A DNA stretch of 64,000 bases from Candidatus Poribacteria bacterium (lineage in GTDB: Bacteria; Poribacteria; WGA-4E; WGA-3G). The stretch spans positions 2,560,001-2,624,000 of the forward strand of contig OZ244048.1 in NCBI GenBank assembly GCA_965215265.1. Direction: 5' to 3'. The notes under the pieces were generated by a model. The model did no database searches and had not been told where the DNA came from. It was given only the letters and a program-made list of their open reading frames with translations. Positions 1 through 64,000 of the stretch are shown here, in pieces; the stretch's first letter is position 1, and each line of letters opens with the position of its first letter. The position numbers and the translations under genes were made by a program.

Positions 1-14
1 TCAGCACCGCTGAA

Positions 15-785
15 GTGCTTTGGACCTCGACGCTTGGGGATACATCCGTATCCACTGACTGGGTGCCAACCGCGGAGGAAAAAGTTAAAATCAGGGCACA
101 GGTTGTTTTTGAGGACACAGATGCGAGCGACAATACTGAATCGGCGTTCGTTACCGTCTATCCGAAGGACACTGCTGCTACAGATACGCAGATGGCGAAA
201 CCGCAGAAACTTGGAGACGGGGTTTACCAGCTCGGTAATGTGGTTTTTGATGTTAAGAAACGTGAAGTTACGGTGCCGGGCGAAATTAATATTGTCGGTG
301 CGGACGCAAATATTGAATTCTTTGCTTGTGGTAAACTGGGTAAGACGCACGAAAGCGTTCTTATCCTTGATGCGGAGCCGTTTTATATGTATGCTGCGCT
401 GGGTTCACTTGAGTTTAAGGCGGGTATGAATCTCGTTGAGGAAGGCGACCTGCGCCGACCGGAAGGTGCCCTCGTTGAAATCTGGGTAGAATGGGAACGT
501 GGGGATGAGACTATTTTTCGCCGGGCGGAGGACTTGGTATGGAACACTTTCGAGGAACGCCCGATGCAAGAAACGCCCTGGGTTTTCACCGGGGGGCGGG
601 TTGTAAATGACCAGCTCACCACGCAACTTTTTCATAACATCATTGCTGTTTATCGAGATCCGGATTCGCTTTTCAACCACCCATTGCCGACAGGGACTAA
701 TGATCTAACTTATCGTGTGAATACTGATATCATTCCGCCTAAAGGCACAAAGGTTAAGGTAATTATCCGACCTGTGCAGGCTTAG
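15..785 (+). CDS. YdjY-like domain protein, probably 5'-truncated by the window edge
   Basis: Frame is open from the window start. C-terminal half 'VVFDVKKREVTVPG...EFFACGKLGKTHESVL...PWVFTGG...IPPKGTKVKVII' resembles YdjY-domain proteins. Confidence 0.55.
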   Translation: MLWTSTLGDTSVSTDWVPTAEEKVKIRAQVVFEDTDASDNTESAFVTVYPKDTAATDTQMAKPQKLGDGVYQLGNVVFDVKKREVTVPGEINIVGADANIEFFACGKLGKTHESVLILDAEPFYMYAALGSLEFKAGMNLVEEGDLRRPEGALVEIWVEWERGDETIFRRAEDLVWNTFEERPMQETPWVFTGGRVVNDQLTTQLFHNIIAVYRDPDSLFNHPLPTGTNDLTYRVNTDIIPPKGTKVKVIIRPVQA

Positions 786-841
786 CACAAACAATTAACG
801 GCTGTAGAGACGTTCTACAGCAGGTTCTAGTCAGGAAAACG

Positions 842-1027
842 ATGCCAATTTTTGAATATCACTGTAACGAATGCGAAATCCGTTTTGAGGTGCTTCACCG
901 TGCTGGTAATTCCGCCAGAACCGTGAAGTGCCCGGTGTGTGGTGCACAAAACCCGACCAGATGCTTCTCGGCGTTTGCCACGGGTTCAACAACACAGAAG
1001 GAGTCTGACACTGCAGGCGTGACGTGA
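842..1027 (+). CDS. FmdB-family zinc-ribbon protein
   Basis: 'MPIFEYHCNECEIRFE...KCPVCGA...FSAFA' is the typical CxxC/CxxC FmdB pattern. AGGA RBS upstream. Confidence 0.85.
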   Translation: MPIFEYHCNECEIRFEVLHRAGNSARTVKCPVCGAQNPTRCFSAFATGSTTQKESDTAGVT

Positions 1028-1053
1028 GCGATTCCTAGCAGTGGCAGTTTGCC

Positions 1054-2475
1054 ATGATGAGACAGCCGGTTTCAAAGAATCAGCCCAAGCCTCCCAATAT
1101 TCTACGCGAAATTCAACGGAACAAGGTTGCCCCGGTTTATCTGCTCTCTGGAGAGGAGAGGTTCCTTATCGAAGGCACCCTGAAGCAGATGCTAGATAGT
1201 TTGTTAACCCCTGAGACGCGCGATTTTAATCTGTCCTTCTTAGAAGGGAGCGCTGTCACAATGCGGGAAATTCTTAGTCAGGTTGAGCTCTACCCGGTCA
1301 TGTCGAAATGGCGGATTGTGGTGGTTTACGAGCCGCAAATCTTCAAGACCAAGCAGAGCGCCACACCAATCACACTGCTCCGAAACGCAGTCAAACTTGA
1401 AAAAGAGGATACCCAGAAGTGTATCACCACGGCAACGAAACTCCTTGAAGTTACGGGTGGGCAGATTGCGGAACAACATCCGGATTTTACTGATGCCGCT
1501 GCGGCTATCATAGAGGAATTAGGGAATAAGTTAACTGATTCTGAGCGTGAATTCCTTGAGCGGTTACCAGAGATAGCGGCGAAAGTCGAAGTTCACTCTA
1601 CCGATATTGGAGCAACCGACGATGCCGAATTGCTGCTTGAATGGCTCCAAGGCGAATTGCCGAAAACGAGCATCTTGATATTGACAGTGGGACGGACAGT
1701 GAACGAACGGTCCCGCATTGTGAAAGCTATTCAGAAGATCGGCCGGTACGTTTCTTTTAAACCGTTGGAAAGAGGGAAGTCGCTGAACCAAGACCCGCTT
1801 TACAAAAAAGTTACCGAAAAGTTAGCAGAATTTAACAAGCAGATAACGCCGCGTGCTTTTGAGCAACTCCGTATGCGCACGGGCGGCGATATGCAAACCA
1901 CTGCTGAAGCTATCAACAAAATTGTTAATTTTGTGGGCGACAAACACCAAGTGGACGAGAAAGATGTCCGAAATATGGTAACGCAAAATGCATTTAACCG
2001 AATTTTTGACCTCACCGATGCGATCGGAAAACGTTCTCTGGCACAAGCGTTGAAAAGTCTTCATGAAGTGTTAGCCAGCGGTGAACCGCACCTCAAGGTT
2101 AATACGTTGATTATCCGGCAGCTCCGTCTCGCCTTACAAGCGAAATTGATAACCACCAAAAAGAAATTAAAACCGATCGGACGTAGAATGCCCCCCTATG
2201 CTTTTGATAATGAGATTTTTAAACCGCTCGCGCAGGAAATCTCAGGCTTACTTCCTAAAACCGCTGAAACGAACATCTTGAAGCAGAACCCTTACGCTGC
2301 GTACAAAATTTTTCAGACACTGCCCGCTTTCACCAATGAAGAACTCATTACAGCACTTGAAAAGGCACTTGAGGCGGATATCCGATTGAAAACAGATCAG
2401 TTAGATGCCACCTGCATTCTGGAAGAATTAGTATGTGAGTTGTGCCACAGCCCGAAAGGACGGAGGCGTCCTTAA
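1054..2475 (+). CDS. holA: DNA polymerase III subunit delta
   Basis: 'PVYLLSGEERFLI', 'DFNLSFLEG', 'IFDLTDAIG', 'LEADIRLKT...LEELV' are HolA motifs. Longer than usual because of insertions. Confidence 0.9.
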   Translation: MMRQPVSKNQPKPPNILREIQRNKVAPVYLLSGEERFLIEGTLKQMLDSLLTPETRDFNLSFLEGSAVTMREILSQVELYPVMSKWRIVVVYEPQIFKTKQSATPITLLRNAVKLEKEDTQKCITTATKLLEVTGGQIAEQHPDFTDAAAAIIEELGNKLTDSEREFLERLPEIAAKVEVHSTDIGATDDAELLLEWLQGELPKTSILILTVGRTVNERSRIVKAIQKIGRYVSFKPLERGKSLNQDPLYKKVTEKLAEFNKQITPRAFEQLRMRTGGDMQTTAEAINKIVNFVGDKHQVDEKDVRNMVTQNAFNRIFDLTDAIGKRSLAQALKSLHEVLASGEPHLKVNTLIIRQLRLALQAKLITTKKKLKPIGRRMPPYAFDNEIFKPLAQEISGLLPKTAETNILKQNPYAAYKIFQTLPAFTNEELITALEKALEADIRLKTDQLDATCILEELVCELCHSPKGRRRP

Positions 2476-2568
2476 ACATTTTCCAAATTAGGTTTCCCAA
2501 TTTTTTACTATCCTTTTCGTGCATTGGAGACTCTATTTATTAAGAACAAAAAATCGGAGGGACCGGTA

Positions 2569-2805
2569 ATGGTAGAAATAATTGTCATTATTGCGATTAT
2601 ATTTGGAAGTATTATTGTAACAACGCTTGGATGCGTCTGGATGGGTACGTCGTACTCCGCTAAGAAACGGGGCTTGACAAAGGGTGCGTCGCAACGCGAA
2701 ATAGAGGCAGTGCAGCAACAGCTCGCCAAGGTTCAAGAAGAAGTAGCCACGATTAAGAATGAAGTTGAACGGCTAATCAAAGTGGCTAAGGGCATTGACG
2801 AGTGA
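2569..2805 (+). CDS. Small membrane protein (N-terminal TM + coiled coil)
   Basis: GGAGG RBS at 2556-2560 before ATG 2569. Hydrophobic N-terminus and heptad-like C-terminus. Confidence 0.7.
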   Translation: MVEIIVIIAIIFGSIIVTTLGCVWMGTSYSAKKRGLTKGASQREIEAVQQQLAKVQEEVATIKNEVERLIKVAKGIDE

Positions 2806-2817
2806 AGGAGAAATCGG

Positions 2818-3159
2818 ATGATATTACTACTACTACTCATATTTCTCGTTGCAATGTTCTTTGTATTCGTAGAGTTTATGACTGCGATTACCGCGGTTAT
2901 AACCATTATCATGGGTAGCATTAGCGTCACTACGCTTACTATTGTGTGGATAGTAACTGCTCACTCACTGAAAAAGGCGGGGTACGATTCGAAAAGAGGA
3001 CAGCAGACGTATCAGGAAGTGAAATCCGGTTTGCAAGAGTTGTCGGCAGATTTGAGTGAATTTCATTTGCAGTTAGCAAAAGTGGAACCTCTTCTACGCG
3101 ATAGGGAGTTTCTAAAGTACGCCCGTCAAGCTCGTCCCTCCACTAAAAAATCTCCATAA
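2818..3159 (+). CDS. Small membrane protein, paralog of 2569-2805
   Basis: AAGGAG RBS. Shares 'II.GSI.VTTL..VW..T..S.KK.G' with the upstream ORF. Confidence 0.7.
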   Translation: MILLLLLIFLVAMFFVFVEFMTAITAVITIIMGSISVTTLTIVWIVTAHSLKKAGYDSKRGQQTYQEVKSGLQELSADLSEFHLQLAKVEPLLRDREFLKYARQARPSTKKSP

Positions 3160-3223
3160 GGGTTATAGGGTTCTGCCTGAATATCTCGCAATAGAGGAAT
3201 TGCTTCCATAAGCCACGGAAAGC

Positions 3224-4420
3224 TTAGGGTTTCAGCCAATAGTGAAATTCAACGCCTTTTTCCGCGGGGGCAACTACCCTTAATAAAACTGTGCTGTCTA
3301 TGAGTAAATCTACCGCCATGAAACCTGTATGGGCATGCGCGAATAAGGTATTGGGTCCGTCTGTGACTTCTGTGACTTTCCGGCTTGAGGCGGCTCCACT
3401 CACAAGGAGATAATCGGCACTGTCCCCTTTTAGTACCTGCAGAGAATGCTCATGTCCGGATGCATAGATTAAGAGAGGTGGCTCTGTAGGGTGATTCCTC
3501 GTTGAAAATGCTGCGTTCAGTTGCTGGACCATGTTTTTGTTGGATGCCCCACTGATATCCTGGTCGGATTTATAATGCCATCTTGCGAAATGATAGAGTG
3601 ACCCGACTATCGGTGTCGGTATCCAGCACCACTTTTTCCAATCTCTGAGTGCGAAAAGGTGCGCTTGCCAATTACGGAACCCACCATGCGGCCCATACGT
3701 CACGAGCGGATGATGCCCTATGACGATAATAGGCAAATCCGTGATTAACATCCGTTGCAGTCGTTCTATCACGATGGTAGAACTAATTTCAGTTTTCTCG
3801 TATCTGTGGAGCCACCATTGGGTATCAAGCACGATAAGCCGAACCACCGGTGCCGGTTGCGGTAAGTCCAATGCTACGGGTCCGGGGTGCCCTGCGTAGG
3901 GCAAAAAATTTGGCAGTCGCGATAAGTTGTGTGTGCGCAATTCTTCATTAATAAATTTCTCTTGCGTGCGTAGGGCGCTGTAGCCTTCTGCTTTGCCACT
4001 TGCCCAATCGTGATTGCCAGGGATAAATAAGCCGTGCGCGCCACTCGCTTTGATCGTAGCTAACTGTGGTCCGAGGCGTGTTGTCGCTTCGTCCTGCTTG
4101 TGTTCTGTCATCCCGTGTGGATAGATATTGTCGCCTAAAAAGACGATGCTGCTTTTTTGAGCATTTTTTCGTGCCCATTCCTCAAGTGATTTGAGAACCG
4201 GTTCGTCTTTTTTGGGGGCACCGCCGTCGCCAAGTAGAAGGATCCGATAAGCGAGCGCGGCATCCGGTTCAACGTCACCTTTCGTAGTGACAGGTACGCT
4301 TGAATCATAGTAAGGCGACGTGTGACTACACCCGGCAATTGTCAGTTGAATCACTTGCACAACTGCCAGGAATAGGAATATGGACCAGAGAAGACGCGAA
4401 CGTCGATAAGATGCTATCAT
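3224..4420 (-). CDS. Calcineurin-like metallophosphoesterase, exported, possibly a lipoprotein
   Basis: Motifs 'LGDGG', 'LGDNIY', 'PGNHDW', 'GHHP', 'SGHEHS'. Signal peptide with IAGC lipobox. Confidence 0.85.
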   Translation of the reverse strand: MIASYRRSRLLWSIFLFLAVVQVIQLTIAGCSHTSPYYDSSVPVTTKGDVEPDAALAYRILLLGDGGAPKKDEPVLKSLEEWARKNAQKSSIVFLGDNIYPHGMTEHKQDEATTRLGPQLATIKASGAHGLFIPGNHDWASGKAEGYSALRTQEKFINEELRTHNLSRLPNFLPYAGHPGPVALDLPQPAPVVRLIVLDTQWWLHRYEKTEISSTIVIERLQRMLITDLPIIVIGHHPLVTYGPHGGFRNWQAHLFALRDWKKWCWIPTPIVGSLYHFARWHYKSDQDISGASNKNMVQQLNAAFSTRNHPTEPPLLIYASGHEHSLQVLKGDSADYLLVSGAASSRKVTEVTDGPNTLFAHAHTGFMAVDLLIDSTVLLRVVAPAEKGVEFHYWLKP

Positions 4421-4424
4421 CTCT

Positions 4425-5756
4425 CTACGAAATGCTCAGTCCGTGCTTTATTTTAGCGACGAGCTGCTCGCGTGGTATAGTCTGTTGTGTTCTGCTCGCG
4501 AGGTGCCGGATAGCGACGTTCCCGGCTTCCACCTCGTCAGGCCCGAGGATCGCAACGTAAGGGATACCTCTGCTATCAGCGTACTTGAGCTGCCCACTAA
4601 GGCGTGCAGCATGAAAATAGACTTCGGTTTGTACACCCGCTTGGCGAAGAGAGGTTGCCAATTTGAGGGATTCCTGCATCAGTTGTTCATCAAAGAGAGT
4701 GACAAGTACCTGTGTCACCGTTTTTCCGACAGTGGGAGGGAACATAGAGAATTCCTCCATTACATCAATAATGCGTTCAATGCCGAAACTTGTTCCTGTT
4801 GCTGGATGACTCTGTTTACTGAAGTTTCCGATGAGTTCGTCGTATCTGCCGCCGCCGGTGATGCTACCGATTTTTGGTTGTTCGACAACCGTTTCATAAA
4901 TCGGACCTGTGTAGTACTCGAGGCCACGCACCATTGCGACGTTCACCCGGTAGCATTCCTCAGGAAGTTGGAGCATAGCGAGGTAGCTGCTGAGTTCTTT
5001 CAATTCAGCGATACCTTCCGTTGCGACTTCGGAATTCTCGAGTTTTTCAGCAAGTGCCCCGAGCACCGTCTCTGCGTCGCCTTCTATTTGAAGGAGCACA
5101 AGGAGTTTTTCAATCACGGTTTCTGGAATTTCATTTTTGCGTAATTCTTCTCTCACGCCGTCCAATCCGATTTTATCCAATTTATCAATAGAACGGTAAA
5201 GTCCACCGAGTTGTTCTGAAGGCACGCCGGCGAATTGCCCAATTCCGGTGATGAGTTTCCGGTCATTGATATTGATTTCAAACTGTTTGAATCCAAGGCG
5301 AGATAACACCTGATAGATAAGATTCACGTTTTCGGCGTCAGCCAACATGCTGTCGCTGCCGACGGTATCTGCATCGCACTGATAGAATTGCCTGTAACGT
5401 CCTTTCTGCGGACGTTCAGCGCGCCACACCGGGTCGATCTGGTAGCGCTTAAACGGTTTGGGCAGCTGCGGGTACATAGCGACGACACGGCAGAGCGGCA
5501 CGGACAGATCATAGCGCAGCGAGATATTCTCCTTGCCGCCGCTGTGTCCCGCCTGATAAATGAGTTTCTCTGCATCCGGTCCGTACTTGCCCATTAGCAC
5601 CTCTGAGAGCTCAAGTGCGGGTGTCTGCAGTGGTTCAAACCCGAAAGTCTCAAAGACGCCGCGAATGACATCTATGACGTAGTGCCTGCGAATCATCTGT
5701 TCTGGTAAAATATCCCGCGTTCCCCGGGGGACGCGCGGTTTGATAAAATTTGCCAC
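4425..5756 (-). CDS. hisS: Histidine--tRNA ligase
   Basis: 'PRGTRD', 'LRYDLSVP', 'WRAERPQKGRYRQFYQCDAD', 'RGLEYYTG', 'GGGRYD', plus anticodon-binding domain. Confidence 0.97.
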   Translation of the reverse strand: MANFIKPRVPRGTRDILPEQMIRRHYVIDVIRGVFETFGFEPLQTPALELSEVLMGKYGPDAEKLIYQAGHSGGKENISLRYDLSVPLCRVVAMYPQLPKPFKRYQIDPVWRAERPQKGRYRQFYQCDADTVGSDSMLADAENVNLIYQVLSRLGFKQFEININDRKLITGIGQFAGVPSEQLGGLYRSIDKLDKIGLDGVREELRKNEIPETVIEKLLVLLQIEGDAETVLGALAEKLENSEVATEGIAELKELSSYLAMLQLPEECYRVNVAMVRGLEYYTGPIYETVVEQPKIGSITGGGRYDELIGNFSKQSHPATGTSFGIERIIDVMEEFSMFPPTVGKTVTQVLVTLFDEQLMQESLKLATSLRQAGVQTEVYFHAARLSGQLKYADSRGIPYVAILGPDEVEAGNVAIRHLASRTQQTIPREQLVAKIKHGLSIS

Positions 5757-5792
5757 TGTTTTATCTCCGTTAGATTAGATTATCCTCTTTTT

Positions 5793-6572
5793 TTATATGT
5801 GTCCTGGGAGCGCTTGACTCCGTCGTCTGCGCAACCCTTTCTCCAACGTCTGCTTGAATTCCTCAATTTTCTCCTGCTTCCACGTATCCCTGAGAGACTT
5901 CGGATTTGCAATCAGAGTGGATTCGGACTCCCGTAGCAACTCAATGACTTTGAGTTCATTCGCGAGAAGCGTTCGCCGGGATGAGGTTGAATTGTCGATA
6001 ATAGCATCTGCCTCTTCCGGTGGTTTCCCTTCCGTCGCGCCAAAAGAGAGCATGAGCGTGAAGGGTGACTGGTAACTGCCACGAGTGTTGAGTCGCTTCC
6101 ACGGTGTTAAGATAGCAGGTGCAATTTTGTTATCGGTTTTTTCAAGGATATATTTCTCCGCGATGTTTAGATATTCAGTAGCGATGCGGATATCCCTATC
6201 GGCGAGATTCATCAGATCTTTAAATGTGTGGATATCTTCGCTTTGTTGCCGGACTGCTAAGACAATATCAATGCGTCCATATTCCAAAGGTAGGATTTCT
6301 TGAACATCTGCGTCTGTTTCTTCTACCCAATCTTGCCCTGTGATGCCTAAGTCGTAGAAGTCATCTATTCCGACGTAGACAGGGATCTCTTGTGGGCGCG
6401 AAATTTTTATCTGAAATTCACTGGCATTACGAATTGTGGCCCGATAGGATCTGTCTGTAGCACTGTATCCGTTGACATCGTACCCGGCACGTTGAAACAT
6501 CTCAAGCGTTTCGGACTGTAAAGAGCCTTTAGGTAAAAGGAGTTTCAACGTTTTTTGTGATTGGTTTTGCAT
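5793..6572 (-). CDS. hisG: ATP phosphoribosyltransferase, short form
   Basis: 'LLPKGSL', 'RPQEIPVYV', 'DLGITGQDW', 'IATEY', 'SFGATE', 'ADAIID'. No C-terminal ACT-like domain. Start set at ATG 6572 behind an AAGGGG RBS. Confidence 0.92.
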   Translation of the reverse strand: MQNQSQKTLKLLLPKGSLQSETLEMFQRAGYDVNGYSATDRSYRATIRNASEFQIKISRPQEIPVYVGIDDFYDLGITGQDWVEETDADVQEILPLEYGRIDIVLAVRQQSEDIHTFKDLMNLADRDIRIATEYLNIAEKYILEKTDNKIAPAILTPWKRLNTRGSYQSPFTLMLSFGATEGKPPEEADAIIDNSTSSRRTLLANELKVIELLRESESTLIANPKSLRDTWKQEKIEEFKQTLEKGLRRRRSQALPGHI

Positions 6573-6607
6573 AATAGGTTTCCCCTTCTGTTGTATATCT
6601 GCCCGAT

Positions 6608-8023
6608 TTAGAGCTCTGCGAGTTGGCACTGCTGGACTACGCCTGTTTTGAGATGCCTCCGCTGCATCGGTTCATCTACACTTAAGATGAGCACATACTC
6701 GTAGCCGGTCTGTGCGGCATAATCCAGCTGTGCCTGAGCGTCGCGTTCCATCAGGTCAACTTCCACGGTTTTGCCATCACGCCGCAGAGTTTCAGCAAGA
6801 CGTTGTGCTTCAGCAGCGAGCTCCGGCAAAGCCGTTGCAATGAAGTAGTCCTTTTTTTGTTGAAGCGATGCCGGCTCTGTTTGCGCGAAAACCTTCATCA
6901 GTGCGTCAAAGTGGAAGGCAAAACCGGCCCCGGGAAGTGGAGGACCTCCGAAGGTTTCAATGAGAGTGTCGTAGCGCCCACCGCCACAGAGGGGCAGCTG
7001 CAGCTCTGTTGATTCAATTTGAAAGACGGTACCCGTGTAGAAATCAAATCCACGTGTGAGCCCGAGGTCTATCTCAAAGTTGGTGATATCGTGATTCCGA
7101 AGCGCCTGACAGAGTGCTATGAGTTCCTTTTTTTCTTCATTTGCGATGCCGTCGAGATACTTGTCCCACACCGCTAAGACCTGTTCCTGAGCACCTCGAA
7201 TCTTTGAGACAGCGATACAGCATGCTGCAATCTCTTCCGATACTTGTAGATATCGATGCCATCTCGCCTTATAAGTTGATTCAGCAATTCTCGGCAGGTT
7301 CTCTGCCCATATTGCGGCGTTACTTTCAGAGAGTTCCTGAATGGTGTCCAATTCAATTTTGTGGGGGTAATCGGAACCTTGTATCCGTCGGAGTGTGTTG
7401 AGTTCATCTCGAATTTCTTCTACGTTAGGTGTGCTATGCAAACTTCCGGTTCTTTGGCGAGCGAGGGCATCTAAATCCATGATGATTTCGCCAAGGTCGC
7501 TTGGGTGGAGTTGGACGTTTTGAAAGATTCTGCGGAAGATACCAGGGTTGCCGATTTTGAGTTTTGTCTTGTTGACGTTCAGTTTCTCGAAGATGCGTAC
7601 CGGCATCGTTATAATTTCCGCGTCCGCAAGCACAGATTCGGCCCCGATCAGCTCAACACCGGCTTGCCGAAATTCCCTTCCGGCCGGCTCTTGGCGGACG
7701 CATTGCCCGACGTAGTAAAGTTTATACGGATAAGGCAGATGTTGGAGACTGCCATTTGCGATGAGCCTGCAGACAGGTGCAGTCAATTCAGGTCTCAAGG
7801 CATAATCTACCCGGTCTGATCCGACAAATGTAAACATTTTCTGACGTACCTCTTCGCCAGCCTGCGCGGATAAAAGCGCGAACGATTCAAACAGCGGTGT
7901 CTGAACCTGCGCGTATCCGTATGCCTCAAAGGTTTGACGAACGATATTTTCCACGTAATTCCTCTGAACCATCTGCTCAGGCAGAAAATCGTTTGTGCCA
8001 ATGGGTTTCGTAAACTTTTCCAT
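6608..8023 (-). CDS. hisZ: ATP phosphoribosyltransferase regulatory subunit (HisZ, HisRS-like)
   Basis: 'KPIGTNDFLP', 'ALRPELTAPVCR', 'REFRQAGVELIG', 'RGFDFYTG', 'GGGRYD'. Sits directly upstream of short hisG, and a canonical hisS is present separately. Alternative starts at 8044/8047. Confidence 0.8.
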   Translation of the reverse strand: MEKFTKPIGTNDFLPEQMVQRNYVENIVRQTFEAYGYAQVQTPLFESFALLSAQAGEEVRQKMFTFVGSDRVDYALRPELTAPVCRLIANGSLQHLPYPYKLYYVGQCVRQEPAGREFRQAGVELIGAESVLADAEIITMPVRIFEKLNVNKTKLKIGNPGIFRRIFQNVQLHPSDLGEIIMDLDALARQRTGSLHSTPNVEEIRDELNTLRRIQGSDYPHKIELDTIQELSESNAAIWAENLPRIAESTYKARWHRYLQVSEEIAACCIAVSKIRGAQEQVLAVWDKYLDGIANEEKKELIALCQALRNHDITNFEIDLGLTRGFDFYTGTVFQIESTELQLPLCGGGRYDTLIETFGGPPLPGAGFAFHFDALMKVFAQTEPASLQQKKDYFIATALPELAAEAQRLAETLRRDGKTVEVDLMERDAQAQLDYAAQTGYEYVLILSVDEPMQRRHLKTGVVQQCQLAEL

Positions 8024-8100
8024 AGATGGTGGAACCTCTATCATCATAAATTAGGTTAATCAATTTTGTTTGTGAGGTCAACCCCACAATTGGATATATC

Positions 8101-8185
8101 AAAAAAAATCCCCAGTAAACAGTTGCTCCTTTTGGCTGGTGCGTAAATAGTGCCAGCACAGAGGAGAGCGGTTAGTTTACCAGGG
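8101..8185 (-). terminator. Long hairpin + U8 tract upstream of hisZ (candidate attenuator terminator)
   Basis: Minus strand CCCTGGTAAAC...GTTTACTGGGG-A-TTTTTTTT, with inner pairings CTCCT/AGGAG and GCTGG/CCAGC. Confidence 0.55.
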
Positions 8186-8259
8186 TCAGTGCAAGTTTGA
8201 CTTGCGACATGTCCACAATATTATATGAGGAAAAACCACATCATTCTAATCCGCTCGAC

Positions 8260-8316
8260 TCAGGAATGAATCGAATGATGATGGCGAATGGTGTCAAACA
8301 TATTGAAGAAAAACAT
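8260..8316 (-). CDS. Candidate his operon leader peptide MFFFNMFDTIRHHHSIHS
   Basis: Manual translation gives 18 codons with 4 His (three consecutive CAT). Lies between a consensus promoter and hisZ-hisG-hisS. Confidence 0.7.
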   Translation of the reverse strand: MFFFNMFDTIRHHHSIHS

Positions 8317-8354
8317 GTTGTCTGTCAATTTATGCAGTTTATTAATTATCTCAT

Positions 8355-8383
8355 ATTATACCGTATTTCGTAGGCAATGTCAA
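8355..8383 (-). promoter_or_regulatory. Sigma70 promoter of the his leader/operon
   Basis: Perfect TTGACA (8383-8378), 17-nt spacer, TATAAT (8360-8355) on the minus strand. Confidence 0.85.
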
Positions 8384-8514
8384 ATTTATTTGCAGGTAGA
8401 CGGGCGGAAAGTGTCTAAAGGAGGTCTCTGGAACCGGCCTGTCAAACTACGGCAACCGTTCCAATATGCTAAAATTCTATAAATAGGCAACTTAGATTGG
8501 GCTACAAATTTCTC

Positions 8515-8543
8515 TTGACATTTTTCCGGAAAAATGGTATCGT
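8515..8543 (+). promoter_or_regulatory. Sigma70 promoter of the cupin gene with an overlapping palindrome
   Basis: TTGACA 8515-8520, 17 nt, TATCGT preceded by TGn. Perfect palindrome CATTTTTCCGGAAAAATG at 8519-8536. Confidence 0.6.
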
Positions 8544-8572
8544 TAAGATAAAAGTATATCAGGAGAAACAGA

Positions 8573-9205
8573 ATGGGATTTCCTGTTTACGATTACCGTA
8601 CGGATATTCGGAATGTTCTTGTAACCCCACAGATCCGTTCTCGTTTTTTACGGATGGAGCCTGGGCAAAGTGCGCAACTTCATAGTCACGATCTCGGGCA
8701 TGAGATTTTCCTGATTTTGGAAGGTCGAGTGGAATTTGAGATAGATGGTGAGAGCGAAGAATTAGGTCCTGGGCAGATGTGCATTGCTTTGGCGGATCAG
8801 CCGCACACGGTTCGGGTGCTGGGCGATAAACCGATGACGATGTATCTGTCGGTTACGCCGCATATCCATCCAACGCACACGCCGCGAACAGAAGGAGGCG
8901 AACGGCTTCCGCACAATTTCGCGCCGGCGCAAACTTATGATGTTCAGCCTGATATGCAGGTATCCATGTCAGAGTTAGTCGCGCGCCAAGTGCACGCGTC
9001 ACAATTGCTGGCGGAGTTGACTGAGACGTGCGCAGCAACTCAGCAAGAAATGGGCACGCGTCTTGTAGAGGCAATTGCCGACAGAGATATGGCTGCTGCC
9101 GCCGAAGCCCGTAAAGCGATGTGGGAGGCCCTGTTCCCCGTTTACCGTGCAGTTTATGAATTAGCCGATGTCTGGAACATACTTGCACCTCGTGCATCGG
9201 ACTAA
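8573..9205 (+). CDS. Cupin-domain protein
   Basis: 'LHSHDLGHEIFLILEG...LGPGQMCIALADQPH' cupin metal motif. AGGAG RBS. Confidence 0.85.
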   Translation: MGFPVYDYRTDIRNVLVTPQIRSRFLRMEPGQSAQLHSHDLGHEIFLILEGRVEFEIDGESEELGPGQMCIALADQPHTVRVLGDKPMTMYLSVTPHIHPTHTPRTEGGERLPHNFAPAQTYDVQPDMQVSMSELVARQVHASQLLAELTETCAATQQEMGTRLVEAIADRDMAAAAEARKAMWEALFPVYRAVYELADVWNILAPRASD

Positions 9206-9457
9206 CGCGTTTTTTTTGTTGTTTTCTAGCTCTTTTTATGGTATCATTAAAATGATAAGCGGTAGGTTTCTATGTTAGGGCAAAACTCCAAAATTCATAT
9301 TTGAGAGATACGGAAATTTGTCCAGTTTTACGCCTAGGGTTATTTAGTTTTCGACATTTTTGTGAATTTGCGAGCGATTACTCCTACAAGAGAGTCCAGC
9401 GATTTAGAGCATGTTCATAACGTAGAACCAAAACGCCCTGCCTTACCCCAATTTAAT

Positions 9458-9487
9458 TTGACTTTTTCTTAATAATTAGGGTAAACT
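9458..9487 (+). promoter_or_regulatory. Putative sigma70 promoter for the cohesin/spondin gene
   Basis: TTGACT, 18 nt, TAAACT in an AT-rich intergenic region. Confidence 0.4.
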
Positions 9488-9684
9488 TATTTTTTTAGGG
9501 TCAGCTTATCTTTTTAAGGAAAGCACGTTTTTGCGTGCATAACGGAAACCAGTCGATGTGAAAGATGCTTCCGGATAGGAAGCAAACTACAGGTCTCACG
9601 TCAGATCTGTCAAAGTGAAAATCGATGTTTGTACCGCGACATAGGACAAGCATCAAAATAGTAATAAATTAGGAGAATTGTCTA

Positions 9685-12459
9685 ATGAAATATCAGCTTT
9701 TCAATAGGGAAATCGTTTTTTCCTTAGTAGCTGTAGTTATGTTTCTCGGTTTGACAGCAATGAGTTACGGTCAAGCCGTCGTTTCTGTAGAGCCAGCTGA
9801 AATTGAATCCCCGGCGGCCGGAGAACAACTGGTGGTCGATATTAACATAACCGGGGGACAAGATGTCGCAGGATATCAAGTAACGGTAACCTTCGATCCG
9901 ACAGCACTGAGTTATGTTGATGGGAGTAATGCGACTTACCTTCCAGGTGCCTTCGCAGTTCCTAACGTAACAACCGAAAATAGCGTCATAATCGCCGCAA
10001 CTCTTCTGGCAGGAGCAGCTGCAAATGCCAATGGCACGCTCGCCCAGGTGACATTTGAGGTTGTGGAGGCAAAAGCATCTGCAATTTCGTTATCGGATGT
10101 TGTCCTCGCGGATGCTGCGGGTAATGCCTTGGATGCCACAACTACGGATGGTGCAGTGACTGTTGCAGCAGCCGAAGCACCTGCCGAAGCAGAAGCTGAA
10201 ACGGAGGCACCTGCTGAAGCACCTGCCGAAGCACCTGCTGAAGCCGAAACGGAAGCACCTGCTGAAACCCCTGCAGATGCAGAAACGGAAGCACCTGCAG
10301 ATGCAGAAACGGAAACCCCTGCTGAAACCCCTGCAGAAGCCACCGCTGAAACGGAAACCCCTGCCGAAGCAGAAACGGAAGCACCAGCTGAAACCGAATC
10401 GGAAATGCCGGCCAGCCAAATGTTTGAGATTACTCTTACCAACCTCACCACCGGTGAAGCCGGAAGTGGTGGACAGGTTTTGTCACCCCCTATTTTCGTG
10501 GCGCACGCCGCTGGTATTAATCTCGCAACCCCCGGTGAACCAGCGACTCCGGCTATCGTTGCCCTCGCAGAAACCGGTGATGTCTCAGGACTTGCCGTTT
10601 TGGCAGCTGCAGCGAATGCAAACGCTGTCCTTGCAGAGGGACCAGTCGTTCCCGGCGGGAGTCTTACCGTTACGGTGACGGCTGATGCAGTGAACTCTTC
10701 GCTTTCGGTGGGCTCCATGCTAGTTTCAACAAATGATGGCTTCATTGCACTCACAGATGTTCCACTTTTCGGTGAAGATGGAACGCCCGTTGAGACGAGC
10801 ATCGACCTAAATGCCTACGATGCAGGAAGCGAAGACAATAATGAATTGGCTACGCATATTCCGGGGCCATTGGGTTTAGATGCGGCCGCTGATCCAGAGG
10901 GTAGCAACGAACGTATGGAAACTGTAGGTGGCGTGATTACTCCACATCCGGGAATCCAAGGCGTTGGCGATGTCTCGGAAGCATTCGCTTGGACTGAACC
11001 GACAGCAATGCTGACGATTACACCGGTTGCAGCAGAAGCACCAGTGGTAGAAGCACCTGTAGTAGAAGCACCTGTAGTAGAAGCACCAGTGGTAGAAGAA
11101 CCGGAAATGCCGACAGAACACGGTTTTGACCTTGCGTTAGAAGCGGGGTTGAACATGATTTCTATCCCACTTATGCCGGAAGAGCCTTATACCGCAAAAT
11201 CCTTAGCAGATATGCTGGGTTCAACTATTGTGGTCAAACTGGATGCTACAACGCAAAGCTTCGTTGGTTACACAGTTGCTGCAGATGATGACGGTTTTGC
11301 AATTGACGGCGGGCGCGGCTATATCGTCAATACGCCGGCGGGCGGCGTTGTGACGTTCACCGGTAAAGCCTGGTCAAACCAACAGACTGAGGCAGACGCA
11401 CCTGCAGAAGCAGAAGTCGAAACGGAAGCCCCTGCTGAAACCCCTGCTGAAGTAGCAGCCGAAACGGACGCACCTGCCGAAGCAGAAGCCGAAACGGAGG
11501 CACCTGCTGAAACCCCTGCTGAAGCAGCAGCTGACACAGAAGCACCTGCTGAAGCAGCAGCTGAAACGGAAGCACCCGCAGACGCAGCCGCTGAAACGGA
11601 GGCACCTGCCGAAGCACCTGCCGAAGCCGAAACGGAAGCACCAACTGAAACCCCTGCTGAAGTAGCAGCCGAAACGGAAGCCCCTGCAGACGCAGTCGCT
11701 GAAACGGAAGCACCCGCAGACGCAGCGGCAGATGCAGTCGCTGAAACAGAAGCCCCCGCAGAAGCACCCGCTGAAACGGAAGCAGCCGCAGAAGCCCCCG
11801 CAGAAGCAGCCGCTGACACAGAAGCACCCGCAGCACCTGCCCGTACCTTTAGAAGCGCGTGGGCGTTCGTCGTTACAAGCGAATTGCGGGGCATGGAAGC
11901 CGGGGCAGCCTATAACGTGGTTGCAGAAAACCTACGCACGGGTGCTGTCACGAGTGAGAGCGTCACCAGTGACATGAAACGTTCCTCTGCCGTGTGGGCA
12001 GACTTGAATCGGAAGAGCGTTGTTGAAGCTGGCGATAAACTGGAAATTACGCTTTACGATACACGCGGGAACATCGTCTCGGGTCCATTCCAGCGGACAG
12101 TATCGACTGCGGATATTCGCAACGCCTATCTGAACCTCCAGCTGGAAGTCGGCGATGTGAAGCCGCAGGATACACTCCTCGCACAAAACTTCCCGAATCC
12201 GTTTAACCCTGAAACCTGGATTCCTTATCAGCTGAATAAAGACGCTGAAGTAAAAATCCAGATTTTCGACACCGCCGGACGTTTGGTTCGGACACTGGAT
12301 TTGGGCTGGAAACCGACAGGTTCTTACATGAACCCCTCAAGTGCAGCGTACTGGGATGGTAGGAATGAAGTAGGTGAGGGCGTTGCGAGTGGTATCTACT
12401 TCTACACTCTCACAACCGAAGGCTTTGCCGCAACTCGCAAGATGGTTATCCTTAAGTAA
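9685..12459 (+). CDS. Secreted modular protein: cohesin - Ala/Glu/Pro linker - Spondin_N - unknown domain - linker - FlgD-Ig-like C-terminal domain
   Basis: Signal peptide. Cohesin-like 'VDINITGGQDVAGYQVTVTFDPTALSY...GTLAQVTFEV'. Spondin_N 'LSPPIFVAH...LAETGD...SMLVSTNDGF...AYDAGSE'. C-terminus 'NFPNPFNPETWIPY...ATRKMVILK'. Confidence 0.85.
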   Translation: MKYQLFNREIVFSLVAVVMFLGLTAMSYGQAVVSVEPAEIESPAAGEQLVVDINITGGQDVAGYQVTVTFDPTALSYVDGSNATYLPGAFAVPNVTTENSVIIAATLLAGAAANANGTLAQVTFEVVEAKASAISLSDVVLADAAGNALDATTTDGAVTVAAAEAPAEAEAETEAPAEAPAEAPAEAETEAPAETPADAETEAPADAETETPAETPAEATAETETPAEAETEAPAETESEMPASQMFEITLTNLTTGEAGSGGQVLSPPIFVAHAAGINLATPGEPATPAIVALAETGDVSGLAVLAAAANANAVLAEGPVVPGGSLTVTVTADAVNSSLSVGSMLVSTNDGFIALTDVPLFGEDGTPVETSIDLNAYDAGSEDNNELATHIPGPLGLDAAADPEGSNERMETVGGVITPHPGIQGVGDVSEAFAWTEPTAMLTITPVAAEAPVVEAPVVEAPVVEAPVVEEPEMPTEHGFDLALEAGLNMISIPLMPEEPYTAKSLADMLGSTIVVKLDATTQSFVGYTVAADDDGFAIDGGRGYIVNTPAGGVVTFTGKAWSNQQTEADAPAEAEVETEAPAETPAEVAAETDAPAEAEAETEAPAETPAEAAADTEAPAEAAAETEAPADAAAETEAPAEAPAEAETEAPTETPAEVAAETEAPADAVAETEAPADAAADAVAETEAPAEAPAETEAAAEAPAEAAADTEAPAAPARTFRSAWAFVVTSELRGMEAGAAYNVVAENLRTGAVTSESVTSDMKRSSAVWADLNRKSVVEAGDKLEITLYDTRGNIVSGPFQRTVSTADIRNAYLNLQLEVGDVKPQDTLLAQNFPNPFNPETWIPYQLNKDAEVKIQIFDTAGRLVRTLDLGWKPTGSYMNPSSAAYWDGRNEVGEGVASGIYFYTLTTEGFAATRKMVILK
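10165..10405 (+). repeat. Coding low-complexity repeat (AETEAP/AETP units)
   Basis: Repeated gaaacggaagcacctgc / gaaacccctgc units. Confidence 0.9.
11385..11840 (+). repeat. Second coding AETEAP repeat tract
   Basis: About 150 codons of the same Ala/Glu/Thr/Pro units. Confidence 0.9.
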
Positions 12460-12491
12460 CTATCGCAGCGAAAAAGTTTTCTTGTATTTGC

Positions 12492-12525
12492 CCGGAGATA
12501 AAGGTTTAAATACCTTTATCTCCGG
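12492..12525 (+). terminator. 14-bp perfect stem-loop without a U-tract (terminator or mRNA stabiliser)
   Basis: CCGGAGATAAAGGT-ttaaat-ACCTTTATCTCCGG. Confidence 0.6.
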
Positions 12526-12631
12526 CGGCTATCAAGAAACGCCTCGTCCTATCCAATAGACATTGTCCTATAACTGGGCACTTTATCGGATGGCCGGGGC
12601 GTTTTCTAAGTTATGCACAAAGGAGCTCATT

Positions 12632-13729
12632 TTGATTTGCAAAAGAGATATTTTCTATATGTTGGCAATCATTGCACTCGTCTTCAGTGTTGATAGCGGT
12701 AGTGCATTTGCTTTATCTTTCGATCCACCGAATGAAAAAACAGGTGCCCCTAACGACGGTAGCTGCATCGAATGCCACGTCGATAACGATTTAAACACAC
12801 CAGGGGGATTATTGACACTTGAATTTCCTCAAACTTATATCCCGAATGAGGTTTACACAATTGTCGTCAGTTTAGCGCGCCCGGGGCAAAGCCGTTGGGG
12901 ATTTGAAATGACAGCACTGGATGGAAACGGTGCAAGTGCCGGTTCCTTTGAAATCACCGATGTAGAAAATACACAGAAATCCGTGGCGAACGGTAAGCAA
13001 TATATTAAGCAGACGTTCACCGGAACCGCACAAGGAACGAACGATGGAAATCAGTGGACTGTTGAATGGACTGCCCCGGATGCAGAGATAGGTCCGATTA
13101 CATTTTACGCTGCAGGTAACGCAGCCAATGCCGATTCGAAACCATCAGGGGATTATATCTACACAACACAAGGGGAATCCACACGGGCAATTCCGACAGT
13201 TGCAGGCGTTACATTGGAAGGCGAGAGAGAAAAAACTACGATGGATGCGGTCACAGGGGTGAGTTATACCCTCAAGGTCACGAATACCGGCAATATGACA
13301 GATACGGTAACGCTCGAAACTTCAGCGGAAGTAGGTATTGAGGCGAGTGTTCTCGGGACTTTGAGCCAGAATTCAATAGAACTTGACAGCGGTGCGAGCT
13401 CGGATGTTACATTGATGGTAAAGGGAGATACGTTGACGGCACCCGGTGATTATGAAATTACAGTGACAGCAACCTCTAAAACTGATAGCACGATGACTGC
13501 CGAGTTTACAACGACTACTACGATAGAAATGCCTCCGCCTGAGGTTCCACCTTGGGATGTCAATGGTGATGGCACTGTGAATATACAGGATTTAGTATTA
13601 GTCGCGGGCCAATTCGGTCAGCGTGGGGAATCCGTTGTCGGCGATATCAATGGTGATGGCACTGTGAATATACAGGATTTGGTTCTCGTTGCTTCACGTT
13701 TCGGTGAAAAAACGGGCGCAGGTCAGTAG
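12632..13729 (+). CDS. Secreted Reeler-like (choice-of-anchor V type) + Ig-like + dockerin protein
   Basis: TTG start behind AAGGAG. 'TGAPNDGSCIECH...WGFEMTA...VEWTAP...GPITFYAAGNAAN'. Duplicated 'D(V/I)NGDGTVNIQDLVLVA..FG' dockerin. Confidence 0.8.
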   Translation: MICKRDIFYMLAIIALVFSVDSGSAFALSFDPPNEKTGAPNDGSCIECHVDNDLNTPGGLLTLEFPQTYIPNEVYTIVVSLARPGQSRWGFEMTALDGNGASAGSFEITDVENTQKSVANGKQYIKQTFTGTAQGTNDGNQWTVEWTAPDAEIGPITFYAAGNAANADSKPSGDYIYTTQGESTRAIPTVAGVTLEGEREKTTMDAVTGVSYTLKVTNTGNMTDTVTLETSAEVGIEASVLGTLSQNSIELDSGASSDVTLMVKGDTLTAPGDYEITVTATSKTDSTMTAEFTTTTTIEMPPPEVPPWDVNGDGTVNIQDLVLVAGQFGQRGESVVGDINGDGTVNIQDLVLVASRFGEKTGAGQ

Positions 13730-13910
13730 CATCCTGCCGATATAGGAGTTGTCCCACCAGCTTCCGCTATCAGAGTGGCCAGGCTCGCGTTTTTATAAAC
13801 ATGTCGCCTAATGGGACTAACGTGCTAATATATCAATAAATTCTAAAATCCACCATAAATAGCCGTAGAATCTTCTTGAGGTTACTGATGCGGTTGATGG
13901 GAGACAGAAA

Positions 13911-14978
13911 ATGACATCTAAATATCGTGTTGGAATTATAGGATGTGGGGGGATTGCAAATGCACACGCGCGTGGGTATACAGGGGTAGAACAAACAGAG
14001 ATTGTTGCACTCGCCGACCCGGTTCAGGCAGCACTTGATAAGTTCTCCTCTGCCTACGGCATCTCCAGCGAGAACTGTTATTTGGATGCACGCGAGATGC
14101 TGGATAATGAGAGCCTGGATATCGTGAGTATTGCGACTTGGCATAAACTTCATGCCCCGATGACAATTGCTGCATGTGCGCGTGCCCCGAAGGCAGTCCT
14201 TTGTGAAAAACCGATGGGTGTGAGTCTCGGCGAGTGTGATGAGATGCTAATCGCCGCGAGGCGAAATGATGTCAAAGTGGTTATCGGGCATCAGCGCCGG
14301 TTTAATTCTGCATGGACAGATGCCCGTCAACTGATTGCTGAGGGTAGCATCGGTGAACCCCGTCAAATAATATGCCACGGTGGCCAGGGGCTATTGAATG
14401 ACTGCTCGCACCTGTTTGATATGATGCGCTATGTCCTCAACGATCCGGCACCGCAGTGGGTTATCGGTAATGTTGAACGCAAAACGGAACGTTATGAGCG
14501 CGATATTCAGATTGAGGACCGTAGTGCCGGCATTATCGGTTTTGATAATGGGTGTATCGGCATGCTATTGCAGGAAATTGGAAGACCGAACTATCAAGGC
14601 GGCATTGTGTATGGCACAGATGGCATCGCCGATGTAACCGAGGCGCGCGTCAGGCTCCTGAACAATAAAGCCACCGACTGGGAGGAGCGTCCTGCAGACG
14701 GTAGCAACCCACATGTTGCTCAAGCCACCGAATTAGTCGAATGGATTGAGGGGGGCACCGAACACCGCGGTGAGGCTCGGCATGGCCGTGCTGCTGTTGA
14801 AATTATCATGGCGATCTATGAATCGGCACGCATGCATGAGGTCGTCCAGCTCCCATTGCAGACCCATGCCAACCCACTCGATTTGATGATTGAGAACGGC
14901 GATTTGCCGATTGAACGTCCTGGGCGTTATGATATCCGGGCGTTTTTGTTGCATGGGGAATCCATGAAACCGGAATAG
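13911..14978 (+). CDS. Gfo/Idh/MocA family oxidoreductase
   Basis: 'VGIIGCGGIA', 'VLCEKPM', 'GHQRRF'. Confidence 0.92.
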   Translation: MTSKYRVGIIGCGGIANAHARGYTGVEQTEIVALADPVQAALDKFSSAYGISSENCYLDAREMLDNESLDIVSIATWHKLHAPMTIAACARAPKAVLCEKPMGVSLGECDEMLIAARRNDVKVVIGHQRRFNSAWTDARQLIAEGSIGEPRQIICHGGQGLLNDCSHLFDMMRYVLNDPAPQWVIGNVERKTERYERDIQIEDRSAGIIGFDNGCIGMLLQEIGRPNYQGGIVYGTDGIADVTEARVRLLNNKATDWEERPADGSNPHVAQATELVEWIEGGTEHRGEARHGRAAVEIIMAIYESARMHEVVQLPLQTHANPLDLMIENGDLPIERPGRYDIRAFLLHGESMKPE

Positions 14979-15017
14979 TAGCGACTGCAGCATCCACTTG
15001 AGGCACACCGAAAAATT

Positions 15018-16262
15018 ATGCAGATTACACAAGGGATTAGTGTTGGGCTCGCAGCACTGCGGCGAAATAAGCTGCGTTCCGTGCTGACGACGTTGGGAAT
15101 TATCATCGGTATCGCCGCCGTTGTCGCTGTTGTTTCCATCGGCGGTGGTGGCAAATATCTGATGTTGGCCGAATTTGAGCGCATCGGTGGTGCGAGTATG
15201 ATTGTCTGCTTTCGACAGGATACGCTTAGAAGGGAAGATGGAACGGAAGTCCCGAATAGGCATCCGGAATATATTGAATACGAAGATCTCGACTTTATCC
15301 TCCAAACCTGTCCTTCGATCGCCACGGCTTCAATTGAACAGTACTGGCAGGACTTTCTTGTGACGCATAAACGCAAAAATCAGACCCTCAACGTCCAAGG
15401 GGTTACTCCGTTTTACCAAAAAGCGCATAACTGGTATGTTCAAACTGGCCGGTTTATTACAGAGAATGACCTTGAGCTTAGAGATACGGTGTGTGTGATT
15501 GGTACTAAAGTACAAAGAGATCTGTTTGAGGGAAAAGACCCGATTGGTTTAGAGGTGAAAATCGGGACGGAGCGATTCACTGTTGTCGGTATCATGGAAG
15601 AAAAGGGTGATGGATTTGCGACGCAAGGCTGGGATAGTCGTGTAATTATCCCGATTACGACGATGAAGATCCGTTTTATTGGACAGCACAAAGGGGGGAT
15701 GATCTTGTGGGCACATGCGACCGGTTATGATGCTATTGACCAAGCGCTCGCTGAGCTCAAAGTAGCCTTTAGACAGCAACACAAGTCTGAAAAGTACTTT
15801 GACTTCTTCACGGCTCAGGAAATTATAAAACAGGTCGGCAATGTGAGTAATATTATTCAGGTACTGCTTGGTGGTGTTGCGAGTATCGCGCTGCTTGTTG
15901 GAGGCATCGGCATCATGAATATTATGTTAGTGTCTGTAACCGAACGCACGCGTGAGATCGGTTTACGTAAGGCGATCGGTGCGAGACACAAGGACATCTT
16001 AATTCAGTTCCTGATTGAATCAGTCGTTTTAAGCATTTGTGGTGGGCTTATCGGGATCTTTATCGGTAGTGCGCTGGCATCGGGTTCAGGCTGGATTCTG
16101 GCAAACTTCGTGCTGCGAGTGGAAACGTGGCCGGCTGTTGTCTCAGTGCAAGCGGCTGTAATTGCGTTTAGCGTTTCCGCGCTCATAGGCATCTTCTTTG
16201 GCATTTATCCGGCGAACAAAGCGGCGCGACTCACTCCGACAGACGCACTCCGTCATAACTAA
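15018..16262 (+). CDS. MacB/FtsX-type ABC permease
   Basis: 'NKLRSVLTTLGIIIGIAAVV', 'GGIGIMNIMLVSVTERTREIGLRKAIGA', 'YPANKAARL'. Confidence 0.95.
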   Translation: MQITQGISVGLAALRRNKLRSVLTTLGIIIGIAAVVAVVSIGGGGKYLMLAEFERIGGASMIVCFRQDTLRREDGTEVPNRHPEYIEYEDLDFILQTCPSIATASIEQYWQDFLVTHKRKNQTLNVQGVTPFYQKAHNWYVQTGRFITENDLELRDTVCVIGTKVQRDLFEGKDPIGLEVKIGTERFTVVGIMEEKGDGFATQGWDSRVIIPITTMKIRFIGQHKGGMILWAHATGYDAIDQALAELKVAFRQQHKSEKYFDFFTAQEIIKQVGNVSNIIQVLLGGVASIALLVGGIGIMNIMLVSVTERTREIGLRKAIGARHKDILIQFLIESVVLSICGGLIGIFIGSALASGSGWILANFVLRVETWPAVVSVQAAVIAFSVSALIGIFFGIYPANKAARLTPTDALRHN

Positions 16263-16282
16263 GTGCAGCAGCGCCTATAAAA

Positions 16283-17332
16283 ATGAAAGGAATTCCCACT
16301 GTGCGTAACCCAACTTCTAAAGTACGAGCGGCTGTTATCGGGCTCGGTTGGCCCGGTATGCAACATCTCAAAGGCTACATCGCTGATGCACGGGCCGAAG
16401 TCATCGCAATCTGCGATTTGGATGAAGCACGTGTACAGGCAGTCGCATCGGAATACAACATCCCGCAAACTTATACCGATCACTTAGAGATATTGGAAAA
16501 CGATCAGATTGATGCGGTGAGTGTGTGTTTACCAAATTTCCTGCACGCCCCTATTACGATTGATGCGTTGAACAACGGTAAACATGTGCTTTGTGAAAAA
16601 CCGCCGGCGTTAAATGCTGCAGAAGCTCAAGCGATGCTGGCGGCATCAGATGAAAATGAAAAAACCTTAATGTATGCACTTGTTCAGCGGTTTGATGGTA
16701 GTACGCAACGGCTTAAAGAACTGATTTGTGATGGCGTACTGGGCGACGTTTACTTCGGTAAGGCTGGGTATGTTCGGAGGCACGGCATTCCTATCGGTAA
16801 AGACGGTTGGTTCGTTGATAAAGCCCGTGCGGGCGGCGGCGCGCTCATCGATATCGGTGTCCACGCTTTAGACTGCATCTGGTGGTTGATGGGCACGCCG
16901 AATCCCGTTGAGGTTATGGGCACAACGTACTCTCACTTTAAAAAATCGGTGCCAGATACCATCAAATACAGTGTTGAGGACGCAACATTCGCACAAATCT
17001 ATTTTGAAAACGGTGCGACTATTGTGCTTGAAACCACCTGGGCACTGAATCTACCAGGCGACAATTACATAAAAGTAGCTGGGACTCAAGCAGGCGCGAG
17101 TCTCACCCCTTTTATGCTTTATGCCCAAGAAAACAGCAAAGAGATTGATAAGCCGCTTGAAGCACCTGCTGTGAATAGTTTTGACGCAGAGGTGGAACAT
17201 TTCGTTGAATGCATCGCGGAACGCAAGGTACCGATCTCCTCAGGGAAACAAGGGCTAATTCTGATGCAGATGCTTGATGGAATTTACGCTTCCGCGGAGA
17301 AAGGTACCTCCGTCCGTATCCAGATAGACTAA
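16283..17332 (+). CDS. Gfo/Idh/MocA family oxidoreductase
   Basis: 'VIGLGWPG', 'HVLCEKP', 'GGGALIDIGVH'. Confidence 0.93.
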   Translation: MKGIPTVRNPTSKVRAAVIGLGWPGMQHLKGYIADARAEVIAICDLDEARVQAVASEYNIPQTYTDHLEILENDQIDAVSVCLPNFLHAPITIDALNNGKHVLCEKPPALNAAEAQAMLAASDENEKTLMYALVQRFDGSTQRLKELICDGVLGDVYFGKAGYVRRHGIPIGKDGWFVDKARAGGGALIDIGVHALDCIWWLMGTPNPVEVMGTTYSHFKKSVPDTIKYSVEDATFAQIYFENGATIVLETTWALNLPGDNYIKVAGTQAGASLTPFMLYAQENSKEIDKPLEAPAVNSFDAEVEHFVECIAERKVPISSGKQGLILMQMLDGIYASAEKGTSVRIQID

Positions 17333-17464
17333 AGCACTCCGTGTATGGCGGCCGCCAGCCAGTTTTCGATGCTTTACCTTACATCTCCTATGCCCGGTGA
17401 ATGTAAATAGTATGAGGCTTTATCCAATCAAGTGAGATACAAATCTGCTCATCGGAGATGTCTG

Positions 17465-18265
17465 ATGCAACTCCAAATTTATCTGGCGTTTGCCAGAAAA
17501 TCGTTTCAGAAGCAGATGCAGTATCGGATTGCCAACCTTGCGGGCCTGGCTACCAACTTCTTTTTTCTGCTGATACAAATTTTTGTATATCGTGCGTTCT
17601 ATGCGGCACGCCCGGAACCGCTGCCGCTCAACTTGAATGAAGTCATAACGTACTTCGCGCTTTGTCAAGCGTTTCTCATGCTGATGCCGCTGTGGGGTGG
17701 ACGTTCGGAAATCGCGAACACAATTAAAGATGGCAGTGTGGCACTGCAATTGACCAAACCGGTCGATTTCCAAGCCTATTGGTTCGCTGATGAATGCGGG
17801 AGAGCATGCTATTACCTTCTGATGCGGACGCTGCCGACCTTTCTTTTTAGCTGCCTTTTTTTTAAAATCGCTATTCCACAAGGGGCAACTGTTTTCATCG
17901 CGTTCGCGGTTTCAATGAGTCTTGCTATTTTGATGAGTACGAGCTTAACTGTCACGATTCTTGGCACGGCCTTCTGGACGTTAGATTCAACGGGTGTTAC
18001 CGGCACAACTCATTCGATTATCACGTTCTTTTCCGGTATGCTGGTTCCGTTGGCCCTGTGGCCCAGCTGGTTGGCACAAATAGGGATGTGGCTGCCGTTT
18101 GAAGGTTTGGTGAATATTCCGTTTAGCATCTATTTAGGAAAAATCACAGGATTTTCCATTTTAACAGGACTCTTCAAACAGATGTTGTGGGTTATTTTTT
18201 TTTGTGCGTTCGGGCGTGCTATCCTCAAGTTAGGATTCTCTCGTCTTGTCATACAAGGCGGCTAA
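17465..18265 (+). CDS. ABC-2 family permease (DUF990-type)
   Basis: Multi-TM. 'IKDGSVALQLTKPVDF', 'FSGMLVPL', C-terminus 'LVIQGG'. Confidence 0.9.
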   Translation: MQLQIYLAFARKSFQKQMQYRIANLAGLATNFFFLLIQIFVYRAFYAARPEPLPLNLNEVITYFALCQAFLMLMPLWGGRSEIANTIKDGSVALQLTKPVDFQAYWFADECGRACYYLLMRTLPTFLFSCLFFKIAIPQGATVFIAFAVSMSLAILMSTSLTVTILGTAFWTLDSTGVTGTTHSIITFFSGMLVPLALWPSWLAQIGMWLPFEGLVNIPFSIYLGKITGFSILTGLFKQMLWVIFFCAFGRAILKLGFSRLVIQGG

Positions 18266-18394
18266 GGGGTAAAAGCACGTCAAACGCTTCGGCGATATAC
18301 ATCCCCCCGTTTATGTATGGCAAGCCTGAGCGAAAGGTTGTTTGAATCACCCCAACGTTGGAATAGCAAGAGAGACTAAAGGGAACGATCAGAA

Positions 18395-19195
18395 GTGAGA
18401 CTTTTGTTCCTTTACTTCCATTTCATTACACTGCGTATTCGTGCCCAAATGGCGTACCGCCTCTCTTTTACTTTGGAACTCATTGCCCAGGCGAGTGTCT
18501 CGATCATTGATTTCCTGATGATTGCTATTCTGTTTGCACGTTTTAAGCAGTTGGGAGATTGGAGTCTTTGGGAGGTCGGTATGCTTTACGGCATCATTGG
18601 GATTTGCTTTGCTTCTGCGGAAATGGTTGCGCGCGGATTTGATACTTTTCAAGCGCTTGTAGTCCGAGGCGGATTTGATAATCTGCTCATCCGGCCGCTC
18701 GGTACGTTCTATCAAGTCTTGGCTTATGATTTTCAACTCCGTCGCGTTGGTAGGCTCAGTCAAGCTCTCGTTGTCCTTCTGATTGCCAGTTCTCATCTAC
18801 AGCTCACCTGGACGTTTGGAAAAGTGATGTATCTCTTCCTGACACTTATAGGTGGTACGTGCTTTTTTATTGGCCTGCTTGTGATTGGTGCGACGAGCTG
18901 TTTCTGGACTGTGCAGTCTATTGAGATAATTAACATTTTTACGCACGGTGGCCTGTTTGCGGGCAGTTATCCGATTTCAATTTATCAGAGTTGGTTTCGG
19001 CATATTTTCACGTTCATTATCCCGCTTGCCTGTGTCAACTATTTTCCTGCGCTATTTCTGCTTGACAAATTTAAATTGACAGATGCCTCGCGAATTGGGG
19101 TTCAATTTGCGCCGTTTGTGGGTATTCTATTTCTGAGTCTCACGGGTCTCTTTTGGAAATGGGGTGTATCCCACTATCAAAGCACGGGCCATTGA
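18395..19195 (+). CDS. ABC-2 family permease (DUF990-type)
   Basis: 'QMAYRLSF', 'GGFDNLLIRP', 'YPISIY', C-terminus 'YQSTGH'. Confidence 0.9.
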   Translation: MRLLFLYFHFITLRIRAQMAYRLSFTLELIAQASVSIIDFLMIAILFARFKQLGDWSLWEVGMLYGIIGICFASAEMVARGFDTFQALVVRGGFDNLLIRPLGTFYQVLAYDFQLRRVGRLSQALVVLLIASSHLQLTWTFGKVMYLFLTLIGGTCFFIGLLVIGATSCFWTVQSIEIINIFTHGGLFAGSYPISIYQSWFRHIFTFIIPLACVNYFPALFLLDKFKLTDASRIGVQFAPFVGILFLSLTGLFWKWGVSHYQSTGH

Positions 19196-19264
19196 GTTTT
19201 TGTGAGACATCTGCACTTCAGTGTGTTCTGCTGGAAATAGTCTTCTATAAATTTGAGGGGCATC

Positions 19265-20308
19265 ATGAAAAAAAAGGAAATCGTTATAGAAGTTCGTGAT
19301 CTGAGCAAAAACTTCAAGGTCTATCATCATCGCAAAGGTTTTTTCGGAGCGTTCGCCAACCTCTTTTCGCGTAAGCATCGTGTTGTTCAAGCAGTAGACA
19401 GTATTTCATTTACAGTGGCGCGCGGCGAGATGGTTGGATATTTGGGGCCTAACGGTGCCGGAAAGTCTACAACAATCAAGATGCTCACCGGCATCCTCGT
19501 TCCAACTTCAGGAGAAGTTACGGTAAACGGCTATATCCCCCATCGCCAGCGGAAAGAGAACGCGAAACGCATCGGCGTTGTGTTTGGACAACGTTCGCAT
19601 CTATGGTTTGATCTGCCGGTCCAAGAATCTTTTGAATTACTACGCCGCATCTATCGTATTCCACATGCGCAATACAGCCGCAATGTAGAACTGTTTAACG
19701 AATTGCTCAGTCTTAAGGATTTTTTCCAGACACCGGTTCGACAGCTCAGCCTTGGGCAACGTATGCGCGCTGACATTGCCGCCGCACTACTACATAATCC
19801 GGATGTCCTCTTCCTTGACGAACCGACGATTGGGTTAGATGTCGTTGCCAAACAGCATATCCGCCAGTTTATACAGCAGATTAACACCGAACGGCAGGTT
19901 ACGGTAGTGTTGACAACACACGACCTAGACGATGTAGAGAAGCTCTGTAAACGGGTGATCCTCATCGATGATGCTCGTTTACGTTTTGACGGTGAGCTCG
20001 CTGCACTTCGGCAGCTGCTTTCGCGAGAACGGATTTTGCGGGTGGATTACGCGGAAGTCTATCCGGACTTCAGTATCCCCGGTGCGCAGATTGTATATCA
20101 GGAAGGGCCGCACGTTCAGTATCGATTCTCCCCAGAGGAGATTAGTGCGGCAGAACTGATTCAGGTAATACTCCAAAAATTCAAGATTGTAGACATAGCC
20201 GTTCAGGAACCTGATATTGAGGAGCTAATCAAAACAGTTTATGAGGATAATCTAATTCTGAGTAGAATTCCGAATTGTTCCGGGAATAAGAATCTCGATC
20301 GGAATTAA
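19265..20308 (+). CDS. ABC transporter ATP-binding protein
   Basis: Walker A GPNGAGKS, signature LSLGQ, Walker B 'FLDEPT'. Confidence 0.95.
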   Translation: MKKKEIVIEVRDLSKNFKVYHHRKGFFGAFANLFSRKHRVVQAVDSISFTVARGEMVGYLGPNGAGKSTTIKMLTGILVPTSGEVTVNGYIPHRQRKENAKRIGVVFGQRSHLWFDLPVQESFELLRRIYRIPHAQYSRNVELFNELLSLKDFFQTPVRQLSLGQRMRADIAAALLHNPDVLFLDEPTIGLDVVAKQHIRQFIQQINTERQVTVVLTTHDLDDVEKLCKRVILIDDARLRFDGELAALRQLLSRERILRVDYAEVYPDFSIPGAQIVYQEGPHVQYRFSPEEISAAELIQVILQKFKIVDIAVQEPDIEELIKTVYEDNLILSRIPNCSGNKNLDRN

Positions 20309-20498
20309 GTGGTGCCAGGTACGGAGGAACTCACCAAACGATGTTCGCGACGGCGAGAATTGCGTTGCTATAAACAGGGTGCCCTGCTGGGCTTTTGAAT
20401 CGGCTTCCGGTCGGAATGTGTAGAGACAGGCAATAACTCGCTCTACTATAAATAGACTTTAGTAAAGACGAAATGCCCCTAATTTCGCGCAAATCCCC

Positions 20499-20528
20499 TT
20501 GACAATTCCTAAAGGTCTGTGTTAAACT
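20499..20528 (+). promoter_or_regulatory. Putative sigma70 promoter for the LamG gene
   Basis: TTGACA, 18 nt, TGn-TAAACT. Confidence 0.55.
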
Positions 20529-20624
20529 ATTTTGAAATTGGTATGGGGGAGTTTGCGAACCTATGCCTATCGTTAAATTTCCAAGTCTAAATGAAAAATC
20601 AGAACCTAAAAGGAGAAAGCGAAA

Positions 20625-21389
20625 ATGAAATCGGTAAAAATAAAAGTCATCTGTCTCCTCGCTCTACTGCTCACTGTACTCTGGTATGCGGATGCGGCGG
20701 ATGCCCAAGAATTCGTAACAGACGGGCTTGTTGCGATGTATACACTGAATGAGGCAGACATTGATGGCAAAGTGGTCAAAGATGTCTTTGGGGACAACGA
20801 TGCGGAAATGATGGGCAATCTCAAATCGGTTGAGGGTCCACTAGGAGACGCGTTGGAGTTTGAAGGGAAACCGGAGAACTACATCGAGATACCCGCCCTG
20901 GGCGAATTTGAATTGGTCACTATTGAATGCTGGGCGCTTGAAGGACAATTCGGCGGTATCCAAGGTATCGTTTCAACATGGCAGTGGGCAGCCGGGAAAG
21001 TCCATTTCAAGTTTGAAGGCAACGAAATCCAGGTCCATAAAAACGACGGTGTCAAGATTCGCTTAGCTGCAGAAACGGAAACGTGGTATCACATCATTTA
21101 CACCAGCAACACCAAAGACGATGAGCTGAAGCTTTACGTTGATGGCGAGCTGGTTGACGAGGGGTTATCCGGGGGAACACCTGAAAATATGGATGAACGT
21201 CGGATTGGCAGTGAACACGATGGGAGATACCTCATCGGGATGATAGATAATGTCCGTATCTACGATCGGATTTTGACTGAGGATGAGGTTAAGCAAAATT
21301 TTGAGGCTGAAAGCGATTCGCTGTCCGTTGTTGAGGCGGCCGGAAAACTCGCACTCACCTGGGGCACGCTTAAGCAGGTGAATAACTAA
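20625..21389 (+). CDS. Secreted LamG/concanavalin-like jelly-roll protein
   Basis: Signal peptide. 'GLVAMYTL', 'ALEFEG', 'TWYHI', 'LYVDG', 'GMIDNVRIYDRIL'. C-terminus 'VEAAGKLALTWGTLK'. Confidence 0.9.
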   Translation: MKSVKIKVICLLALLLTVLWYADAADAQEFVTDGLVAMYTLNEADIDGKVVKDVFGDNDAEMMGNLKSVEGPLGDALEFEGKPENYIEIPALGEFELVTIECWALEGQFGGIQGIVSTWQWAAGKVHFKFEGNEIQVHKNDGVKIRLAAETETWYHIIYTSNTKDDELKLYVDGELVDEGLSGGTPENMDERRIGSEHDGRYLIGMIDNVRIYDRILTEDEVKQNFEAESDSLSVVEAAGKLALTWGTLKQVNN

Positions 21390-21405
21390 GCTGCAGTCTC
21401 ATATC

Positions 21406-21429
21406 TGGGCGGATTTGAAAATCCGCCCA
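21406..21429. repeat. REP-like GC-rich palindrome / possible terminator
   Basis: TGGGCGGATTTGAAAATCCGCCCA. A related hairpin AGGGCGGTTAAACCCGCCCT occurs at 32696-32715. Confidence 0.5.
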
Positions 21430-21457
21430 TCTTCTTAAGTCTATACGGTGCGAGCGT

Positions 21458-22369
21458 ATGCGTCCGATTAAAAAGGCAATTATCCCTATCGCCGGGTACG
21501 GGACGCGCCTCTTCCCTGCAACGAAAGCCGTTCCGAAGGCCCTTTTTCCAATCATCGCGCCTGATGGAATGGCGAAGCCTGTCATCCAACTGATTATTGA
21601 GGAAGCGTTAACAGCAGGTGTGGAAGAGGTGTGTATCGTTGCGCAACCCCAACAGGTCGAACCGATTGCCGACTATTTCTCTGGCATCGTACCACCGGCG
21701 CTTCGCGAGAAAGCAGAATTGGCACGTCAGGCGGATATCCTCGCCGAAATCGGCGAACGGTTGTCCTTTGCCATTCAGGCGGAGCCGATGGGGTTTGGGC
21801 ACGCCATCTATTGTGCTAAAGATTTTGCTGCGGACGAACCTGCCATGATTCTGCTGGGCGACCATCTCTATATATCCGATTCGAATGCTTCGTGCGCGAA
21901 ACAGTTGGCTGATATCTACGCTCAGGTCGGACAATCCGTAACCAGCCTCGACATTTGCGATGAACGTGAACTCTCGCTCAACGGAATCGTGCATGGGAGC
22001 CGCTGCGATGGGCACCGTGCACTTTTCAGGCTATCCCAAATTGTGGAAAAGCCTAGCGTGGATGTTGCCCGCAAACACCTTATCGTTGAGGGGCTCCCGC
22101 CGCAGAAGTATCTCTGCAACTTCGGCATAGATGTGCTGACACCGCTTCTTTTTGATATCTTGGATTACAATGCACACCACAACATCGTCACACATGGCGA
22201 GATTCAACTGCGGGATGCTATGACGGAATTGATACGGCAGGAAGGCATGTTCGGTTTCCGTGTTGCAGGGCAGCGTTATGACACCGGTAACCCACAAGAA
22301 TTGCTAAGAACTGTTATTGCTTTTGGACACCACGGTCCCTATTGGGAAGGGGTTGACGATCAAAATTAA
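21458..22369 (+). CDS. UTP--glucose-1-phosphate uridylyltransferase-like nucleotidyltransferase
   Basis: 'KKAIIPIAGYGTRLFPATKAVPKAL', 'QAEPMGFGHAI', 'VEKP', 'GEIQLRDA', 'RYDTG'. Confidence 0.85.
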   Translation: MRPIKKAIIPIAGYGTRLFPATKAVPKALFPIIAPDGMAKPVIQLIIEEALTAGVEEVCIVAQPQQVEPIADYFSGIVPPALREKAELARQADILAEIGERLSFAIQAEPMGFGHAIYCAKDFAADEPAMILLGDHLYISDSNASCAKQLADIYAQVGQSVTSLDICDERELSLNGIVHGSRCDGHRALFRLSQIVEKPSVDVARKHLIVEGLPPQKYLCNFGIDVLTPLLFDILDYNAHHNIVTHGEIQLRDAMTELIRQEGMFGFRVAGQRYDTGNPQELLRTVIAFGHHGPYWEGVDDQN

Positions 22370-22431
22370 CCGTTGTTGCAGGTTGGTAGTCGCCTCTCCG
22401 TTGCGACACGAAAAACATATTAAGAAAAACC

Positions 22432-25305
22432 ATGTCAAACAAAGAAGACCTCATCACAACTGCATTCGTCAAAGTGCTGCGCCCTATGCGACACGCATGG
22501 ACACTTACGCAACATCCGTCAAAACCCTTCACCGAAAATGATAGGGAACCTGATGTCATTGTCACCGAACCGAGACGGAACCCCATCGCTATTGAAGACA
22601 AAGTTGACAATCCACGCGGCACAGAGCTCAGTGGTGAAAAGCAGCTCAATGATTTTTACCTCGGTAAAACGCTTAAGACGACGGCCCAGAAAATTCAGAC
22701 CGGCATCGCTGTTCGGTTTCCGTACGAATTCAGAGAGATCGAGCAAGCCGAGCTTGATGAAAAAATGGCAAAAGCCTCAGACATCGCTTACTGTCTCCTC
22801 AGCATAGATGAACCGCACCGCTTCCCGAAAGACGGCTGGCTAACGGGCAGTGTAGCAGACATCGCAACTGCGATTCGCATTGGAGCGATGCCAATCGCGA
22901 AAATTAATGAAGCGTCGAAGATGCTAGAACGTGGTGTGGATACTGCAGGCGAGCTCGTTGATGCGGCGATCGCTGAAAGGCCTGAGATCGGGCATCGGAT
23001 CGAAAAAATCCTCTACCAAGAGTACTGTCCTCAGACAACGCGGATGGCAATGCTTATCATCGGGAATGCTTTTATCTTTCAAAGTTCCCTCGCTGGGAAA
23101 CCCGACTTGGAGACGGTGCCCTCGCTGAGTGGCCTCCGAAGTCAAAACGGCTTACTTGATTCTGATCTCGTTTTTGATGCGTGGTATACTATCCAGACAG
23201 TCAACTATCACTCCATCTATGATGTGGCGGTTGCCTTAGTCAACGCCATCGCCCTCGATGACCAGCTCGTCGGCAAGGTACTTTGGACGCTTCGCAACAC
23301 TGCGCGGAGTTTAGAGCAGATGGGACTTGCAAGAGAGCATGAACTCGCGGGGATAGTTTTTCAGAAACTTATTACAGACAGGCGGTTCATTAAGGCACAC
23401 TACACACGTCCTGAATCATCAGCACTGCTTTCTGCACTCATGTTACCTGAATTAAAGGGCAATGCTAAGCGAATTAAAGTGGCTGACTTCGCTTGTGGAA
23501 CTGGGACCCTCCTCAACAGTGTCTACCAACGCATACTCGGATTTCATGAACAAGCGGGCGGAAAGGGACAAGATATCCATCGAGACATGCTCGAAAACAA
23601 CATCGTCGGTTGTGATATCCTGCCCAATGCTGTACATCTTACGACATCCATTATTGCCAGTACCTATCCGGATATCAAAATGACGGACACACGCATCCAT
23701 ACGATGGCGTACGGGACGCAGCAACCCGACGGACAATACGCTATCGGGGCCCTAAACCTGCTTCGCAACCCAGAAGAGACACTACCCATCCCGATGACAA
23801 TAAGCCGTAGAGTCAGTGCAAGCGAAGACACAGAGACACATGCGCAGAAAGAATTTAGGCACGAAGAATTCGATCTGGTGATACAGAATCCTCCCTATAC
23901 CAAAGGGAATACGGATGGAAATTCCAAAATCCCGAAAACAACGTTTGGCGATAAAGACCCCACGGTCGAAAGGGCAATGAAAAAATCGCTCAAGGCCCAG
24001 AAATGCAGTGTGGCCGACGGCAATGCCGGCATCGCCTCACACTTCGTTGAGCTCGCCGATAAGATGCTGAAACGCAACGGGAGGATCGGTATAGTGCTGC
24101 CCATAAATGCTATCGCAGGCACAAGTTGGCGCAAGGTGCGAAACCTATGGGCGAAGCAATACCACGATGTTATTGTCGTCACTATCGCAGGTGCCAAGAT
24201 TGAAAACAGCACCTTCTCCGCGGATACAGGCATAGCGGAGTGTCTCGTTATTGCCACCAAAGGGAAATCGGACAATACAGGCAGAGGTACTTTTGTTTGC
24301 CTACACCGGCGCCCCGCAGGCGTGCTGGAGGCACTCGAAATCGCAAATCAGATCCACAGGCTGAAGGACATCCGACAGCTTGAAAGCGGTATCACCGGTG
24401 GAAACCCTATCAAGGTGGACATAGAACCCGTCGGCTATGCGATGAACGCCCCCTGCCCAGATGTGGATGAGGGATGGATAGTATGCCGCGTCAAAGATAT
24501 GGGGCTCGTTCAATCGGCATATCAACTCGCCAACGGGTCCCTGAGACTTCCACGACAGACAGAGGCAATTCCGATTCCGATCCGCCGGTTGTCCGACATT
24601 GCCAAAACAAGCCTGGGGCCCCTGGCGATATACGGTGATGGCGGAGAAGGCGTGTTTGACGTTGAGACACGGTGTCCGGAGACTGCAGATTACCCATGCC
24701 TCTGGCATGTTAATTCCAAAATACAGACGGCGATGCTTGTAGAACCCGATGCCCACGCGCTTCCACGCCCTGATTGTGAAAACAAAATCCCGAGAATCAT
24801 GGCACGCAACAGTCGGATTCACTACAGTCAAAGCATCCGGTTTAATGCGGGTTCAGTACTCGTGATGTTTACGGAACAGAAAACCATCGGCGTGAATACG
24901 CTCCCGAATGTTCGCTTTACCAGCGACAAGTATGAATACGCGTGGGCATTGTGGGGCAATTCAACGCTCGGATTGCTCTGCCATTGGATGCAAGCGGGCA
25001 AACAGCAGCAGGGACGCGGTATACTCGGAAAAATGACTTTGCGTTCTCTACCGACATTGGATGTCACGCAGTTGAGTCCGTCTCAACTAGAGGCTGCACA
25101 GCAGATTTTCCATGGGTTAAAACACCAGCAGATGCTTCCGTTCAACGAGATGGTAGTTGACCCGGTGCGGCAGGAACTCGATCGGCTGCTGTTATCAGAG
25201 GTATTGGGTTTTGGAGAGGGGACGCATGCTGAAGTACATGAGGGGCTTGCGCTGCTCCGCAAAAAGCTCTGCGCGGAACCGAGTGTCCACGGCGGCAAAG
25301 GATGA
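22432..25305 (+). CDS. Single-chain type IIG-like restriction endonuclease / N6-adenine DNA methyltransferase
   Basis: N-terminal PD-(D/E)xK 'EPDVIV...IAIEDK'. Motif X 'HYTRP', motif I 'DFACGTGTLL', motif IV 'QNPPY' in gamma-class order. Long C-terminal putative TRD. Confidence 0.8.
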   Translation: MSNKEDLITTAFVKVLRPMRHAWTLTQHPSKPFTENDREPDVIVTEPRRNPIAIEDKVDNPRGTELSGEKQLNDFYLGKTLKTTAQKIQTGIAVRFPYEFREIEQAELDEKMAKASDIAYCLLSIDEPHRFPKDGWLTGSVADIATAIRIGAMPIAKINEASKMLERGVDTAGELVDAAIAERPEIGHRIEKILYQEYCPQTTRMAMLIIGNAFIFQSSLAGKPDLETVPSLSGLRSQNGLLDSDLVFDAWYTIQTVNYHSIYDVAVALVNAIALDDQLVGKVLWTLRNTARSLEQMGLAREHELAGIVFQKLITDRRFIKAHYTRPESSALLSALMLPELKGNAKRIKVADFACGTGTLLNSVYQRILGFHEQAGGKGQDIHRDMLENNIVGCDILPNAVHLTTSIIASTYPDIKMTDTRIHTMAYGTQQPDGQYAIGALNLLRNPEETLPIPMTISRRVSASEDTETHAQKEFRHEEFDLVIQNPPYTKGNTDGNSKIPKTTFGDKDPTVERAMKKSLKAQKCSVADGNAGIASHFVELADKMLKRNGRIGIVLPINAIAGTSWRKVRNLWAKQYHDVIVVTIAGAKIENSTFSADTGIAECLVIATKGKSDNTGRGTFVCLHRRPAGVLEALEIANQIHRLKDIRQLESGITGGNPIKVDIEPVGYAMNAPCPDVDEGWIVCRVKDMGLVQSAYQLANGSLRLPRQTEAIPIPIRRLSDIAKTSLGPLAIYGDGGEGVFDVETRCPETADYPCLWHVNSKIQTAMLVEPDAHALPRPDCENKIPRIMARNSRIHYSQSIRFNAGSVLVMFTEQKTIGVNTLPNVRFTSDKYEYAWALWGNSTLGLLCHWMQAGKQQQGRGILGKMTLRSLPTLDVTQLSPSQLEAAQQIFHGLKHQQMLPFNEMVVDPVRQELDRLLLSEVLGFGEGTHAEVHEGLALLRKKLCAEPSVHGGKG

Positions 25306-25453
25306 AGGTTGGTTAAACAACGCGAGCCTCTTTTCGCCAGTGTGCTGAAGCATCCCCGGCAGAGCGTTTACCTGTCTTGAAAGAAGCATTTGGATTGGGG
25401 TTGAAAGAACTACGGTGGCTTGCATTGAAAGTGTGCTGGGAGGAGAAAATCAC

Positions 25454-26164
25454 TTAATCCAGTGTTTCACCAACGTCTAACTCGACAATTTCTACATTTT
25501 GCGAAGCTGTTAGTTTGCGAAGTTCTTCAGGTGTGCCGGTTAAGAGCGGGAACGTCCCGTAATGAATGGGTAGGATTGCTGACACATTGAGCAATTGGGC
25601 GGCATAGGCGGCTTCGCGCGGTCCCATCGTAAAGTGATCGCCAATAGGTAAGAGTGCGAGGTCTGGCTGGTAGATGTCGCCGATAATTCGCATATCGCCA
25701 AAGACATTCGTATCCCCGGCGTGGTAGAGTTTATAGCCGTTGGCGAATTCCAGTACGTACCCTGCCGGTTCACCCAAATAGACCGTTGTCCCGTCTTCCT
25801 CTGTGAAACTACTGCTATGATTTGCGGAAACCATCGTTGCTTTGATGCCGGCGACGGTTACGGTTCCGCCTTTATTCATGCCGATGGTATTTTCAACGCC
25901 CTTTCTCCCGAGCCATCCGGCAATTTCGACGATGGAAACGACGGTTGGCGTATGTTGCTTGGCGAGCGTGACTGCGTCCCCGATGTGATCTGCGTGTCCG
26001 TGCGTTATCAGCATGAGGTCTATTTTGTGAAAAGTTTTGAGTGCATCTGGGCAAACGGGATTGTTCGTTACCCACGGATCGATGAGGAGGGTTTGTCCAT
26101 CCGCCAAAATTTTGAAGGTAGAATGCCCGAGCCATGTGAGTTGGATACCGTTGTTAAGTTTCAT
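25454..26164 (-). CDS. UPF0173 metal-dependent hydrolase (metallo-beta-lactamase fold)
   Basis: 'TWLGHS', 'THGHADH', 'YHAGDT', 'LPIGDHFTMG', 'PIHY'. Confidence 0.93.
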   Translation of the reverse strand: MKLNNGIQLTWLGHSTFKILADGQTLLIDPWVTNNPVCPDALKTFHKIDLMLITHGHADHIGDAVTLAKQHTPTVVSIVEIAGWLGRKGVENTIGMNKGGTVTVAGIKATMVSANHSSSFTEEDGTTVYLGEPAGYVLEFANGYKLYHAGDTNVFGDMRIIGDIYQPDLALLPIGDHFTMGPREAAYAAQLLNVSAILPIHYGTFPLLTGTPEELRKLTASQNVEIVELDVGETLD

Positions 26165-27326
26165 TCAAAATTTCCTTTAATCTGTCAATGATAATTTCCA
26201 CTTCTCCTGGTAGGAGGGTTTGTCCGTTAATCAGGATTCCGTTTTTTCCAGTGGTTGCAATGTCAATGGCGGGGTCGCCCTGTGCGAGTGCGCGGAGAAT
26301 CTGATTTCGGGTTTGTCGGACTCGTTTTTCGTCAAATCGGATTTCAGTGCGTGGCATAGGTTGTGCGGCTTCGGATGGGAAGCTGCGCTGTACTTGAACG
26401 CCTGGGATATCTGCAAATGCGTCTGCGAAGGTAGTAACCTGCGCTTCGTAGTTTTGCATCAACTGCTGATGGTCTTGATTGAGGTACCATTTGACTGCGG
26501 CAAGCAAGCCGACCATCTCTTCCTTTCCGACCTTCATGCCTCTTCCGATAAACGGATGCGGAGGTCCGTTAAAGGCGATGGCTTCAATAAGCGGTTTCGT
26601 TCCGACAATCAGGCCGCTGCTTTGCGGTCCACATAAGCCTTTTCCGCCACTAAACATGACTAAATCGGCCCCGAGCTGTGTGAATCGCCAGAGGTTTTCA
26701 GGCGGTGGCAGCTGCGCGGCGGCATCAACGATAAGGGGTATGCCGTGCCGTTTAGCAATAGCGATGGCTTTTTCGTAAGGTACCCAGAGATGCTCCCTGC
26801 TGGGATTGGCGAAATAGAAGATAGCGGCGGTTTTGTCGGTAATCGCATTTTCCAATTCGTTAGGTGCTGTTCCGTTTTCGTCTCCTATCTCGATAAAGGT
26901 TACACCTACCTGTCGGATGGCGAAATCGTATCCAACCCTGCCGTGTCTGTGTACAATAACTTCACTTTTCATGGTATTGTCGAGACGTGGCAGTTTTTCA
27001 CGTTTAGCGGCATCAAGTCCTGTTATACAAGCTGCAGTGCTGAGTGTGAGTGCGGCGGCGGCCCCGCAAGAAACGTATGCGGCTTCATTGTGTGTGAGCT
27101 TCGCGATCTCTTCTCCGATGCGTTTTTGGAGTGCGATGATGTCTACAAAGTGTTTTGATGCCTCCTCCATTGCCTTGACAACTTCTGGGGGCATGATGGA
27201 GCCGCCGAGACGTGTGAGTGTAGCGTTGCCGTTGATAACGGTGCGGATGCCCAATTCTTTGTAAATGCTCACGTTTCCTGCTCCGGCCTGCTGATGCGCT
27301 GTGGGTTTATCCGACTTCTTCGCCAT
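26154..27326 (-). CDS. SelA-like / DgaE-family PLP-dependent enzyme
   Basis: 'RTVINGNATLTRLGGS', 'IVDAAAQ', 'FSGGKGLCGPQSSG', 'IGRGMKVGKEE'. Confidence 0.88.
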   Translation of the reverse strand: MAKKSDKPTAHQQAGAGNVSIYKELGIRTVINGNATLTRLGGSIMPPEVVKAMEEASKHFVDIIALQKRIGEEIAKLTHNEAAYVSCGAAAALTLSTAACITGLDAAKREKLPRLDNTMKSEVIVHRHGRVGYDFAIRQVGVTFIEIGDENGTAPNELENAITDKTAAIFYFANPSREHLWVPYEKAIAIAKRHGIPLIVDAAAQLPPPENLWRFTQLGADLVMFSGGKGLCGPQSSGLIVGTKPLIEAIAFNGPPHPFIGRGMKVGKEEMVGLLAAVKWYLNQDHQQLMQNYEAQVTTFADAFADIPGVQVQRSFPSEAAQPMPRTEIRFDEKRVRQTRNQILRALAQGDPAIDIATTGKNGILINGQTLLPGEVEIIIDRLKEILNET

Positions 27327-28119
27327 CTAATTTTCCGACGTGCAGGTCTATTTCGTCGCGCGATTCAATTTTCTCGACTTTACCGTCTGCCATGTGGAAG
27401 ATTCGATCAGAGACGTCCAACATTTTGTGGTCGTGCGTTGCGGTGATGATGGTGACTCCGTTTTCGCCATTTAGTCGGCGAAGGAGTGCGATAATCTCGA
27501 GTCCGGTTTTTGTATCAAGGTTCCCGGTGGGTTCATCAGCGAGGACGATGGCTGGATTGTTGGCCAGCGATCGTGCAATGGCAACACGTTGCTGCTGTCC
27601 GCCGGACAGTTCTAACGGTTTGTGTTGGACCCGGTCGCCTAACCCGACGAGTGCGAGGAGTTCGACGCCTTGTTCGCGGCTCTCATCGGCACTCATGCCT
27701 GCGAAAATCATGGGTAGCGAAACGTTTTCGAGCGCGGTCATGACGGGGATAAGGTTGAACGATTGGAAGATATATCCAATTTTCCGGCAGCGTAGCCAGG
27801 CGAGTTCATAAGCGTCAAGTTGGGCGATGTCAACTTCGTCAATATAGACTCTGCCTTCGGTCGGTTTGTCGAGTCCGCCAATCATATTGAAAAGCGTAGA
27901 CTTGCCGGAGCCGGAGGGTCCCATAATAGAGATATATTCGCCGCGCTGAATTTGGAAATTAACCCCCCTGAGTGCATCAACGGTGGTATCGCCCATTTCA
28001 TAACGTTTAATGAGGTTCCGGACGCGGACTGTATTCTCTTTGGGGAGGATTCGCTGGAACCGTTCGGGGGTTTCGGCAAGGATAGGTTGTCCATCACTTA
28101 GTCCTGTTTGCATATTCAT
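27307..28119 (-). CDS. ABC ATP-binding protein (LolD/MacB-like)
   Basis: GPSGSGKS, LSGGQQQRVAIAR, 'LADEPTGNLD', 'ATHD'. Confidence 0.95.
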   Translation of the reverse strand: MNMQTGLSDGQPILAETPERFQRILPKENTVRVRNLIKRYEMGDTTVDALRGVNFQIQRGEYISIMGPSGSGKSTLFNMIGGLDKPTEGRVYIDEVDIAQLDAYELAWLRCRKIGYIFQSFNLIPVMTALENVSLPMIFAGMSADESREQGVELLALVGLGDRVQHKPLELSGGQQQRVAIARSLANNPAIVLADEPTGNLDTKTGLEIIALLRRLNGENGVTIITATHDHKMLDVSDRIFHMADGKVEKIESRDEIDLHVGKLDGEEVG

Positions 28120-28353
28120 TTGTTTTCCTTTATCTCCTTTGTCTTACTTTGTCTTACTTTTGGGTCTGGCTTGCGAGCCGACCTCTTGTGTATGGCGTAC
28201 GGTTTGGGTAGGGAAAGGCCTCAGCCAAAAAGAGTTGCCTTTCTCTTATGCCTAAGTTTAGTGTCCTGCAAATCGATGTCGGATTTCTGTATATCTCCGT
28301 AAAGAATTGTCCCTGCTTGCAGGGTGAATTCTTGTCCATAAAGGGTTATGTTT

Positions 28354-28449
28354 TTTTTGTATATTTCAGCCCCATCAAGGGTTATGTATTGTTGAATCCG
28401 AGGTTTTAACATTGCAGCAGCCTTGTTACGGGCTCCTGTAGACGAAAAA
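28354..28449. mobile_element. Internally deleted inverted pair of the dispersed ~80-bp repeat (MITE-like)
   Basis: 28354-28400 resembles the arm at 47345. 28401-28449 '...GGGCTCCTGTAGACGAAA' matches 32623-32640 exactly. Confidence 0.55.
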
Positions 28450-28451
28450 CC

Positions 28452-28895
28452 TTAACGCTTTTTTAGTGTCGGTGCTTTCAATTCTGGTGCGTTCGGTTTC
28501 TTCTGTTCTGGGACGGCGAAGGCGATATAATTCCGTTTGCCGAGTTGTTGCATGAACATAATGAGTGAGGTTTCGGCTTCTTTTCGTGTTAACTGATGTT
28601 CTTTTTGTATACCTTTGATAATTTGTGCGATGGTATGTTTTCCGTCACACCGGTACCATACATAGGAGCCCATCGCATCGAGGACAATGACGCGTTTATT
28701 GGGGAGCATGAAGAATTTGCTAGCGAGTCGTACCCACAATTTATCTTTCTGTGGGACGACAAGCGACGTTTCCCCTTTGTCATCGACTTCCCATGTGATG
28801 AGTTCGTTTCGGACAGGAAACACTTGCATCAAGCGGTTCCTGTCCATGTCTGGGCGTTTCTTCAATTTGAGTGCGTATAGAATTCTATTGAGCAT
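28452..28895 (-). CDS. PqqD-family protein (RiPP recognition element fold)
   Basis: 'IVLDAMGSYVWYRCDGKHTIAQII...HQLTRKEAETSLIMFMQQLGKRNYI' PqqD winged-helix pattern. Start moved to ATG 28895 because the TTG at 28919 lies inside a repeat. Confidence 0.85.
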   Translation of the reverse strand: MLNRILYALKLKKRPDMDRNRLMQVFPVRNELITWEVDDKGETSLVVPQKDKLWVRLASKFFMLPNKRVIVLDAMGSYVWYRCDGKHTIAQIIKGIQKEHQLTRKEAETSLIMFMQQLGKRNYIAFAVPEQKKPNAPELKAPTLKKR

Positions 28896-28896
28896 T

Positions 28897-28977
28897 TTTT
28901 GTATACTGTAGCCCAACAACGCCTGATGTTTTGTTAATCACTGTGTACATCTCGTCAGAGCCGTTTATGTTTAGATT
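28897..28977. repeat. Copy of the dispersed ~80-bp repeat arm
   Basis: TTTTGTATACTGTAGCCCAACAACGC...TGTGTACATCTCGTCAGAGCCGTTTATGT aligns with 42959-43040 and 47345-47430. Confidence 0.7.
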
Positions 28978-28988
28978 CATATTAAGAG

Positions 28989-30125
28989 TTAATGGCATTG
29001 AATACTGAGTGCGACTTGTTGTGCGACGTGCATAACATCCGTTTTTCCGATGGCTTGGATAACATAGATTCGGTTTGCTAGATGACAGTGCCATAGATGA
29101 AACGCAAGGGTTGTCCGTTTAGAGAGTTTATCTAGGGCGAGTACCGGTGTAAGCGGTACCCCATCGTAGAAGCGTGTCTCTTGTCCTATGAGGGTTAAGC
29201 GTTCATCGTCAGTTCCGGTGTGTGGGATAACCTCAAATCCGTAGCCACGAATCGCTTTTGCGTATTTTGTGCGAAACCATGCTTCCAACGGTCTAGGTTC
29301 TGCTGTGTAATCGCTGAGGACGAGTTCGGCGGGTCCGTAGCGTTCAATGCTGAGTCGCTGCCGTTCGGGCATGAGGCGTGCTGCTGACTGCGCATTCGCT
29401 TTTCCGGCGGAACGTACAAAACTGGGTGCCCGTTTGGCGACGAAAGAGAACAACAGGTATCCACTTAGCAGTTTTTGCCGTTCTAATTTGTATTCCTTTG
29501 GGACTGTCATCTGGAGTCCATAAGCGCTCCAGAGTGTGTTTTGCGTGTCAATGCGTTCGGCGATTGATTGGAAGATGCGAAGTACAGTCGGCCGCCAATT
29601 CTCTTTCAGGCGTCCCATGACTTGTACAATGATTATCCGTTTCTTTTGTCTGCGGAGTTTGAGCATTAGTTTTCGGCCTCTGCTCAAATTCTCTCCGTTT
29701 CGCTGCGAGTGTGTGTAGAAAATAAGTCCATTGGCCCGGATGCTGCCTTTCCAGCTAAAGCCGAGGACGGTGCAGTCTTCAAGGAATTCGGGTTCTTTAA
29801 TGAGTGTCACATTTCGTCGGAAGGCGAGGTCAGTGCCTTTTTTGTAAGTCTTGCGAATGAGTTTGAAATATTCGTCGAGCGTTGCATGAAGGTCAGGTTT
29901 CTTGCGTCGCGTTTGTGCCCATTTAATTTCGAGGCGTGGCATCTGATCATCGTCAAGACGGAGGTATCCGTTTCTTTCGTCCCCACTGAGTCCGCTGAGT
30001 TCCCAGTTTTTAGGGATTTCAAGTTGTATGCCCGCCCATCCAAAAAGGGTCCAATCCATTTTTTGTTGTTGCATAGATAGGAATCGGTTATGAAAAATGG
30101 GGTGCATTTTCCATAACCGGTACAT
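28989..30125 (-). CDS. Hypothetical soluble protein with two repeated beta-rich halves
   Basis: 'FGWAGIQLEIPKNWEL' versus 'WSAYGLQMTVPKEYKL' suggests an internal repeat. In operon context. Start uncertain (30125/30107/30074). Confidence 0.75.
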   Translation of the reverse strand: MYRLWKMHPIFHNRFLSMQQQKMDWTLFGWAGIQLEIPKNWELSGLSGDERNGYLRLDDDQMPRLEIKWAQTRRKKPDLHATLDEYFKLIRKTYKKGTDLAFRRNVTLIKEPEFLEDCTVLGFSWKGSIRANGLIFYTHSQRNGENLSRGRKLMLKLRRQKKRIIIVQVMGRLKENWRPTVLRIFQSIAERIDTQNTLWSAYGLQMTVPKEYKLERQKLLSGYLLFSFVAKRAPSFVRSAGKANAQSAARLMPERQRLSIERYGPAELVLSDYTAEPRPLEAWFRTKYAKAIRGYGFEVIPHTGTDDERLTLIGQETRFYDGVPLTPVLALDKLSKRTTLAFHLWHCHLANRIYVIQAIGKTDVMHVAQQVALSIQCH

Positions 30126-30128
30126 CCT

Positions 30129-32117
30129 CTAAAACGGTTTGACAATAACGGCTTTGGAAACGAGTGCAATTGCGACGGTTCCCATGCCTATCAAGCCGAC
30201 GCCACATGCGAATCCTGCAGCGAGTACTGGATTGAACATATACCAGCGTCGCATTCCAAACCGCTTAATCATATAAAATCGTCCGATGACAGCGCCGAGC
30301 AGGCGTGTGACCATGCTGCCTGGGTCTGCGCCAATTCCGCCGATGATGCCGTAATACCACATAGAGGGTAGTTTGAACACCCATAGCATGCCGTAGATGG
30401 CGAGACTTGAGGTGAAGCCGGCGGAGACATAATCGCCTCGTATAGCTTGCAGCATCTGGCTATTTCCATCTCGTAGCGAGGTTTTCCAAAGACACTCATT
30501 CGTTGCATTGATCGGCCACATCATCTGTGCGAAGGGGTATTGCGCGCTCGGAATGGGCGCGATTTGCCAGATAAAATGCAGAACGACAATTCCACTGACA
30601 ATCAGAATCGGCATAATTAGCAGTGTGCCGGCGAGATTTGAGGTAAACGTCGTGCCTGTTAATTCCAGTACACGCCAGCTCTGTGTACCCCGCCCGTAAT
30701 CTTCATCAGGCAGCGGTGCGAACCAGATATCAATCTCTTCATACCGGCTTAAAATAAAGGTAATTTCATGCAGATACGGAATTTCAAACAGGTCTCGTCC
30801 GAGTACGCCGAACGTCCGTGCCGTGATATAGGAGTTAATGGGCGTATATAAGAAGGCATAACCGAGTAAGAAGCTGAGTGGGAAGTTAGGGACCATCCAA
30901 TGGATGAGCCAGACAAACCCGCCCATGCCGACAAGCCACATAGCACCCATGAGCCAGATAGGGAAATCCCCTCGGTTCGGTGGTGTTGCAAACGAGCCGC
31001 GTTCGCCTGCACGTTTCTGTGATCTTCGCAGTTTAAAAAGCATCGGAATCGAGGCGGCCATTCCGACGGCTGCGAGACTAAATGATTTGCCTATGCCATA
31101 ACTAATCCAGAAATCGAGTCCATTGAATAGTCCTACGCCTCGGACATCCAAGCCCGGTGTCCATTGATATAAAATTTCGTATCTGTACAGAATGTGTGGG
31201 TTCAAGATAAATTGTGATGCCATCGCGGTTAAGAATTCTGTCATGATAATAGGGAACGGCATGACGAATCCGATGAGCATCTGCCCAAAGTCTGTGCGGA
31301 ACGCGAATACACCGGTGGGTGCGAAGCCCTCAATGCTCTGGGTGAAATCGATCCAGGGTATCTTCAGGATCTCAATCGGTTGGCTCATCATCACCCCGGT
31401 GAGTGATGGCACGCCAATGTAGAGGAATCCCCAGATCAGGCCGGCCATGGAGCCGATAGAGAAGACTTGCCAACGCCAGGTCTCCTCTTTTCCGGTGGTT
31501 TCCGCGAGTGCGGTGGCACCTTGTGCACTAATGGGTGCCATGGGGTATGGTAGCCGCTCGAGATCTGCGGTAAGTCGGAATAAGATGTACTGCCCACTGA
31601 CAAAACGTAGGGTGCCGAGGAGTTTGCCTGCGAGATAAATGCCGATAGGTAAAAACCAGTCTGGGTGTAGGAGGTTGCGCGTCAGTACGCCGACAGAGTC
31701 CCCTGCAGGTACAATCCATGCTGGAATTTTATCTGCGATTTCATAAGATGCCGCTTGCGGTGTGTTGACGAAGTAGGCGTACCAGATAAAATTTCGGTAT
31801 TGCATTCCACTTCCGACTGCGGCGCCGGTTAGGCCGAGGAGCATATAGAGCTCCTGTCGCCGTGCGGTTGTAAAGGAGCGGCGTGCGAGTTCGGTGAATA
31901 GGATGACAGCGACCCATGGTGCGGCTTCGGCTCCGGATTGCCCGGAGACATAACTGAGATAGATGGAGCCGGGCATCATCAGCAATCCGACGAAGAGCGC
32001 ACCGAGGAACACTTTGACCGTTAATCCGGACTCAAAGGTGCGGATGCCGCCTTCAATGTCGTAGCGCTGTGCCCAGGCTTGCCACTCATCTGCTTGTGAT
32101 ACTCTTTCTCTTGCCAA
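30129..32117 (-). CDS. OPT-like polytopic membrane transporter
   Basis: About 16 hydrophobic segments. 'FESGLTVKVFLGALFVG', 'DLERLPYPMAP' resemble the OPT-superfamily pattern. TTG start with AGGAG RBS. Confidence 0.75.
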   Translation of the reverse strand: MARERVSQADEWQAWAQRYDIEGGIRTFESGLTVKVFLGALFVGLLMMPGSIYLSYVSGQSGAEAAPWVAVILFTELARRSFTTARRQELYMLLGLTGAAVGSGMQYRNFIWYAYFVNTPQAASYEIADKIPAWIVPAGDSVGVLTRNLLHPDWFLPIGIYLAGKLLGTLRFVSGQYILFRLTADLERLPYPMAPISAQGATALAETTGKEETWRWQVFSIGSMAGLIWGFLYIGVPSLTGVMMSQPIEILKIPWIDFTQSIEGFAPTGVFAFRTDFGQMLIGFVMPFPIIMTEFLTAMASQFILNPHILYRYEILYQWTPGLDVRGVGLFNGLDFWISYGIGKSFSLAAVGMAASIPMLFKLRRSQKRAGERGSFATPPNRGDFPIWLMGAMWLVGMGGFVWLIHWMVPNFPLSFLLGYAFLYTPINSYITARTFGVLGRDLFEIPYLHEITFILSRYEEIDIWFAPLPDEDYGRGTQSWRVLELTGTTFTSNLAGTLLIMPILIVSGIVVLHFIWQIAPIPSAQYPFAQMMWPINATNECLWKTSLRDGNSQMLQAIRGDYVSAGFTSSLAIYGMLWVFKLPSMWYYGIIGGIGADPGSMVTRLLGAVIGRFYMIKRFGMRRWYMFNPVLAAGFACGVGLIGMGTVAIALVSKAVIVKPF

Positions 32118-32216
32118 ATTGAATCTTCTCCTTTTGTATTGATTCTCAGAGACGTTTGTGGTATCAAACTCTCAACTTCAGACATGTCGCTCGACTCCGA
32201 CTTTCGCGGAGTCAAG

Positions 32217-32408
32217 TTATTCATCGTCTGAGTCCTCTGAGTTTTCTCCAGTATCCCGTAATTCTTCCCAAAAATGGGCGCAGAAGATGCCGATGGTTAG
32301 CACCAGTGCAGATAACATCTGCCACTGCCAACGGCCCCCAAGCACGAGAATGCTGAAGAGCCACAGCCCGGTCCCAAGAATGATAATAGCACTTGCAAGT
32401 TTTTCCAT
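32217..32408 (-). CDS. Small 2-TM membrane protein with acidic tail
   Basis: GGAGA RBS before ATG. Two hydrophobic helices and the tail 'EELRDTGENSEDSDDE'. Confidence 0.6.
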   Translation of the reverse strand: MEKLASAIIILGTGLWLFSILVLGGRWQWQMLSALVLTIGIFCAHFWEELRDTGENSEDSDDE

Positions 32409-32468
32409 TTTTTGTATATCTCCGTACTGTAATTCGTATATCTCCGTAGTGTAAAAGGTTATGTTCTG

Positions 32469-32673
32469 TTTTTCGTATATCTCCGTACCGTCGATGTCTA
32501 TGCTTTTGCTGGTTCGTGTGTAAATCTCGTCGGAGATTGCTTAGGTAATGTCTTTAAAATTCAAAACACCAAAAGGCTCAGACGAGATTTGTAAAGGATT
32601 TAACAGAGCATCCGCCTTTATTGGGCTCCTGTAGACGAAAGAGCGAGATTTGTAAAGGATTTAATATAGCAGC
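32469..32673. mobile_element. Full inverted pair of the repeat arms (~170-bp MITE-like element) plus a partial extra arm
   Basis: Left arm 32469-32550 (...TGTAAATCTCGTCGGAG). Right arm 32571-32640 (GGCTCAGACGAGATTTGTAAAGG...GTAGACGAAA). Partial repeat CGAGATTTGTAAAGGATTTAA at 32644-32664. Confidence 0.65.
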
Positions 32674-32731
32674 AACTGGCATCGGTTATTCTTTTAGGGC
32701 GGTTAAACCCGCCCTTCCGGTCTATTCAGGA

Positions 32732-35700
32732 TTACCCTGCGGAGGACAACGTCGGATGCAAACCTGTTGTTCCTGATGTCTCTGCAGTGTTCCCGTTTTC
32801 TTCCCGGCCTCGTTCATGGAATTCGGCACGTACATCTACACTGAAAGTTCGCCAAATTAGGAGTTGTTTCCGTAAGAGGTTAAGGAATCGCCGGTTAACC
32901 CGTTTCCAAGAGGCGATCTCGCCACTCTCTCTATGGACATCCAACGTGATTTTATACAGGTCTTCCTCTTCACCGCCGACAGGTGATGTAACGAACTGAA
33001 TAGACTGACTCACCCCTAAGTCATACGGTGCTAACCAGACCATCATGCCGATTTGATATGCATCTTGCTCGGTATCGGTTTGGAAGGCGACCTGATCGGT
33101 GTAGAAATCGCTGGCGGATTCGTCAGCGTGTGCTTCAAAGTAGTCGCGCATAAAAACGTTCAAGCCGAGTGCTTCCTCTGCTAGTACGGTGAATGGCAGG
33201 TTGAAGTGCCACACGTCGCCCTCTGGTTCGGGGAGTTTCCATTTCCGCTCAATATCCGGCACTGCCATCCGTGACGCTTTAATAGCAGGGTACATGGTGC
33301 TGAGTAGGACAACCGCCATAACGATAATCGTTGCGACGACGGTGGACATGGAGGAGTAGTTGAGCGTCAGGCCGGCGAGCCAGCCGAAATTGACGAGGGT
33401 TGTCGCAATAGCTTGCCCCATAAGGTACCCGAGTACGGCACCGACGATTGCGTAGACACACGCCTCTGCCAGGAAGAGGAACGCGATATGAACGGGTGCG
33501 AGTCCGACAGAGCTGTAAATTCCGATTTCGCGTACGCGTTCGTAAACAGCCCCGAGCATGGTGTTGAGTACAATGAGCGCGGCGATGAGAATAGGTACGA
33601 AGAGATTGCCCATCCCGCTGAAGCTAGTCATGCCGATACTGCTATAGAGGTAAGTATCTTTATCGCGTCCGACAAAGAAGTCGAGCGCGATGCGGTTCAT
33701 CAGGGGTGCCATGATGAGATCTAACTTATCGATCGCTCCTAACAACTGCGGGTCATCTTGGCGGGGTTCCATGTTGACGGCGACGCTTCGCAGCGTGCCG
33801 CCTTGGTTCATGACGACTTCGTATGGTAGAACCGCCACGCTGTCCGGTGTAAGATGGAGGTATTTCTGGAGTTCACCTTCCAAGGTTTCGTCGCCGGTAC
33901 CGCCGCGGCTCCGTTGCTGTTGCATTAGCTGATAATCGACCGGTGTGAGTTCTTCGCCGTCGTTATCAGTGAGGTCTTTGAACCCGATGCCGAGTACGCC
34001 GACAACGGTAAAGTCTGCACCGTATACGGACACAGTGGCTTTGCCCATATCGCTTTCGGTAATCTTGAGCAATTCTGCCATTCCTTTGGGGAGCACAATT
34101 GCATAGGGCCATTCCGTGGGCCAGTCGGTGGAATCTTCAGGGGTAAACCATTTTCCGTATTCAAGGTACCGGTCTATACCTGTGACAGCGGGTTCTGCTT
34201 CATTCATGCCAACGAGCATATTGGCTGCAAAGGTTAACGCTTCGCCGGTGAGTGGGTTCGTCGGTGGCGAAGGATCTATGGTATTTGAGGTGCGCGTCAG
34301 TTGGACAAACGACTGGTCGCCGGTGCCAGAGGATTGGTACCAGGCGCGGGGTGCTACAATATTTCGCACGGTTAAGATGGGTTCATCTTCGATTTTCTCA
34401 ATGAAACCGTCCTGTTGCAAAGAGGTGAGTGCCGCGGCGACATCTATGGGTGGCCGGTCTTGCTTGACAAGTTGTTCATTTTTGCGTTCTAGGAGCCGCT
34501 CCAACGCGTCCACGGTGATTTGAGTCTTCTGCATGTCGTTCAGGACGGAAGTTAGCACAGGTTCCTCTAACGGGCGCCAGTACTGGTCTCGGATAAGGAG
34601 TCCGGTGTAACGCGGTGTGACTTGCGGCAAACTGGTGCGGTTCGGATGCATAAACGTCCGGACTGAGGTAAACGAAATCACGGTGAACGTCAGAATCACC
34701 AAGGTACTACAGGTGAGAATCGTCCGCCCTTTCCGTTTCCGCATGTTGGAAATGCCGAGGCTAAATGCTGCGGCACTCGCACTCAGTCTGCCGACATCTG
34801 CTTTGTAGAGTTTGTTGCCTTCCTGCCGAATTTTCTCTAATTGCTCCTCAAATTTTCGGACAATAATACTAATGACGATGACGGTGAGTGCCAATACAAC
34901 AAATGCGATTAAGATAATCACAGGTGTGGTCGTAATCTGGAACGCCGGATGCACCTGACTCAAGAAAAAGAAGACGAGCAGAAAGATGCCGAAGGTCCCT
35001 AAAATCTGTTTGTGAATATTGGGGAATCCGAAGATGAGGCGTTCCATAAAGTAAGCGAACGGCATTAATAGGGCGAGATAGAACATGACACCGTTGACAA
35101 CATCGTTTCCGGTCTGTTTGACATCTGGGTAGGCGCGTGATTCGTAGCCCCAGGCAGCACGCGCGAGCTTGAGCGCCTGCTGATAGTCATTCTGCAGCAG
35201 TTCAGCTTCGGCACGTGCTAAGTATTCATTGGCGAATTGGTGGAGCTTATCGAGCCGGTCGCTGGAGATACCGAACCGTTTGTAAAGGCGCGACCGGTTT
35301 TCATCGAGCCACCACATATCTCGGACGACGACGTAAGGGGTGAGCCGAATCTGCCCATTCTCCCGGACGACGAAGCCTTCACCGGTGTAGAGTGTCGGGT
35401 TCTTCATTCCGCTTTTTGTCGCTTTGATGAGCAAGAGGCGTTTGCCAATCTGGCCGTAAGCCATACCGACTTTGATGCGGGTTTCTGGCTCACTGTAAAC
35501 GAGCGCGATGGGCTCTGCCGCAGAGACACCTTCTTGCTGCCACGGTTTCGACATTCCAAACTTTTCGGGTGGGCTATCAGTGAGCGCATCGTATACTTCC
35601 AACTCGCGCAAAGTACGCAGATACCGCTGATCCACGAGGTCATAGATGGTAGTAGAAACACAAGGGAATGTGACGACTCGACAGCCTCTGCGCCGGGTGT

Positions 35701-38700
35701 TAATAGGTATCTTATTAGGTAGCAGCTTTGCGCCGTAATTGCCGAGGTCTGGTGCGTAGACAATGTCGCCGGAATCGGCATCAAGGATGTATGCCTCGAC
35801 TTCTTGTACGCCGCCGAGTCGTCGTGTAGCTCTGCCTTCCATGGCTAATCCGGCGACTTCAAAATTGCCTTTGTTATCGCCCATGACAAACAGGTCTCCT
35901 CGGACCCCCATCATGGTTTTGTGCTTCCGCCGGAGGGTCAAAATGGGGTATGGCACTGGTTTATTGGGCAGTGCGGATTCGCGTGCGTCAAATTCAACGA
36001 CATCGCCGAAGAGGTTACAATAGAAATTGCCGACACGTGCGGCGGTAGGCATTTCTGGATCTCGGAGTGCCTGCAGGAGCAATGAGGCTAGCGTCTGTGC
36101 CTGCTGATGGAGGTTTCCGTCTTGTCGCAGATCGACGCGGTCGATGGTATCGAGGGGTGTGTCTGTTAAGACGCGTGCATCCTCAATGGTGGCAAAAGCG
36201 ATGCCGGTTTTGCCGACGAGCGTGGCGACTTCGCTGTCAAAGGCGATTTTCCCTGGGATGTAGGTTTTCCACGTTTTGCCGCCACTGGCAGAGATTGCGT
36301 TGATGAAGTTGGATTCGCCGCCAAGCCCGGCAATACCGATGAGTATCTTAATATCCTCTATTTCTTCCTCGCTGAACGTCTCGGGATCTTCGTGTCGTAG
36401 TCGTAACATGGCATTGAGTCGTTCCCGGGTGCGGATATTGTTTTTTCGGTTCTTTTTTGCTGTTCGGACATCGTTTCGGATAAACCGTTCGACCTCTTTT
36501 CGGACATAATCCATATCCTTGAGCAGATCTTCGGAAGGTTCGCCGCGGTTACGCCACTGCTCAAACTGCATTTTCATGAGTCGGCTGACTCCGCTGAGTC
36601 CGGTGAGTTTTGCGTAGTGTGAGCTGAGTAAGGTTTCCAAGGTTTTCCCTTCGAGTGCGGTTTTGTCGGAGATGCCGCCGGCGACGTTCCATTGTTGTGC
36701 CATCACAGCCTGCCGGATCTGGTCATCTGTCCACTGCCAGAGTTTTCGGACACGTACGCCAAAATCTGCGTCCTCGGCATAAGATGCGAGTTTATTCCCG
36801 ATACTGGCAAACTCGCGTCGCAGTACAAATTCCGGCTGCTGGTCGTAGAACCAGCCCTTATTGAACACCCCGAACTGGTTTGATTGCGATGACAAGTCAA
36901 TACTGACATAAAGAGATGTGTAGTAACGGTTAAAGAGGTCTTGTAGAGAGATTGCAGCCTCAATCTGTGTGAGTTTTCGGTAATATTCGTCCGGGTCAAT
37001 GCGTCCCATCTTTTCTATACGACTTTGGATATTGCGGAACCGGGCATTCCGGAGGGTTAGCATGTTATCTCGGAGGAGGACTTTCGTCTCCTCATCTAAA
37101 TCCCCGGTCAGCGTAGGTAGCCGCTCATAGAGGTTGTGGAGTGCAACGATATCAGATTCTGCGCGCTGGGTGACACGTTCAAATAGAGAGGTTTCGGTGA
37201 TATGCGCGGCGATAACCGAACGGACATCAAGCGCCTGCTCGACATCATCCGGTGAGAGATAGTTATTCAGAATGAGTTGCTCTTCGGCTAAGTACTCCCG
37301 TCCTAACGTTTCATGTGTTGCGAGGAGGTTCTGGATACGTATGCGTTCTAATCGTGCATTCCGTAGGGCGATTTCAAAGAGGCTCTGCTTATCCTTCAAG
37401 AGATCGGCGATTAAGATGGTATTGCTTTCCGCGGTGGTGTCTGTATCCTCGGATTCGGTTAATCGTTGTTTGAGTTGTGCGTCCACAGTGTTGAGGCGCT
37501 GCAAGCCGCCTACGGAGAGATACCGGGTGCTGTAGAGCAGAGAATCTGCGGCTGCCCCGAGCGGTGCCTCCTTCAATCTGCGGATACTCGATTTAATCTG
37601 ATCTTCAATCGGTTGGCTGTCTGTGATAGAGCTTGCTATCTTTTCAAGGAGTGCTTTTTCGCGTTGGATGGCGGCTTCAAAAGAGTCAGAGGCATTTCCG
37701 AGTACTTTGCGTGCGGCTTTAGCGCGATTCAACGTGGGCAAATCAAGGTGCCGGTCGAGGATTTTCTCGGGTGTCCACATTAAGGCGAATTTGCGCTTGT
37801 CACTGAGCTCCCAATCTGCGACGGTGTTATTCAGCATTTCAATGTCTGCGACAAGTTCCTGCGGCAAGTCCGGGGGCGGTGGGATGTACCAGTCGGATCC
37901 ACGTTGTTCTGGGATGAGGTAGGCGGTGTTGGGATGTGTCCCGTAACTGGAGCTCTGCTTCGCCTGGTCAATGTCACGGATGAGTTTCTCGACGGCCCAG
38001 GTGTCGAGCCGTGCGATGGGGAGTGCAAGTTTTTCGATCAGGTCACGTTGTGCGATGCGACTGGTGTCTAGCGCGACGGTCCGGATATCTGCTAACCGTT
38101 GTACAATGTCTCGTAGGAAATGGGTAGTTTGAAGTGCCTCTTTCTTTGCCCGGGCTAAGTTGGCGAGGAGTCGGCTTTTTTCTTCACCGGTAAACCCTTG
38201 TTTCTCACGTTTTCTATTCCGGTCAGTCTGCTTTTTCTGGCGTTCGGAGAAATCGCGCTGTTCTTCGTTGAGTAAATCGATCTGCGACCGGGTTTCGGCG
38301 AGTCCATCCAGCGTTATTACCAAGGAGTCTAAATCAGATTTAACAGTGTGGATGCCGTAAAAGAAATCTGCGGGCAAATCGACCAGTACGCTTCGATCGA
38401 TGGAGAGGAGGAGTCTTCTGCCGAGTTCCTCAAATTCAATAATATCGGTGGAAAGTCCGCGTCGGAGTCCGTGCATTGTGGGGGTTCCTGGGGAATCGGT
38501 TGCTCCGCCAACAATATCCTGCCCAATGCCTTCCATGAAGGCGCGCATTCCGGCGAGTCCTTGGAAGTGTGCGTCGATAGCGACGAACAGTACAGAGCGT
38601 CCTGGTCGGTATTCTGGCAAACTGAAGAGGCGTGCGAGCTCAAGTAGCACGGCGATTCCGCCGGTTGGATCTGCGCCGGGTGCCATGGCAGGGACGATGG

Positions 38701-40102
38701 ACATGGAATCGTAATATGCTGTGAGGACGACGAGTTCGTCGCGAAGTGCCGGGTCTCCGCCTTCCAAAAAGCCGCGGATGTTTTGCCCGATGCCGCGTGT
38801 CCATCTCATTTGTCCGCGGACGCGGACGTTCACGTTTTGCTCCTGCGCGAGCATCGCTTGGAGTGCCGCGCCATCTGCTTTGGATATCCAAAAACGTGGG
38901 ATGTTTGCAGGGACGGTGCCGAACTTGTTCTCTGCCTCGCCACGAATTGTGGTTTCCGGTTCAATGAAGATGATGGCTGTCCCGCCGAGCATCTGTGCGT
39001 TGATATAGCGGGTGCTGGAATTAAAATCGAGGAGGACGATAGCGCCTTTGGGTATGAAAATGTGAGATTCGCTGGCGGCGACAAATTCGCCGGATTCATC
39101 AATTTGTCCGTCGTTGTTATTATCAATACCATCAGTCGCGTCGCCGGGAATCTCATCGGTCCAGCCATCGGCATCGTTATCAATGCCGTCGGAGGCCCAT
39201 CCACGGATTTCAGAAAGGAGTGGAATCTCGCCGTATTCATCAACGGTGCCGTCTTCGTCGTTATCGATGCCGTCGGATGCTTTCTGGAGATGTCCGTTGA
39301 GTACATCATCGGTGATGCTAGCTTCTGTGATGCGTTGTCGGCGTGCGAGCCCTGGGAGGGTATCTCCGTCTTGGAGTGCGTACCAAAAACCCCCGATCGG
39401 TGTGCCGTTGAAATCCGCGAGCTCCGCATCATCGCCGTAAAGCAGTGGGCCAGACAAACCCCCGGTGGGAATATAGACGGTGCTTCCTTCTACAACGGGT
39501 GTCGCAAGAAACCTATTTTTTTCATGTGCGCGGATAATGTCCGTTTCTACTTGGTAACTTTGGGCGATCTGTTCAAGGGTTTCACCCGCCAAGACGGTAT
39601 GTTTGATGCCATCAGCAAGGAGAGGTGTGCGGACCAGGTTCGGCCAAAAAGGTGTCAGTTTAAAGGTGTGTAGCACAGCGTCCTCGGTGGAAAGCACCTC
39701 AATGACACTATCGCCGTAGTCAATAGGGACGGTGACAGTAAATTCACGGCTTTCAACATTTTGTAAGCCGATGTCCACAAGCCGGTCGAAGATGTATTTG
39801 CTGCCGCTGGCGGCTTGCGGGTAACCGGTCACGCGCGTCTGAAGACTTGAGAGGCGTGCGATGTCTTTTCGAAGATTGCCGATAGATAACTCGTCTCGGA
39901 TTTGGATTGCTGCGGCCTTCATGCCGGGGTCGGATGTCTGTGCAACGCTACTCGGATTTAAGATAAATCCGAGCGATAGACAGAACCACGCCGTAAGAAG
40001 GTGTACGGATATATGGATTCGGGACATAAAATTCTCCATTGGTTTTTCTTTTTTTCGGTTCAGTCTCATTTCTCTTCTGAAAATCGAAAAATTTGCTTTC
40101 AC
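32732..40102 (-). CDS. Giant FtsX-like ABC permease with M28-peptidase-like ectodomain, two LysM-like modules and DGIDND Ca-binding-type repeats
   Basis: N-terminal signal/TM. M28-like 'VVLTAYYDS...PGAD..GIAVLLELAR'. FtsX C-terminus 'LGISNMRKRKGRTILT', 'NTMLGAVYERVREIGIYSSVGLAP', 'YPAIKASR'. Alternative starts at 40070/40040/40028. Confidence 0.88.
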   Translation of the reverse strand: MKANFSIFRREMRLNRKKEKPMENFMSRIHISVHLLTAWFCLSLGFILNPSSVAQTSDPGMKAAAIQIRDELSIGNLRKDIARLSSLQTRVTGYPQAASGSKYIFDRLVDIGLQNVESREFTVTVPIDYGDSVIEVLSTEDAVLHTFKLTPFWPNLVRTPLLADGIKHTVLAGETLEQIAQSYQVETDIIRAHEKNRFLATPVVEGSTVYIPTGGLSGPLLYGDDAELADFNGTPIGGFWYALQDGDTLPGLARRQRITEASITDDVLNGHLQKASDGIDNDEDGTVDEYGEIPLLSEIRGWASDGIDNDADGWTDEIPGDATDGIDNNNDGQIDESGEFVAASESHIFIPKGAIVLLDFNSSTRYINAQMLGGTAIIFIEPETTIRGEAENKFGTVPANIPRFWISKADGAALQAMLAQEQNVNVRVRGQMRWTRGIGQNIRGFLEGGDPALRDELVVLTAYYDSMSIVPAMAPGADPTGGIAVLLELARLFSLPEYRPGRSVLFVAIDAHFQGLAGMRAFMEGIGQDIVGGATDSPGTPTMHGLRRGLSTDIIEFEELGRRLLLSIDRSVLVDLPADFFYGIHTVKSDLDSLVITLDGLAETRSQIDLLNEEQRDFSERQKKQTDRNRKREKQGFTGEEKSRLLANLARAKKEALQTTHFLRDIVQRLADIRTVALDTSRIAQRDLIEKLALPIARLDTWAVEKLIRDIDQAKQSSSYGTHPNTAYLIPEQRGSDWYIPPPPDLPQELVADIEMLNNTVADWELSDKRKFALMWTPEKILDRHLDLPTLNRAKAARKVLGNASDSFEAAIQREKALLEKIASSITDSQPIEDQIKSSIRRLKEAPLGAAADSLLYSTRYLSVGGLQRLNTVDAQLKQRLTESEDTDTTAESNTILIADLLKDKQSLFEIALRNARLERIRIQNLLATHETLGREYLAEEQLILNNYLSPDDVEQALDVRSVIAAHITETSLFERVTQRAESDIVALHNLYERLPTLTGDLDEETKVLLRDNMLTLRNARFRNIQSRIEKMGRIDPDEYYRKLTQIEAAISLQDLFNRYYTSLYVSIDLSSQSNQFGVFNKGWFYDQQPEFVLRREFASIGNKLASYAEDADFGVRVRKLWQWTDDQIRQAVMAQQWNVAGGISDKTALEGKTLETLLSSHYAKLTGLSGVSRLMKMQFEQWRNRGEPSEDLLKDMDYVRKEVERFIRNDVRTAKKNRKNNIRTRERLNAMLRLRHEDPETFSEEEIEDIKILIGIAGLGGESNFINAISASGGKTWKTYIPGKIAFDSEVATLVGKTGIAFATIEDARVLTDTPLDTIDRVDLRQDGNLHQQAQTLASLLLQALRDPEMPTAARVGNFYCNLFGDVVEFDARESALPNKPVPYPILTLRRKHKTMMGVRGDLFVMGDNKGNFEVAGLAMEGRATRRLGGVQEVEAYILDADSGDIVYAPDLGNYGAKLLPNKIPINTRRRGCRVVTFPCVSTTIYDLVDQRYLRTLRELEVYDALTDSPPEKFGMSKPWQQEGVSAAEPIALVYSEPETRIKVGMAYGQIGKRLLLIKATKSGMKNPTLYTGEGFVVRENGQIRLTPYVVVRDMWWLDENRSRLYKRFGISSDRLDKLHQFANEYLARAEAELLQNDYQQALKLARAAWGYESRAYPDVKQTGNDVVNGVMFYLALLMPFAYFMERLIFGFPNIHKQILGTFGIFLLVFFFLSQVHPAFQITTTPVIILIAFVVLALTVIVISIIVRKFEEQLEKIRQEGNKLYKADVGRLSASAAAFSLGISNMRKRKGRTILTCSTLVILTFTVISFTSVRTFMHPNRTSLPQVTPRYTGLLIRDQYWRPLEEPVLTSVLNDMQKTQITVDALERLLERKNEQLVKQDRPPIDVAAALTSLQQDGFIEKIEDEPILTVRNIVAPRAWYQSSGTGDQSFVQLTRTSNTIDPSPPTNPLTGEALTFAANMLVGMNEAEPAVTGIDRYLEYGKWFTPEDSTDWPTEWPYAIVLPKGMAELLKITESDMGKATVSVYGADFTVVGVLGIGFKDLTDNDGEELTPVDYQLMQQQRSRGGTGDETLEGELQKYLHLTPDSVAVLPYEVVMNQGGTLRSVAVNMEPRQDDPQLLGAIDKLDLIMAPLMNRIALDFFVGRDKDTYLYSSIGMTSFSGMGNLFVPILIAALIVLNTMLGAVYERVREIGIYSSVGLAPVHIAFLFLAEACVYAIVGAVLGYLMGQAIATTLVNFGWLAGLTLNYSSMSTVVATIIVMAVVLLSTMYPAIKASRMAVPDIERKWKLPEPEGDVWHFNLPFTVLAEEALGLNVFMRDYFEAHADESASDFYTDQVAFQTDTEQDAYQIGMMVWLAPYDLGVSQSIQFVTSPVGGEEEDLYKITLDVHRESGEIASWKRVNRRFLNLLRKQLLIWRTFSVDVRAEFHERGREENGNTAETSGTTGLHPTLSSAG

Positions 40103-40321
40103 GCAAAAGGCACTCTATGGTTTCCATCAACGAACGAAAACGTGAAGGTTTGCGGTATTGCCCGTCAATCTGGTTCTAATTTTCATTTCAATATGGATTA
40201 TTGCAAAACTTTTCATTAAGTGTATCATAATTTCATTTTTTTTGGCAACTTAAATTTGCATCTGACGTGGCCTTAAGGTTATAATATATTTTACTTTAAG
40301 GTTTTAAAGGAGTTAATATGT

Positions 40322-40654
40322 ATGAATAAAGACAAGGTTGCCTTGCGTATAAAACAACGCCGGCATGAATTGCGGATAACGCAGACAGAATTAGCACAGA
40401 TTTCAGGGTTGACTCCGGCTGCAATTTCCCAATTTGAAGCAGGTACCCGGCACCCTTCGTTCAAGACACTCTCCGCTTTATCTAATGCGTTGAAAGTCAC
40501 ATCCGATTTCCTGATCGGTCAGACAGAAAAGCGTTACGAAGATCTTTTAGCCGACCCACGGGTTAGCGCGATGCTTAAGGGTATGATGGATTTGAACGAG
40601 TCAGACAAGGAGATACTCTTTAAATTCTACGAATTTCTGAAATCAAGACAATGA
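40322..40654 (+). CDS. XRE-family HTH transcriptional regulator
   Basis: 'RIKQRRHELRITQTELAQISGLTPAAISQFEAGTRHPSFKTL..LSNALKVT.DFLIG'. AAGGAG RBS, TATAAT at 40280-40285. Confidence 0.95.
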   Translation: MNKDKVALRIKQRRHELRITQTELAQISGLTPAAISQFEAGTRHPSFKTLSALSNALKVTSDFLIGQTEKRYEDLLADPRVSAMLKGMMDLNESDKEILFKFYEFLKSRQ

Positions 40655-40764
40655 TTTCGGATTCTAAATAACACCACTGCCAAAATCAGAGACAATCGTG
40701 AGATTAAATGATTTCAGATTCTAAATAACACCACTTTCAAAATTAGAGACAATTGCGAGATTAA
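40651..40764. repeat. 2 x 57-bp tandem direct repeat
   Basis: ATGATTTC(G/A)GATTCTAAATAACACCACT..CAAAAT(C/T)AGAGACAAT...GAGATTAA at 40651 and 40708. Confidence 0.9.
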
Positions 40765-40957
40765 AAGAACCATCATGTGCTAAAGTTGTTTTTTTTTTCT
40801 GAATCAGGTTTATAGTATTAGAGCCGTTGCGGTGGTGTGATGCGTGCTATACGCGTACTACGCTGCTGGTTCGAAATGCGAGCGGTATATCGCGCACAGG
40901 GGGGGCGAGCTCCTGTGCGTGCCTTTGTCAGAGGCGCGTAGACAATTGGAACGTCGC

Positions 40958-42007
40958 CTAATTTGGAATAAGACATACTTTCCCGAAATTTTGGCGTTTC
41001 TCCAAGCGGGTCTGTGCCTCGCTGGCATCGGAGAGTGGCATCACGGTGTCAATAATAGGGATGAGTTTACCCTGTCCAGCGAGCCGGATGAGCGTTCGGA
41101 GTTCAGTTATCGTCCCTAAGGCGGAGCCCATCACCGTTATCTCTTTCTGATACATTTTCCGGATATCAATTTCGGCAATGTTGCCGGTTGTAACACCACA
41201 TGTGACGAGGCGTCCGTTTTTGGCCAGGCTGGCGATGCTCTGCTGCCAGGTTGCTGTACCGATATGCTCGAGAACAACATCGACACCACGTCCATTCGTT
41301 TCTTTAAGTATGACATCTGAGAAGTCTGTCTCAGTGTAGTTAATGGTAACGTCTGCGCCGTGTTTTCGGGCGATTTCGCATTTCCGAGCGGTGCTGGCTG
41401 TTGCGAAGATGCGTGCCCCTGTGAGTTTAGCGAGCTGTAATCCTGCGCTTCCGACACTGCCACCGGCACCGAGTATCAATATATCTTCCCCAGGGTGCAG
41501 CTGCGCCCGCGTCATTAGCATGTGCCACGCGGTTAAGTAAGCTATCGGCATCGCCGACGCATTGACAAAAGATAAAGCGTCGGATATCCGGATTGCGTTT
41601 CGCGCAGGAACCTTGACATATTCCGCGTACCCGCCGTTCACTTGGAAGCCCAGCAACGCTTGGGTTTCACACAAATTTTCGGCACCACGGTGGCAATCGT
41701 TGCAGCTGCGGCAAGGAACACATGGCGCTAGGACAACACGGTCGCCAACGGAAACCGCATCCGCTACTCCACTCCCTATTTCTGCTACGACACCTGCAAT
41801 ATCAGAACCGAGAATATGCGGCGTATCGCCTTTACGAAGTTTTTCCGCAATTTCCGGACGGTTGCGCCGGGCATGGATATCTAAATAGTTGACCGCGCAC
41901 GCCTCGACTTGGACAAGAATGTCGGTGGTATCTATGACAGGTTTGGAGACCTCTGTATATTGTAGTACCTCAGGACCACCTTGTTGTGAAAAAACGACAG
42001 CTTTCAT
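40958..42007 (-). CDS. Zinc-binding alcohol dehydrogenase / MDR oxidoreductase
   Basis: 'HILGSDIAG', structural Zn motif 'CRSCNDCHRGAENLC', 'GAGGSVG', 'FGKVCL'. Confidence 0.93.
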   Translation of the reverse strand: MKAVVFSQQGGPEVLQYTEVSKPVIDTTDILVQVEACAVNYLDIHARRNRPEIAEKLRKGDTPHILGSDIAGVVAEIGSGVADAVSVGDRVVLAPCVPCRSCNDCHRGAENLCETQALLGFQVNGGYAEYVKVPARNAIRISDALSFVNASAMPIAYLTAWHMLMTRAQLHPGEDILILGAGGSVGSAGLQLAKLTGARIFATASTARKCEIARKHGADVTINYTETDFSDVILKETNGRGVDVVLEHIGTATWQQSIASLAKNGRLVTCGVTTGNIAEIDIRKMYQKEITVMGSALGTITELRTLIRLAGQGKLIPIIDTVMPLSDASEAQTRLEKRQNFGKVCLIPN

Positions 42008-42091
42008 ATTTTTTGTTGATTAGGCGTTCACTCCTACAGCCACTGTCTAGGTACGTTTGCCGAATTTGTGGGTAAGAAGCGTTATAAAAAC

Positions 42092-42901
42092 CTAACCGTA
42101 AGCCCCGTGGTTTAAGAAACCGAGCAGACGGCGTAGACGCGGATCGGCATCTTGATATACCGTCTCAGGCATGGCGTAGTTGATAAAGGGGTAATACTTA
42201 TGCCCGATGAGCCGGCGAGCATAAGTAACCTGCGTGATATAGCGGATGCGTTGACTCTGATTCGGTCCGCCGCGATGCCAGACTTGGTTATTAAACATGA
42301 TAACGCTGCCGGCGTTTCCGAGATTATAGTGAATTTTTTCTGCCCACTCCGTCCCTTCCACCGACCGCGGTGGCGAGGCGCCGAACAGATGGGATCGAGG
42401 GATAACCTCTGTGCCGCCGTGTTCAATGTCGGTTACATCTGTGAGATAGTAATTTGCTGTGAACAACAGCACCGGTAGGCGTACGTTCTTTGGGGGTTCT
42501 CCATCTGTGACAAGGTAGTGCGGTGCATCGTCCTGATGCCATGTGGTGATGCCGCCCCCCGGGAACGTCTGAAACGAATTGTTATGGATAACGTGGCAGT
42601 TTTCTGCAACTAGTGCTTCTGCAAAAGAGACAATCGGCTCCAAATCAAACAAGCGGCGATTTGCTTCGCTGTGTTCAAACATGCGATGGCTTAAGTGCAT
42701 AGAGCCTGCACGGCTGCCGCTGTTTAAGCCGTTCGGGTTGTTTTTTAGTGCCCACTCTAAATCCTGCCGGAGTTCCACGCAGTGCTCGGGGCGTAACACG
42801 TTTTGTAGGAAAAGGAAGCCTTCGCGGTGGAATCTCTCGACCCATTTCTGAATTTGTGCATCACTCACGCGCTGCTCTGCTAAATAGGATGTTTGTGCCA
42901 T
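42092..42901 (-). CDS. Phytanoyl-CoA dioxygenase (PhyH) family Fe(II)/2OG oxygenase
   Basis: 'FHREGFL', 'WHQD', 'GGTEVIPRSH', 'VWHRG' give the HxD...H triad. Confidence 0.9.
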   Translation of the reverse strand: MAQTSYLAEQRVSDAQIQKWVERFHREGFLFLQNVLRPEHCVELRQDLEWALKNNPNGLNSGSRAGSMHLSHRMFEHSEANRRLFDLEPIVSFAEALVAENCHVIHNNSFQTFPGGGITTWHQDDAPHYLVTDGEPPKNVRLPVLLFTANYYLTDVTDIEHGGTEVIPRSHLFGASPPRSVEGTEWAEKIHYNLGNAGSVIMFNNQVWHRGGPNQSQRIRYITQVTYARRLIGHKYYPFINYAMPETVYQDADPRLRRLLGFLNHGAYG

Positions 42902-42958
42902 GTTGCTACCTCGTCAATTTGTAATATCTCTTGCACGGTGCCTCCCTGAAAAACGTTA

Positions 42959-43040
42959 ATTCGTCTACTGGCGCCCAATAAAGGCGACTGCAATGCTAAA
43001 ACCTGTGAAAACCTCGTCAGAGCCGTTTTATGTGTAGATT
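42959..43040. repeat. Copy of the dispersed ~80-bp repeat arm
   Basis: Its reverse complement GGCTCTGACGAGGTTTT...CGCCTTTATTGGGCGCCAGTAGACGAA matches 32575-32639. Confidence 0.8.
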
Positions 43041-43175
43041 TTACCATGCCTCGGACATTGTGACCGGAAGTGAGTCCGGGGTGTTTTCAAACTTGCGAGC
43101 CAAAATGTCCTCTTATTTTGATAAGCCACTATAAAACGTTTTATCAGCGCTAGTTTTCGAGCGCGATGCCAACGT

Positions 43176-46100
43176 TTACTTTCGGATGAGCATCTTGCGT
43201 GTTGCTATGAAATCCGGTGCCGTAAGCGTGTAAAAGTAGATACCGCTCGCCACCGGCTCGCCTAAGGTGTTACAGCCATCCCAATACGCGGCGCGTCCTT
43301 TCTGCCGATAACTACCTGCAGGCTGATACCCCACCTCCAATCTGCGAACCACTTTTCCAGCCACCCCATAGATGGTTAGCGTCACAGGTCCTGGGGCCGA
43401 CAATTGATACGGTATCCACGTCTCTGGATTGAACGGATTGGGGTAATTGGGCAGCAATGCCGTCTCTTTCGGCAGTAATGCGGCGAGCAGCTGCTCTAAA
43501 ATCGCTACCACGCGCTGCTGCGCCGGATCCGTGAGTGCCGAGTGGCGTGCCTCGTCAAGCCAGTGCTGAAGCTCAGCGACAGAGCGCCCTGACAACGTGA
43601 CAGCCCGCGCAGCCGGGGATGCCGCGTCTCCGAGTGCCTCGGCCACAGCAATCCAATCCTGAAGGTCTACAACCCCATCGCCGTTCACATCCGCACTGTC
43701 CGTGCCGGTCTGCCCCAAACGGAGGGTAACCAACTCCAAGTCTGCGATAGTCACCAATCCATCGCCATTCACATCCACGGCGAGTGGCATCGGTATCGTG
43801 CTCCTCGCGCTAAAGGTTACGGGATACCTTATCTCCGCCGCCGTCACGCGCACTTGGTTCACCCCCGGATTCGCGCCCAAGATGAGGGTGCTCTGTGCCC
43901 TGCCGTTGGCATTGGTTGTGGCAGTGGTGGCCAGGAGCCGTCCACCCCCTTCGGTGACGGTGAACTGTACAGAGACACCGGACATCGGCTTGCCGTGTTC
44001 ATCCTGTGCACTGATAACGAACGCACGCGGCAGCTGTGTGCCGGCTTCGCCTTCTTGGCTCTCACCGGAGATTTTTACCAAGGCGGCTTGTGGGTTCGGG
44101 TCAAACGTCACGTTCACGCCGTTCGCCTGCAGTGCGGGGATATGCGTGTGGATAGCCGCATGGTTCAGCGGGTTGTACCGCAGGCGCAGCTCTGTCAGTT
44201 GTGTTAACCCTGATAGCGTAGAGATATCCAAGATGGAGTTGTTCCCTAGATTCAGAAAAGTGAGTTGTGTTAACCCTGATAGCACGGAGACATCCGAGAT
44301 GGAGTTGTTCCCTAGATTCAGAAAAGTGAGTTGTGTTAACCCTGATAGCACAGATACATCCGTGATGGCATTGTTAACAAGATACAGCGATGTCAGTTGT
44401 GTTAGGCCTGATAGCACAGATACATCCGTGATGGCATTGTTACCAAGATACAGCGATGTCAGTTGTGTTAGGCCTGCCAGCGGAGAGATATCTGTGATGG
44501 CGTTGCCCCAAAGATTCAGCGATGTCAGTTGTGTTAGGCCTGCCAGCGGAGAGATATCCGAGATACCGTTGTACGAAAGTCCCAGCGATGTGAGTTGTGT
44601 TAGGCCTGATAGCGGAGAGATATCCGTGATGGGGTTGTCCCAAAGTTCCAGCGATTTCAGTTGTGTTAGGCCTGCCAGCGGAGAGATATCTGTGATGGGG
44701 TTGCCCCCAAGATACAAATATGTCAGTTGTGTTAGGCCTGCCAGCGGAGAGATATCTGTGATGGTGTTGTCCCTAAGATTCAAAAAATATGTCAGTTGTG
44801 TTAGGCCTGATAGCGGAGAGATATCCGTGATGGCGTTGCCCCAAAGATTCAGCGATTTCAGTTGTGTTAGGCCTGCCAGCGGAGAGATATCCGTGATGGT
44901 GTTGTCCCTAAGATACAAATATGTCAGTTGTGTTAGCTTCTCAAGCGGCGACAGATCCGTTACCGCATTGCTGTTGACAAACCCCTCTCCTGCAATATAC
45001 TCACCACCTAGGTTCAGTCTTCTCAGATGGCGTGCGTGTTCAAGTCCAGTGAGGTCTGTTATCTGACGGTTCGGGGCTTCAAGATGCGTTAACGCGAGCA
45101 TCGCATGCGTCGTGAGCGCAGTCCTTCGTGCCAAACCGAGCGATTCCTGCACGGCGGCGGCTAAGTTCGCATCCGGGATGAAGATCGCTTCAGGCGGCAG
45201 TTGTATTAAGCGTAACAGTGCAGAAATATCCGAGATACCGTTCAGCGATGTCAGTTGTGTTAGGCCTGCCAGTGCAGAGAAATCTGTGATGGGGTTGCCC
45301 GAAAGACTCAAATCTGTCAGTTGTGTTAACCCTGATAGCACAGATACATCCGAGATGGCATTGTCACCAAGATCCAGCGATATCAGTTGTGTTAGCTTCT
45401 TAAGCGGCGACAGATCCGTTACCGCATTGCTGTTGACAAGCCCCTCTCCTGCAATATACTCACCCCCTAGGCTCAGTGCTCTCAGACTGCGTGCGTGTTC
45501 AAGTCCGGTGAGGTCTGTTATCTGACGGTTCGGGGCATTAAGATGCGTTAACGCGAGCATCGCATGCGTCGTGAGCGCAGTCCTTCGTGCCAAACCGAGC
45601 GATTCCTGCACGGCGGCGGCTAAGTTCGCATCCGGGATGAAGACCGCTTCAGGCGGCGGCAGCAGCGAGACAACATCAATAGGGAAGCCGTCCCATGTAG
45701 TGAAAGTGTTCCCACGTACATCCATAACGCTAAGGCCTACCACCTTATTTTGGGGGGATAATCTGGTTGTGACAATTTCAACTTCAACCTTGCTGCGTGC
45801 GGTGCCGTTGAATGTTTTGCATTCAAGCACTTCCCAGAACCCTTTAGCTTGACCCGCAAGTGTTTTTGTCAGCACCTGTGCTTGGTAGAGTCCGTCGGGT
45901 TCGGTAACCTCAAAACGGAGGCGGATAGCATTCGGGGGTGCGGCGAGGCTCGCGGCGAGCATTTTGACCGCGGTGCGTCTGTCCTCGAAGTCAGTTGGGT
46001 CGGTATTGAAGGCGCGGTGGACATCCAAAAATGCAGCATCGCATTCGGATAGCCGAGATAGGTCGCCGTCGTAAGACATAATGGAGGTATCACTGCCGAA

Positions 46101-46742
46101 GTTATGCTCCAATCCGAACGCATGGCCGAGTTCATGCGCAACGACAGTCAAAGTCCAACTATCAGGTTCAAAGGGTGTATTCTCAGTTATAGAATGTTCT
46201 TGCGCAACGACAGTCGAAGTCCAACAGTAGATGTGTACATAACCTCCGGACCCGCCGCCACCGCCGATACCGCAGACAGGGAATTCAGTATCCTGGGTCT
46301 CTATCATAACGAGAGTGATACGCCCCACTTCGGATATGTCAACATGTGCGTGGATTTCTTCATTCCACGCCAATATATTATTCCCATGATGTGCGTGATC
46401 AAGGATTTCTTCATTCCATGAGGCTCTTGTATTATTCAGATAATGTGCGTGATCAAATTTCCCCACTACATGATGTATGGTCGCATTTCCACGTGCATCG
46501 GTTTCAAACGCAAAGGTTTTTCTGCCGAAACCGTGAGCTTCCATCTCGTCGGCGAAGTAACGTTGTGCTTGCTTTATTAACGCGTCAATCTCTGCGTCTA
46601 CATTGTCGCGGGCGGGCATGTCGCGGGCGCGGAAGTAGACGATTTGGACTACCGGCCGGTGTTCTGGTGCCGATGCCACTGGGTGTGTGAAAAAAAGGAG
46701 TGTCAGACAAACGAACCCGATTGAAATCAATTTTCTCTTCAT
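43176..46742 (-). CDS. Secreted zinc-metallopeptidase + internalin-like LRR + Ig-like + dockerin + FlgD-Ig-like C-terminal domain protein
   Basis: Signal peptide. 'HELGHAFGLEH...SIMSY' metzincin motif. 22-aa LRRs 'LAGLTQLTSLNLWGNAITDISP'. 'DVNGDG' x2. C-terminus 'NYPNPFNPETWIPY...ATRKMLIRK'. Confidence 0.92.
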   Translation of the reverse strand: MKRKLISIGFVCLTLLFFTHPVASAPEHRPVVQIVYFRARDMPARDNVDAEIDALIKQAQRYFADEMEAHGFGRKTFAFETDARGNATIHHVVGKFDHAHYLNNTRASWNEEILDHAHHGNNILAWNEEIHAHVDISEVGRITLVMIETQDTEFPVCGIGGGGGSGGYVHIYCWTSTVVAQEHSITENTPFEPDSWTLTVVAHELGHAFGLEHNFGSDTSIMSYDGDLSRLSECDAAFLDVHRAFNTDPTDFEDRRTAVKMLAASLAAPPNAIRLRFEVTEPDGLYQAQVLTKTLAGQAKGFWEVLECKTFNGTARSKVEVEIVTTRLSPQNKVVGLSVMDVRGNTFTTWDGFPIDVVSLLPPPEAVFIPDANLAAAVQESLGLARRTALTTHAMLALTHLNAPNRQITDLTGLEHARSLRALSLGGEYIAGEGLVNSNAVTDLSPLKKLTQLISLDLGDNAISDVSVLSGLTQLTDLSLSGNPITDFSALAGLTQLTSLNGISDISALLRLIQLPPEAIFIPDANLAAAVQESLGLARRTALTTHAMLALTHLEAPNRQITDLTGLEHARHLRRLNLGGEYIAGEGFVNSNAVTDLSPLEKLTQLTYLYLRDNTITDISPLAGLTQLKSLNLWGNAITDISPLSGLTQLTYFLNLRDNTITDISPLAGLTQLTYLYLGGNPITDISPLAGLTQLKSLELWDNPITDISPLSGLTQLTSLGLSYNGISDISPLAGLTQLTSLNLWGNAITDISPLAGLTQLTSLYLGNNAITDVSVLSGLTQLTSLYLVNNAITDVSVLSGLTQLTFLNLGNNSISDVSVLSGLTQLTFLNLGNNSILDISTLSGLTQLTELRLRYNPLNHAAIHTHIPALQANGVNVTFDPNPQAALVKISGESQEGEAGTQLPRAFVISAQDEHGKPMSGVSVQFTVTEGGGRLLATTATTNANGRAQSTLILGANPGVNQVRVTAAEIRYPVTFSARSTIPMPLAVDVNGDGLVTIADLELVTLRLGQTGTDSADVNGDGVVDLQDWIAVAEALGDAASPAARAVTLSGRSVAELQHWLDEARHSALTDPAQQRVVAILEQLLAALLPKETALLPNYPNPFNPETWIPYQLSAPGPVTLTIYGVAGKVVRRLEVGYQPAGSYRQKGRAAYWDGCNTLGEPVASGIYFYTLTAPDFIATRKMLIRK
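44170..44960 (-). repeat. Tandem 66-bp LRR-encoding array
   Basis: About 12 units containing agttgtgtta at 66-bp period (one unit of 69 bp). Confidence 0.92.
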
Positions 46743-46862
46743 AAAAAAACCTCTTGCTTTTGAAACCTTTCATTTTTGAGATATTTTGCGGAGGTGCCGG
46801 TTTTGCACCGTCTCCGAAATTTTGGCGACAGGTGCTGTTCGGGGAGCAGGGGCAGTAAGCCC

Positions 46863-46913
46863 CTACTTCCGGATGAGCATCTTCCGTGTTGCTACGAAAT
46901 CCCCTACTGTTAA
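46863..46913 (-). pseudogene. Orphan 3' fragment of a C-terminal-domain gene (LTVGDFVATRKMLIRK*)
   Basis: Manual translation nearly matches the C-terminus of 43176-46742 (LTAPDFIATRKMLIRK*). It is out of frame with the upstream DUF350 gene and has no nearby start codon. Confidence 0.75.
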
Positions 46914-46945
46914 AAGGATAGGGCGACGCGCTCGTGCATACCGGG

Positions 46946-47284
46946 CTAACCCATTGCCGCAGCAACAATAATGCCCAGCGAAATCAGCACACCTGCAACC
47001 GCAACACCCGCAGCGACGTTATTTTCTTCGGCGATCTGGCGGTTCAAATCGTACGGCGTTGCGATATCAAAAACCTTATAGCCTATCATGAGCACCACTA
47101 AACCTACGATGCTAAACACAATCCCTTCAATGATGAATCCGGCTAAAACTTTGAAGTTCACCATAGGTGCGTCTTGCACTGCCCCGGGAGCGTCTTGTGC
47201 ATTCGCCTGGGTTCCTAATAGTGCAAGCGCGACGATGGATACTATCACGAAACAGAACGTGGTCGATACAATTTTCTTAGTCAT
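46946..47284 (-). CDS. DUF350 membrane protein
   Basis: 'GYKVFDIATPYDLNRQIAEENNVAAGVAVAG..ISLGIIVAAA'. Confidence 0.88.
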   Translation of the reverse strand: MTKKIVSTTFCFVIVSIVALALLGTQANAQDAPGAVQDAPMVNFKVLAGFIIEGIVFSIVGLVVLMIGYKVFDIATPYDLNRQIAEENNVAAGVAVAGVLISLGIIVAAAMG

Positions 47285-47344
47285 TTCGAGTTCCTTTGTG
47301 TAATGTGCGGCATATTATACCGTGTTACACAGTTTTTACAATTC

Positions 47345-47430
47345 TTTTTGTATACTGGAGCCCTACAACGCTTTATGCATTGTAAAGTCCTGTATAAATC
47401 TCGTCGGAGCCTTTCTAGGTTATGGATCTA
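47345..47430. repeat. Copy of the dispersed ~80-bp repeat arm
   Basis: TTTTTGTATACTGGAGCCCTACAACGC...TGTATAAATCTCGTCGGAGCC. Confidence 0.75.
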
Positions 47431-47476
47431 ATAAATTGCCTATAGTTATAACGCTTGCGCGCCTCTATAAGCCTGT

Positions 47477-50400
47477 TTATGGTTTGACAAGTTCGAACTG
47501 CACGTCCACTGTTGGGTGCAGGTATTTTATGAGTATGGTGTTTTTCTCTTCAAGATAGCACCAGCCGGAAGTAGCGGTTTCGAGCGTTTCTACCGTTGGA
47601 ATCTCGGTGGTGGTGATGGCGTAATTTTTCTCGCCGCGCAATTGCCGGTATCGCGTACGAACTGCCTTTGGGGCGCGTTTGTACCCGGCGATGAGTGTAT
47701 AACTGGTTTGGTTTTCTGCGTAGCTGAGATTCCAAGAGAGCTGCCCGGTCTTTGCATCTAGGGTAAGCCCTTCTACATTTGCGCCGGAGCTGACGTGGGC
47801 TCCATCCACGATGGCAGTTTTTATGCCCGGATCCAGTCCGAGAAGCGTATAGACATTTACCATAATATCTTCTGGATTGAGGTGTGGACCGCGCCGTTCG
47901 GTACAAAATCCGTAGAACCCATCTGGATAGGTTCCTTTGCGTTCACCATCGGCCCACTGCTGATACATTGCACTGACGGTGATACCCTCCGCGACTTGTT
48001 GCCACAACGTCTTGCTTTTTCGAGTTTTGGTATTTTTTAAGCGCGCGAAGTGTTGTAAATAGTAGGCAAAAACCAAGCCGTTCCATTGGACAGGCACGCC
48101 AAACCATGGATGTGTGTAAAAAGTCGTACCGAAAACGGGGATTGATGCAAAGAGCATGCCGGGCCGGTCAGGTAGATGCCATTGGTAGAGAAACGGCAAG
48201 CCGGTCTTAGCCCAATGTTCGGCGTGCCTGAGATTCGCTTTATCGCCGGCGATTTGGTACGCCTCAGCGTATGCGCCGATTGCAAGGGCAGCAGCGAGGA
48301 GGTCCGGTTGATACATGGGGCATTCCCACAGCTGCGCCCCGCGTGGAATGGTGAATTTCTTCATGAATGCGAGTGCCTTGAAACCTGCGTCTCGTGATGT
48401 TTTATCCCCGGTAATCCGGGCATGTTTGAGAAGCGTCAGCGCGTGCCCGGTGCATGTGCCAAGTACTGCCTCTCCGGGGGTGCCCAAGGTTGCGGTTTTC
48501 TCATTTGTTGGCTGCCACCGCCAGCTGCCGTCCGCTTCTTGGGTGTCAATCAGTTGTCGTGTTTCTGCTTGCATGTAATCCAATGCTGCGTCGAGGTGTC
48601 CGACATAGAACGGGAATTCCCAGTTCAAAATATGAGATGAGCCGCGTGCGGCTAAGGCAGCTGGGCCGGACTCGGCACACGTATTTTTTGCGATAGTCTC
48701 TACGCGTGCTTTTACCGTCTCATCGCTGGTAGCCAGATAATCGTACCAGAGCAACGTTCCGAACCCGGGTTCATTATGTGCTGGCCAATCGATACAGTGG
48801 CGCGATTTCTGCGTATCGGCATCCCATGTGGTATGCATAAATCCGTGCCGTGAAAGCAGGAGTTCCTCCTCATCACTCCGGGGCGGCTCCAGCGGTTTTG
48901 GTGTACCGTAGGCATCGTGCCAATGCGCGATTGCATCTAAAATATCCGCTTTTCCGTCAACGATCAGCTCGCTTTTAATGGAGAGCAGCTGCCCGCCTTG
49001 TAGCGAATACGGTGTCGTGGCAACCGTCTGATTTTCCGCAACCCATTCAGGGACAGTCGGGAGAAATAGGCCCATCAACGTATTTTTCTGATGCTGATGC
49101 CAATTCGGCGAGGCAAATATCGCGGATAGCATCTTGTTTTCTCCATCCCAGCTATCCAGTGGATTCCAGATAAGGCCAACCAGTGAATTCTGCATCTCTA
49201 CCGCCATGAGCGGCACGGTAATTTTATAAGGATGCGGGACTAAGCGATTGTGGAGCGGTGGGGCAGCATCACGTGGGTTTGAGGAACGTTCCGTTTTGTC
49301 TAAAAATTCAAGCCCGGGGAATAGGGCAGCGGTTTTTCTGTCCCCATTTTGCCCAGGCACCGCGGCATAGAGCATCGGACCCTGGAAGGCGAGGAGGTCC
49401 ACTTTTTGACTCGCTTCTAACTGGAATTCAGTTCTGACCCGTTTTGCCTTTTCCGTGAGTACCCACGTGCCACGATAGTTCCACGTTACGCCATCGGCAT
49501 CGACATGTTCACCGGCTATATGGATGATGGATTCACCACTATTTCCGGCTAAGCGATACCCGGTTGGGACGAATCGGAAAGTCTGGTGCTGTTTTTGGCT
49601 ATCGATGTAGGTAACTTCAGAGAGCGCGGGACAGGTGGCTACCTGATGATAGGTGCTGCCTTTCGCGACGAAAAGGACGTAGTACTCAAAACCTTCGGGT
49701 GCAGCTTGTGAACGGGTATCATTTTTCTTTGAACCACCAGCACTCCTACCGTTGACAAAAACGAGGCGGAGATGCTTGTTTCCGATGACGATGTGCCCAG
49801 CTTGATTAAAGGTATGGAGCTCTGGAACCACTTGATCAGAGAGCTTCGGCAGTGCTGGACGAATTGCAATGTTCCCTGCTGTGGTGTGCCGTTCTTCTCC
49901 TGCGGATGTTTGTGACTTAACGGAGACGGAGAATTTGACGGGCATAGGCTGCGCGTGACGGCGCGGGAACCAAGAGATGATAGTTTCTTCACCGGTAGCA
50001 AGTTTTTTGATGTTTTGTGTGTGCCGGCCGCGCCGGAGCTTCACGCCGTTGATGACAAGTCGTGCGATATCGGCTTTTCCAAGGGGTGCCTCGCCTATAT
50101 TCCGTACGGTACATTGCAGCTCAAAATCTTCGCCTGCTTGGACAACGGCGGCTGTAGCACCGACACTCGTAATCTCCAGTTTCGGTTGTGCGGCGTAGAG
50201 TGCCAATGCTACAATTTGCGAAGATATTGGTGGGGACTTCTCGGAATTCACAATCTGTGCGTGGATATCCGCTGCTAATTCCGAGACACGCGTTCCATCA
50301 GGTACGCTAAATTCCAGCAGTTGCGGCTTTTCATCAGAGAAACGTGCGAGCGCAGTGCCGCAGTAGAGCGTAGGTTCCTTATCGCCTCTCGCTTTTCGCA

Positions 50401-51235
50401 GCGGCATCTGTGTGAGTTTTAGCAATTGCGGTTTGCCCCACAAAGCCCACGCGTAGTTACTATTGCCTTGAATATGACACTCGGTGAGAAAAGAGAGGAC
50501 AATCTGTTGACCGGCGTATTCGGTTAACTCGATGTCGTGTTCTGTCCAGCGGCATTCCGTTGAAACCGATTCAAAGCAGCATTCACCTGAAATGTGAATA
50601 GCAAATTTTACCCCTCCAGGGGACCGCGCTGTATCGTCAAATATAACCCCGTCTCTTAAACCGGTACTAAAATGGAGAAAGAACTTCGTATCGGTTTTAT
50701 TAATCTCGGGGAGCGAAATTTTATAGTCAATTCGTGCGGCATCGGTAGCGGTTGGGTGCGCAAAAATCGCGGGTTTCGTCACGCCGCCGGCCCTGTCTGC
50801 TGTGCTTGCGGAGGCTTGCTCTGCGCCTGTGTGCTTGCTCTTTTCAAACATCGCCACGAAATCGTATAGCTTCTCACTGACACCGACTGCAGGGGGCCCT
50901 AGCTTCCGCTCAGTAGGCGGAATAGGGGGTTTCGCGCTCGCTTCCTGACTCGCCTTCTCCTCGGTTTTTACCTGTTTTTCTTGCTGGTTAGCAGACTCTT
51001 GCACAATCTCATCAATAGGTTCCGGGGCAGCGTGCTCGTTGTCAGATGCGTTCTCGGCAGCAGCGTGCGGGTTCTCATCCGCGCTTGCGGTGTGAGTGCG
51101 AGTGCCGGTTTCAAAATGCACGTCCTTATCTTCTGCAGCAGCTTTTTCATCGGCAGAAATAGCCGGGTCTATTCCGTCAGAATCTGATTGTTTTTCGTCA
51201 GATAGACTTTCAAGTTGCTCTGTAGAAGTCAGCAT
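47477..51235 (-). CDS. Large hypothetical protein: acidic N-terminus, carbohydrate-binding-like beta domain, CARDB-like domain, C-terminal alpha/alpha-barrel-like region
   Basis: 1252-aa ORF abutting the upstream stop (TAG-ATG). 'SDGVIF'-type jelly-roll pattern 'LRDGVIF...YAWALWGKPQL', 'LQCTVRNIGEAP', 'LIDTQEADGSW'. Confidence 0.75.
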   Translation of the reverse strand: MLTSTEQLESLSDEKQSDSDGIDPAISADEKAAAEDKDVHFETGTRTHTASADENPHAAAENASDNEHAAPEPIDEIVQESANQQEKQVKTEEKASQEASAKPPIPPTERKLGPPAVGVSEKLYDFVAMFEKSKHTGAEQASASTADRAGGVTKPAIFAHPTATDAARIDYKISLPEINKTDTKFFLHFSTGLRDGVIFDDTARSPGGVKFAIHISGECCFESVSTECRWTEHDIELTEYAGQQIVLSFLTECHIQGNSNYAWALWGKPQLLKLTQMPLRKARGDKEPTLYCGTALARFSDEKPQLLEFSVPDGTRVSELAADIHAQIVNSEKSPPISSQIVALALYAAQPKLEITSVGATAAVVQAGEDFELQCTVRNIGEAPLGKADIARLVINGVKLRRGRHTQNIKKLATGEETIISWFPRRHAQPMPVKFSVSVKSQTSAGEERHTTAGNIAIRPALPKLSDQVVPELHTFNQAGHIVIGNKHLRLVFVNGRSAGGSKKNDTRSQAAPEGFEYYVLFVAKGSTYHQVATCPALSEVTYIDSQKQHQTFRFVPTGYRLAGNSGESIIHIAGEHVDADGVTWNYRGTWVLTEKAKRVRTEFQLEASQKVDLLAFQGPMLYAAVPGQNGDRKTAALFPGLEFLDKTERSSNPRDAAPPLHNRLVPHPYKITVPLMAVEMQNSLVGLIWNPLDSWDGENKMLSAIFASPNWHQHQKNTLMGLFLPTVPEWVAENQTVATTPYSLQGGQLLSIKSELIVDGKADILDAIAHWHDAYGTPKPLEPPRSDEEELLLSRHGFMHTTWDADTQKSRHCIDWPAHNEPGFGTLLWYDYLATSDETVKARVETIAKNTCAESGPAALAARGSSHILNWEFPFYVGHLDAALDYMQAETRQLIDTQEADGSWRWQPTNEKTATLGTPGEAVLGTCTGHALTLLKHARITGDKTSRDAGFKALAFMKKFTIPRGAQLWECPMYQPDLLAAALAIGAYAEAYQIAGDKANLRHAEHWAKTGLPFLYQWHLPDRPGMLFASIPVFGTTFYTHPWFGVPVQWNGLVFAYYLQHFARLKNTKTRKSKTLWQQVAEGITVSAMYQQWADGERKGTYPDGFYGFCTERRGPHLNPEDIMVNVYTLLGLDPGIKTAIVDGAHVSSGANVEGLTLDAKTGQLSWNLSYAENQTSYTLIAGYKRAPKAVRTRYRQLRGEKNYAITTTEIPTVETLETATSGWCYLEEKNTILIKYLHPTVDVQFELVKP

Positions 51236-52384
51236 CTATTCTTTTTCACTCCATTTCTGTTTCATGATTTGCATTTCTGCGGTAAGCGTGGGTTCGTTAT
51301 GAGACGTTCGTGCGTGCGGGTTAATCTGCCATTCGCCTGACTCGTCTCTGTAAACTGGCTGTCGTTGCGCAACTGGCAATATGCCAAAGGGAGTGTGCGG
51401 CTCAATCTGGTACCAATAGGCGACAGAAGATGTCTCATTGCTGAGATGATTGCCGTGGCCGTGTTCAATCGTCACGCGAATTTCTTTCTCAAACCGTACC
51501 GGATTTTCTAAGTGAAAAACGTAGGAGGTCTGGTATCCATCGGTATGATTTTCGTGAATAGATGAACCGTTATGTGCGAACGCATTGGGTTGCATGCCCC
51601 AGGCTTGATTGAGATAGTCTTCGGAGCCGGTTCCGTGCAAATCAGGTGGCCATTTGTAACCGTCAACCCAAATCATATCGTCGCCTTCACCCCACCATGT
51701 GCCTTGGAAGTTGGTAATAGAGAGGTTACAGCCGATATAGTGGCCGGTGCCCTGTGCGTCCAAAATGCGGTAGTTGTTGTGCCATGCGAGCCGTTCTGTA
51801 TTCACAATATTCGCTTCGGGTGTATTGACGTGGATTTCGTGGCCCCATCCATCAGATGGATTTTCACGATGGAACTGCGCGTGGAAATAAGCAACATCGT
51901 CTCCGTGAGGCGCGTCGTATTGTTCATAGTCAATGTAGAAATATTGGCGGTGTGAGCTGTCGCCTTCATTGACGAGTTCAATCCGGGCGGTTTTGTTGAA
52001 AGGCATTTGTACATAGCAGTTCAGTGCACATCCTGAGTTGAATTCATTGTTGTGATGCGTAGAAGCGGAGAAGAGCATAGAATCGTAGGAGTTGACGATT
52101 TCGTGGCCGAGCCCAAAGAAATCGCCCAATGGAGCGAGGACGCTCGGGTGTTCCTCATTGTCCCAAAACATGCGGATGAGGACGTTGCGGTAGCCGTTCG
52201 GCTGCGTCATCCAGATATGATTGATACATCCCGGTCCCTGGATATCCGCGAGGACGCGAGTTTCACCTGGCGCAATCTCCCAGGCATCTCTATTCCTGCC
52301 AGTAGTATCCCAAGAAGAGGCACGTGAGGAGTGTGCTTTTTTTACGCGCGTTAATGATGATAAGAGTCCGTCAACATAAGTCAT
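51236..52384 (-). CDS. DUF2961 / glycoside hydrolase family 172 protein
   Basis: 'SSWDTTGRNRD', 'GPGCINHIWMT', 'PLGDFFG', 'WWGEGDD', 'GTGSEDY', 'SSVAYWYQ'. Confidence 0.92.
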   Translation of the reverse strand: MTYVDGLLSSLTRVKKAHSSRASSWDTTGRNRDAWEIAPGETRVLADIQGPGCINHIWMTQPNGYRNVLIRMFWDNEEHPSVLAPLGDFFGLGHEIVNSYDSMLFSASTHHNNEFNSGCALNCYVQMPFNKTARIELVNEGDSSHRQYFYIDYEQYDAPHGDDVAYFHAQFHRENPSDGWGHEIHVNTPEANIVNTERLAWHNNYRILDAQGTGHYIGCNLSITNFQGTWWGEGDDMIWVDGYKWPPDLHGTGSEDYLNQAWGMQPNAFAHNGSSIHENHTDGYQTSYVFHLENPVRFEKEIRVTIEHGHGNHLSNETSSVAYWYQIEPHTPFGILPVAQRQPVYRDESGEWQINPHARTSHNEPTLTAEMQIMKQKWSEKE

Positions 52385-52609
52385 AGTTTTATTTCCAATT
52401 TTTGCGTTAAGGTGCTTTTAGCTCTTCCGTGGTCAGTTTGCCAGATATTTTTCGGCAAGTCTTATTTTATGGAGAATGCCGCATTTGAGGGAATAACGAA
52501 AGGTTCAAGCTACGGGTTCTCAAAATTAATTATAACACATCAAAAAAAAAAGCAATAGGAATTTTGCGAGGCAGCCCCGGTTCAGCACATCAGTACAGGT
52601 GTTTGTTTT

Positions 52610-53422
52610 TTATCCGTCTATGACGGCCTGCATCTTTTCCAATCCAATACGTGCAACCTCTGCTGCGTCTTGTTCCCAATAAGTTGGATTGAAAAGTTCC
52701 AAAGAGATTACGCCTCTATAGTCGGCATCCTGCAAAATGGAGATCATCCGTCTCAGGTCAAGTATGCCGTCTCCCGGATAAACCCGAGCGGCATCGGTTT
52801 GCTCCTCGCGAGCGGGTTGTGCGGGTGCATCATTGAAGTGGAATACCGCGATTTTATCGCCCGGTATTCCTTGCATATCTTCGATTTCTCCGCCACCACG
52901 ATAGATATGAAAGGGGTCGAGGACAATAGTACTATCCGGATGATCGGCGGCTGCTATCACTTCCCATGCGTATTTGACCTGGTTCACCCCGTCAACAAAT
53001 CCGAGAAATTCCATAGCGGGTTTGACCCCGAATTCACGTCCGAGTTCAAGCAGTTCACGGTAATTTTGACCGCCTAATGTCAAATCTGCCAGTTCATGCG
53101 GTGGACTAGCAATGCTGTAAGTAGCGCCGACTGCGGCTGCTTGTGCCATGCGCCGCTTCGCTTCTTCAACAGCGTTTTGATGTTCGGTACCTGTTGTATT
53201 GAGCCAACCGTGCAAGGCGATAACAGTAGGTACCGACAGCCCCTGGTCCTCGACGGCGCTTTTTACATCGGCAAGCGAGCCGCCTTGCGCTTCGTAAGTT
53301 GTCAAGTCGTCGTTCCAGAGTTCAATTGCGGAGTACCCTGTTTCGCCTGCAATCCGGATTTTGTCCATGAGACTCGCTGGGCGAATTGTGCTTGTGTTTA
53401 ATCCTAGCTGAAATTGTGCCAT
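52610..53422 (-). CDS. Sugar phosphate isomerase/epimerase (xylose-isomerase-like TIM barrel)
   Basis: 'AMEFLG', 'LDPFH', 'FHFND', 'RVYPGDG', 'SLELF'. Start set at ATG 53422. Confidence 0.9.
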   Translation of the reverse strand: MAQFQLGLNTSTIRPASLMDKIRIAGETGYSAIELWNDDLTTYEAQGGSLADVKSAVEDQGLSVPTVIALHGWLNTTGTEHQNAVEEAKRRMAQAAAVGATYSIASPPHELADLTLGGQNYRELLELGREFGVKPAMEFLGFVDGVNQVKYAWEVIAAADHPDSTIVLDPFHIYRGGGEIEDMQGIPGDKIAVFHFNDAPAQPAREEQTDAARVYPGDGILDLRRMISILQDADYRGVISLELFNPTYWEQDAAEVARIGLEKMQAVIDG

Positions 53423-53432
53423 TCTGTTTTTC

Positions 53433-54233
53433 CTATTTCTCCAGTAACGCCCGAATAAAGCGGACATCTATTCTGGCAAGATCTATGACGGTGTCGACAG
53501 GTTCGCCGCTGTATTCGCTGTGGAAGCTAATCGGTCCAGTAAAGTCGATTGCTGTCAAAGTGTTAACAGCGGTTTCCCAATCAACGAACCCTTTTCCCAT
53601 GCGTACAACTGAACCGCCTCGCATCCCGGGGGCTCGTGCGAGGTCTTTGAACGCCATCACCGCGAGATGTGATTTGACAATATCGAGTGCCATGTTAATC
53701 GGTTCACCCACGATGGAGAGATGCCCTGTGTCTGCGAAAACGCCCACATGCTGCGGGTCAAAACCCTTGACGAGGTTCATCACTGCGCAAGAATTTAGCC
53801 CCATTGAAGTGCCTGAGTGGTTGTGGATGCATGTGCGGGGTCCGTACTGCTCTGAGAGTTTGGCGAATCCGTGTAATTGACTGCGAATAAAATCGACCTG
53901 TTGCCAATAGCCGCCATTGTCGGCTGTCCAATGCCAATAGCCGAGTTTGATGTTTTCGACACCGGCCTCCCCAGCGGCGGCATAGACACGCCTTGTCTCT
54001 TCGCGCGTCGGTTCTAGAAAATCGCCGGGGGTTGTAATAAGGGGGATAGACAATTCTTCGGCTGCGAACTGCTTTGCAGCAGCAGGCAACGCTGTAGAGG
54101 CGTTTTCGGGATTGACCGGATAGCCCGGGCGGACACACAGGTCTGCACCTTGTACACCGACGGAGTGAAGCCCGTTGATGATGTCAGGAATGTCTAAGCC
54201 TTCTAGATGTTTAGTAAACATGATAAATTTCAT
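53433..54233 (-). CDS. Sugar phosphate isomerase/epimerase (TIM barrel)
   Basis: 'DLCVRPG', 'IHNHSG', 'DTGH', 'AFKD', 'SFHSEY'. Start set at ATG 54233. Confidence 0.88.
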   Translation of the reverse strand: MKFIMFTKHLEGLDIPDIINGLHSVGVQGADLCVRPGYPVNPENASTALPAAAKQFAAEELSIPLITTPGDFLEPTREETRRVYAAAGEAGVENIKLGYWHWTADNGGYWQQVDFIRSQLHGFAKLSEQYGPRTCIHNHSGTSMGLNSCAVMNLVKGFDPQHVGVFADTGHLSIVGEPINMALDIVKSHLAVMAFKDLARAPGMRGGSVVRMGKGFVDWETAVNTLTAIDFTGPISFHSEYSGEPVDTVIDLARIDVRFIRALLEK

Positions 54234-54364
54234 ATTTTTCTCCGTAGGAGCACGTAAAAATCGCAAGCGGAGCATGCTTGATGCCCCTCAGTCGGGATAC
54301 TTTTTTTCATCAAAACGTCTCAAAACGTCTTTATTTTTCCGAAGAAGAGACTTCACGGGACGTT

Positions 54365-55468
54365 TTACCAATCGATCACAGCGCCGTCGTCTGGGTGGAA
54401 CGTCATCGCGTTTCGCCAATCGTGGTCGATTTTATCTTCAAGTGCGTCTTCGTCCAGTTCAATACCTAATCCTGGCCCGGTGGGTAATTCTACGAACCCG
54501 TCTTTGAAGACAAACGGATTCTTGAGATAGCCCTCACCGAGCGTGGTATGCTCCTGCATTAAAAAGTTTGGGATCGACGCATCTACCTGTATGCATGCGG
54601 CTAACGAAATAGGGCCGAGCGGGTTGTGCGGTGCGATGCCGCCGTAATAGGCTTCTGCCATGCCTGCAATGATGCGTACTTCGTTAATGCCGCCTGCATG
54701 ACACAGATCTGGTTGGAGTATGCTAGCGGCTTGCTTCTCCAAAATCTCGCGGAATCCCCACTTCGTGAAGATGCGCTCGCCTGTAGCGATAGGTAGATGC
54801 GTGCTGCGTGCGATCTCTGCCATGACATCTACATTTTGGCACTGAATTGGTTCTTCTATAAACATCGGTTGGTACGGTTCTAAGGCTTTGATGAGCAGTT
54901 TTGCTGTTTGCGGGCTAATTGCGCCGTGAAAGTCAATCGCCAGATCGACTTCTGGTCCGGCTGCTTCGCGTAATTCGGCGAAATGGTTGACTGCCTGATC
55001 GACGAACGCCTTATTTTCAATGATGCGTGCGGGGCGTCCGCCTGCAACGCCGGTTTTAAATGCCGTAAACCCTTTGTCAATCCACTCCCGAATGCTGTGC
55101 GGATCCCCGCCCCCTTTATAGAGCCGTATGCGTTCTCGGGTGGGTCCTCCGAAAAGTTGATAGACAGGTACTCCGAGGGATTTTCCTGCGAGATCCCAGA
55201 GTGCTTGCTCTACGCCGCTTAAGGCGCTTGTGAGAATGGGTCCTCCACGGTAAAAGGCATGCCGGTACATCGCCTGCCAATGGTGTACAACGCGTGTCGG
55301 GTCTTGGCCAATGAGGTAAGGTGCGAGTTCATCAACTGCTTGTGCGCAGGTCTTCGCGCGGCCTTCCAGAATCGGTTCACCGAGCCCAACGAGGCCTTCG
55401 TCTGTATGGATTTTAAGAAAGAGCCAGCGCGGTTGAACCAGAAAAGTTTCTAATTTCGTAATCTTCAT
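54365..55468 (-). CDS. dgoD: Galactonate dehydratase (enolase superfamily)
   Basis: 'MKITKLETFLVQPRWLFLKIHTDEG', 'FYRGGPILTSALSG', 'IDFHG', 'ATGER', 'APHNPLGP', 'DGAVIDW'. Confidence 0.85.
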   Translation of the reverse strand: MKITKLETFLVQPRWLFLKIHTDEGLVGLGEPILEGRAKTCAQAVDELAPYLIGQDPTRVVHHWQAMYRHAFYRGGPILTSALSGVEQALWDLAGKSLGVPVYQLFGGPTRERIRLYKGGGDPHSIREWIDKGFTAFKTGVAGGRPARIIENKAFVDQAVNHFAELREAAGPEVDLAIDFHGAISPQTAKLLIKALEPYQPMFIEEPIQCQNVDVMAEIARSTHLPIATGERIFTKWGFREILEKQAASILQPDLCHAGGINEVRIIAGMAEAYYGGIAPHNPLGPISLAACIQVDASIPNFLMQEHTTLGEGYLKNPFVFKDGFVELPTGPGLGIELDEDALEDKIDHDWRNAMTFHPDDGAVIDW

Positions 55469-55646
55469 GGGGTGCCTCGATCCGAACTATCTATGGTATG
55501 ATTTTTCGCCATGTTACCATTTCTCCCAATTTTTTCCAACGTATTTGCTTATAAAGTGTGAATAGATAAACCGGCATGAATAGAATAAATTAGGGCGGTG
55601 CAGCAGCACCACCCCAAATTCATAGTTTGTCCGAGTGTATGCGGAG

Positions 55647-56423
55647 TTATTTGCCCATTGCCTTCAGTGCCGTCAAGCAGCGTTCTACAGCTTCCAAGGG
55701 CGGGAATGCATCACTTTCGTATTCAACGATATACCACTTTGTCCCGGCGGTGGTTTCGCAAATCCGGAAGATGTCTTCCCATGGCACGCTGTCCTCGCCA
55801 ATAATTGGACGGAATCCGGCGTGCCGGTCGGTTTCACCTGCAGCTTCGGTATATGGCTTGAGATGTACGGTTCCTGCCCGTCTGGGGTATCTCTCCAAGA
55901 TTCCGACTAAATCGGCACCGCCGGAGAGCGCGTTGCCCATATCCAATTGCATGACGATGCCTTCGTTGGTATTCCCGAAAAATGTATCCCACGGCTGTTC
56001 GCCATCCAGCGGTGAGAACTCAACGTGATGGTTGTGATATCCTGTCACCATGTCGTGTACTGCCAGTTTATCAGCGAGTTCATTGAAGAAGTCGGCTAAT
56101 TTCAGCCAATCTGCCCGCGATTGGCGAAGTTCTCCTGGGATTCCGGGAATGATGACGTAAGGGTTCTCTAACACCTTATTGAATTCGATCGTTCCTGCAA
56201 GTGTGTCGGCTTGGACAAGGTTGAAGGGGGTATGCCAACCACAACAAATTAGGCCGAATTCGTCCAACAACGTTTTTAATTCTTGTGCGGTATGTTGGGG
56301 CGGTCCGGCGAATTCAACGCCTTCGTACCCCATTTCCGCGACAGCTTTAAGCGTGCCGCGCACATCCTCTGCTAATTCATTCCGAACAGAAAATAACTCT
56401 AAACCGATCGGTATTCTTGCCAT
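55647..56423 (-). CDS. Sugar phosphate isomerase/epimerase (TIM barrel)
   Basis: 'GLELFSVR', 'GYEGVEFAG', 'GYHNHHVEF', 'VHLK', 'IVEYE'. Start at ATG 56423 behind AAAGGA. Confidence 0.9.
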   Translation of the reverse strand: MARIPIGLELFSVRNELAEDVRGTLKAVAEMGYEGVEFAGPPQHTAQELKTLLDEFGLICCGWHTPFNLVQADTLAGTIEFNKVLENPYVIIPGIPGELRQSRADWLKLADFFNELADKLAVHDMVTGYHNHHVEFSPLDGEQPWDTFFGNTNEGIVMQLDMGNALSGGADLVGILERYPRRAGTVHLKPYTEAAGETDRHAGFRPIIGEDSVPWEDIFRICETTAGTKWYIVEYESDAFPPLEAVERCLTALKAMGK

Positions 56424-56725
56424 ATTGTTTCCTTTCGTGTTATGTATAATGCCTTTTGGAAATAGCAAAGACGCTCTGCCTTTGTCTGAAATGTATTCTA
56501 TCATTATTATGCGGATACGTCAAGTAGCAATATGAATTGGTAAAAAAAATAGATAAAAAGTGAGAAATTTTCAACCAATACAGTATATAATTAAGCCGTT
56601 TTTGCACATGAGTACTGTAGATGACACGAAAATATCGACAAAATTCAATAGATGATAATTTTTCTTGCAATTGTAACAAATCTGTGTTAAAATTTGATTT
56701 TCACGAATGGAAGCAGGGGGAAAAA

Positions 56726-57982
56726 ATGAATAGATTATTAACCGAGGTAGATGCGGAAATCGTTAAGATTGCCGAGAAAGACCTCACACGTCAGCAGAAC
56801 ACGTTGATGTTAATTCCATCAGAAAATTACGTCAGCCGGGCTGTCATGGAAATTCAAGGCAGCATTCTGGGCAATAAATACGCTGAAGGTTACCCTGGGG
56901 AACGCTACTATAACGGCTGTGAGTTTATGGATGAGGTAGAATCCTTGGCAATTGAACGTGCAAAGACGCTTTTCAACGTCGAACACGTCAATGTGCAACC
57001 GCATGCCGGCACACAAGCGAACATGGCAGCTTACTATGCTTTACTCGAGCCCGGCGATACCATCCTTGCAATGTCCCTTGGACATGGTGGGCATCTCAGC
57101 CATGGCGATGCAGTCAATTTCTCGGGACGGTATTACAACGTCGTGACATACGGGGTTGATGCTGAGAGCGAGCAGATTGATCTGGACGAAGTCTCGCGAC
57201 TCGCGCAGCAGCATCGGCCCAAGTTAATTGTTGTCGGGGCGACGGCATACCCACGTCAATTTGATTTCGAAACCTGGCGACGTATAGCAGATTCTGTGGA
57301 TGCGTATCTACTAGCAGACATTGCACATATCGCGGGGCTTATTGCCGGCGATGCTCATCCGGACCCGGCACCTTATAGCGATGTGATTACGACGACCACG
57401 CATAAGACATTACGCGGCCCACGCGGTGCCATCGTGATGTGCAAGGCGGAGCATGCAGCAAAAATAGACCGTGCTGTATTCCCGGGTTTGCAAGGCGGGC
57501 CCTTTCTCCATACCATCGCTGCAAAAGCCGTTGCATTTAAGGAAGCGAGCGAGCCGGCTTTCAAAACCTATCAAGCGCAGATTGTGAAAAATGCCAAAGC
57601 ACTCGCCGCGCGCCTAACAGATAACGGCTTCCGTCTCGTCAGCGGGGGCACAGAAAATCATCTGATGCTCGTTGATTTGACGACCAAATATGATAAGCTC
57701 AGCGGACGACAAGCCGCAGATCATCTCGAAGATGCGGGAATTATTGTGAATAAAAACAGCATTCCTTACGACAAAAGGAAACCGAGGACAACGAGCGGCA
57801 TCCGGCTCGGAACACCGATGGTTACGACACGGGGCATGACGGAACCGGAGATGTACCAGATTGCCGATTTTATCGCAGAGACGCTTGAAAACAGGCGAAA
57901 GGCATCCATTAAACGCCACATTCGTGCAAAAGTCGCCGAATTGTGTGCCCAATTTCCCATCTACGAATATCTGTCTGCATAA
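56726..57982 (+). CDS. glyA: Serine hydroxymethyltransferase
   Basis: 'LIPSENY', 'NKYAEGYPG', 'GGHLSHG', '[13 protein letters not shown]', 'QGGP', 'SGIRLGT'. Confidence 0.98.
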
Positions 57983-59457
57983 TGGATTACGAAGCAGCCA
58001 TTGCTTATATCACCCAATTTATTGATTACGAGAGAAGTCCGGATTTTTCGCGTCAGGCGCGCCGGTATAACCTAAACCGCATCGTGTCTCTATTGGACCT
58101 GCTTGGAAATCCGCAGGCGCAGCTGCGCGTAGTGCACATCGCAGGTAGCAAAGGGAAAGGCTCAACGGCAGCACTCATTGCATCAATCTTACGCTGCGCG
58201 GGCTATAAAACGGGGTTGTTTACATCGCCGCATCTCATCTCCCCGAGAGAGCGTTGCCGTATTGATGAGGAACTCATCTCCAAAGCGGATATCGCGCGGT
58301 ATATTGAGAAGCTCAAACCTGCAATAGACACCGTCTCTGGTTCAGAATGGGGGAGGGTCTCGTTTTTTGAAATTTACACGGCCATGGCTTTCTGCTACTT
58401 TGCAGATGAAGGCACAGATTTCGCTGTTATTGAGGTTGGTTTAGGCGGAAGGCTTGACGCAACGAATGTCGTCAAACCGGCGGTAACCGTTATCACCCCA
58501 ATTAGTTTGGAACACACGGCGATACTCGGTAAAACGTATCCAGAAATAGCAGCAGAAAAGGCAGAAATCATAAAAACAGGATGTCCACTCGCCTTAGCAC
58601 CACAGCCAGCAGAAGCCGAAGCAGTTTTTGTGAAACGTGCAACTGAACGCAACGCGCCAATTGTCCGTGCTGGCACTATTCGGAATCACAACGTCTTAAT
58701 TGGAGTGCGTCAACAGAAAGATAGAGACATCGATCCCAATGCTTTAGAAAACCGCGGAGGCGCATCTGCGTCCGATCATCCAGGACAACGCTTTAGTCTA
58801 AAAACGGAATCGGATAACTATCCGGCACTCTTCATTCCACTTCTGGGGGAGTATCAACTCGTCAACGCTGCAACTGCCATTGCAGGGATTGAGTGCCTTA
58901 AACAGATAGGATACGCTGTACCACGAGAAAGCATCTATCACGGAATAGCAGAGGTGAAATGGCCGGGGCGGATGCAAGTCATCTCTATATCTTGGGGTAA
59001 CGAGGAACAAGATAATGCACGCCAGCAAAGAGACACGCCGCGGTTTTTGCTGGATGGTGCACATTCACCAGAATCAGTAGGGCTTTTATGCGAACAGATA
59101 CGTAGGAATTTCCGTTACAACCGGCTGATTTTTATCGTGAGTCTTATGCAGGATAAAGCAATTCGCGAAATTGGTGCGATAATTGGCCAAAACGCGGACA
59201 TCGTTATCGTCACGGAAGTGTCTGATAATCCGCGTGTGATGTCCGCATCTCGATTAAAAGAAGTATGGAGTGAACTGTGTGAAGAAATCTGGGTTTGCCT
59301 ACCGCCGCAGGTGGCGCTGACAACTGCATTGTCAGCCGCCTCATCAGGAGATTTAATCTGTGTGACAGGCTCACTTTATCTCGTGGGCGAATGTCTGGAT
59401 TTTATGGACAAACGTAAAGCAGAAAAACAAAAGAAGGATAAAAAATTTAATGTATGA
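57982..59457 (+). CDS. folC: Bifunctional folylpolyglutamate synthase / dihydrofolate synthase
   Basis: '[10 protein letters not shown]', 'FTSPHL', '[12 protein letters not shown]', 'WPGR', 'LDGAH', 'TGSLYLVG'. TAATG overlap with glyA. Confidence 0.96.
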
Positions 59458-61837
59458 AATCAATGCGAATGCCTGCTACGGGCAGGCAAGAATAAATTCT
59501 AATTGTTTAAAAGGTCGGAAGTATCTACTGAAAGTAGTTCTAACACTGTTACTCTCTATTGGCCCGGTTGATTTCGTTTTAGCCCAAACAACAGAACTCC
59601 CGTCCGTGCCGGCAGCATGGTGGATTGCGCCTATCGGTTCGCTTATCGCTTTAGGATTTGCGTTCTACTTTTACCGTGCAGTCATGAAGCAGGATGAAGG
59701 AAATGACACGATGCGCGATATCGCACAATCTGTGCGAGAAGGCGCGATGGCATATCTGAAACAACAATATAAGATAGTGGGCATCGTTTTCATTGTCCTT
59801 TGCCTTATCTTTCTCTTTATGGCATTTGTTTTGAAAGCACAAAACCAGGTCGTCCCGTTTGCGTTTCTTACCGGCGGATTCTTCTCTGGACTCTGCGGTT
59901 TCCTGGGAATGAAAACGGCGACGAACGCCTCAGCACGCACCACGAGCGCAGCTATGCAAGGACTGAACGCAGGTCTGAAGGTATCCTTCCGTGCAGGCGC
60001 TGTAATGGGGCTCATAGTCGTCGGATTTGCCCTCCTTGATATCACCGGGTGGTTTTTGATTCTCTACTATCTATTCCCAAAACTCTTCCCTGGATTTTTA
60101 GCGACGAATCCATTGCCGGAGATTACGGTGATTATGTTGAGTTTCGGGATGGGTGCCTCAACGCAGGCACTCTTTGCACGCGTTGGTGGGGGAATTTATA
60201 CGAAGGCAGCTGATGTCGGCGCAGACCTCGTCGGGAAGGTTGAGGCTGAAATTCCAGAAGACGATCCGAGAAATCCAGCCGTCATCGCAGATAACGTCGG
60301 CGATAATGTCGGCGATGTCGCGGGTATGGGTGCAGATTTATACGAATCTTATGCAGGTTCTATTCTTGCAACCGCAGCGCTCGGTGTCGCTGCAGCTGCC
60401 TCGCGGGAACATGATAACCTGGCTCTCCAACTCCAGTATCTCTCTGCCCCGATGATTATTGCCGGTATTGGTGTACTGCTCTCAATTCTCGGAATTTATA
60501 TGGTGCGTACCAAAGAGGGTGCCTCCATGAAGCAGCTAATGGGTTCACTTAACTTCGGGATTAATGGGAGTGCTCTCGGCATCGCGCTCCTATCCATTCC
60601 TGTCTTATTGTACCTCGATTTGCCCAACAAATGGCAGGTTTGGGGTGCTATTATCACAGGACTTGTAGCCGGATTAATTATCGGCAAGGTGACTGAGGTG
60701 TTTACTTCTCATGATTATGAGCCGACACGTACGATAGCAAAGCAAGCAAAGACAGGTCCAGCTACAGTGATTATCGAAGGCATTGCAGTGGGAATGGAAT
60801 CGACAGCAATTCCGGTCTTAACGATTATCGCTGCAGTTGCAGTGAGTTACTACCTCCCCGGCGGTGCAAAGGAACCGCTGATGGGGCTATACGGTGTCGG
60901 AATTGCCGCGGTTGGTATGTTAGCAACCCTGGGCATTACACTGGCAACAGATGCTTATGGGCCCATTGCAGACAACGCAGGCGGAAACGCGGAAATGGCT
61001 GAATTAGATGAGAACGTCCGAAAACGCACAGATCAGCTTGACGCACTTGGAAACACAACGGCAGCAACCGGTAAAGGCTTCGCAATCGGATCCGCGGCAC
61101 TCACCGCGCTCGCACTTTTGGCTGCTTATCTAGAGGAAGTACGTTACGGATTAAAACATCTCGCCGGAATGGACACCTTGAGTATCCCAGGCGAAGGCAC
61201 GGTTGACACTGTGAAGGCAACAATTAGCCAATTTATGGTTTACTACGATGTCACGCTCATGAACCCACAAGTTCTCATCGGTCTGTTCATCGGTGCAGTG
61301 ATGGCATTCTATTTCTGCGCCTTGACAATGAAAGCAGTCGGACGCGCAGCCGGGGCGATGGTAGAGGAAGTTCGCCGCCAATTTCGCGAAAAACCCGGAA
61401 TTATGAAACGCGAAGAAAAGCCGGATTATGCACGTTGCGTTGAAATCTCAACCGCAGGCGCACAACGTGAAATGATCTTTCCATCACTCATCGCCATTGT
61501 TGTCCCTGTCGCAGTCGGATTAATTTTCAACGTCGCAGGCGTGCTCGGCCTGCTCGCCGGTGGACTTGCTACTGGGTTTGTTCTAGCTATCATGATGGCA
61601 AACGCCGGTGGCGCCTGGGACAATGCCAAGAAGTTTATTGAGCAAGGCGAACACGGTGGCAAAAAATCCGATGCCCACAAAGCCACCGTCGTTGGAGATA
61701 CCGTTGGAGATCCTTTCAAAGATACCTCAGGTCCTTCGCTTAACATTCTGATTAAACTGATGTCCATGGTCTCGGTTGTATTTGCTGGCCTCATTGCAAA
61801 ATATGGCGGCCTGATGAGCAATTGGTTAGGCATGTAA
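59450..61837 (+). CDS. hppA: Membrane-bound K+-dependent cation-pumping pyrophosphatase
   Basis: '[20 protein letters not shown]', 'DNVGDNVGD', 'GNTTAA', '[10 protein letters not shown]'. Confidence 0.97.
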
Positions 61838-61897
61838 GACTCCAGAATCCTTGGGCAGCAGCGACATTGTTGTACAGAATAGAACTGGAACACAACC

Positions 61898-62032
61898 ATG
61901 AAATCCATACACACCGTCATTCTACTTCTTGAAGGTGCCGCGTTTGTCGGGCCCGTCTATAAATTCAAGGTGTGTACACAGTTTGTGATGATTTACGGAG
62001 GTAGATATAGCGTGTTAAGGCGGTTGCTGTAG
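61898..62032 (+). other. Candidate ilvD leader peptide (MKSIHTVILLLEG..., 44 aa)
   Basis: Run of GTC ATT CTA CTT CTT (V-I-L-L-L) codons upstream of ilvD, followed by a hairpin. Confidence 0.4.
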
Positions 62033-62072
62033 ATTCAGAAAACAGATCTGTCCGGACCGCCTTTACGTTTTT
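62017..62072 (+). terminator. Hairpin with interrupted U-tract just upstream of ilvD
   Basis: AAGGCGGT...ACCGCCTT followed by TACGTTTTT. Confidence 0.45.
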
Positions 62073-62098
62073 GATGCAATTTGTAGGAGAATAGAAAC

Positions 62099-63778
62099 AT
62101 GTCAAATAAACTCAAACCGCGGAGTTACGCAATTACCGATGGGCCGGATCGTGCTGCTGCCCGGACTATGCTCATGTTCGGGGATGGCGGGCTGTCACCG
62201 GAAGACTTGGATAAACCGATTATCGGTGTTGCTAATACATGGATTGAAATTGGCCCGTGCAATTTCCATCTGAGATGCCTCGCAGCGAAAGTCAAAGAAG
62301 GCATCCGCGCAGCAGGCGGGACACCGCTTGAATTCAACACCGTCAGCATATCGGACGGAATTACAATGGGTACTGAAGGGATGAAAACCTCGCTCATTAG
62401 TCGCGAAATCATCGCCGATTCCATTGAACTGGTTTCTATCGGTAATATGTTTGATGCCGTGGTCGCGCTCTGTGGGTGTGACAAGACTGTCCCGGGCACC
62501 GTCATGGCTTTGGCCCGGTTGGATATTCCATCACTGACGCTTTACGGTGGTTCTATTATGCCGGGCAAATTCCAAGGGCGTGATGTTACTATCCAGGATG
62601 TCTTTGAAGCTGTCGGGCAGCACGCTGAAGGTACTATCACAGTTGAGGAGCTCGATGACTTGATTAGTAAAGGGTGTCCGGGTCCTGGGGCCTGTGGTGG
62701 GCAATTTACGGCAAATACAATGGCAACAGCCGTAGAGATGTTGGGCATCGCGCCGATGGGCAGTGGCAGCGTCCCCGCTGTCGAAGCCGATAAGGACGAG
62801 GTTGCTTATCGGACTGGGGAACTGATTATGGATATGCTGGCAGCTGACCGGCTGCCGAGTCAGATTATCACGCGCAAATCGCTTGAGAATGCAATCACAT
62901 CAGTTGCTGCGACTGGTGGCTCTACTAACGGCGTTTTACACCTACTCGCTATTGCACACGAAGCACAGATTCCGTTGACGCTTGAAGATTTCCAAAGGAT
63001 TAGCCAAAAAACCCCGGTATTAGCAGATCTGAAGCCCGGTGGGCAATTTGTCGCAACAGACCTTTATCATGCCGGCGGTATTCAGTTGCTCGCAAAACGT
63101 TTGGCAGAAGCAGGGTTACTCCATACCGACGAACTCACCGTTACCGGGAAAACCATTGGTGAAGAAGCAAGTCAAGCAGTAGAAACCCCAACCCAAAGGG
63201 TTGTGCTGCCCGTAGACGCACCGCTCAAACCGACCGGGGGGTTTGCCATACTCAGAGGCAATCTTGCCCCCGATGGCTGTGTTATCAAGTTAGCTGGACA
63301 GGATAAGAAACACCACCGTGGGCCGGTGAGACTATTTGAACGCGAAGAAGATACCTTCGCGGCGATTAAAGGTGGCAAAATCCAGCCGGGCGATGTTGTG
63401 GTTATCCGTTATGAAGGCCCCACTGGCGGCCCCGGCATGCGCGAGATGCTTGGTGTGACAGCTGCAATCGTGGGTGCAGGACTCAGTGAACATGTTGCAC
63501 TCTTAACCGATGGCAGATTCTCTGGTGCAACGCACGGTTTCATGATTTGCCATGTCGCCCCAGAAGCCGCTAAAGGGGGCCCTATCGCTATCCTTGAAGA
63601 AGGAGATATCGTCGTTATTGACGTACAGGACCGGCGGCTTGACATAGAACTTTCCGATGCCGACATTCAGACACGGCTTGAAAAGTGGAAACCACCTCAG
63701 CCTCGCTATACCCGCGGTGTCATGGCAAAGTACGCGAATTCTGTCGCTTCTGCATCCCAAGGGGCTGTCACAGCATAG
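62099..63778 (+). CDS. ilvD: Dihydroxy-acid dehydratase
   Basis: 'PCNFHL', 'SDGITMG', 'GCDKTVPG', '[12 protein letters not shown]', 'GGPGMREM', 'TDGRFSG'. Confidence 0.98.
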
Positions 63779-63960
63779 CAGGCAACAATACGCACAGCAT
63801 CGGTGCTCATCTTTCTGCAAGTAGATTTGTCCCGGCGGTGTTCCTTGTACCTGCAACCGTCCATTCTAAAAAAGTTGACTTTAAATCTGTTTTTTGCTAA
63901 AATCCCTTGCAAAGATTAAAAGGAGTGAATCTAAACGCTCTTTATCAGGAGAAATGCCAG

Positions 63961-64000
63961 ATGAAAAAGATGTTATTCCATGCTGCCATCGTGTTAATTT
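63961..64000 (+). CDS. Start of a gene cut by the window end (signal-peptide-like MKKMLFHAAIVLI...)
   Basis: AGGAG RBS, then ATG AAA AAG and hydrophobic codons. Confidence 0.5.
   Translation, partial: MKKMLFHAAIVLI

What the first reader, a model, noticed from the sequence alone, without database searches (positions are those of the whole stretch)
27307..40102. Uncharacterised envelope machine: giant M28-like/FtsX permease + OPT-like transporter + stand-alone PqqD + ABC ATPase
Seen: six co-oriented genes encoding a 2456-aa protein (large exported domain plus FtsX/MacB-type TM core), a 63-aa 2-TM protein, a ~16-TM OPT-like protein, a 378-aa unknown protein, a PqqD-fold protein and a LolD-like ATPase. 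Established: FtsX/MacB (type VII ABC) systems use ATP to drive work on the outer face of the membrane, OPT proteins import peptides or chelates, and PqqD/RRE domains bind peptides. Inference: a receptor, processing and translocation system for a peptide or glycopeptide that couples a mechanotransmission ABC to a secondary transporter. I know of no functional characterisation of this combination.
Basis: partly seen in the sequence, partly recalled or inferred. Interest (0 to 1): 0.85.

Follow-up and report, generated by a model that had tools for sequence, protein, structure and literature searches.

The report
Conserved ABC motor with OPT-fold partner
A sponge-symbiont (Poribacteria) genome carries a six-gene envelope system, conserved across several bacterial phyla and never studied, that pairs a giant MacB/FtsX-type ABC permease bearing an altered aminopeptidase-like head with an oligopeptide-transporter-fold membrane protein and two small cytoplasmic binding proteins.

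Summary

They form a real unit:
- All six are collinear in 63 of 64 Poribacteria loci with enough flank.
- The 378-aa gene is single-copy in 80 of 81 genomes sampled across the phylum.
- In distant relatives (OPT-like protein about 40% identical), the giant permease sits directly upstream in 44 of 47 loci. The 378-aa, PqqD and ATPase genes follow in 17-18 of 29 loci, or lie elsewhere in the genome.

New findings:
- The 662-aa protein has the barley YS1 (OPT/YSL) fold.
- The 378-aa protein is a tandem PsbP/Mog1-fold protein.
- The M28-like head has lost both canonical zinc histidines and both glutamates, yet the replacement residues are near-invariant.
- Other phyla add a minimal 4-TM FtsX permease, which Poribacteria encode 63 kb away.

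No Pfam or NCBIfam family covers the OPT-like or 378-aa proteins, and nine literature searches found no description.

Best reading: an uncharacterised peptide-handling type VII ABC machine. Direction and substrate are unknown, and "processing" is doubtful.

The parts
32732..40102 (-). A: giant permease, 2456-aa ORF with a probable start at 40027 giving 2431 aa. Layout: signal-peptide-like N-terminus; a periplasmic region of about 1620 aa holding LysM, acidic DGIDNDxDG-type repeats, a PA domain and a remodelled M28-like domain split by two long charged insertions; three extra TMs (about residues 1668-1753); a MacB-type module (TM1 1793-1814, periplasmic core domain, TM2-4 2159-2277); and a conserved cytoplasmic C-terminal domain of about 180 aa.
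   Evidence: ORF. Pfam and NCBIfam. Hydropathy topology. The 24-sequence family profile matches PA+M28 aminopeptidases 2ek8 (E 1e-25) and 6hc6, and MacB 5lil, YtrF, LolF and LolC. Active-site columns. Database gene call of 2431 aa. PADLOC PDLC01991 matches residues 1939-2428.
32217..32408 (-). B: 63-aa small membrane protein with one strong and one weaker hydrophobic segment and an acidic tail. Found in Poribacteria only.
   Evidence: ORF. Hydropathy. tblastn detects it in 77 of 78 Poribacteria loci at 43-84% identity. It is not detected in distant loci, where A and C are separated by under 100 nt.
30129..32117 (-). C: 662-aa polytopic membrane protein with the OPT/YSL fold. It is the constant partner of A.
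   Evidence: No Pfam or NCBIfam hit, and PF03169 hits only 2 of 22 family members. AlphaFold model: pLDDT 79.8, pTM 0.81. Top Foldseek hits are barley YS1 7wst/7wsr, E 1.3e-10, TM 0.61-0.67. It is 73-97% identical in the 39 of 40 other genomes of the order that hold it and about 40% identical in other phyla, with over 100 invariant columns.
28989..30125 (-). D: 378-aa soluble protein made of two tandem PsbP/Mog1-fold domains. The family has a conserved CxxC...C...C(H) set, and this lineage has lost the CxxC pair.
   Evidence: No TM segment. No family hit. Model pLDDT 84.9. Foldseek matches PsbP (E 5.7e-5), the two-domain TplEi, Mog1, LpqN and Tsi3. Alignment A2. Single-copy in 80 of 81 phylum genomes. 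1995 cluster representatives at E<=1e-3.
28452..28919 (-). E: 155-aa PqqD/RRE-domain protein, soluble, with a basic N-terminal extension.
   Evidence: PF05402 scores 41 bits against a cut-off of 23.4. All NCBIfam PqqD-type equivalogs fall below their cut-offs. Alignment A4. It always follows D.
27307..28119 (-). F: 270-aa ABC ATPase of the LolD/MacB/FtsE/DevA clade with all catalytic motifs intact.
   Evidence: Walker A, LSGGQ, Walker B plus Glu, and H-loop are all present. It is about 67-74% identical (one locus 85%) to the cluster ATPases of distant loci where C is only about 40% identical. The tree places it with the cluster ATPases.

Best explanation
This is a conserved, uncharacterised envelope machine built on a type VII (MacB/LolCDE/FtsEX-like) ABC motor.

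Shown here:
- A is a 7-8-TM permease. Its MacB-type membrane module carries a huge periplasmic head: PA plus an M28 aminopeptidase-like fold whose metal and catalytic centre is remodelled but near-invariant.
- F is its intact ATPase.
- C is an OPT/YSL-fold polytopic protein almost always encoded directly after A.
- D (tandem PsbP/Mog1 fold) and E (PqqD/RRE domain) are soluble and lack signal peptides, so they are presumably cytoplasmic.
- Other phyla add a minimal 4-TM FtsX permease (X) with almost no periplasmic loop. Poribacteria encode an X'-F' pair 63 kb away.

Inferred:
- A, alone or with X, and two copies of F form an asymmetric motor.
- ATP hydrolysis moves the periplasmic head (mechanotransmission).
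- The head holds the free end of a peptide or peptide-bearing ligand without cutting it.
- C is the membrane conduit for that ligand.
- D and E bind it, or a partner's tail, on the cytoplasmic side.

Every identifiable module is a peptide or protein binder, so a peptide-like substrate is my favoured reading. Direction is unresolved. I lean slightly to outward delivery of a cytoplasmic peptide (C exports, A/X/F act in the periplasm) over uptake or recycling.
For: - Gene unit in Poribacteria: all six genes are collinear in 63 of 64 loci with enough flank.
- Phylum core: C is present in 40 of 41 order-level genomes. D is single-copy in 80 of 81 phylum genomes.
- Cross-phylum synteny: A is adjacent upstream of C in 44 of 47 distant loci. 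D-E-X-F lie downstream in 17-18 of 29. Two more loci carry them upstream. In one genome with A-C alone, D-E-X-F form an operon on another contig.
- No other recurrent neighbour: the most frequent further family occurs in 8 of 81 loci.
- A's identity: the family profile matches PA+M28 aminopeptidases (E 1e-25), TfR and nicalin at the N-terminus, and MacB, YtrF, LolF and LolC in the C-terminal part.
- Remodelled site, in the 24-sequence alignment: His to Y/F in 24 of 24; catalytic Glu to His in 24 of 24; Glu ligand to F in 20 of 24; the second His to D/E in 23 of 24; two acidic ligands kept in 24 of 24.
- F's motifs are intact.
- C has the YS1 fold.
- D has a PsbP/Mog1 tandem fold.
- E has a PqqD domain above the Pfam cut-off.
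- X is a 4-TM protein with a TM1-TM2 loop of 10-25 residues.
Against: - No experiment or expression data exist, and no RNA run was listed.
- Physical contact between A and C is inferred from adjacency only, and no fused A-C protein was found (weak evidence).
- Several loci have C without A nearby: L116, L159 and L097.
- C fails sequence membership of OPT.
- No substrate gene, maturation enzyme, membrane-fusion protein or outer-membrane factor recurs near the cluster.
- Known OPT/YSL proteins are importers, while known type VII ABCs work outwards or as regulators (both recalled). The two analogies therefore pull in opposite directions.
- The mapping of M28 ligands rests on the HMMER alignment to 2ek8 plus my recalled knowledge of which M28 residues bind zinc.
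Confidence: 0.45

Rival explanations
1. Uptake or recycling system. The periplasmic head, anchored to peptidoglycan by LysM in Poribacteria, captures peptides or muropeptide stems by their free end. The ABC motor feeds them to C, which imports them as OPT proteins do. D and E receive or sense the imported peptide.
For: - C has the fold of an importer family.
- The head resembles receptor-type M28 relatives, TfR and nicalin.
- LysM is present in A here and in 19% of members of one other A cluster.
- No cargo or biosynthetic gene lies in the cluster.
- The system has single-copy, core-gene status.
Against: - No type VII ABC is known to drive import (recalled).
- The genome already has 22 stand-alone OPT-like DUF6785 transporters that need no ABC partner.
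- The roles of D and E would be ad hoc.
- LysM is lineage-restricted.
Confidence: 0.2
2. FtsEX-EnvC-like regulator. The ATPase cycle moves a catalytically dead peptidase-like head, plus a long helical insertion in Poribacteria, to switch on or position separate cell-wall or surface enzymes. C is an accessory or a recycling transporter.
For: - The logic matches FtsEX-EnvC: a type VII ABC, a degenerate metallopeptidase domain and a long charged, helix-prone insertion. The comparison with EnvC's degenerate LytM domain is recalled.
- LysM is present.
Against: - A canonical FtsX with FtsX_ECD exists elsewhere in the genome.
- The long insertion is specific to Poribacteria and their near relatives, and short forms of about 1500 aa lack it.
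- No hydrolase gene is linked.
- This reading does not explain the universal A-C pairing or D and E.
Confidence: 0.12
3. Antiviral defence effector related to the PADLOC entry 'CARF_m8--CARF_LolE_TM'.
For: PADLOC model PDLC01991 matches the membrane module of A strongly: E 2.5e-60 for the short form and 2.7e-50 for the window protein.
Against: - The match covers profile positions 72-690 of 810. The C-terminal cytoplasmic domain alone gives no hit.
- C, D and E have no PADLOC hits.
- The system is a single-copy core gene set of a whole phylum with stable synteny, unlike mobile, patchy defence islands.
- The source paper for the model could not be read.
Confidence: 0.03
4. The genes are neighbours without a shared function.
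For: The modules A-C and D-E-X-F can be separated, and some loci show C alone.
Against: Collinearity holds in 63 of 64 Poribacteria loci and recurs at about 40% identity of C. Both modules co-occur in the one genome checked where they are split.
Confidence: 0.05

Closest known systems
MacB / LolCDE / FtsEX (type VII ABC superfamily)
   Same: A has an FtsX 4-TM module with a periplasmic domain between TM1 and TM2, alignable to MacB (5lil), YtrF, LolF and LolC. F belongs to the LolD/MacB/FtsE clade with intact motifs. In other phyla there are two different permeases (A and X), as with LolC/LolE.
   Different: A carries three extra TMs, a periplasmic head of more than 800 aa (about 1600 aa here) and a C-terminal cytoplasmic domain. 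X has almost no periplasmic loop. No membrane-fusion or TolC-like partner recurs. All equivalog cut-offs are missed, for example LolC 31.9 against 473 bits and LolD 237.7 against 307.75 bits. The obligate OPT-fold, PsbP-fold and PqqD partners are unknown in those systems as far as I recall, and the searches found none.
PA-domain M28 aminopeptidases (Aneurinibacillus AP 2ek8, B. subtilis YwaD 6hc6) and their non-catalytic relatives (transferrin receptor, nicalin)
   Same: The N-terminal roughly 350 residues of the family profile align over PA plus M28 at E 1e-25 and 1.5e-22. TfR and nicalin are also hit, at 1e-7 to 3e-7.
   Different: The zinc-ligand histidines and both glutamates are replaced family-wide. 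Here the domain is split by insertions of about 556 and 245 residues (window residues 513 to 1069 and 1069 to 1314). It is tethered to a membrane ABC module.
OPT/YSL transporters (barley YS1, 7wst/7wsr; Pfam PF03169)
   Same: The whole-protein fold matches: E 1.3e-10, TM 0.61-0.67 over about 680 columns. Size and TM count are similar.
   Different: Identity is 14%. The window protein has no Pfam OPT hit, and only 2 of 22 relatives have one. A PDB sequence search found nothing. It is genetically locked to an ABC permease. It is also distinct from the 22 DUF6785 OPT-like paralogs of the same genome.
PqqD / RiPP recognition elements
   Same: The PF05402 domain scores above its cut-off. The nearest NCBIfam models are ScmD, PqqD and the lasso-peptide PqqD chaperone.
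   Different: All equivalog cut-offs are missed. No precursor peptide, radical-SAM or other maturation gene recurs nearby.
PsbP / Mog1 / TplEi-type alpha-beta sandwich proteins
   Same: D's two halves each match PsbP (TMt 0.5-0.6). The two-domain T6SS immunity protein TplEi aligns over the whole length.
   Different: Identity is 9-14%. Only 1 of 26 members touches Pfam PsbP_2, at E 0.082. D has no signal peptide or TM segment and so is presumably cytoplasmic. The family has a Cys-rich motif.
PADLOC PDLC01991 'CARF_m8--CARF_LolE_TM'
   Same: The strongest catalogued sequence match to A's membrane module, including the extra TMs.
   Different: About 120 C-terminal and 70 N-terminal profile positions are unmatched. 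A CARF domain in A is not shown. The context is a housekeeping core operon, not a CRISPR or defence locus.

Membership tests
Type VII ABC (MacB/FtsX superfamily) | C-terminal FtsX 4-TM module (Pfam PF02687) | tested here: met
   A scores 47.4 bits against a cut-off of 25.5. Its profile aligns to the MacB, YtrF, LolF and LolC TM regions.
Type VII ABC (MacB/FtsX superfamily) | Periplasmic core domain between TM1 and TM2 | tested here: inconclusive
   MacB_PCD scores 18.4 bits, below the cut-off of 27, in the window protein, but 28.3 bits in the relative L089. The profile aligns to the MacB 5lil periplasmic part only weakly, at 15.3 bits. A loop of about 340 aa is present between TM1 and TM2.
Type VII ABC (MacB/FtsX superfamily) | Cognate LolD/MacB/FtsE-clade ATPase with intact catalytic motifs | tested here: met
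   F's top NCBIfam hits are LolD, DevA, YbbA, MacB and FtsE. Walker A, signature, Walker B plus Glu, and H-loop are all present.
Type VII ABC (MacB/FtsX superfamily) | Mechanotransmission: work done in the periplasm without passage of substrate through the TM dimer | not testable with these tools
   Needs structures in different nucleotide states or biochemical assays.
MacAB-TolC-type tripartite efflux pump | Linked membrane-fusion (HlyD-type) and outer-membrane factor partners | tested here: not met
   No recurrent neighbour family other than A, C, D, E, X and F was found. The most frequent further family occurs in 8 of 81 loci. Partners encoded elsewhere are not excluded.
LolCDE | Equivalog-level match of permease and ATPase | tested here: not met
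   A scores 31.9 bits against LolC (cut-off 473). F scores 237.7 bits against LolD (cut-off 307.75).
FtsEX | FtsX extracellular domain (PF18075) and a division role | tested here: not met
   The only FtsX_ECD match in the genome lies elsewhere, at G000:C1:1278990-1279274. A scores 21.1 bits against FtsX_actino (cut-off 250).
Peptidase family M28 | M28 fold and sequence signature | tested here: met
   PF04389 scores 31.9 bits against a cut-off of 21.3. The family profile matches 2ek8 at E 1e-25.
Peptidase family M28 | Co-catalytic zinc ligands (His, Asp, Glu, Asp, His) and a catalytic Glu | tested here: not met
   In the aligned columns of 24 family members: His to Y/F in 24 of 24; catalytic Glu to His in 24 of 24; Glu ligand to F/G/Y/A in 24 of 24; second His to D/E/G in 24 of 24; only the two Asp positions stay acidic. 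The identity of the canonical ligands is recalled knowledge.
OPT family (PF03169 / YSL) | Sequence match to the family model | tested here: not met
   The window protein has no hit at E<=1. 2 of 22 relatives hit, with a best E of 1.6e-5.
OPT family (PF03169 / YSL) | OPT/YSL fold | tested here: met
   Foldseek top hits are 7wst_A and 7wsr_A at E 1.3e-10 and 2.7e-10 with TM 0.61-0.67. The next hit has TM 0.09.
OPT family (PF03169 / YSL) | Proton-coupled import of oligopeptides or metal chelates | not testable with these tools
   Needs a transport assay.
PqqD / RRE | PqqD domain | tested here: met
   PF05402 scores 41 bits against a cut-off of 23.4.
PqqD / RRE | Partner precursor peptide and maturation enzyme (radical SAM or other) in the locus | tested here: not met
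   None is present in the window cluster, and none recurs in 81 related loci.
PsbP/Mog1 fold (D) | Alpha-beta sandwich fold | tested here: met
   The model has pLDDT 84.9. PsbP chains match at E 5.7e-5 to 1e-3 with probability 1.0.
CARF_m8-LolE_TM (PADLOC PDLC01991) | CARF sensor domain | tested here: inconclusive
   The profile match stops at position 690 of 810. A's C-terminal 177 aa alone gives no hit.

The most novel reading that the evidence does not exclude
A new kind of trans-envelope pathway, core to Poribacteria and present in Armatimonadota, Planctomycetota, Lentisphaerota and others. An asymmetric type VII ABC motor (giant A plus minimal X plus F) is mechanically coupled to an OPT-fold conduit. 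RRE-type and PsbP-type cytoplasmic adaptors select a ribosomal peptide or protein terminus. The remodelled aminopeptidase head takes hold of it in the periplasm. This would be an ATP-driven peptide or protein export or sorting route comparable in rank to Lol or a secretion system.
Probability: 0.18. Interest if true: 0.85.

Novelty: new variant of a known kind. Interest (0 to 1): 0.6.

Why it matters
Type VII ABC systems (Lol, MacAB, FtsEX, Bce) are central to envelope biogenesis and antibiotic tolerance. None is known to work with an OPT-fold protein, a PqqD/RRE protein or a PsbP-fold protein.

This system is a single-copy core feature of a whole uncultivated phylum and recurs across several others. 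Even so, two of its components (C and D) have no family model, although D alone has about 2000 cluster representatives at 50% identity.

Working out its role would fill a gap in envelope biology for several poorly studied diderm phyla. It would give a function to a large remodelled M28 pseudo-aminopeptidase family. It would also test whether a secondary-transporter fold can be driven or gated by an ABC mechanotransducer.

Tried and rejected
- Complex prediction of D with E (alignments A2 and A4) gave 'no answer', score 0.00. I draw no conclusion from it.
- The look-up of sequencing runs listed no RNA holder, so read laying was not used and co-expression could not be tested.
- The promoter and terminator scan of 25000-42500 found no more sites than shuffled sequence (16 vs 17.4 and 23 vs 20.1). 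Rfam found nothing in 24000-43000.
- A sequence search of PDB with the C family profile gave 0 hits.
- The search for fused, longer forms of C found none (weak evidence).
- PADLOC found nothing for C, D or E. F's hits there are generic ATPase matches.
- G (DgaE-like PLP enzyme, 26154-27326) and H (MBL hydrolase, 25454-26164) were considered as members. They follow F in 53 of 65 Poribacteria loci but are absent from the more distant Poribacteria and from all distant loci, so they are lineage-specific riders.
- The upstream genes (Zn-ADH, PhyH) and the downstream methylase are unrelated.
- I tested whether C is one of the genome's DUF6785 OPT-like proteins. It is not among the 29 matches at E<=1, and its best blastp E against them is 0.02.
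- The idea that the system replaces FtsEX is rejected.
- The idea that it is LolCDE is rejected on cut-offs.
- Taxon names for distant relatives come only from the source names (Armatimonadota, Capsulimonadaceae, Acidobacteriota) and the Atlas rows (Lentisphaerota, Planctomycetota, Armatimonadota). They were not verified further.
- The CARF classification paper behind the PADLOC model was not seen at all. What I say of it is recalled from its title and reference entry.
- Supplementary files of papers were not consulted.

Full report
**Origin and observation.** The window is G000:C1:2560001-2624000 of a 4.83-Mb single-contig genome. Its closest public relatives are all labelled Candidatus Poribacteria, symbionts of marine sponges.

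| Gene | Coordinates | Length |
|---|---|---|
| A | 32732-40102 | 2456 aa |
| B | 32217-32408 | 63 aa |
| C | 30129-32117 | 662 aa |
| D | 28989-30125 | 378 aa |
| E | 28452-28919 | 155 aa |
| F | 27307-28119 | 270 aa |

A database gene call for A is 2431 aa. That puts the start at the ATG 25 codons in (40027) and leaves a signal-peptide-like N-terminus.

Pfam finds FtsX, Peptidase_M28 and LysM in A above their cut-offs, with PA and MacB_PCD below theirs. It finds PqqD in E and ABC_tran in F. NCBIfam puts F nearest LolD, DevA, YbbA, MacB and FtsE, but under every equivalog cut-off. B, C and D match nothing.

**Is it a unit?** Yes.
- C was found in 40 of 41 genomes of the order, 38 of 38 of high quality. 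It is 73-97% identical in the relatives that hold it, which is unusually high for a membrane protein.
- Of 78 Poribacteria loci fetched around C, 64 have enough flank, and 63 of those hold A-B-C-D-E-F in the same order and orientation. L066 is the exception.
- A profile of D finds one copy in 80 of 81 genomes drawn across the phylum, 77 of 78 of high quality.
- G (DgaE-like) and H (MBL hydrolase) follow F in 53 of 65 loci but are missing from the deeper Poribacteria branches. They are riders, not core.

**Beyond the phylum.** A scan of metagenome contigs with a 22-sequence C alignment gave 454 confirmed stretches, of which the best 80 were kept. 60 of those loci have C under 50% identical to the window protein.
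- A stands directly upstream in 44 of the 47 with at least 1.5 kb upstream. L135 is an ORF-calling artefact. L116 and L159 truly lack A.
- D, E and F follow C in 17-18 of the 29 with at least 4.5 kb downstream, and 11 lack them there.
- Two of those 11 (L130, L151), plus L138 whose downstream flank was too short to be counted, carry these genes upstream in the same locus: X-F only in L130, all of D-E-X-F in L138 and L151.
- For L089, which has A-C only, the rest of the genome (G041) holds a D-E-X-F operon on another contig.

So the system has two modules, A-C and D-E-(X)-F, which are fused or split. Clustering all other ORFs of the 81 loci found no further recurrent partner. The top family occurs in 8 loci of one sub-lineage. 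No membrane-fusion protein, TolC-like protein, precursor peptide or maturation enzyme recurs.

**A seventh component.** In the distant loci a gene of 200-290 aa sits between E and F. It is a minimal FtsX-type permease with four TMs and a TM1-TM2 loop of only about 10-25 residues. Poribacteria have no such gene in the cluster. G000 does encode a 226-aa homologue (47% identical), immediately followed by an ATPase 60% identical to F. This pair lies at G000:C1:2524145-2525589, 63 kb away and outside the window. In a maximum-likelihood tree the window's F groups with the cluster ATPases of other phyla, and F' is a long-branch paralog within the same clade (support 87/93). Whether X' serves A is unknown.

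**Anatomy of A.** Hydropathy gives this order:
- an N-terminal hydrophobic segment;
- about 1620 periplasmic residues;
- three TMs (1668-1753);
- a short cytoplasmic linker;
- the MacB-type TM1 (1793-1814);
- a periplasmic domain of about 340 aa;
- TM2-4 (2159-2277);
- a cytoplasmic tail of about 180 aa.

A 24-sequence family profile was searched against PDB sequences. Its first roughly 350 positions match PA-domain M28 aminopeptidases (2ek8, E 1e-25; YwaD 6hc6, 1.5e-22), and also transferrin receptor and nicalin (1e-7 to 3e-7). Its C-terminal part matches MacB, YtrF, LolF and LolC.

I read the aligned active-site columns using recalled knowledge of the M28 ligands:

| M28 position | Residue in the A family |
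|---|---|
| First zinc His | Tyr/Phe, 21/3 |
| Catalytic Glu | His, 24 of 24 |
| Glu ligand | Phe, 20 of 24 |
| Second His | Asp/Glu, 23 of 24 |
| Two Asp ligands | acidic, 24 of 24 |

The canonical di-zinc peptidase centre is gone, but the site is under strong constraint. That fits ligand binding, or an unconventional chemistry, better than decay.

In the window protein these residues are Y464, D465, D478, H512, F513, D1069 and D1314. The Poribacterial M28-like domain is therefore split by insertions of about 556 and 245 residues. The insertions are highly charged and poor in Gly and Pro. I did not run a coiled-coil predictor. Short forms elsewhere are about 1500-1800 aa.

The LysM domain and the acidic DGIDNDxDG-type repeats near the N-terminus are also lineage additions. 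LysM occurs in 19% of members of one further Atlas cluster.

**C, D, E and F.**
- C: the AlphaFold model (pLDDT 79.8, pTM 0.81) has barley Yellow Stripe 1 as its only convincing PDB match. E is 1.3e-10 and 2.7e-10, with TM 0.61-0.67 and 14% identity; the next hit has TM 0.09. By sequence it is not an OPT member: the window protein has no PF03169 hit, and only 2 of 22 relatives hit.
- D: the model (pLDDT 84.9) is two tandem PsbP/Mog1-type alpha-beta sandwiches. PsbP chains match at E 5.7e-5 and above, and the two-domain TplEi aligns over its full length. The family has a conserved CxxC...C...C(H) pattern, and this window's lineage has replaced the CxxC pair with an insertion.
- The D family has 1995, 1322 and 360 cluster representatives at E <= 1e-3, 1e-10 and 1e-30 among 1.84 billion, and no Pfam model.
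- E passes the PqqD gathering threshold but none of the PqqD-type equivalogs.
- F has Walker A, LSGGQ, Walker B plus Glu, and the H-loop. It stays about 67-74% identical (one locus 85%) across phyla where C is about 40% identical.

**What it is not.**
- Not FtsEX: a canonical FtsX with FtsX_ECD lies elsewhere.
- Not LolCDE by any cut-off.
- Not a MacAB-TolC-type pump as far as linked partners go.
- Not one of the genome's 22 full-length DUF6785 OPT-like paralogs, which stand alone with no recurrent neighbours.
- PADLOC's 'CARF_m8--CARF_LolE_TM' model matches A's membrane module strongly (E 2.5e-60 and 2.7e-50). The match ends at profile position 690 of 810, and A's cytoplasmic tail alone gives no hit. 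The phylum-core, syntenic context argues against a defence role. The paper behind that model could not be read.

**Mechanism.** Shown: the composition, the topology by hydropathy, the folds, the remodelled site and the conserved linkage. Everything below is inferred.

Every recognisable module binds peptides or proteins. These are the aminopeptidase-like and PA head, the OPT-fold membrane protein, the RRE-type E and the PsbP/Mog1-type D. The motor belongs to a class that turns cytoplasmic ATP hydrolysis into periplasmic movement.

My best reading (0.45) is a peptide-handling machine:
- A, with X or X', and F form an asymmetric type VII motor.
- The head grips a peptide terminus.
- C is the conduit.
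- D and E act on the cytoplasmic side.

I lean slightly to outward delivery, because the motor class and the cytoplasmic RRE and chaperone-like parts suggest it. Uptake or recycling (0.2) is favoured by the importer fold, the receptor-like head and LysM. An FtsEX-EnvC-like regulatory role (0.12) explains the dead peptidase, but not C, D or E.

**Known or new?** Nine full-text searches found nothing describing this combination. Public annotations call A 'hypothetical', 'M28 family peptidase' or 'LysM protein', and call C 'hypothetical' or 'peptide transporter'. The engine is of a known kind. The partnership and the remodelled head are new, so I rate this a new variant of a known kind, with moderate to high interest.

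Noticed in passing
L173-L180 (G000:C1, e.g. 1576958-1578433, 720423-721910, 618285-619766); all outside the window: The genome holds 22 full-length paralogs (about 635-685 aa) of the Pfam DUF6785 OPT-like family, plus fragments. One fragment carries an in-frame TGA at G000:C1:3493386-3494938, and there are pieces at 1405133-1405611. The paralogs have no recurrent neighbours. This is a striking expansion of stand-alone transporters of unknown substrate.
   Followed up: partly
G000:C1:2524145-2525589 (+), about 35 kb before the window start: An isolated pair lies among sugar-metabolism genes: a 226-aa minimal FtsX permease (X', 47% identical to the X of other phyla) and a 242-aa ATPase (F', 60% identical to F). 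It may be the displaced seventh component of the system.
   Followed up: partly
G032:C1:1519149-1523244 and G038:C1:2756720-2762098: Two genomes of one Poribacteria genus carry two copies of C (75% and 78-79% identical to the window protein): back to back in G032, about 1.4 kb apart in G038.
   Followed up: no
window 28989-30125: The D protein of this lineage has replaced the family's conserved CxxC pair with an insertion of about 30 residues, while keeping the two C-terminal Cys positions (alignment A2). A presumed zinc site may have been lost.
   Followed up: no
window 26154-27326 and 25454-26164: A DgaE-like PLP ammonia-lyase gene overlaps F's 3' end by 20 nt, and an MBL-fold hydrolase follows it. 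Both are co-oriented with the cluster in most close Poribacteria but absent in deeper branches.
   Followed up: partly
window 43176-46742 and 9685-12459: One 1188-aa protein has many LRR repeats, Big_1, a dockerin and a FlgD_ig domain. One 924-aa protein has a cohesin domain and a Por_Secre_tail-like C-terminus. This suggests a cohesin-dockerin pair of surface proteins.
   Followed up: no
window 22432-25305 (+): A 957-aa Eco57I/N6_Mtase-type (type IIG-like) restriction-modification protein lies convergent with the cluster's downstream end.
   Followed up: no
window 15018-16262 (+): A separate, ordinary MacB-type permease with full MacB_PCD (134 bits) and FtsX domains. It is one of at least 15 FtsX-domain genes in this genome.
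   Followed up: no
(Atlas), no coordinates: More distant look-alikes of A (FtsX proteins of 935-1076 aa) come from the same archaeal phyla, Bathyarchaeota and Thermoproteota, as the more distant look-alikes of C. This hints that an A-like/C-like pairing might extend to archaea. Scores of 0.82-0.88 make it a lead only.
   Followed up: no
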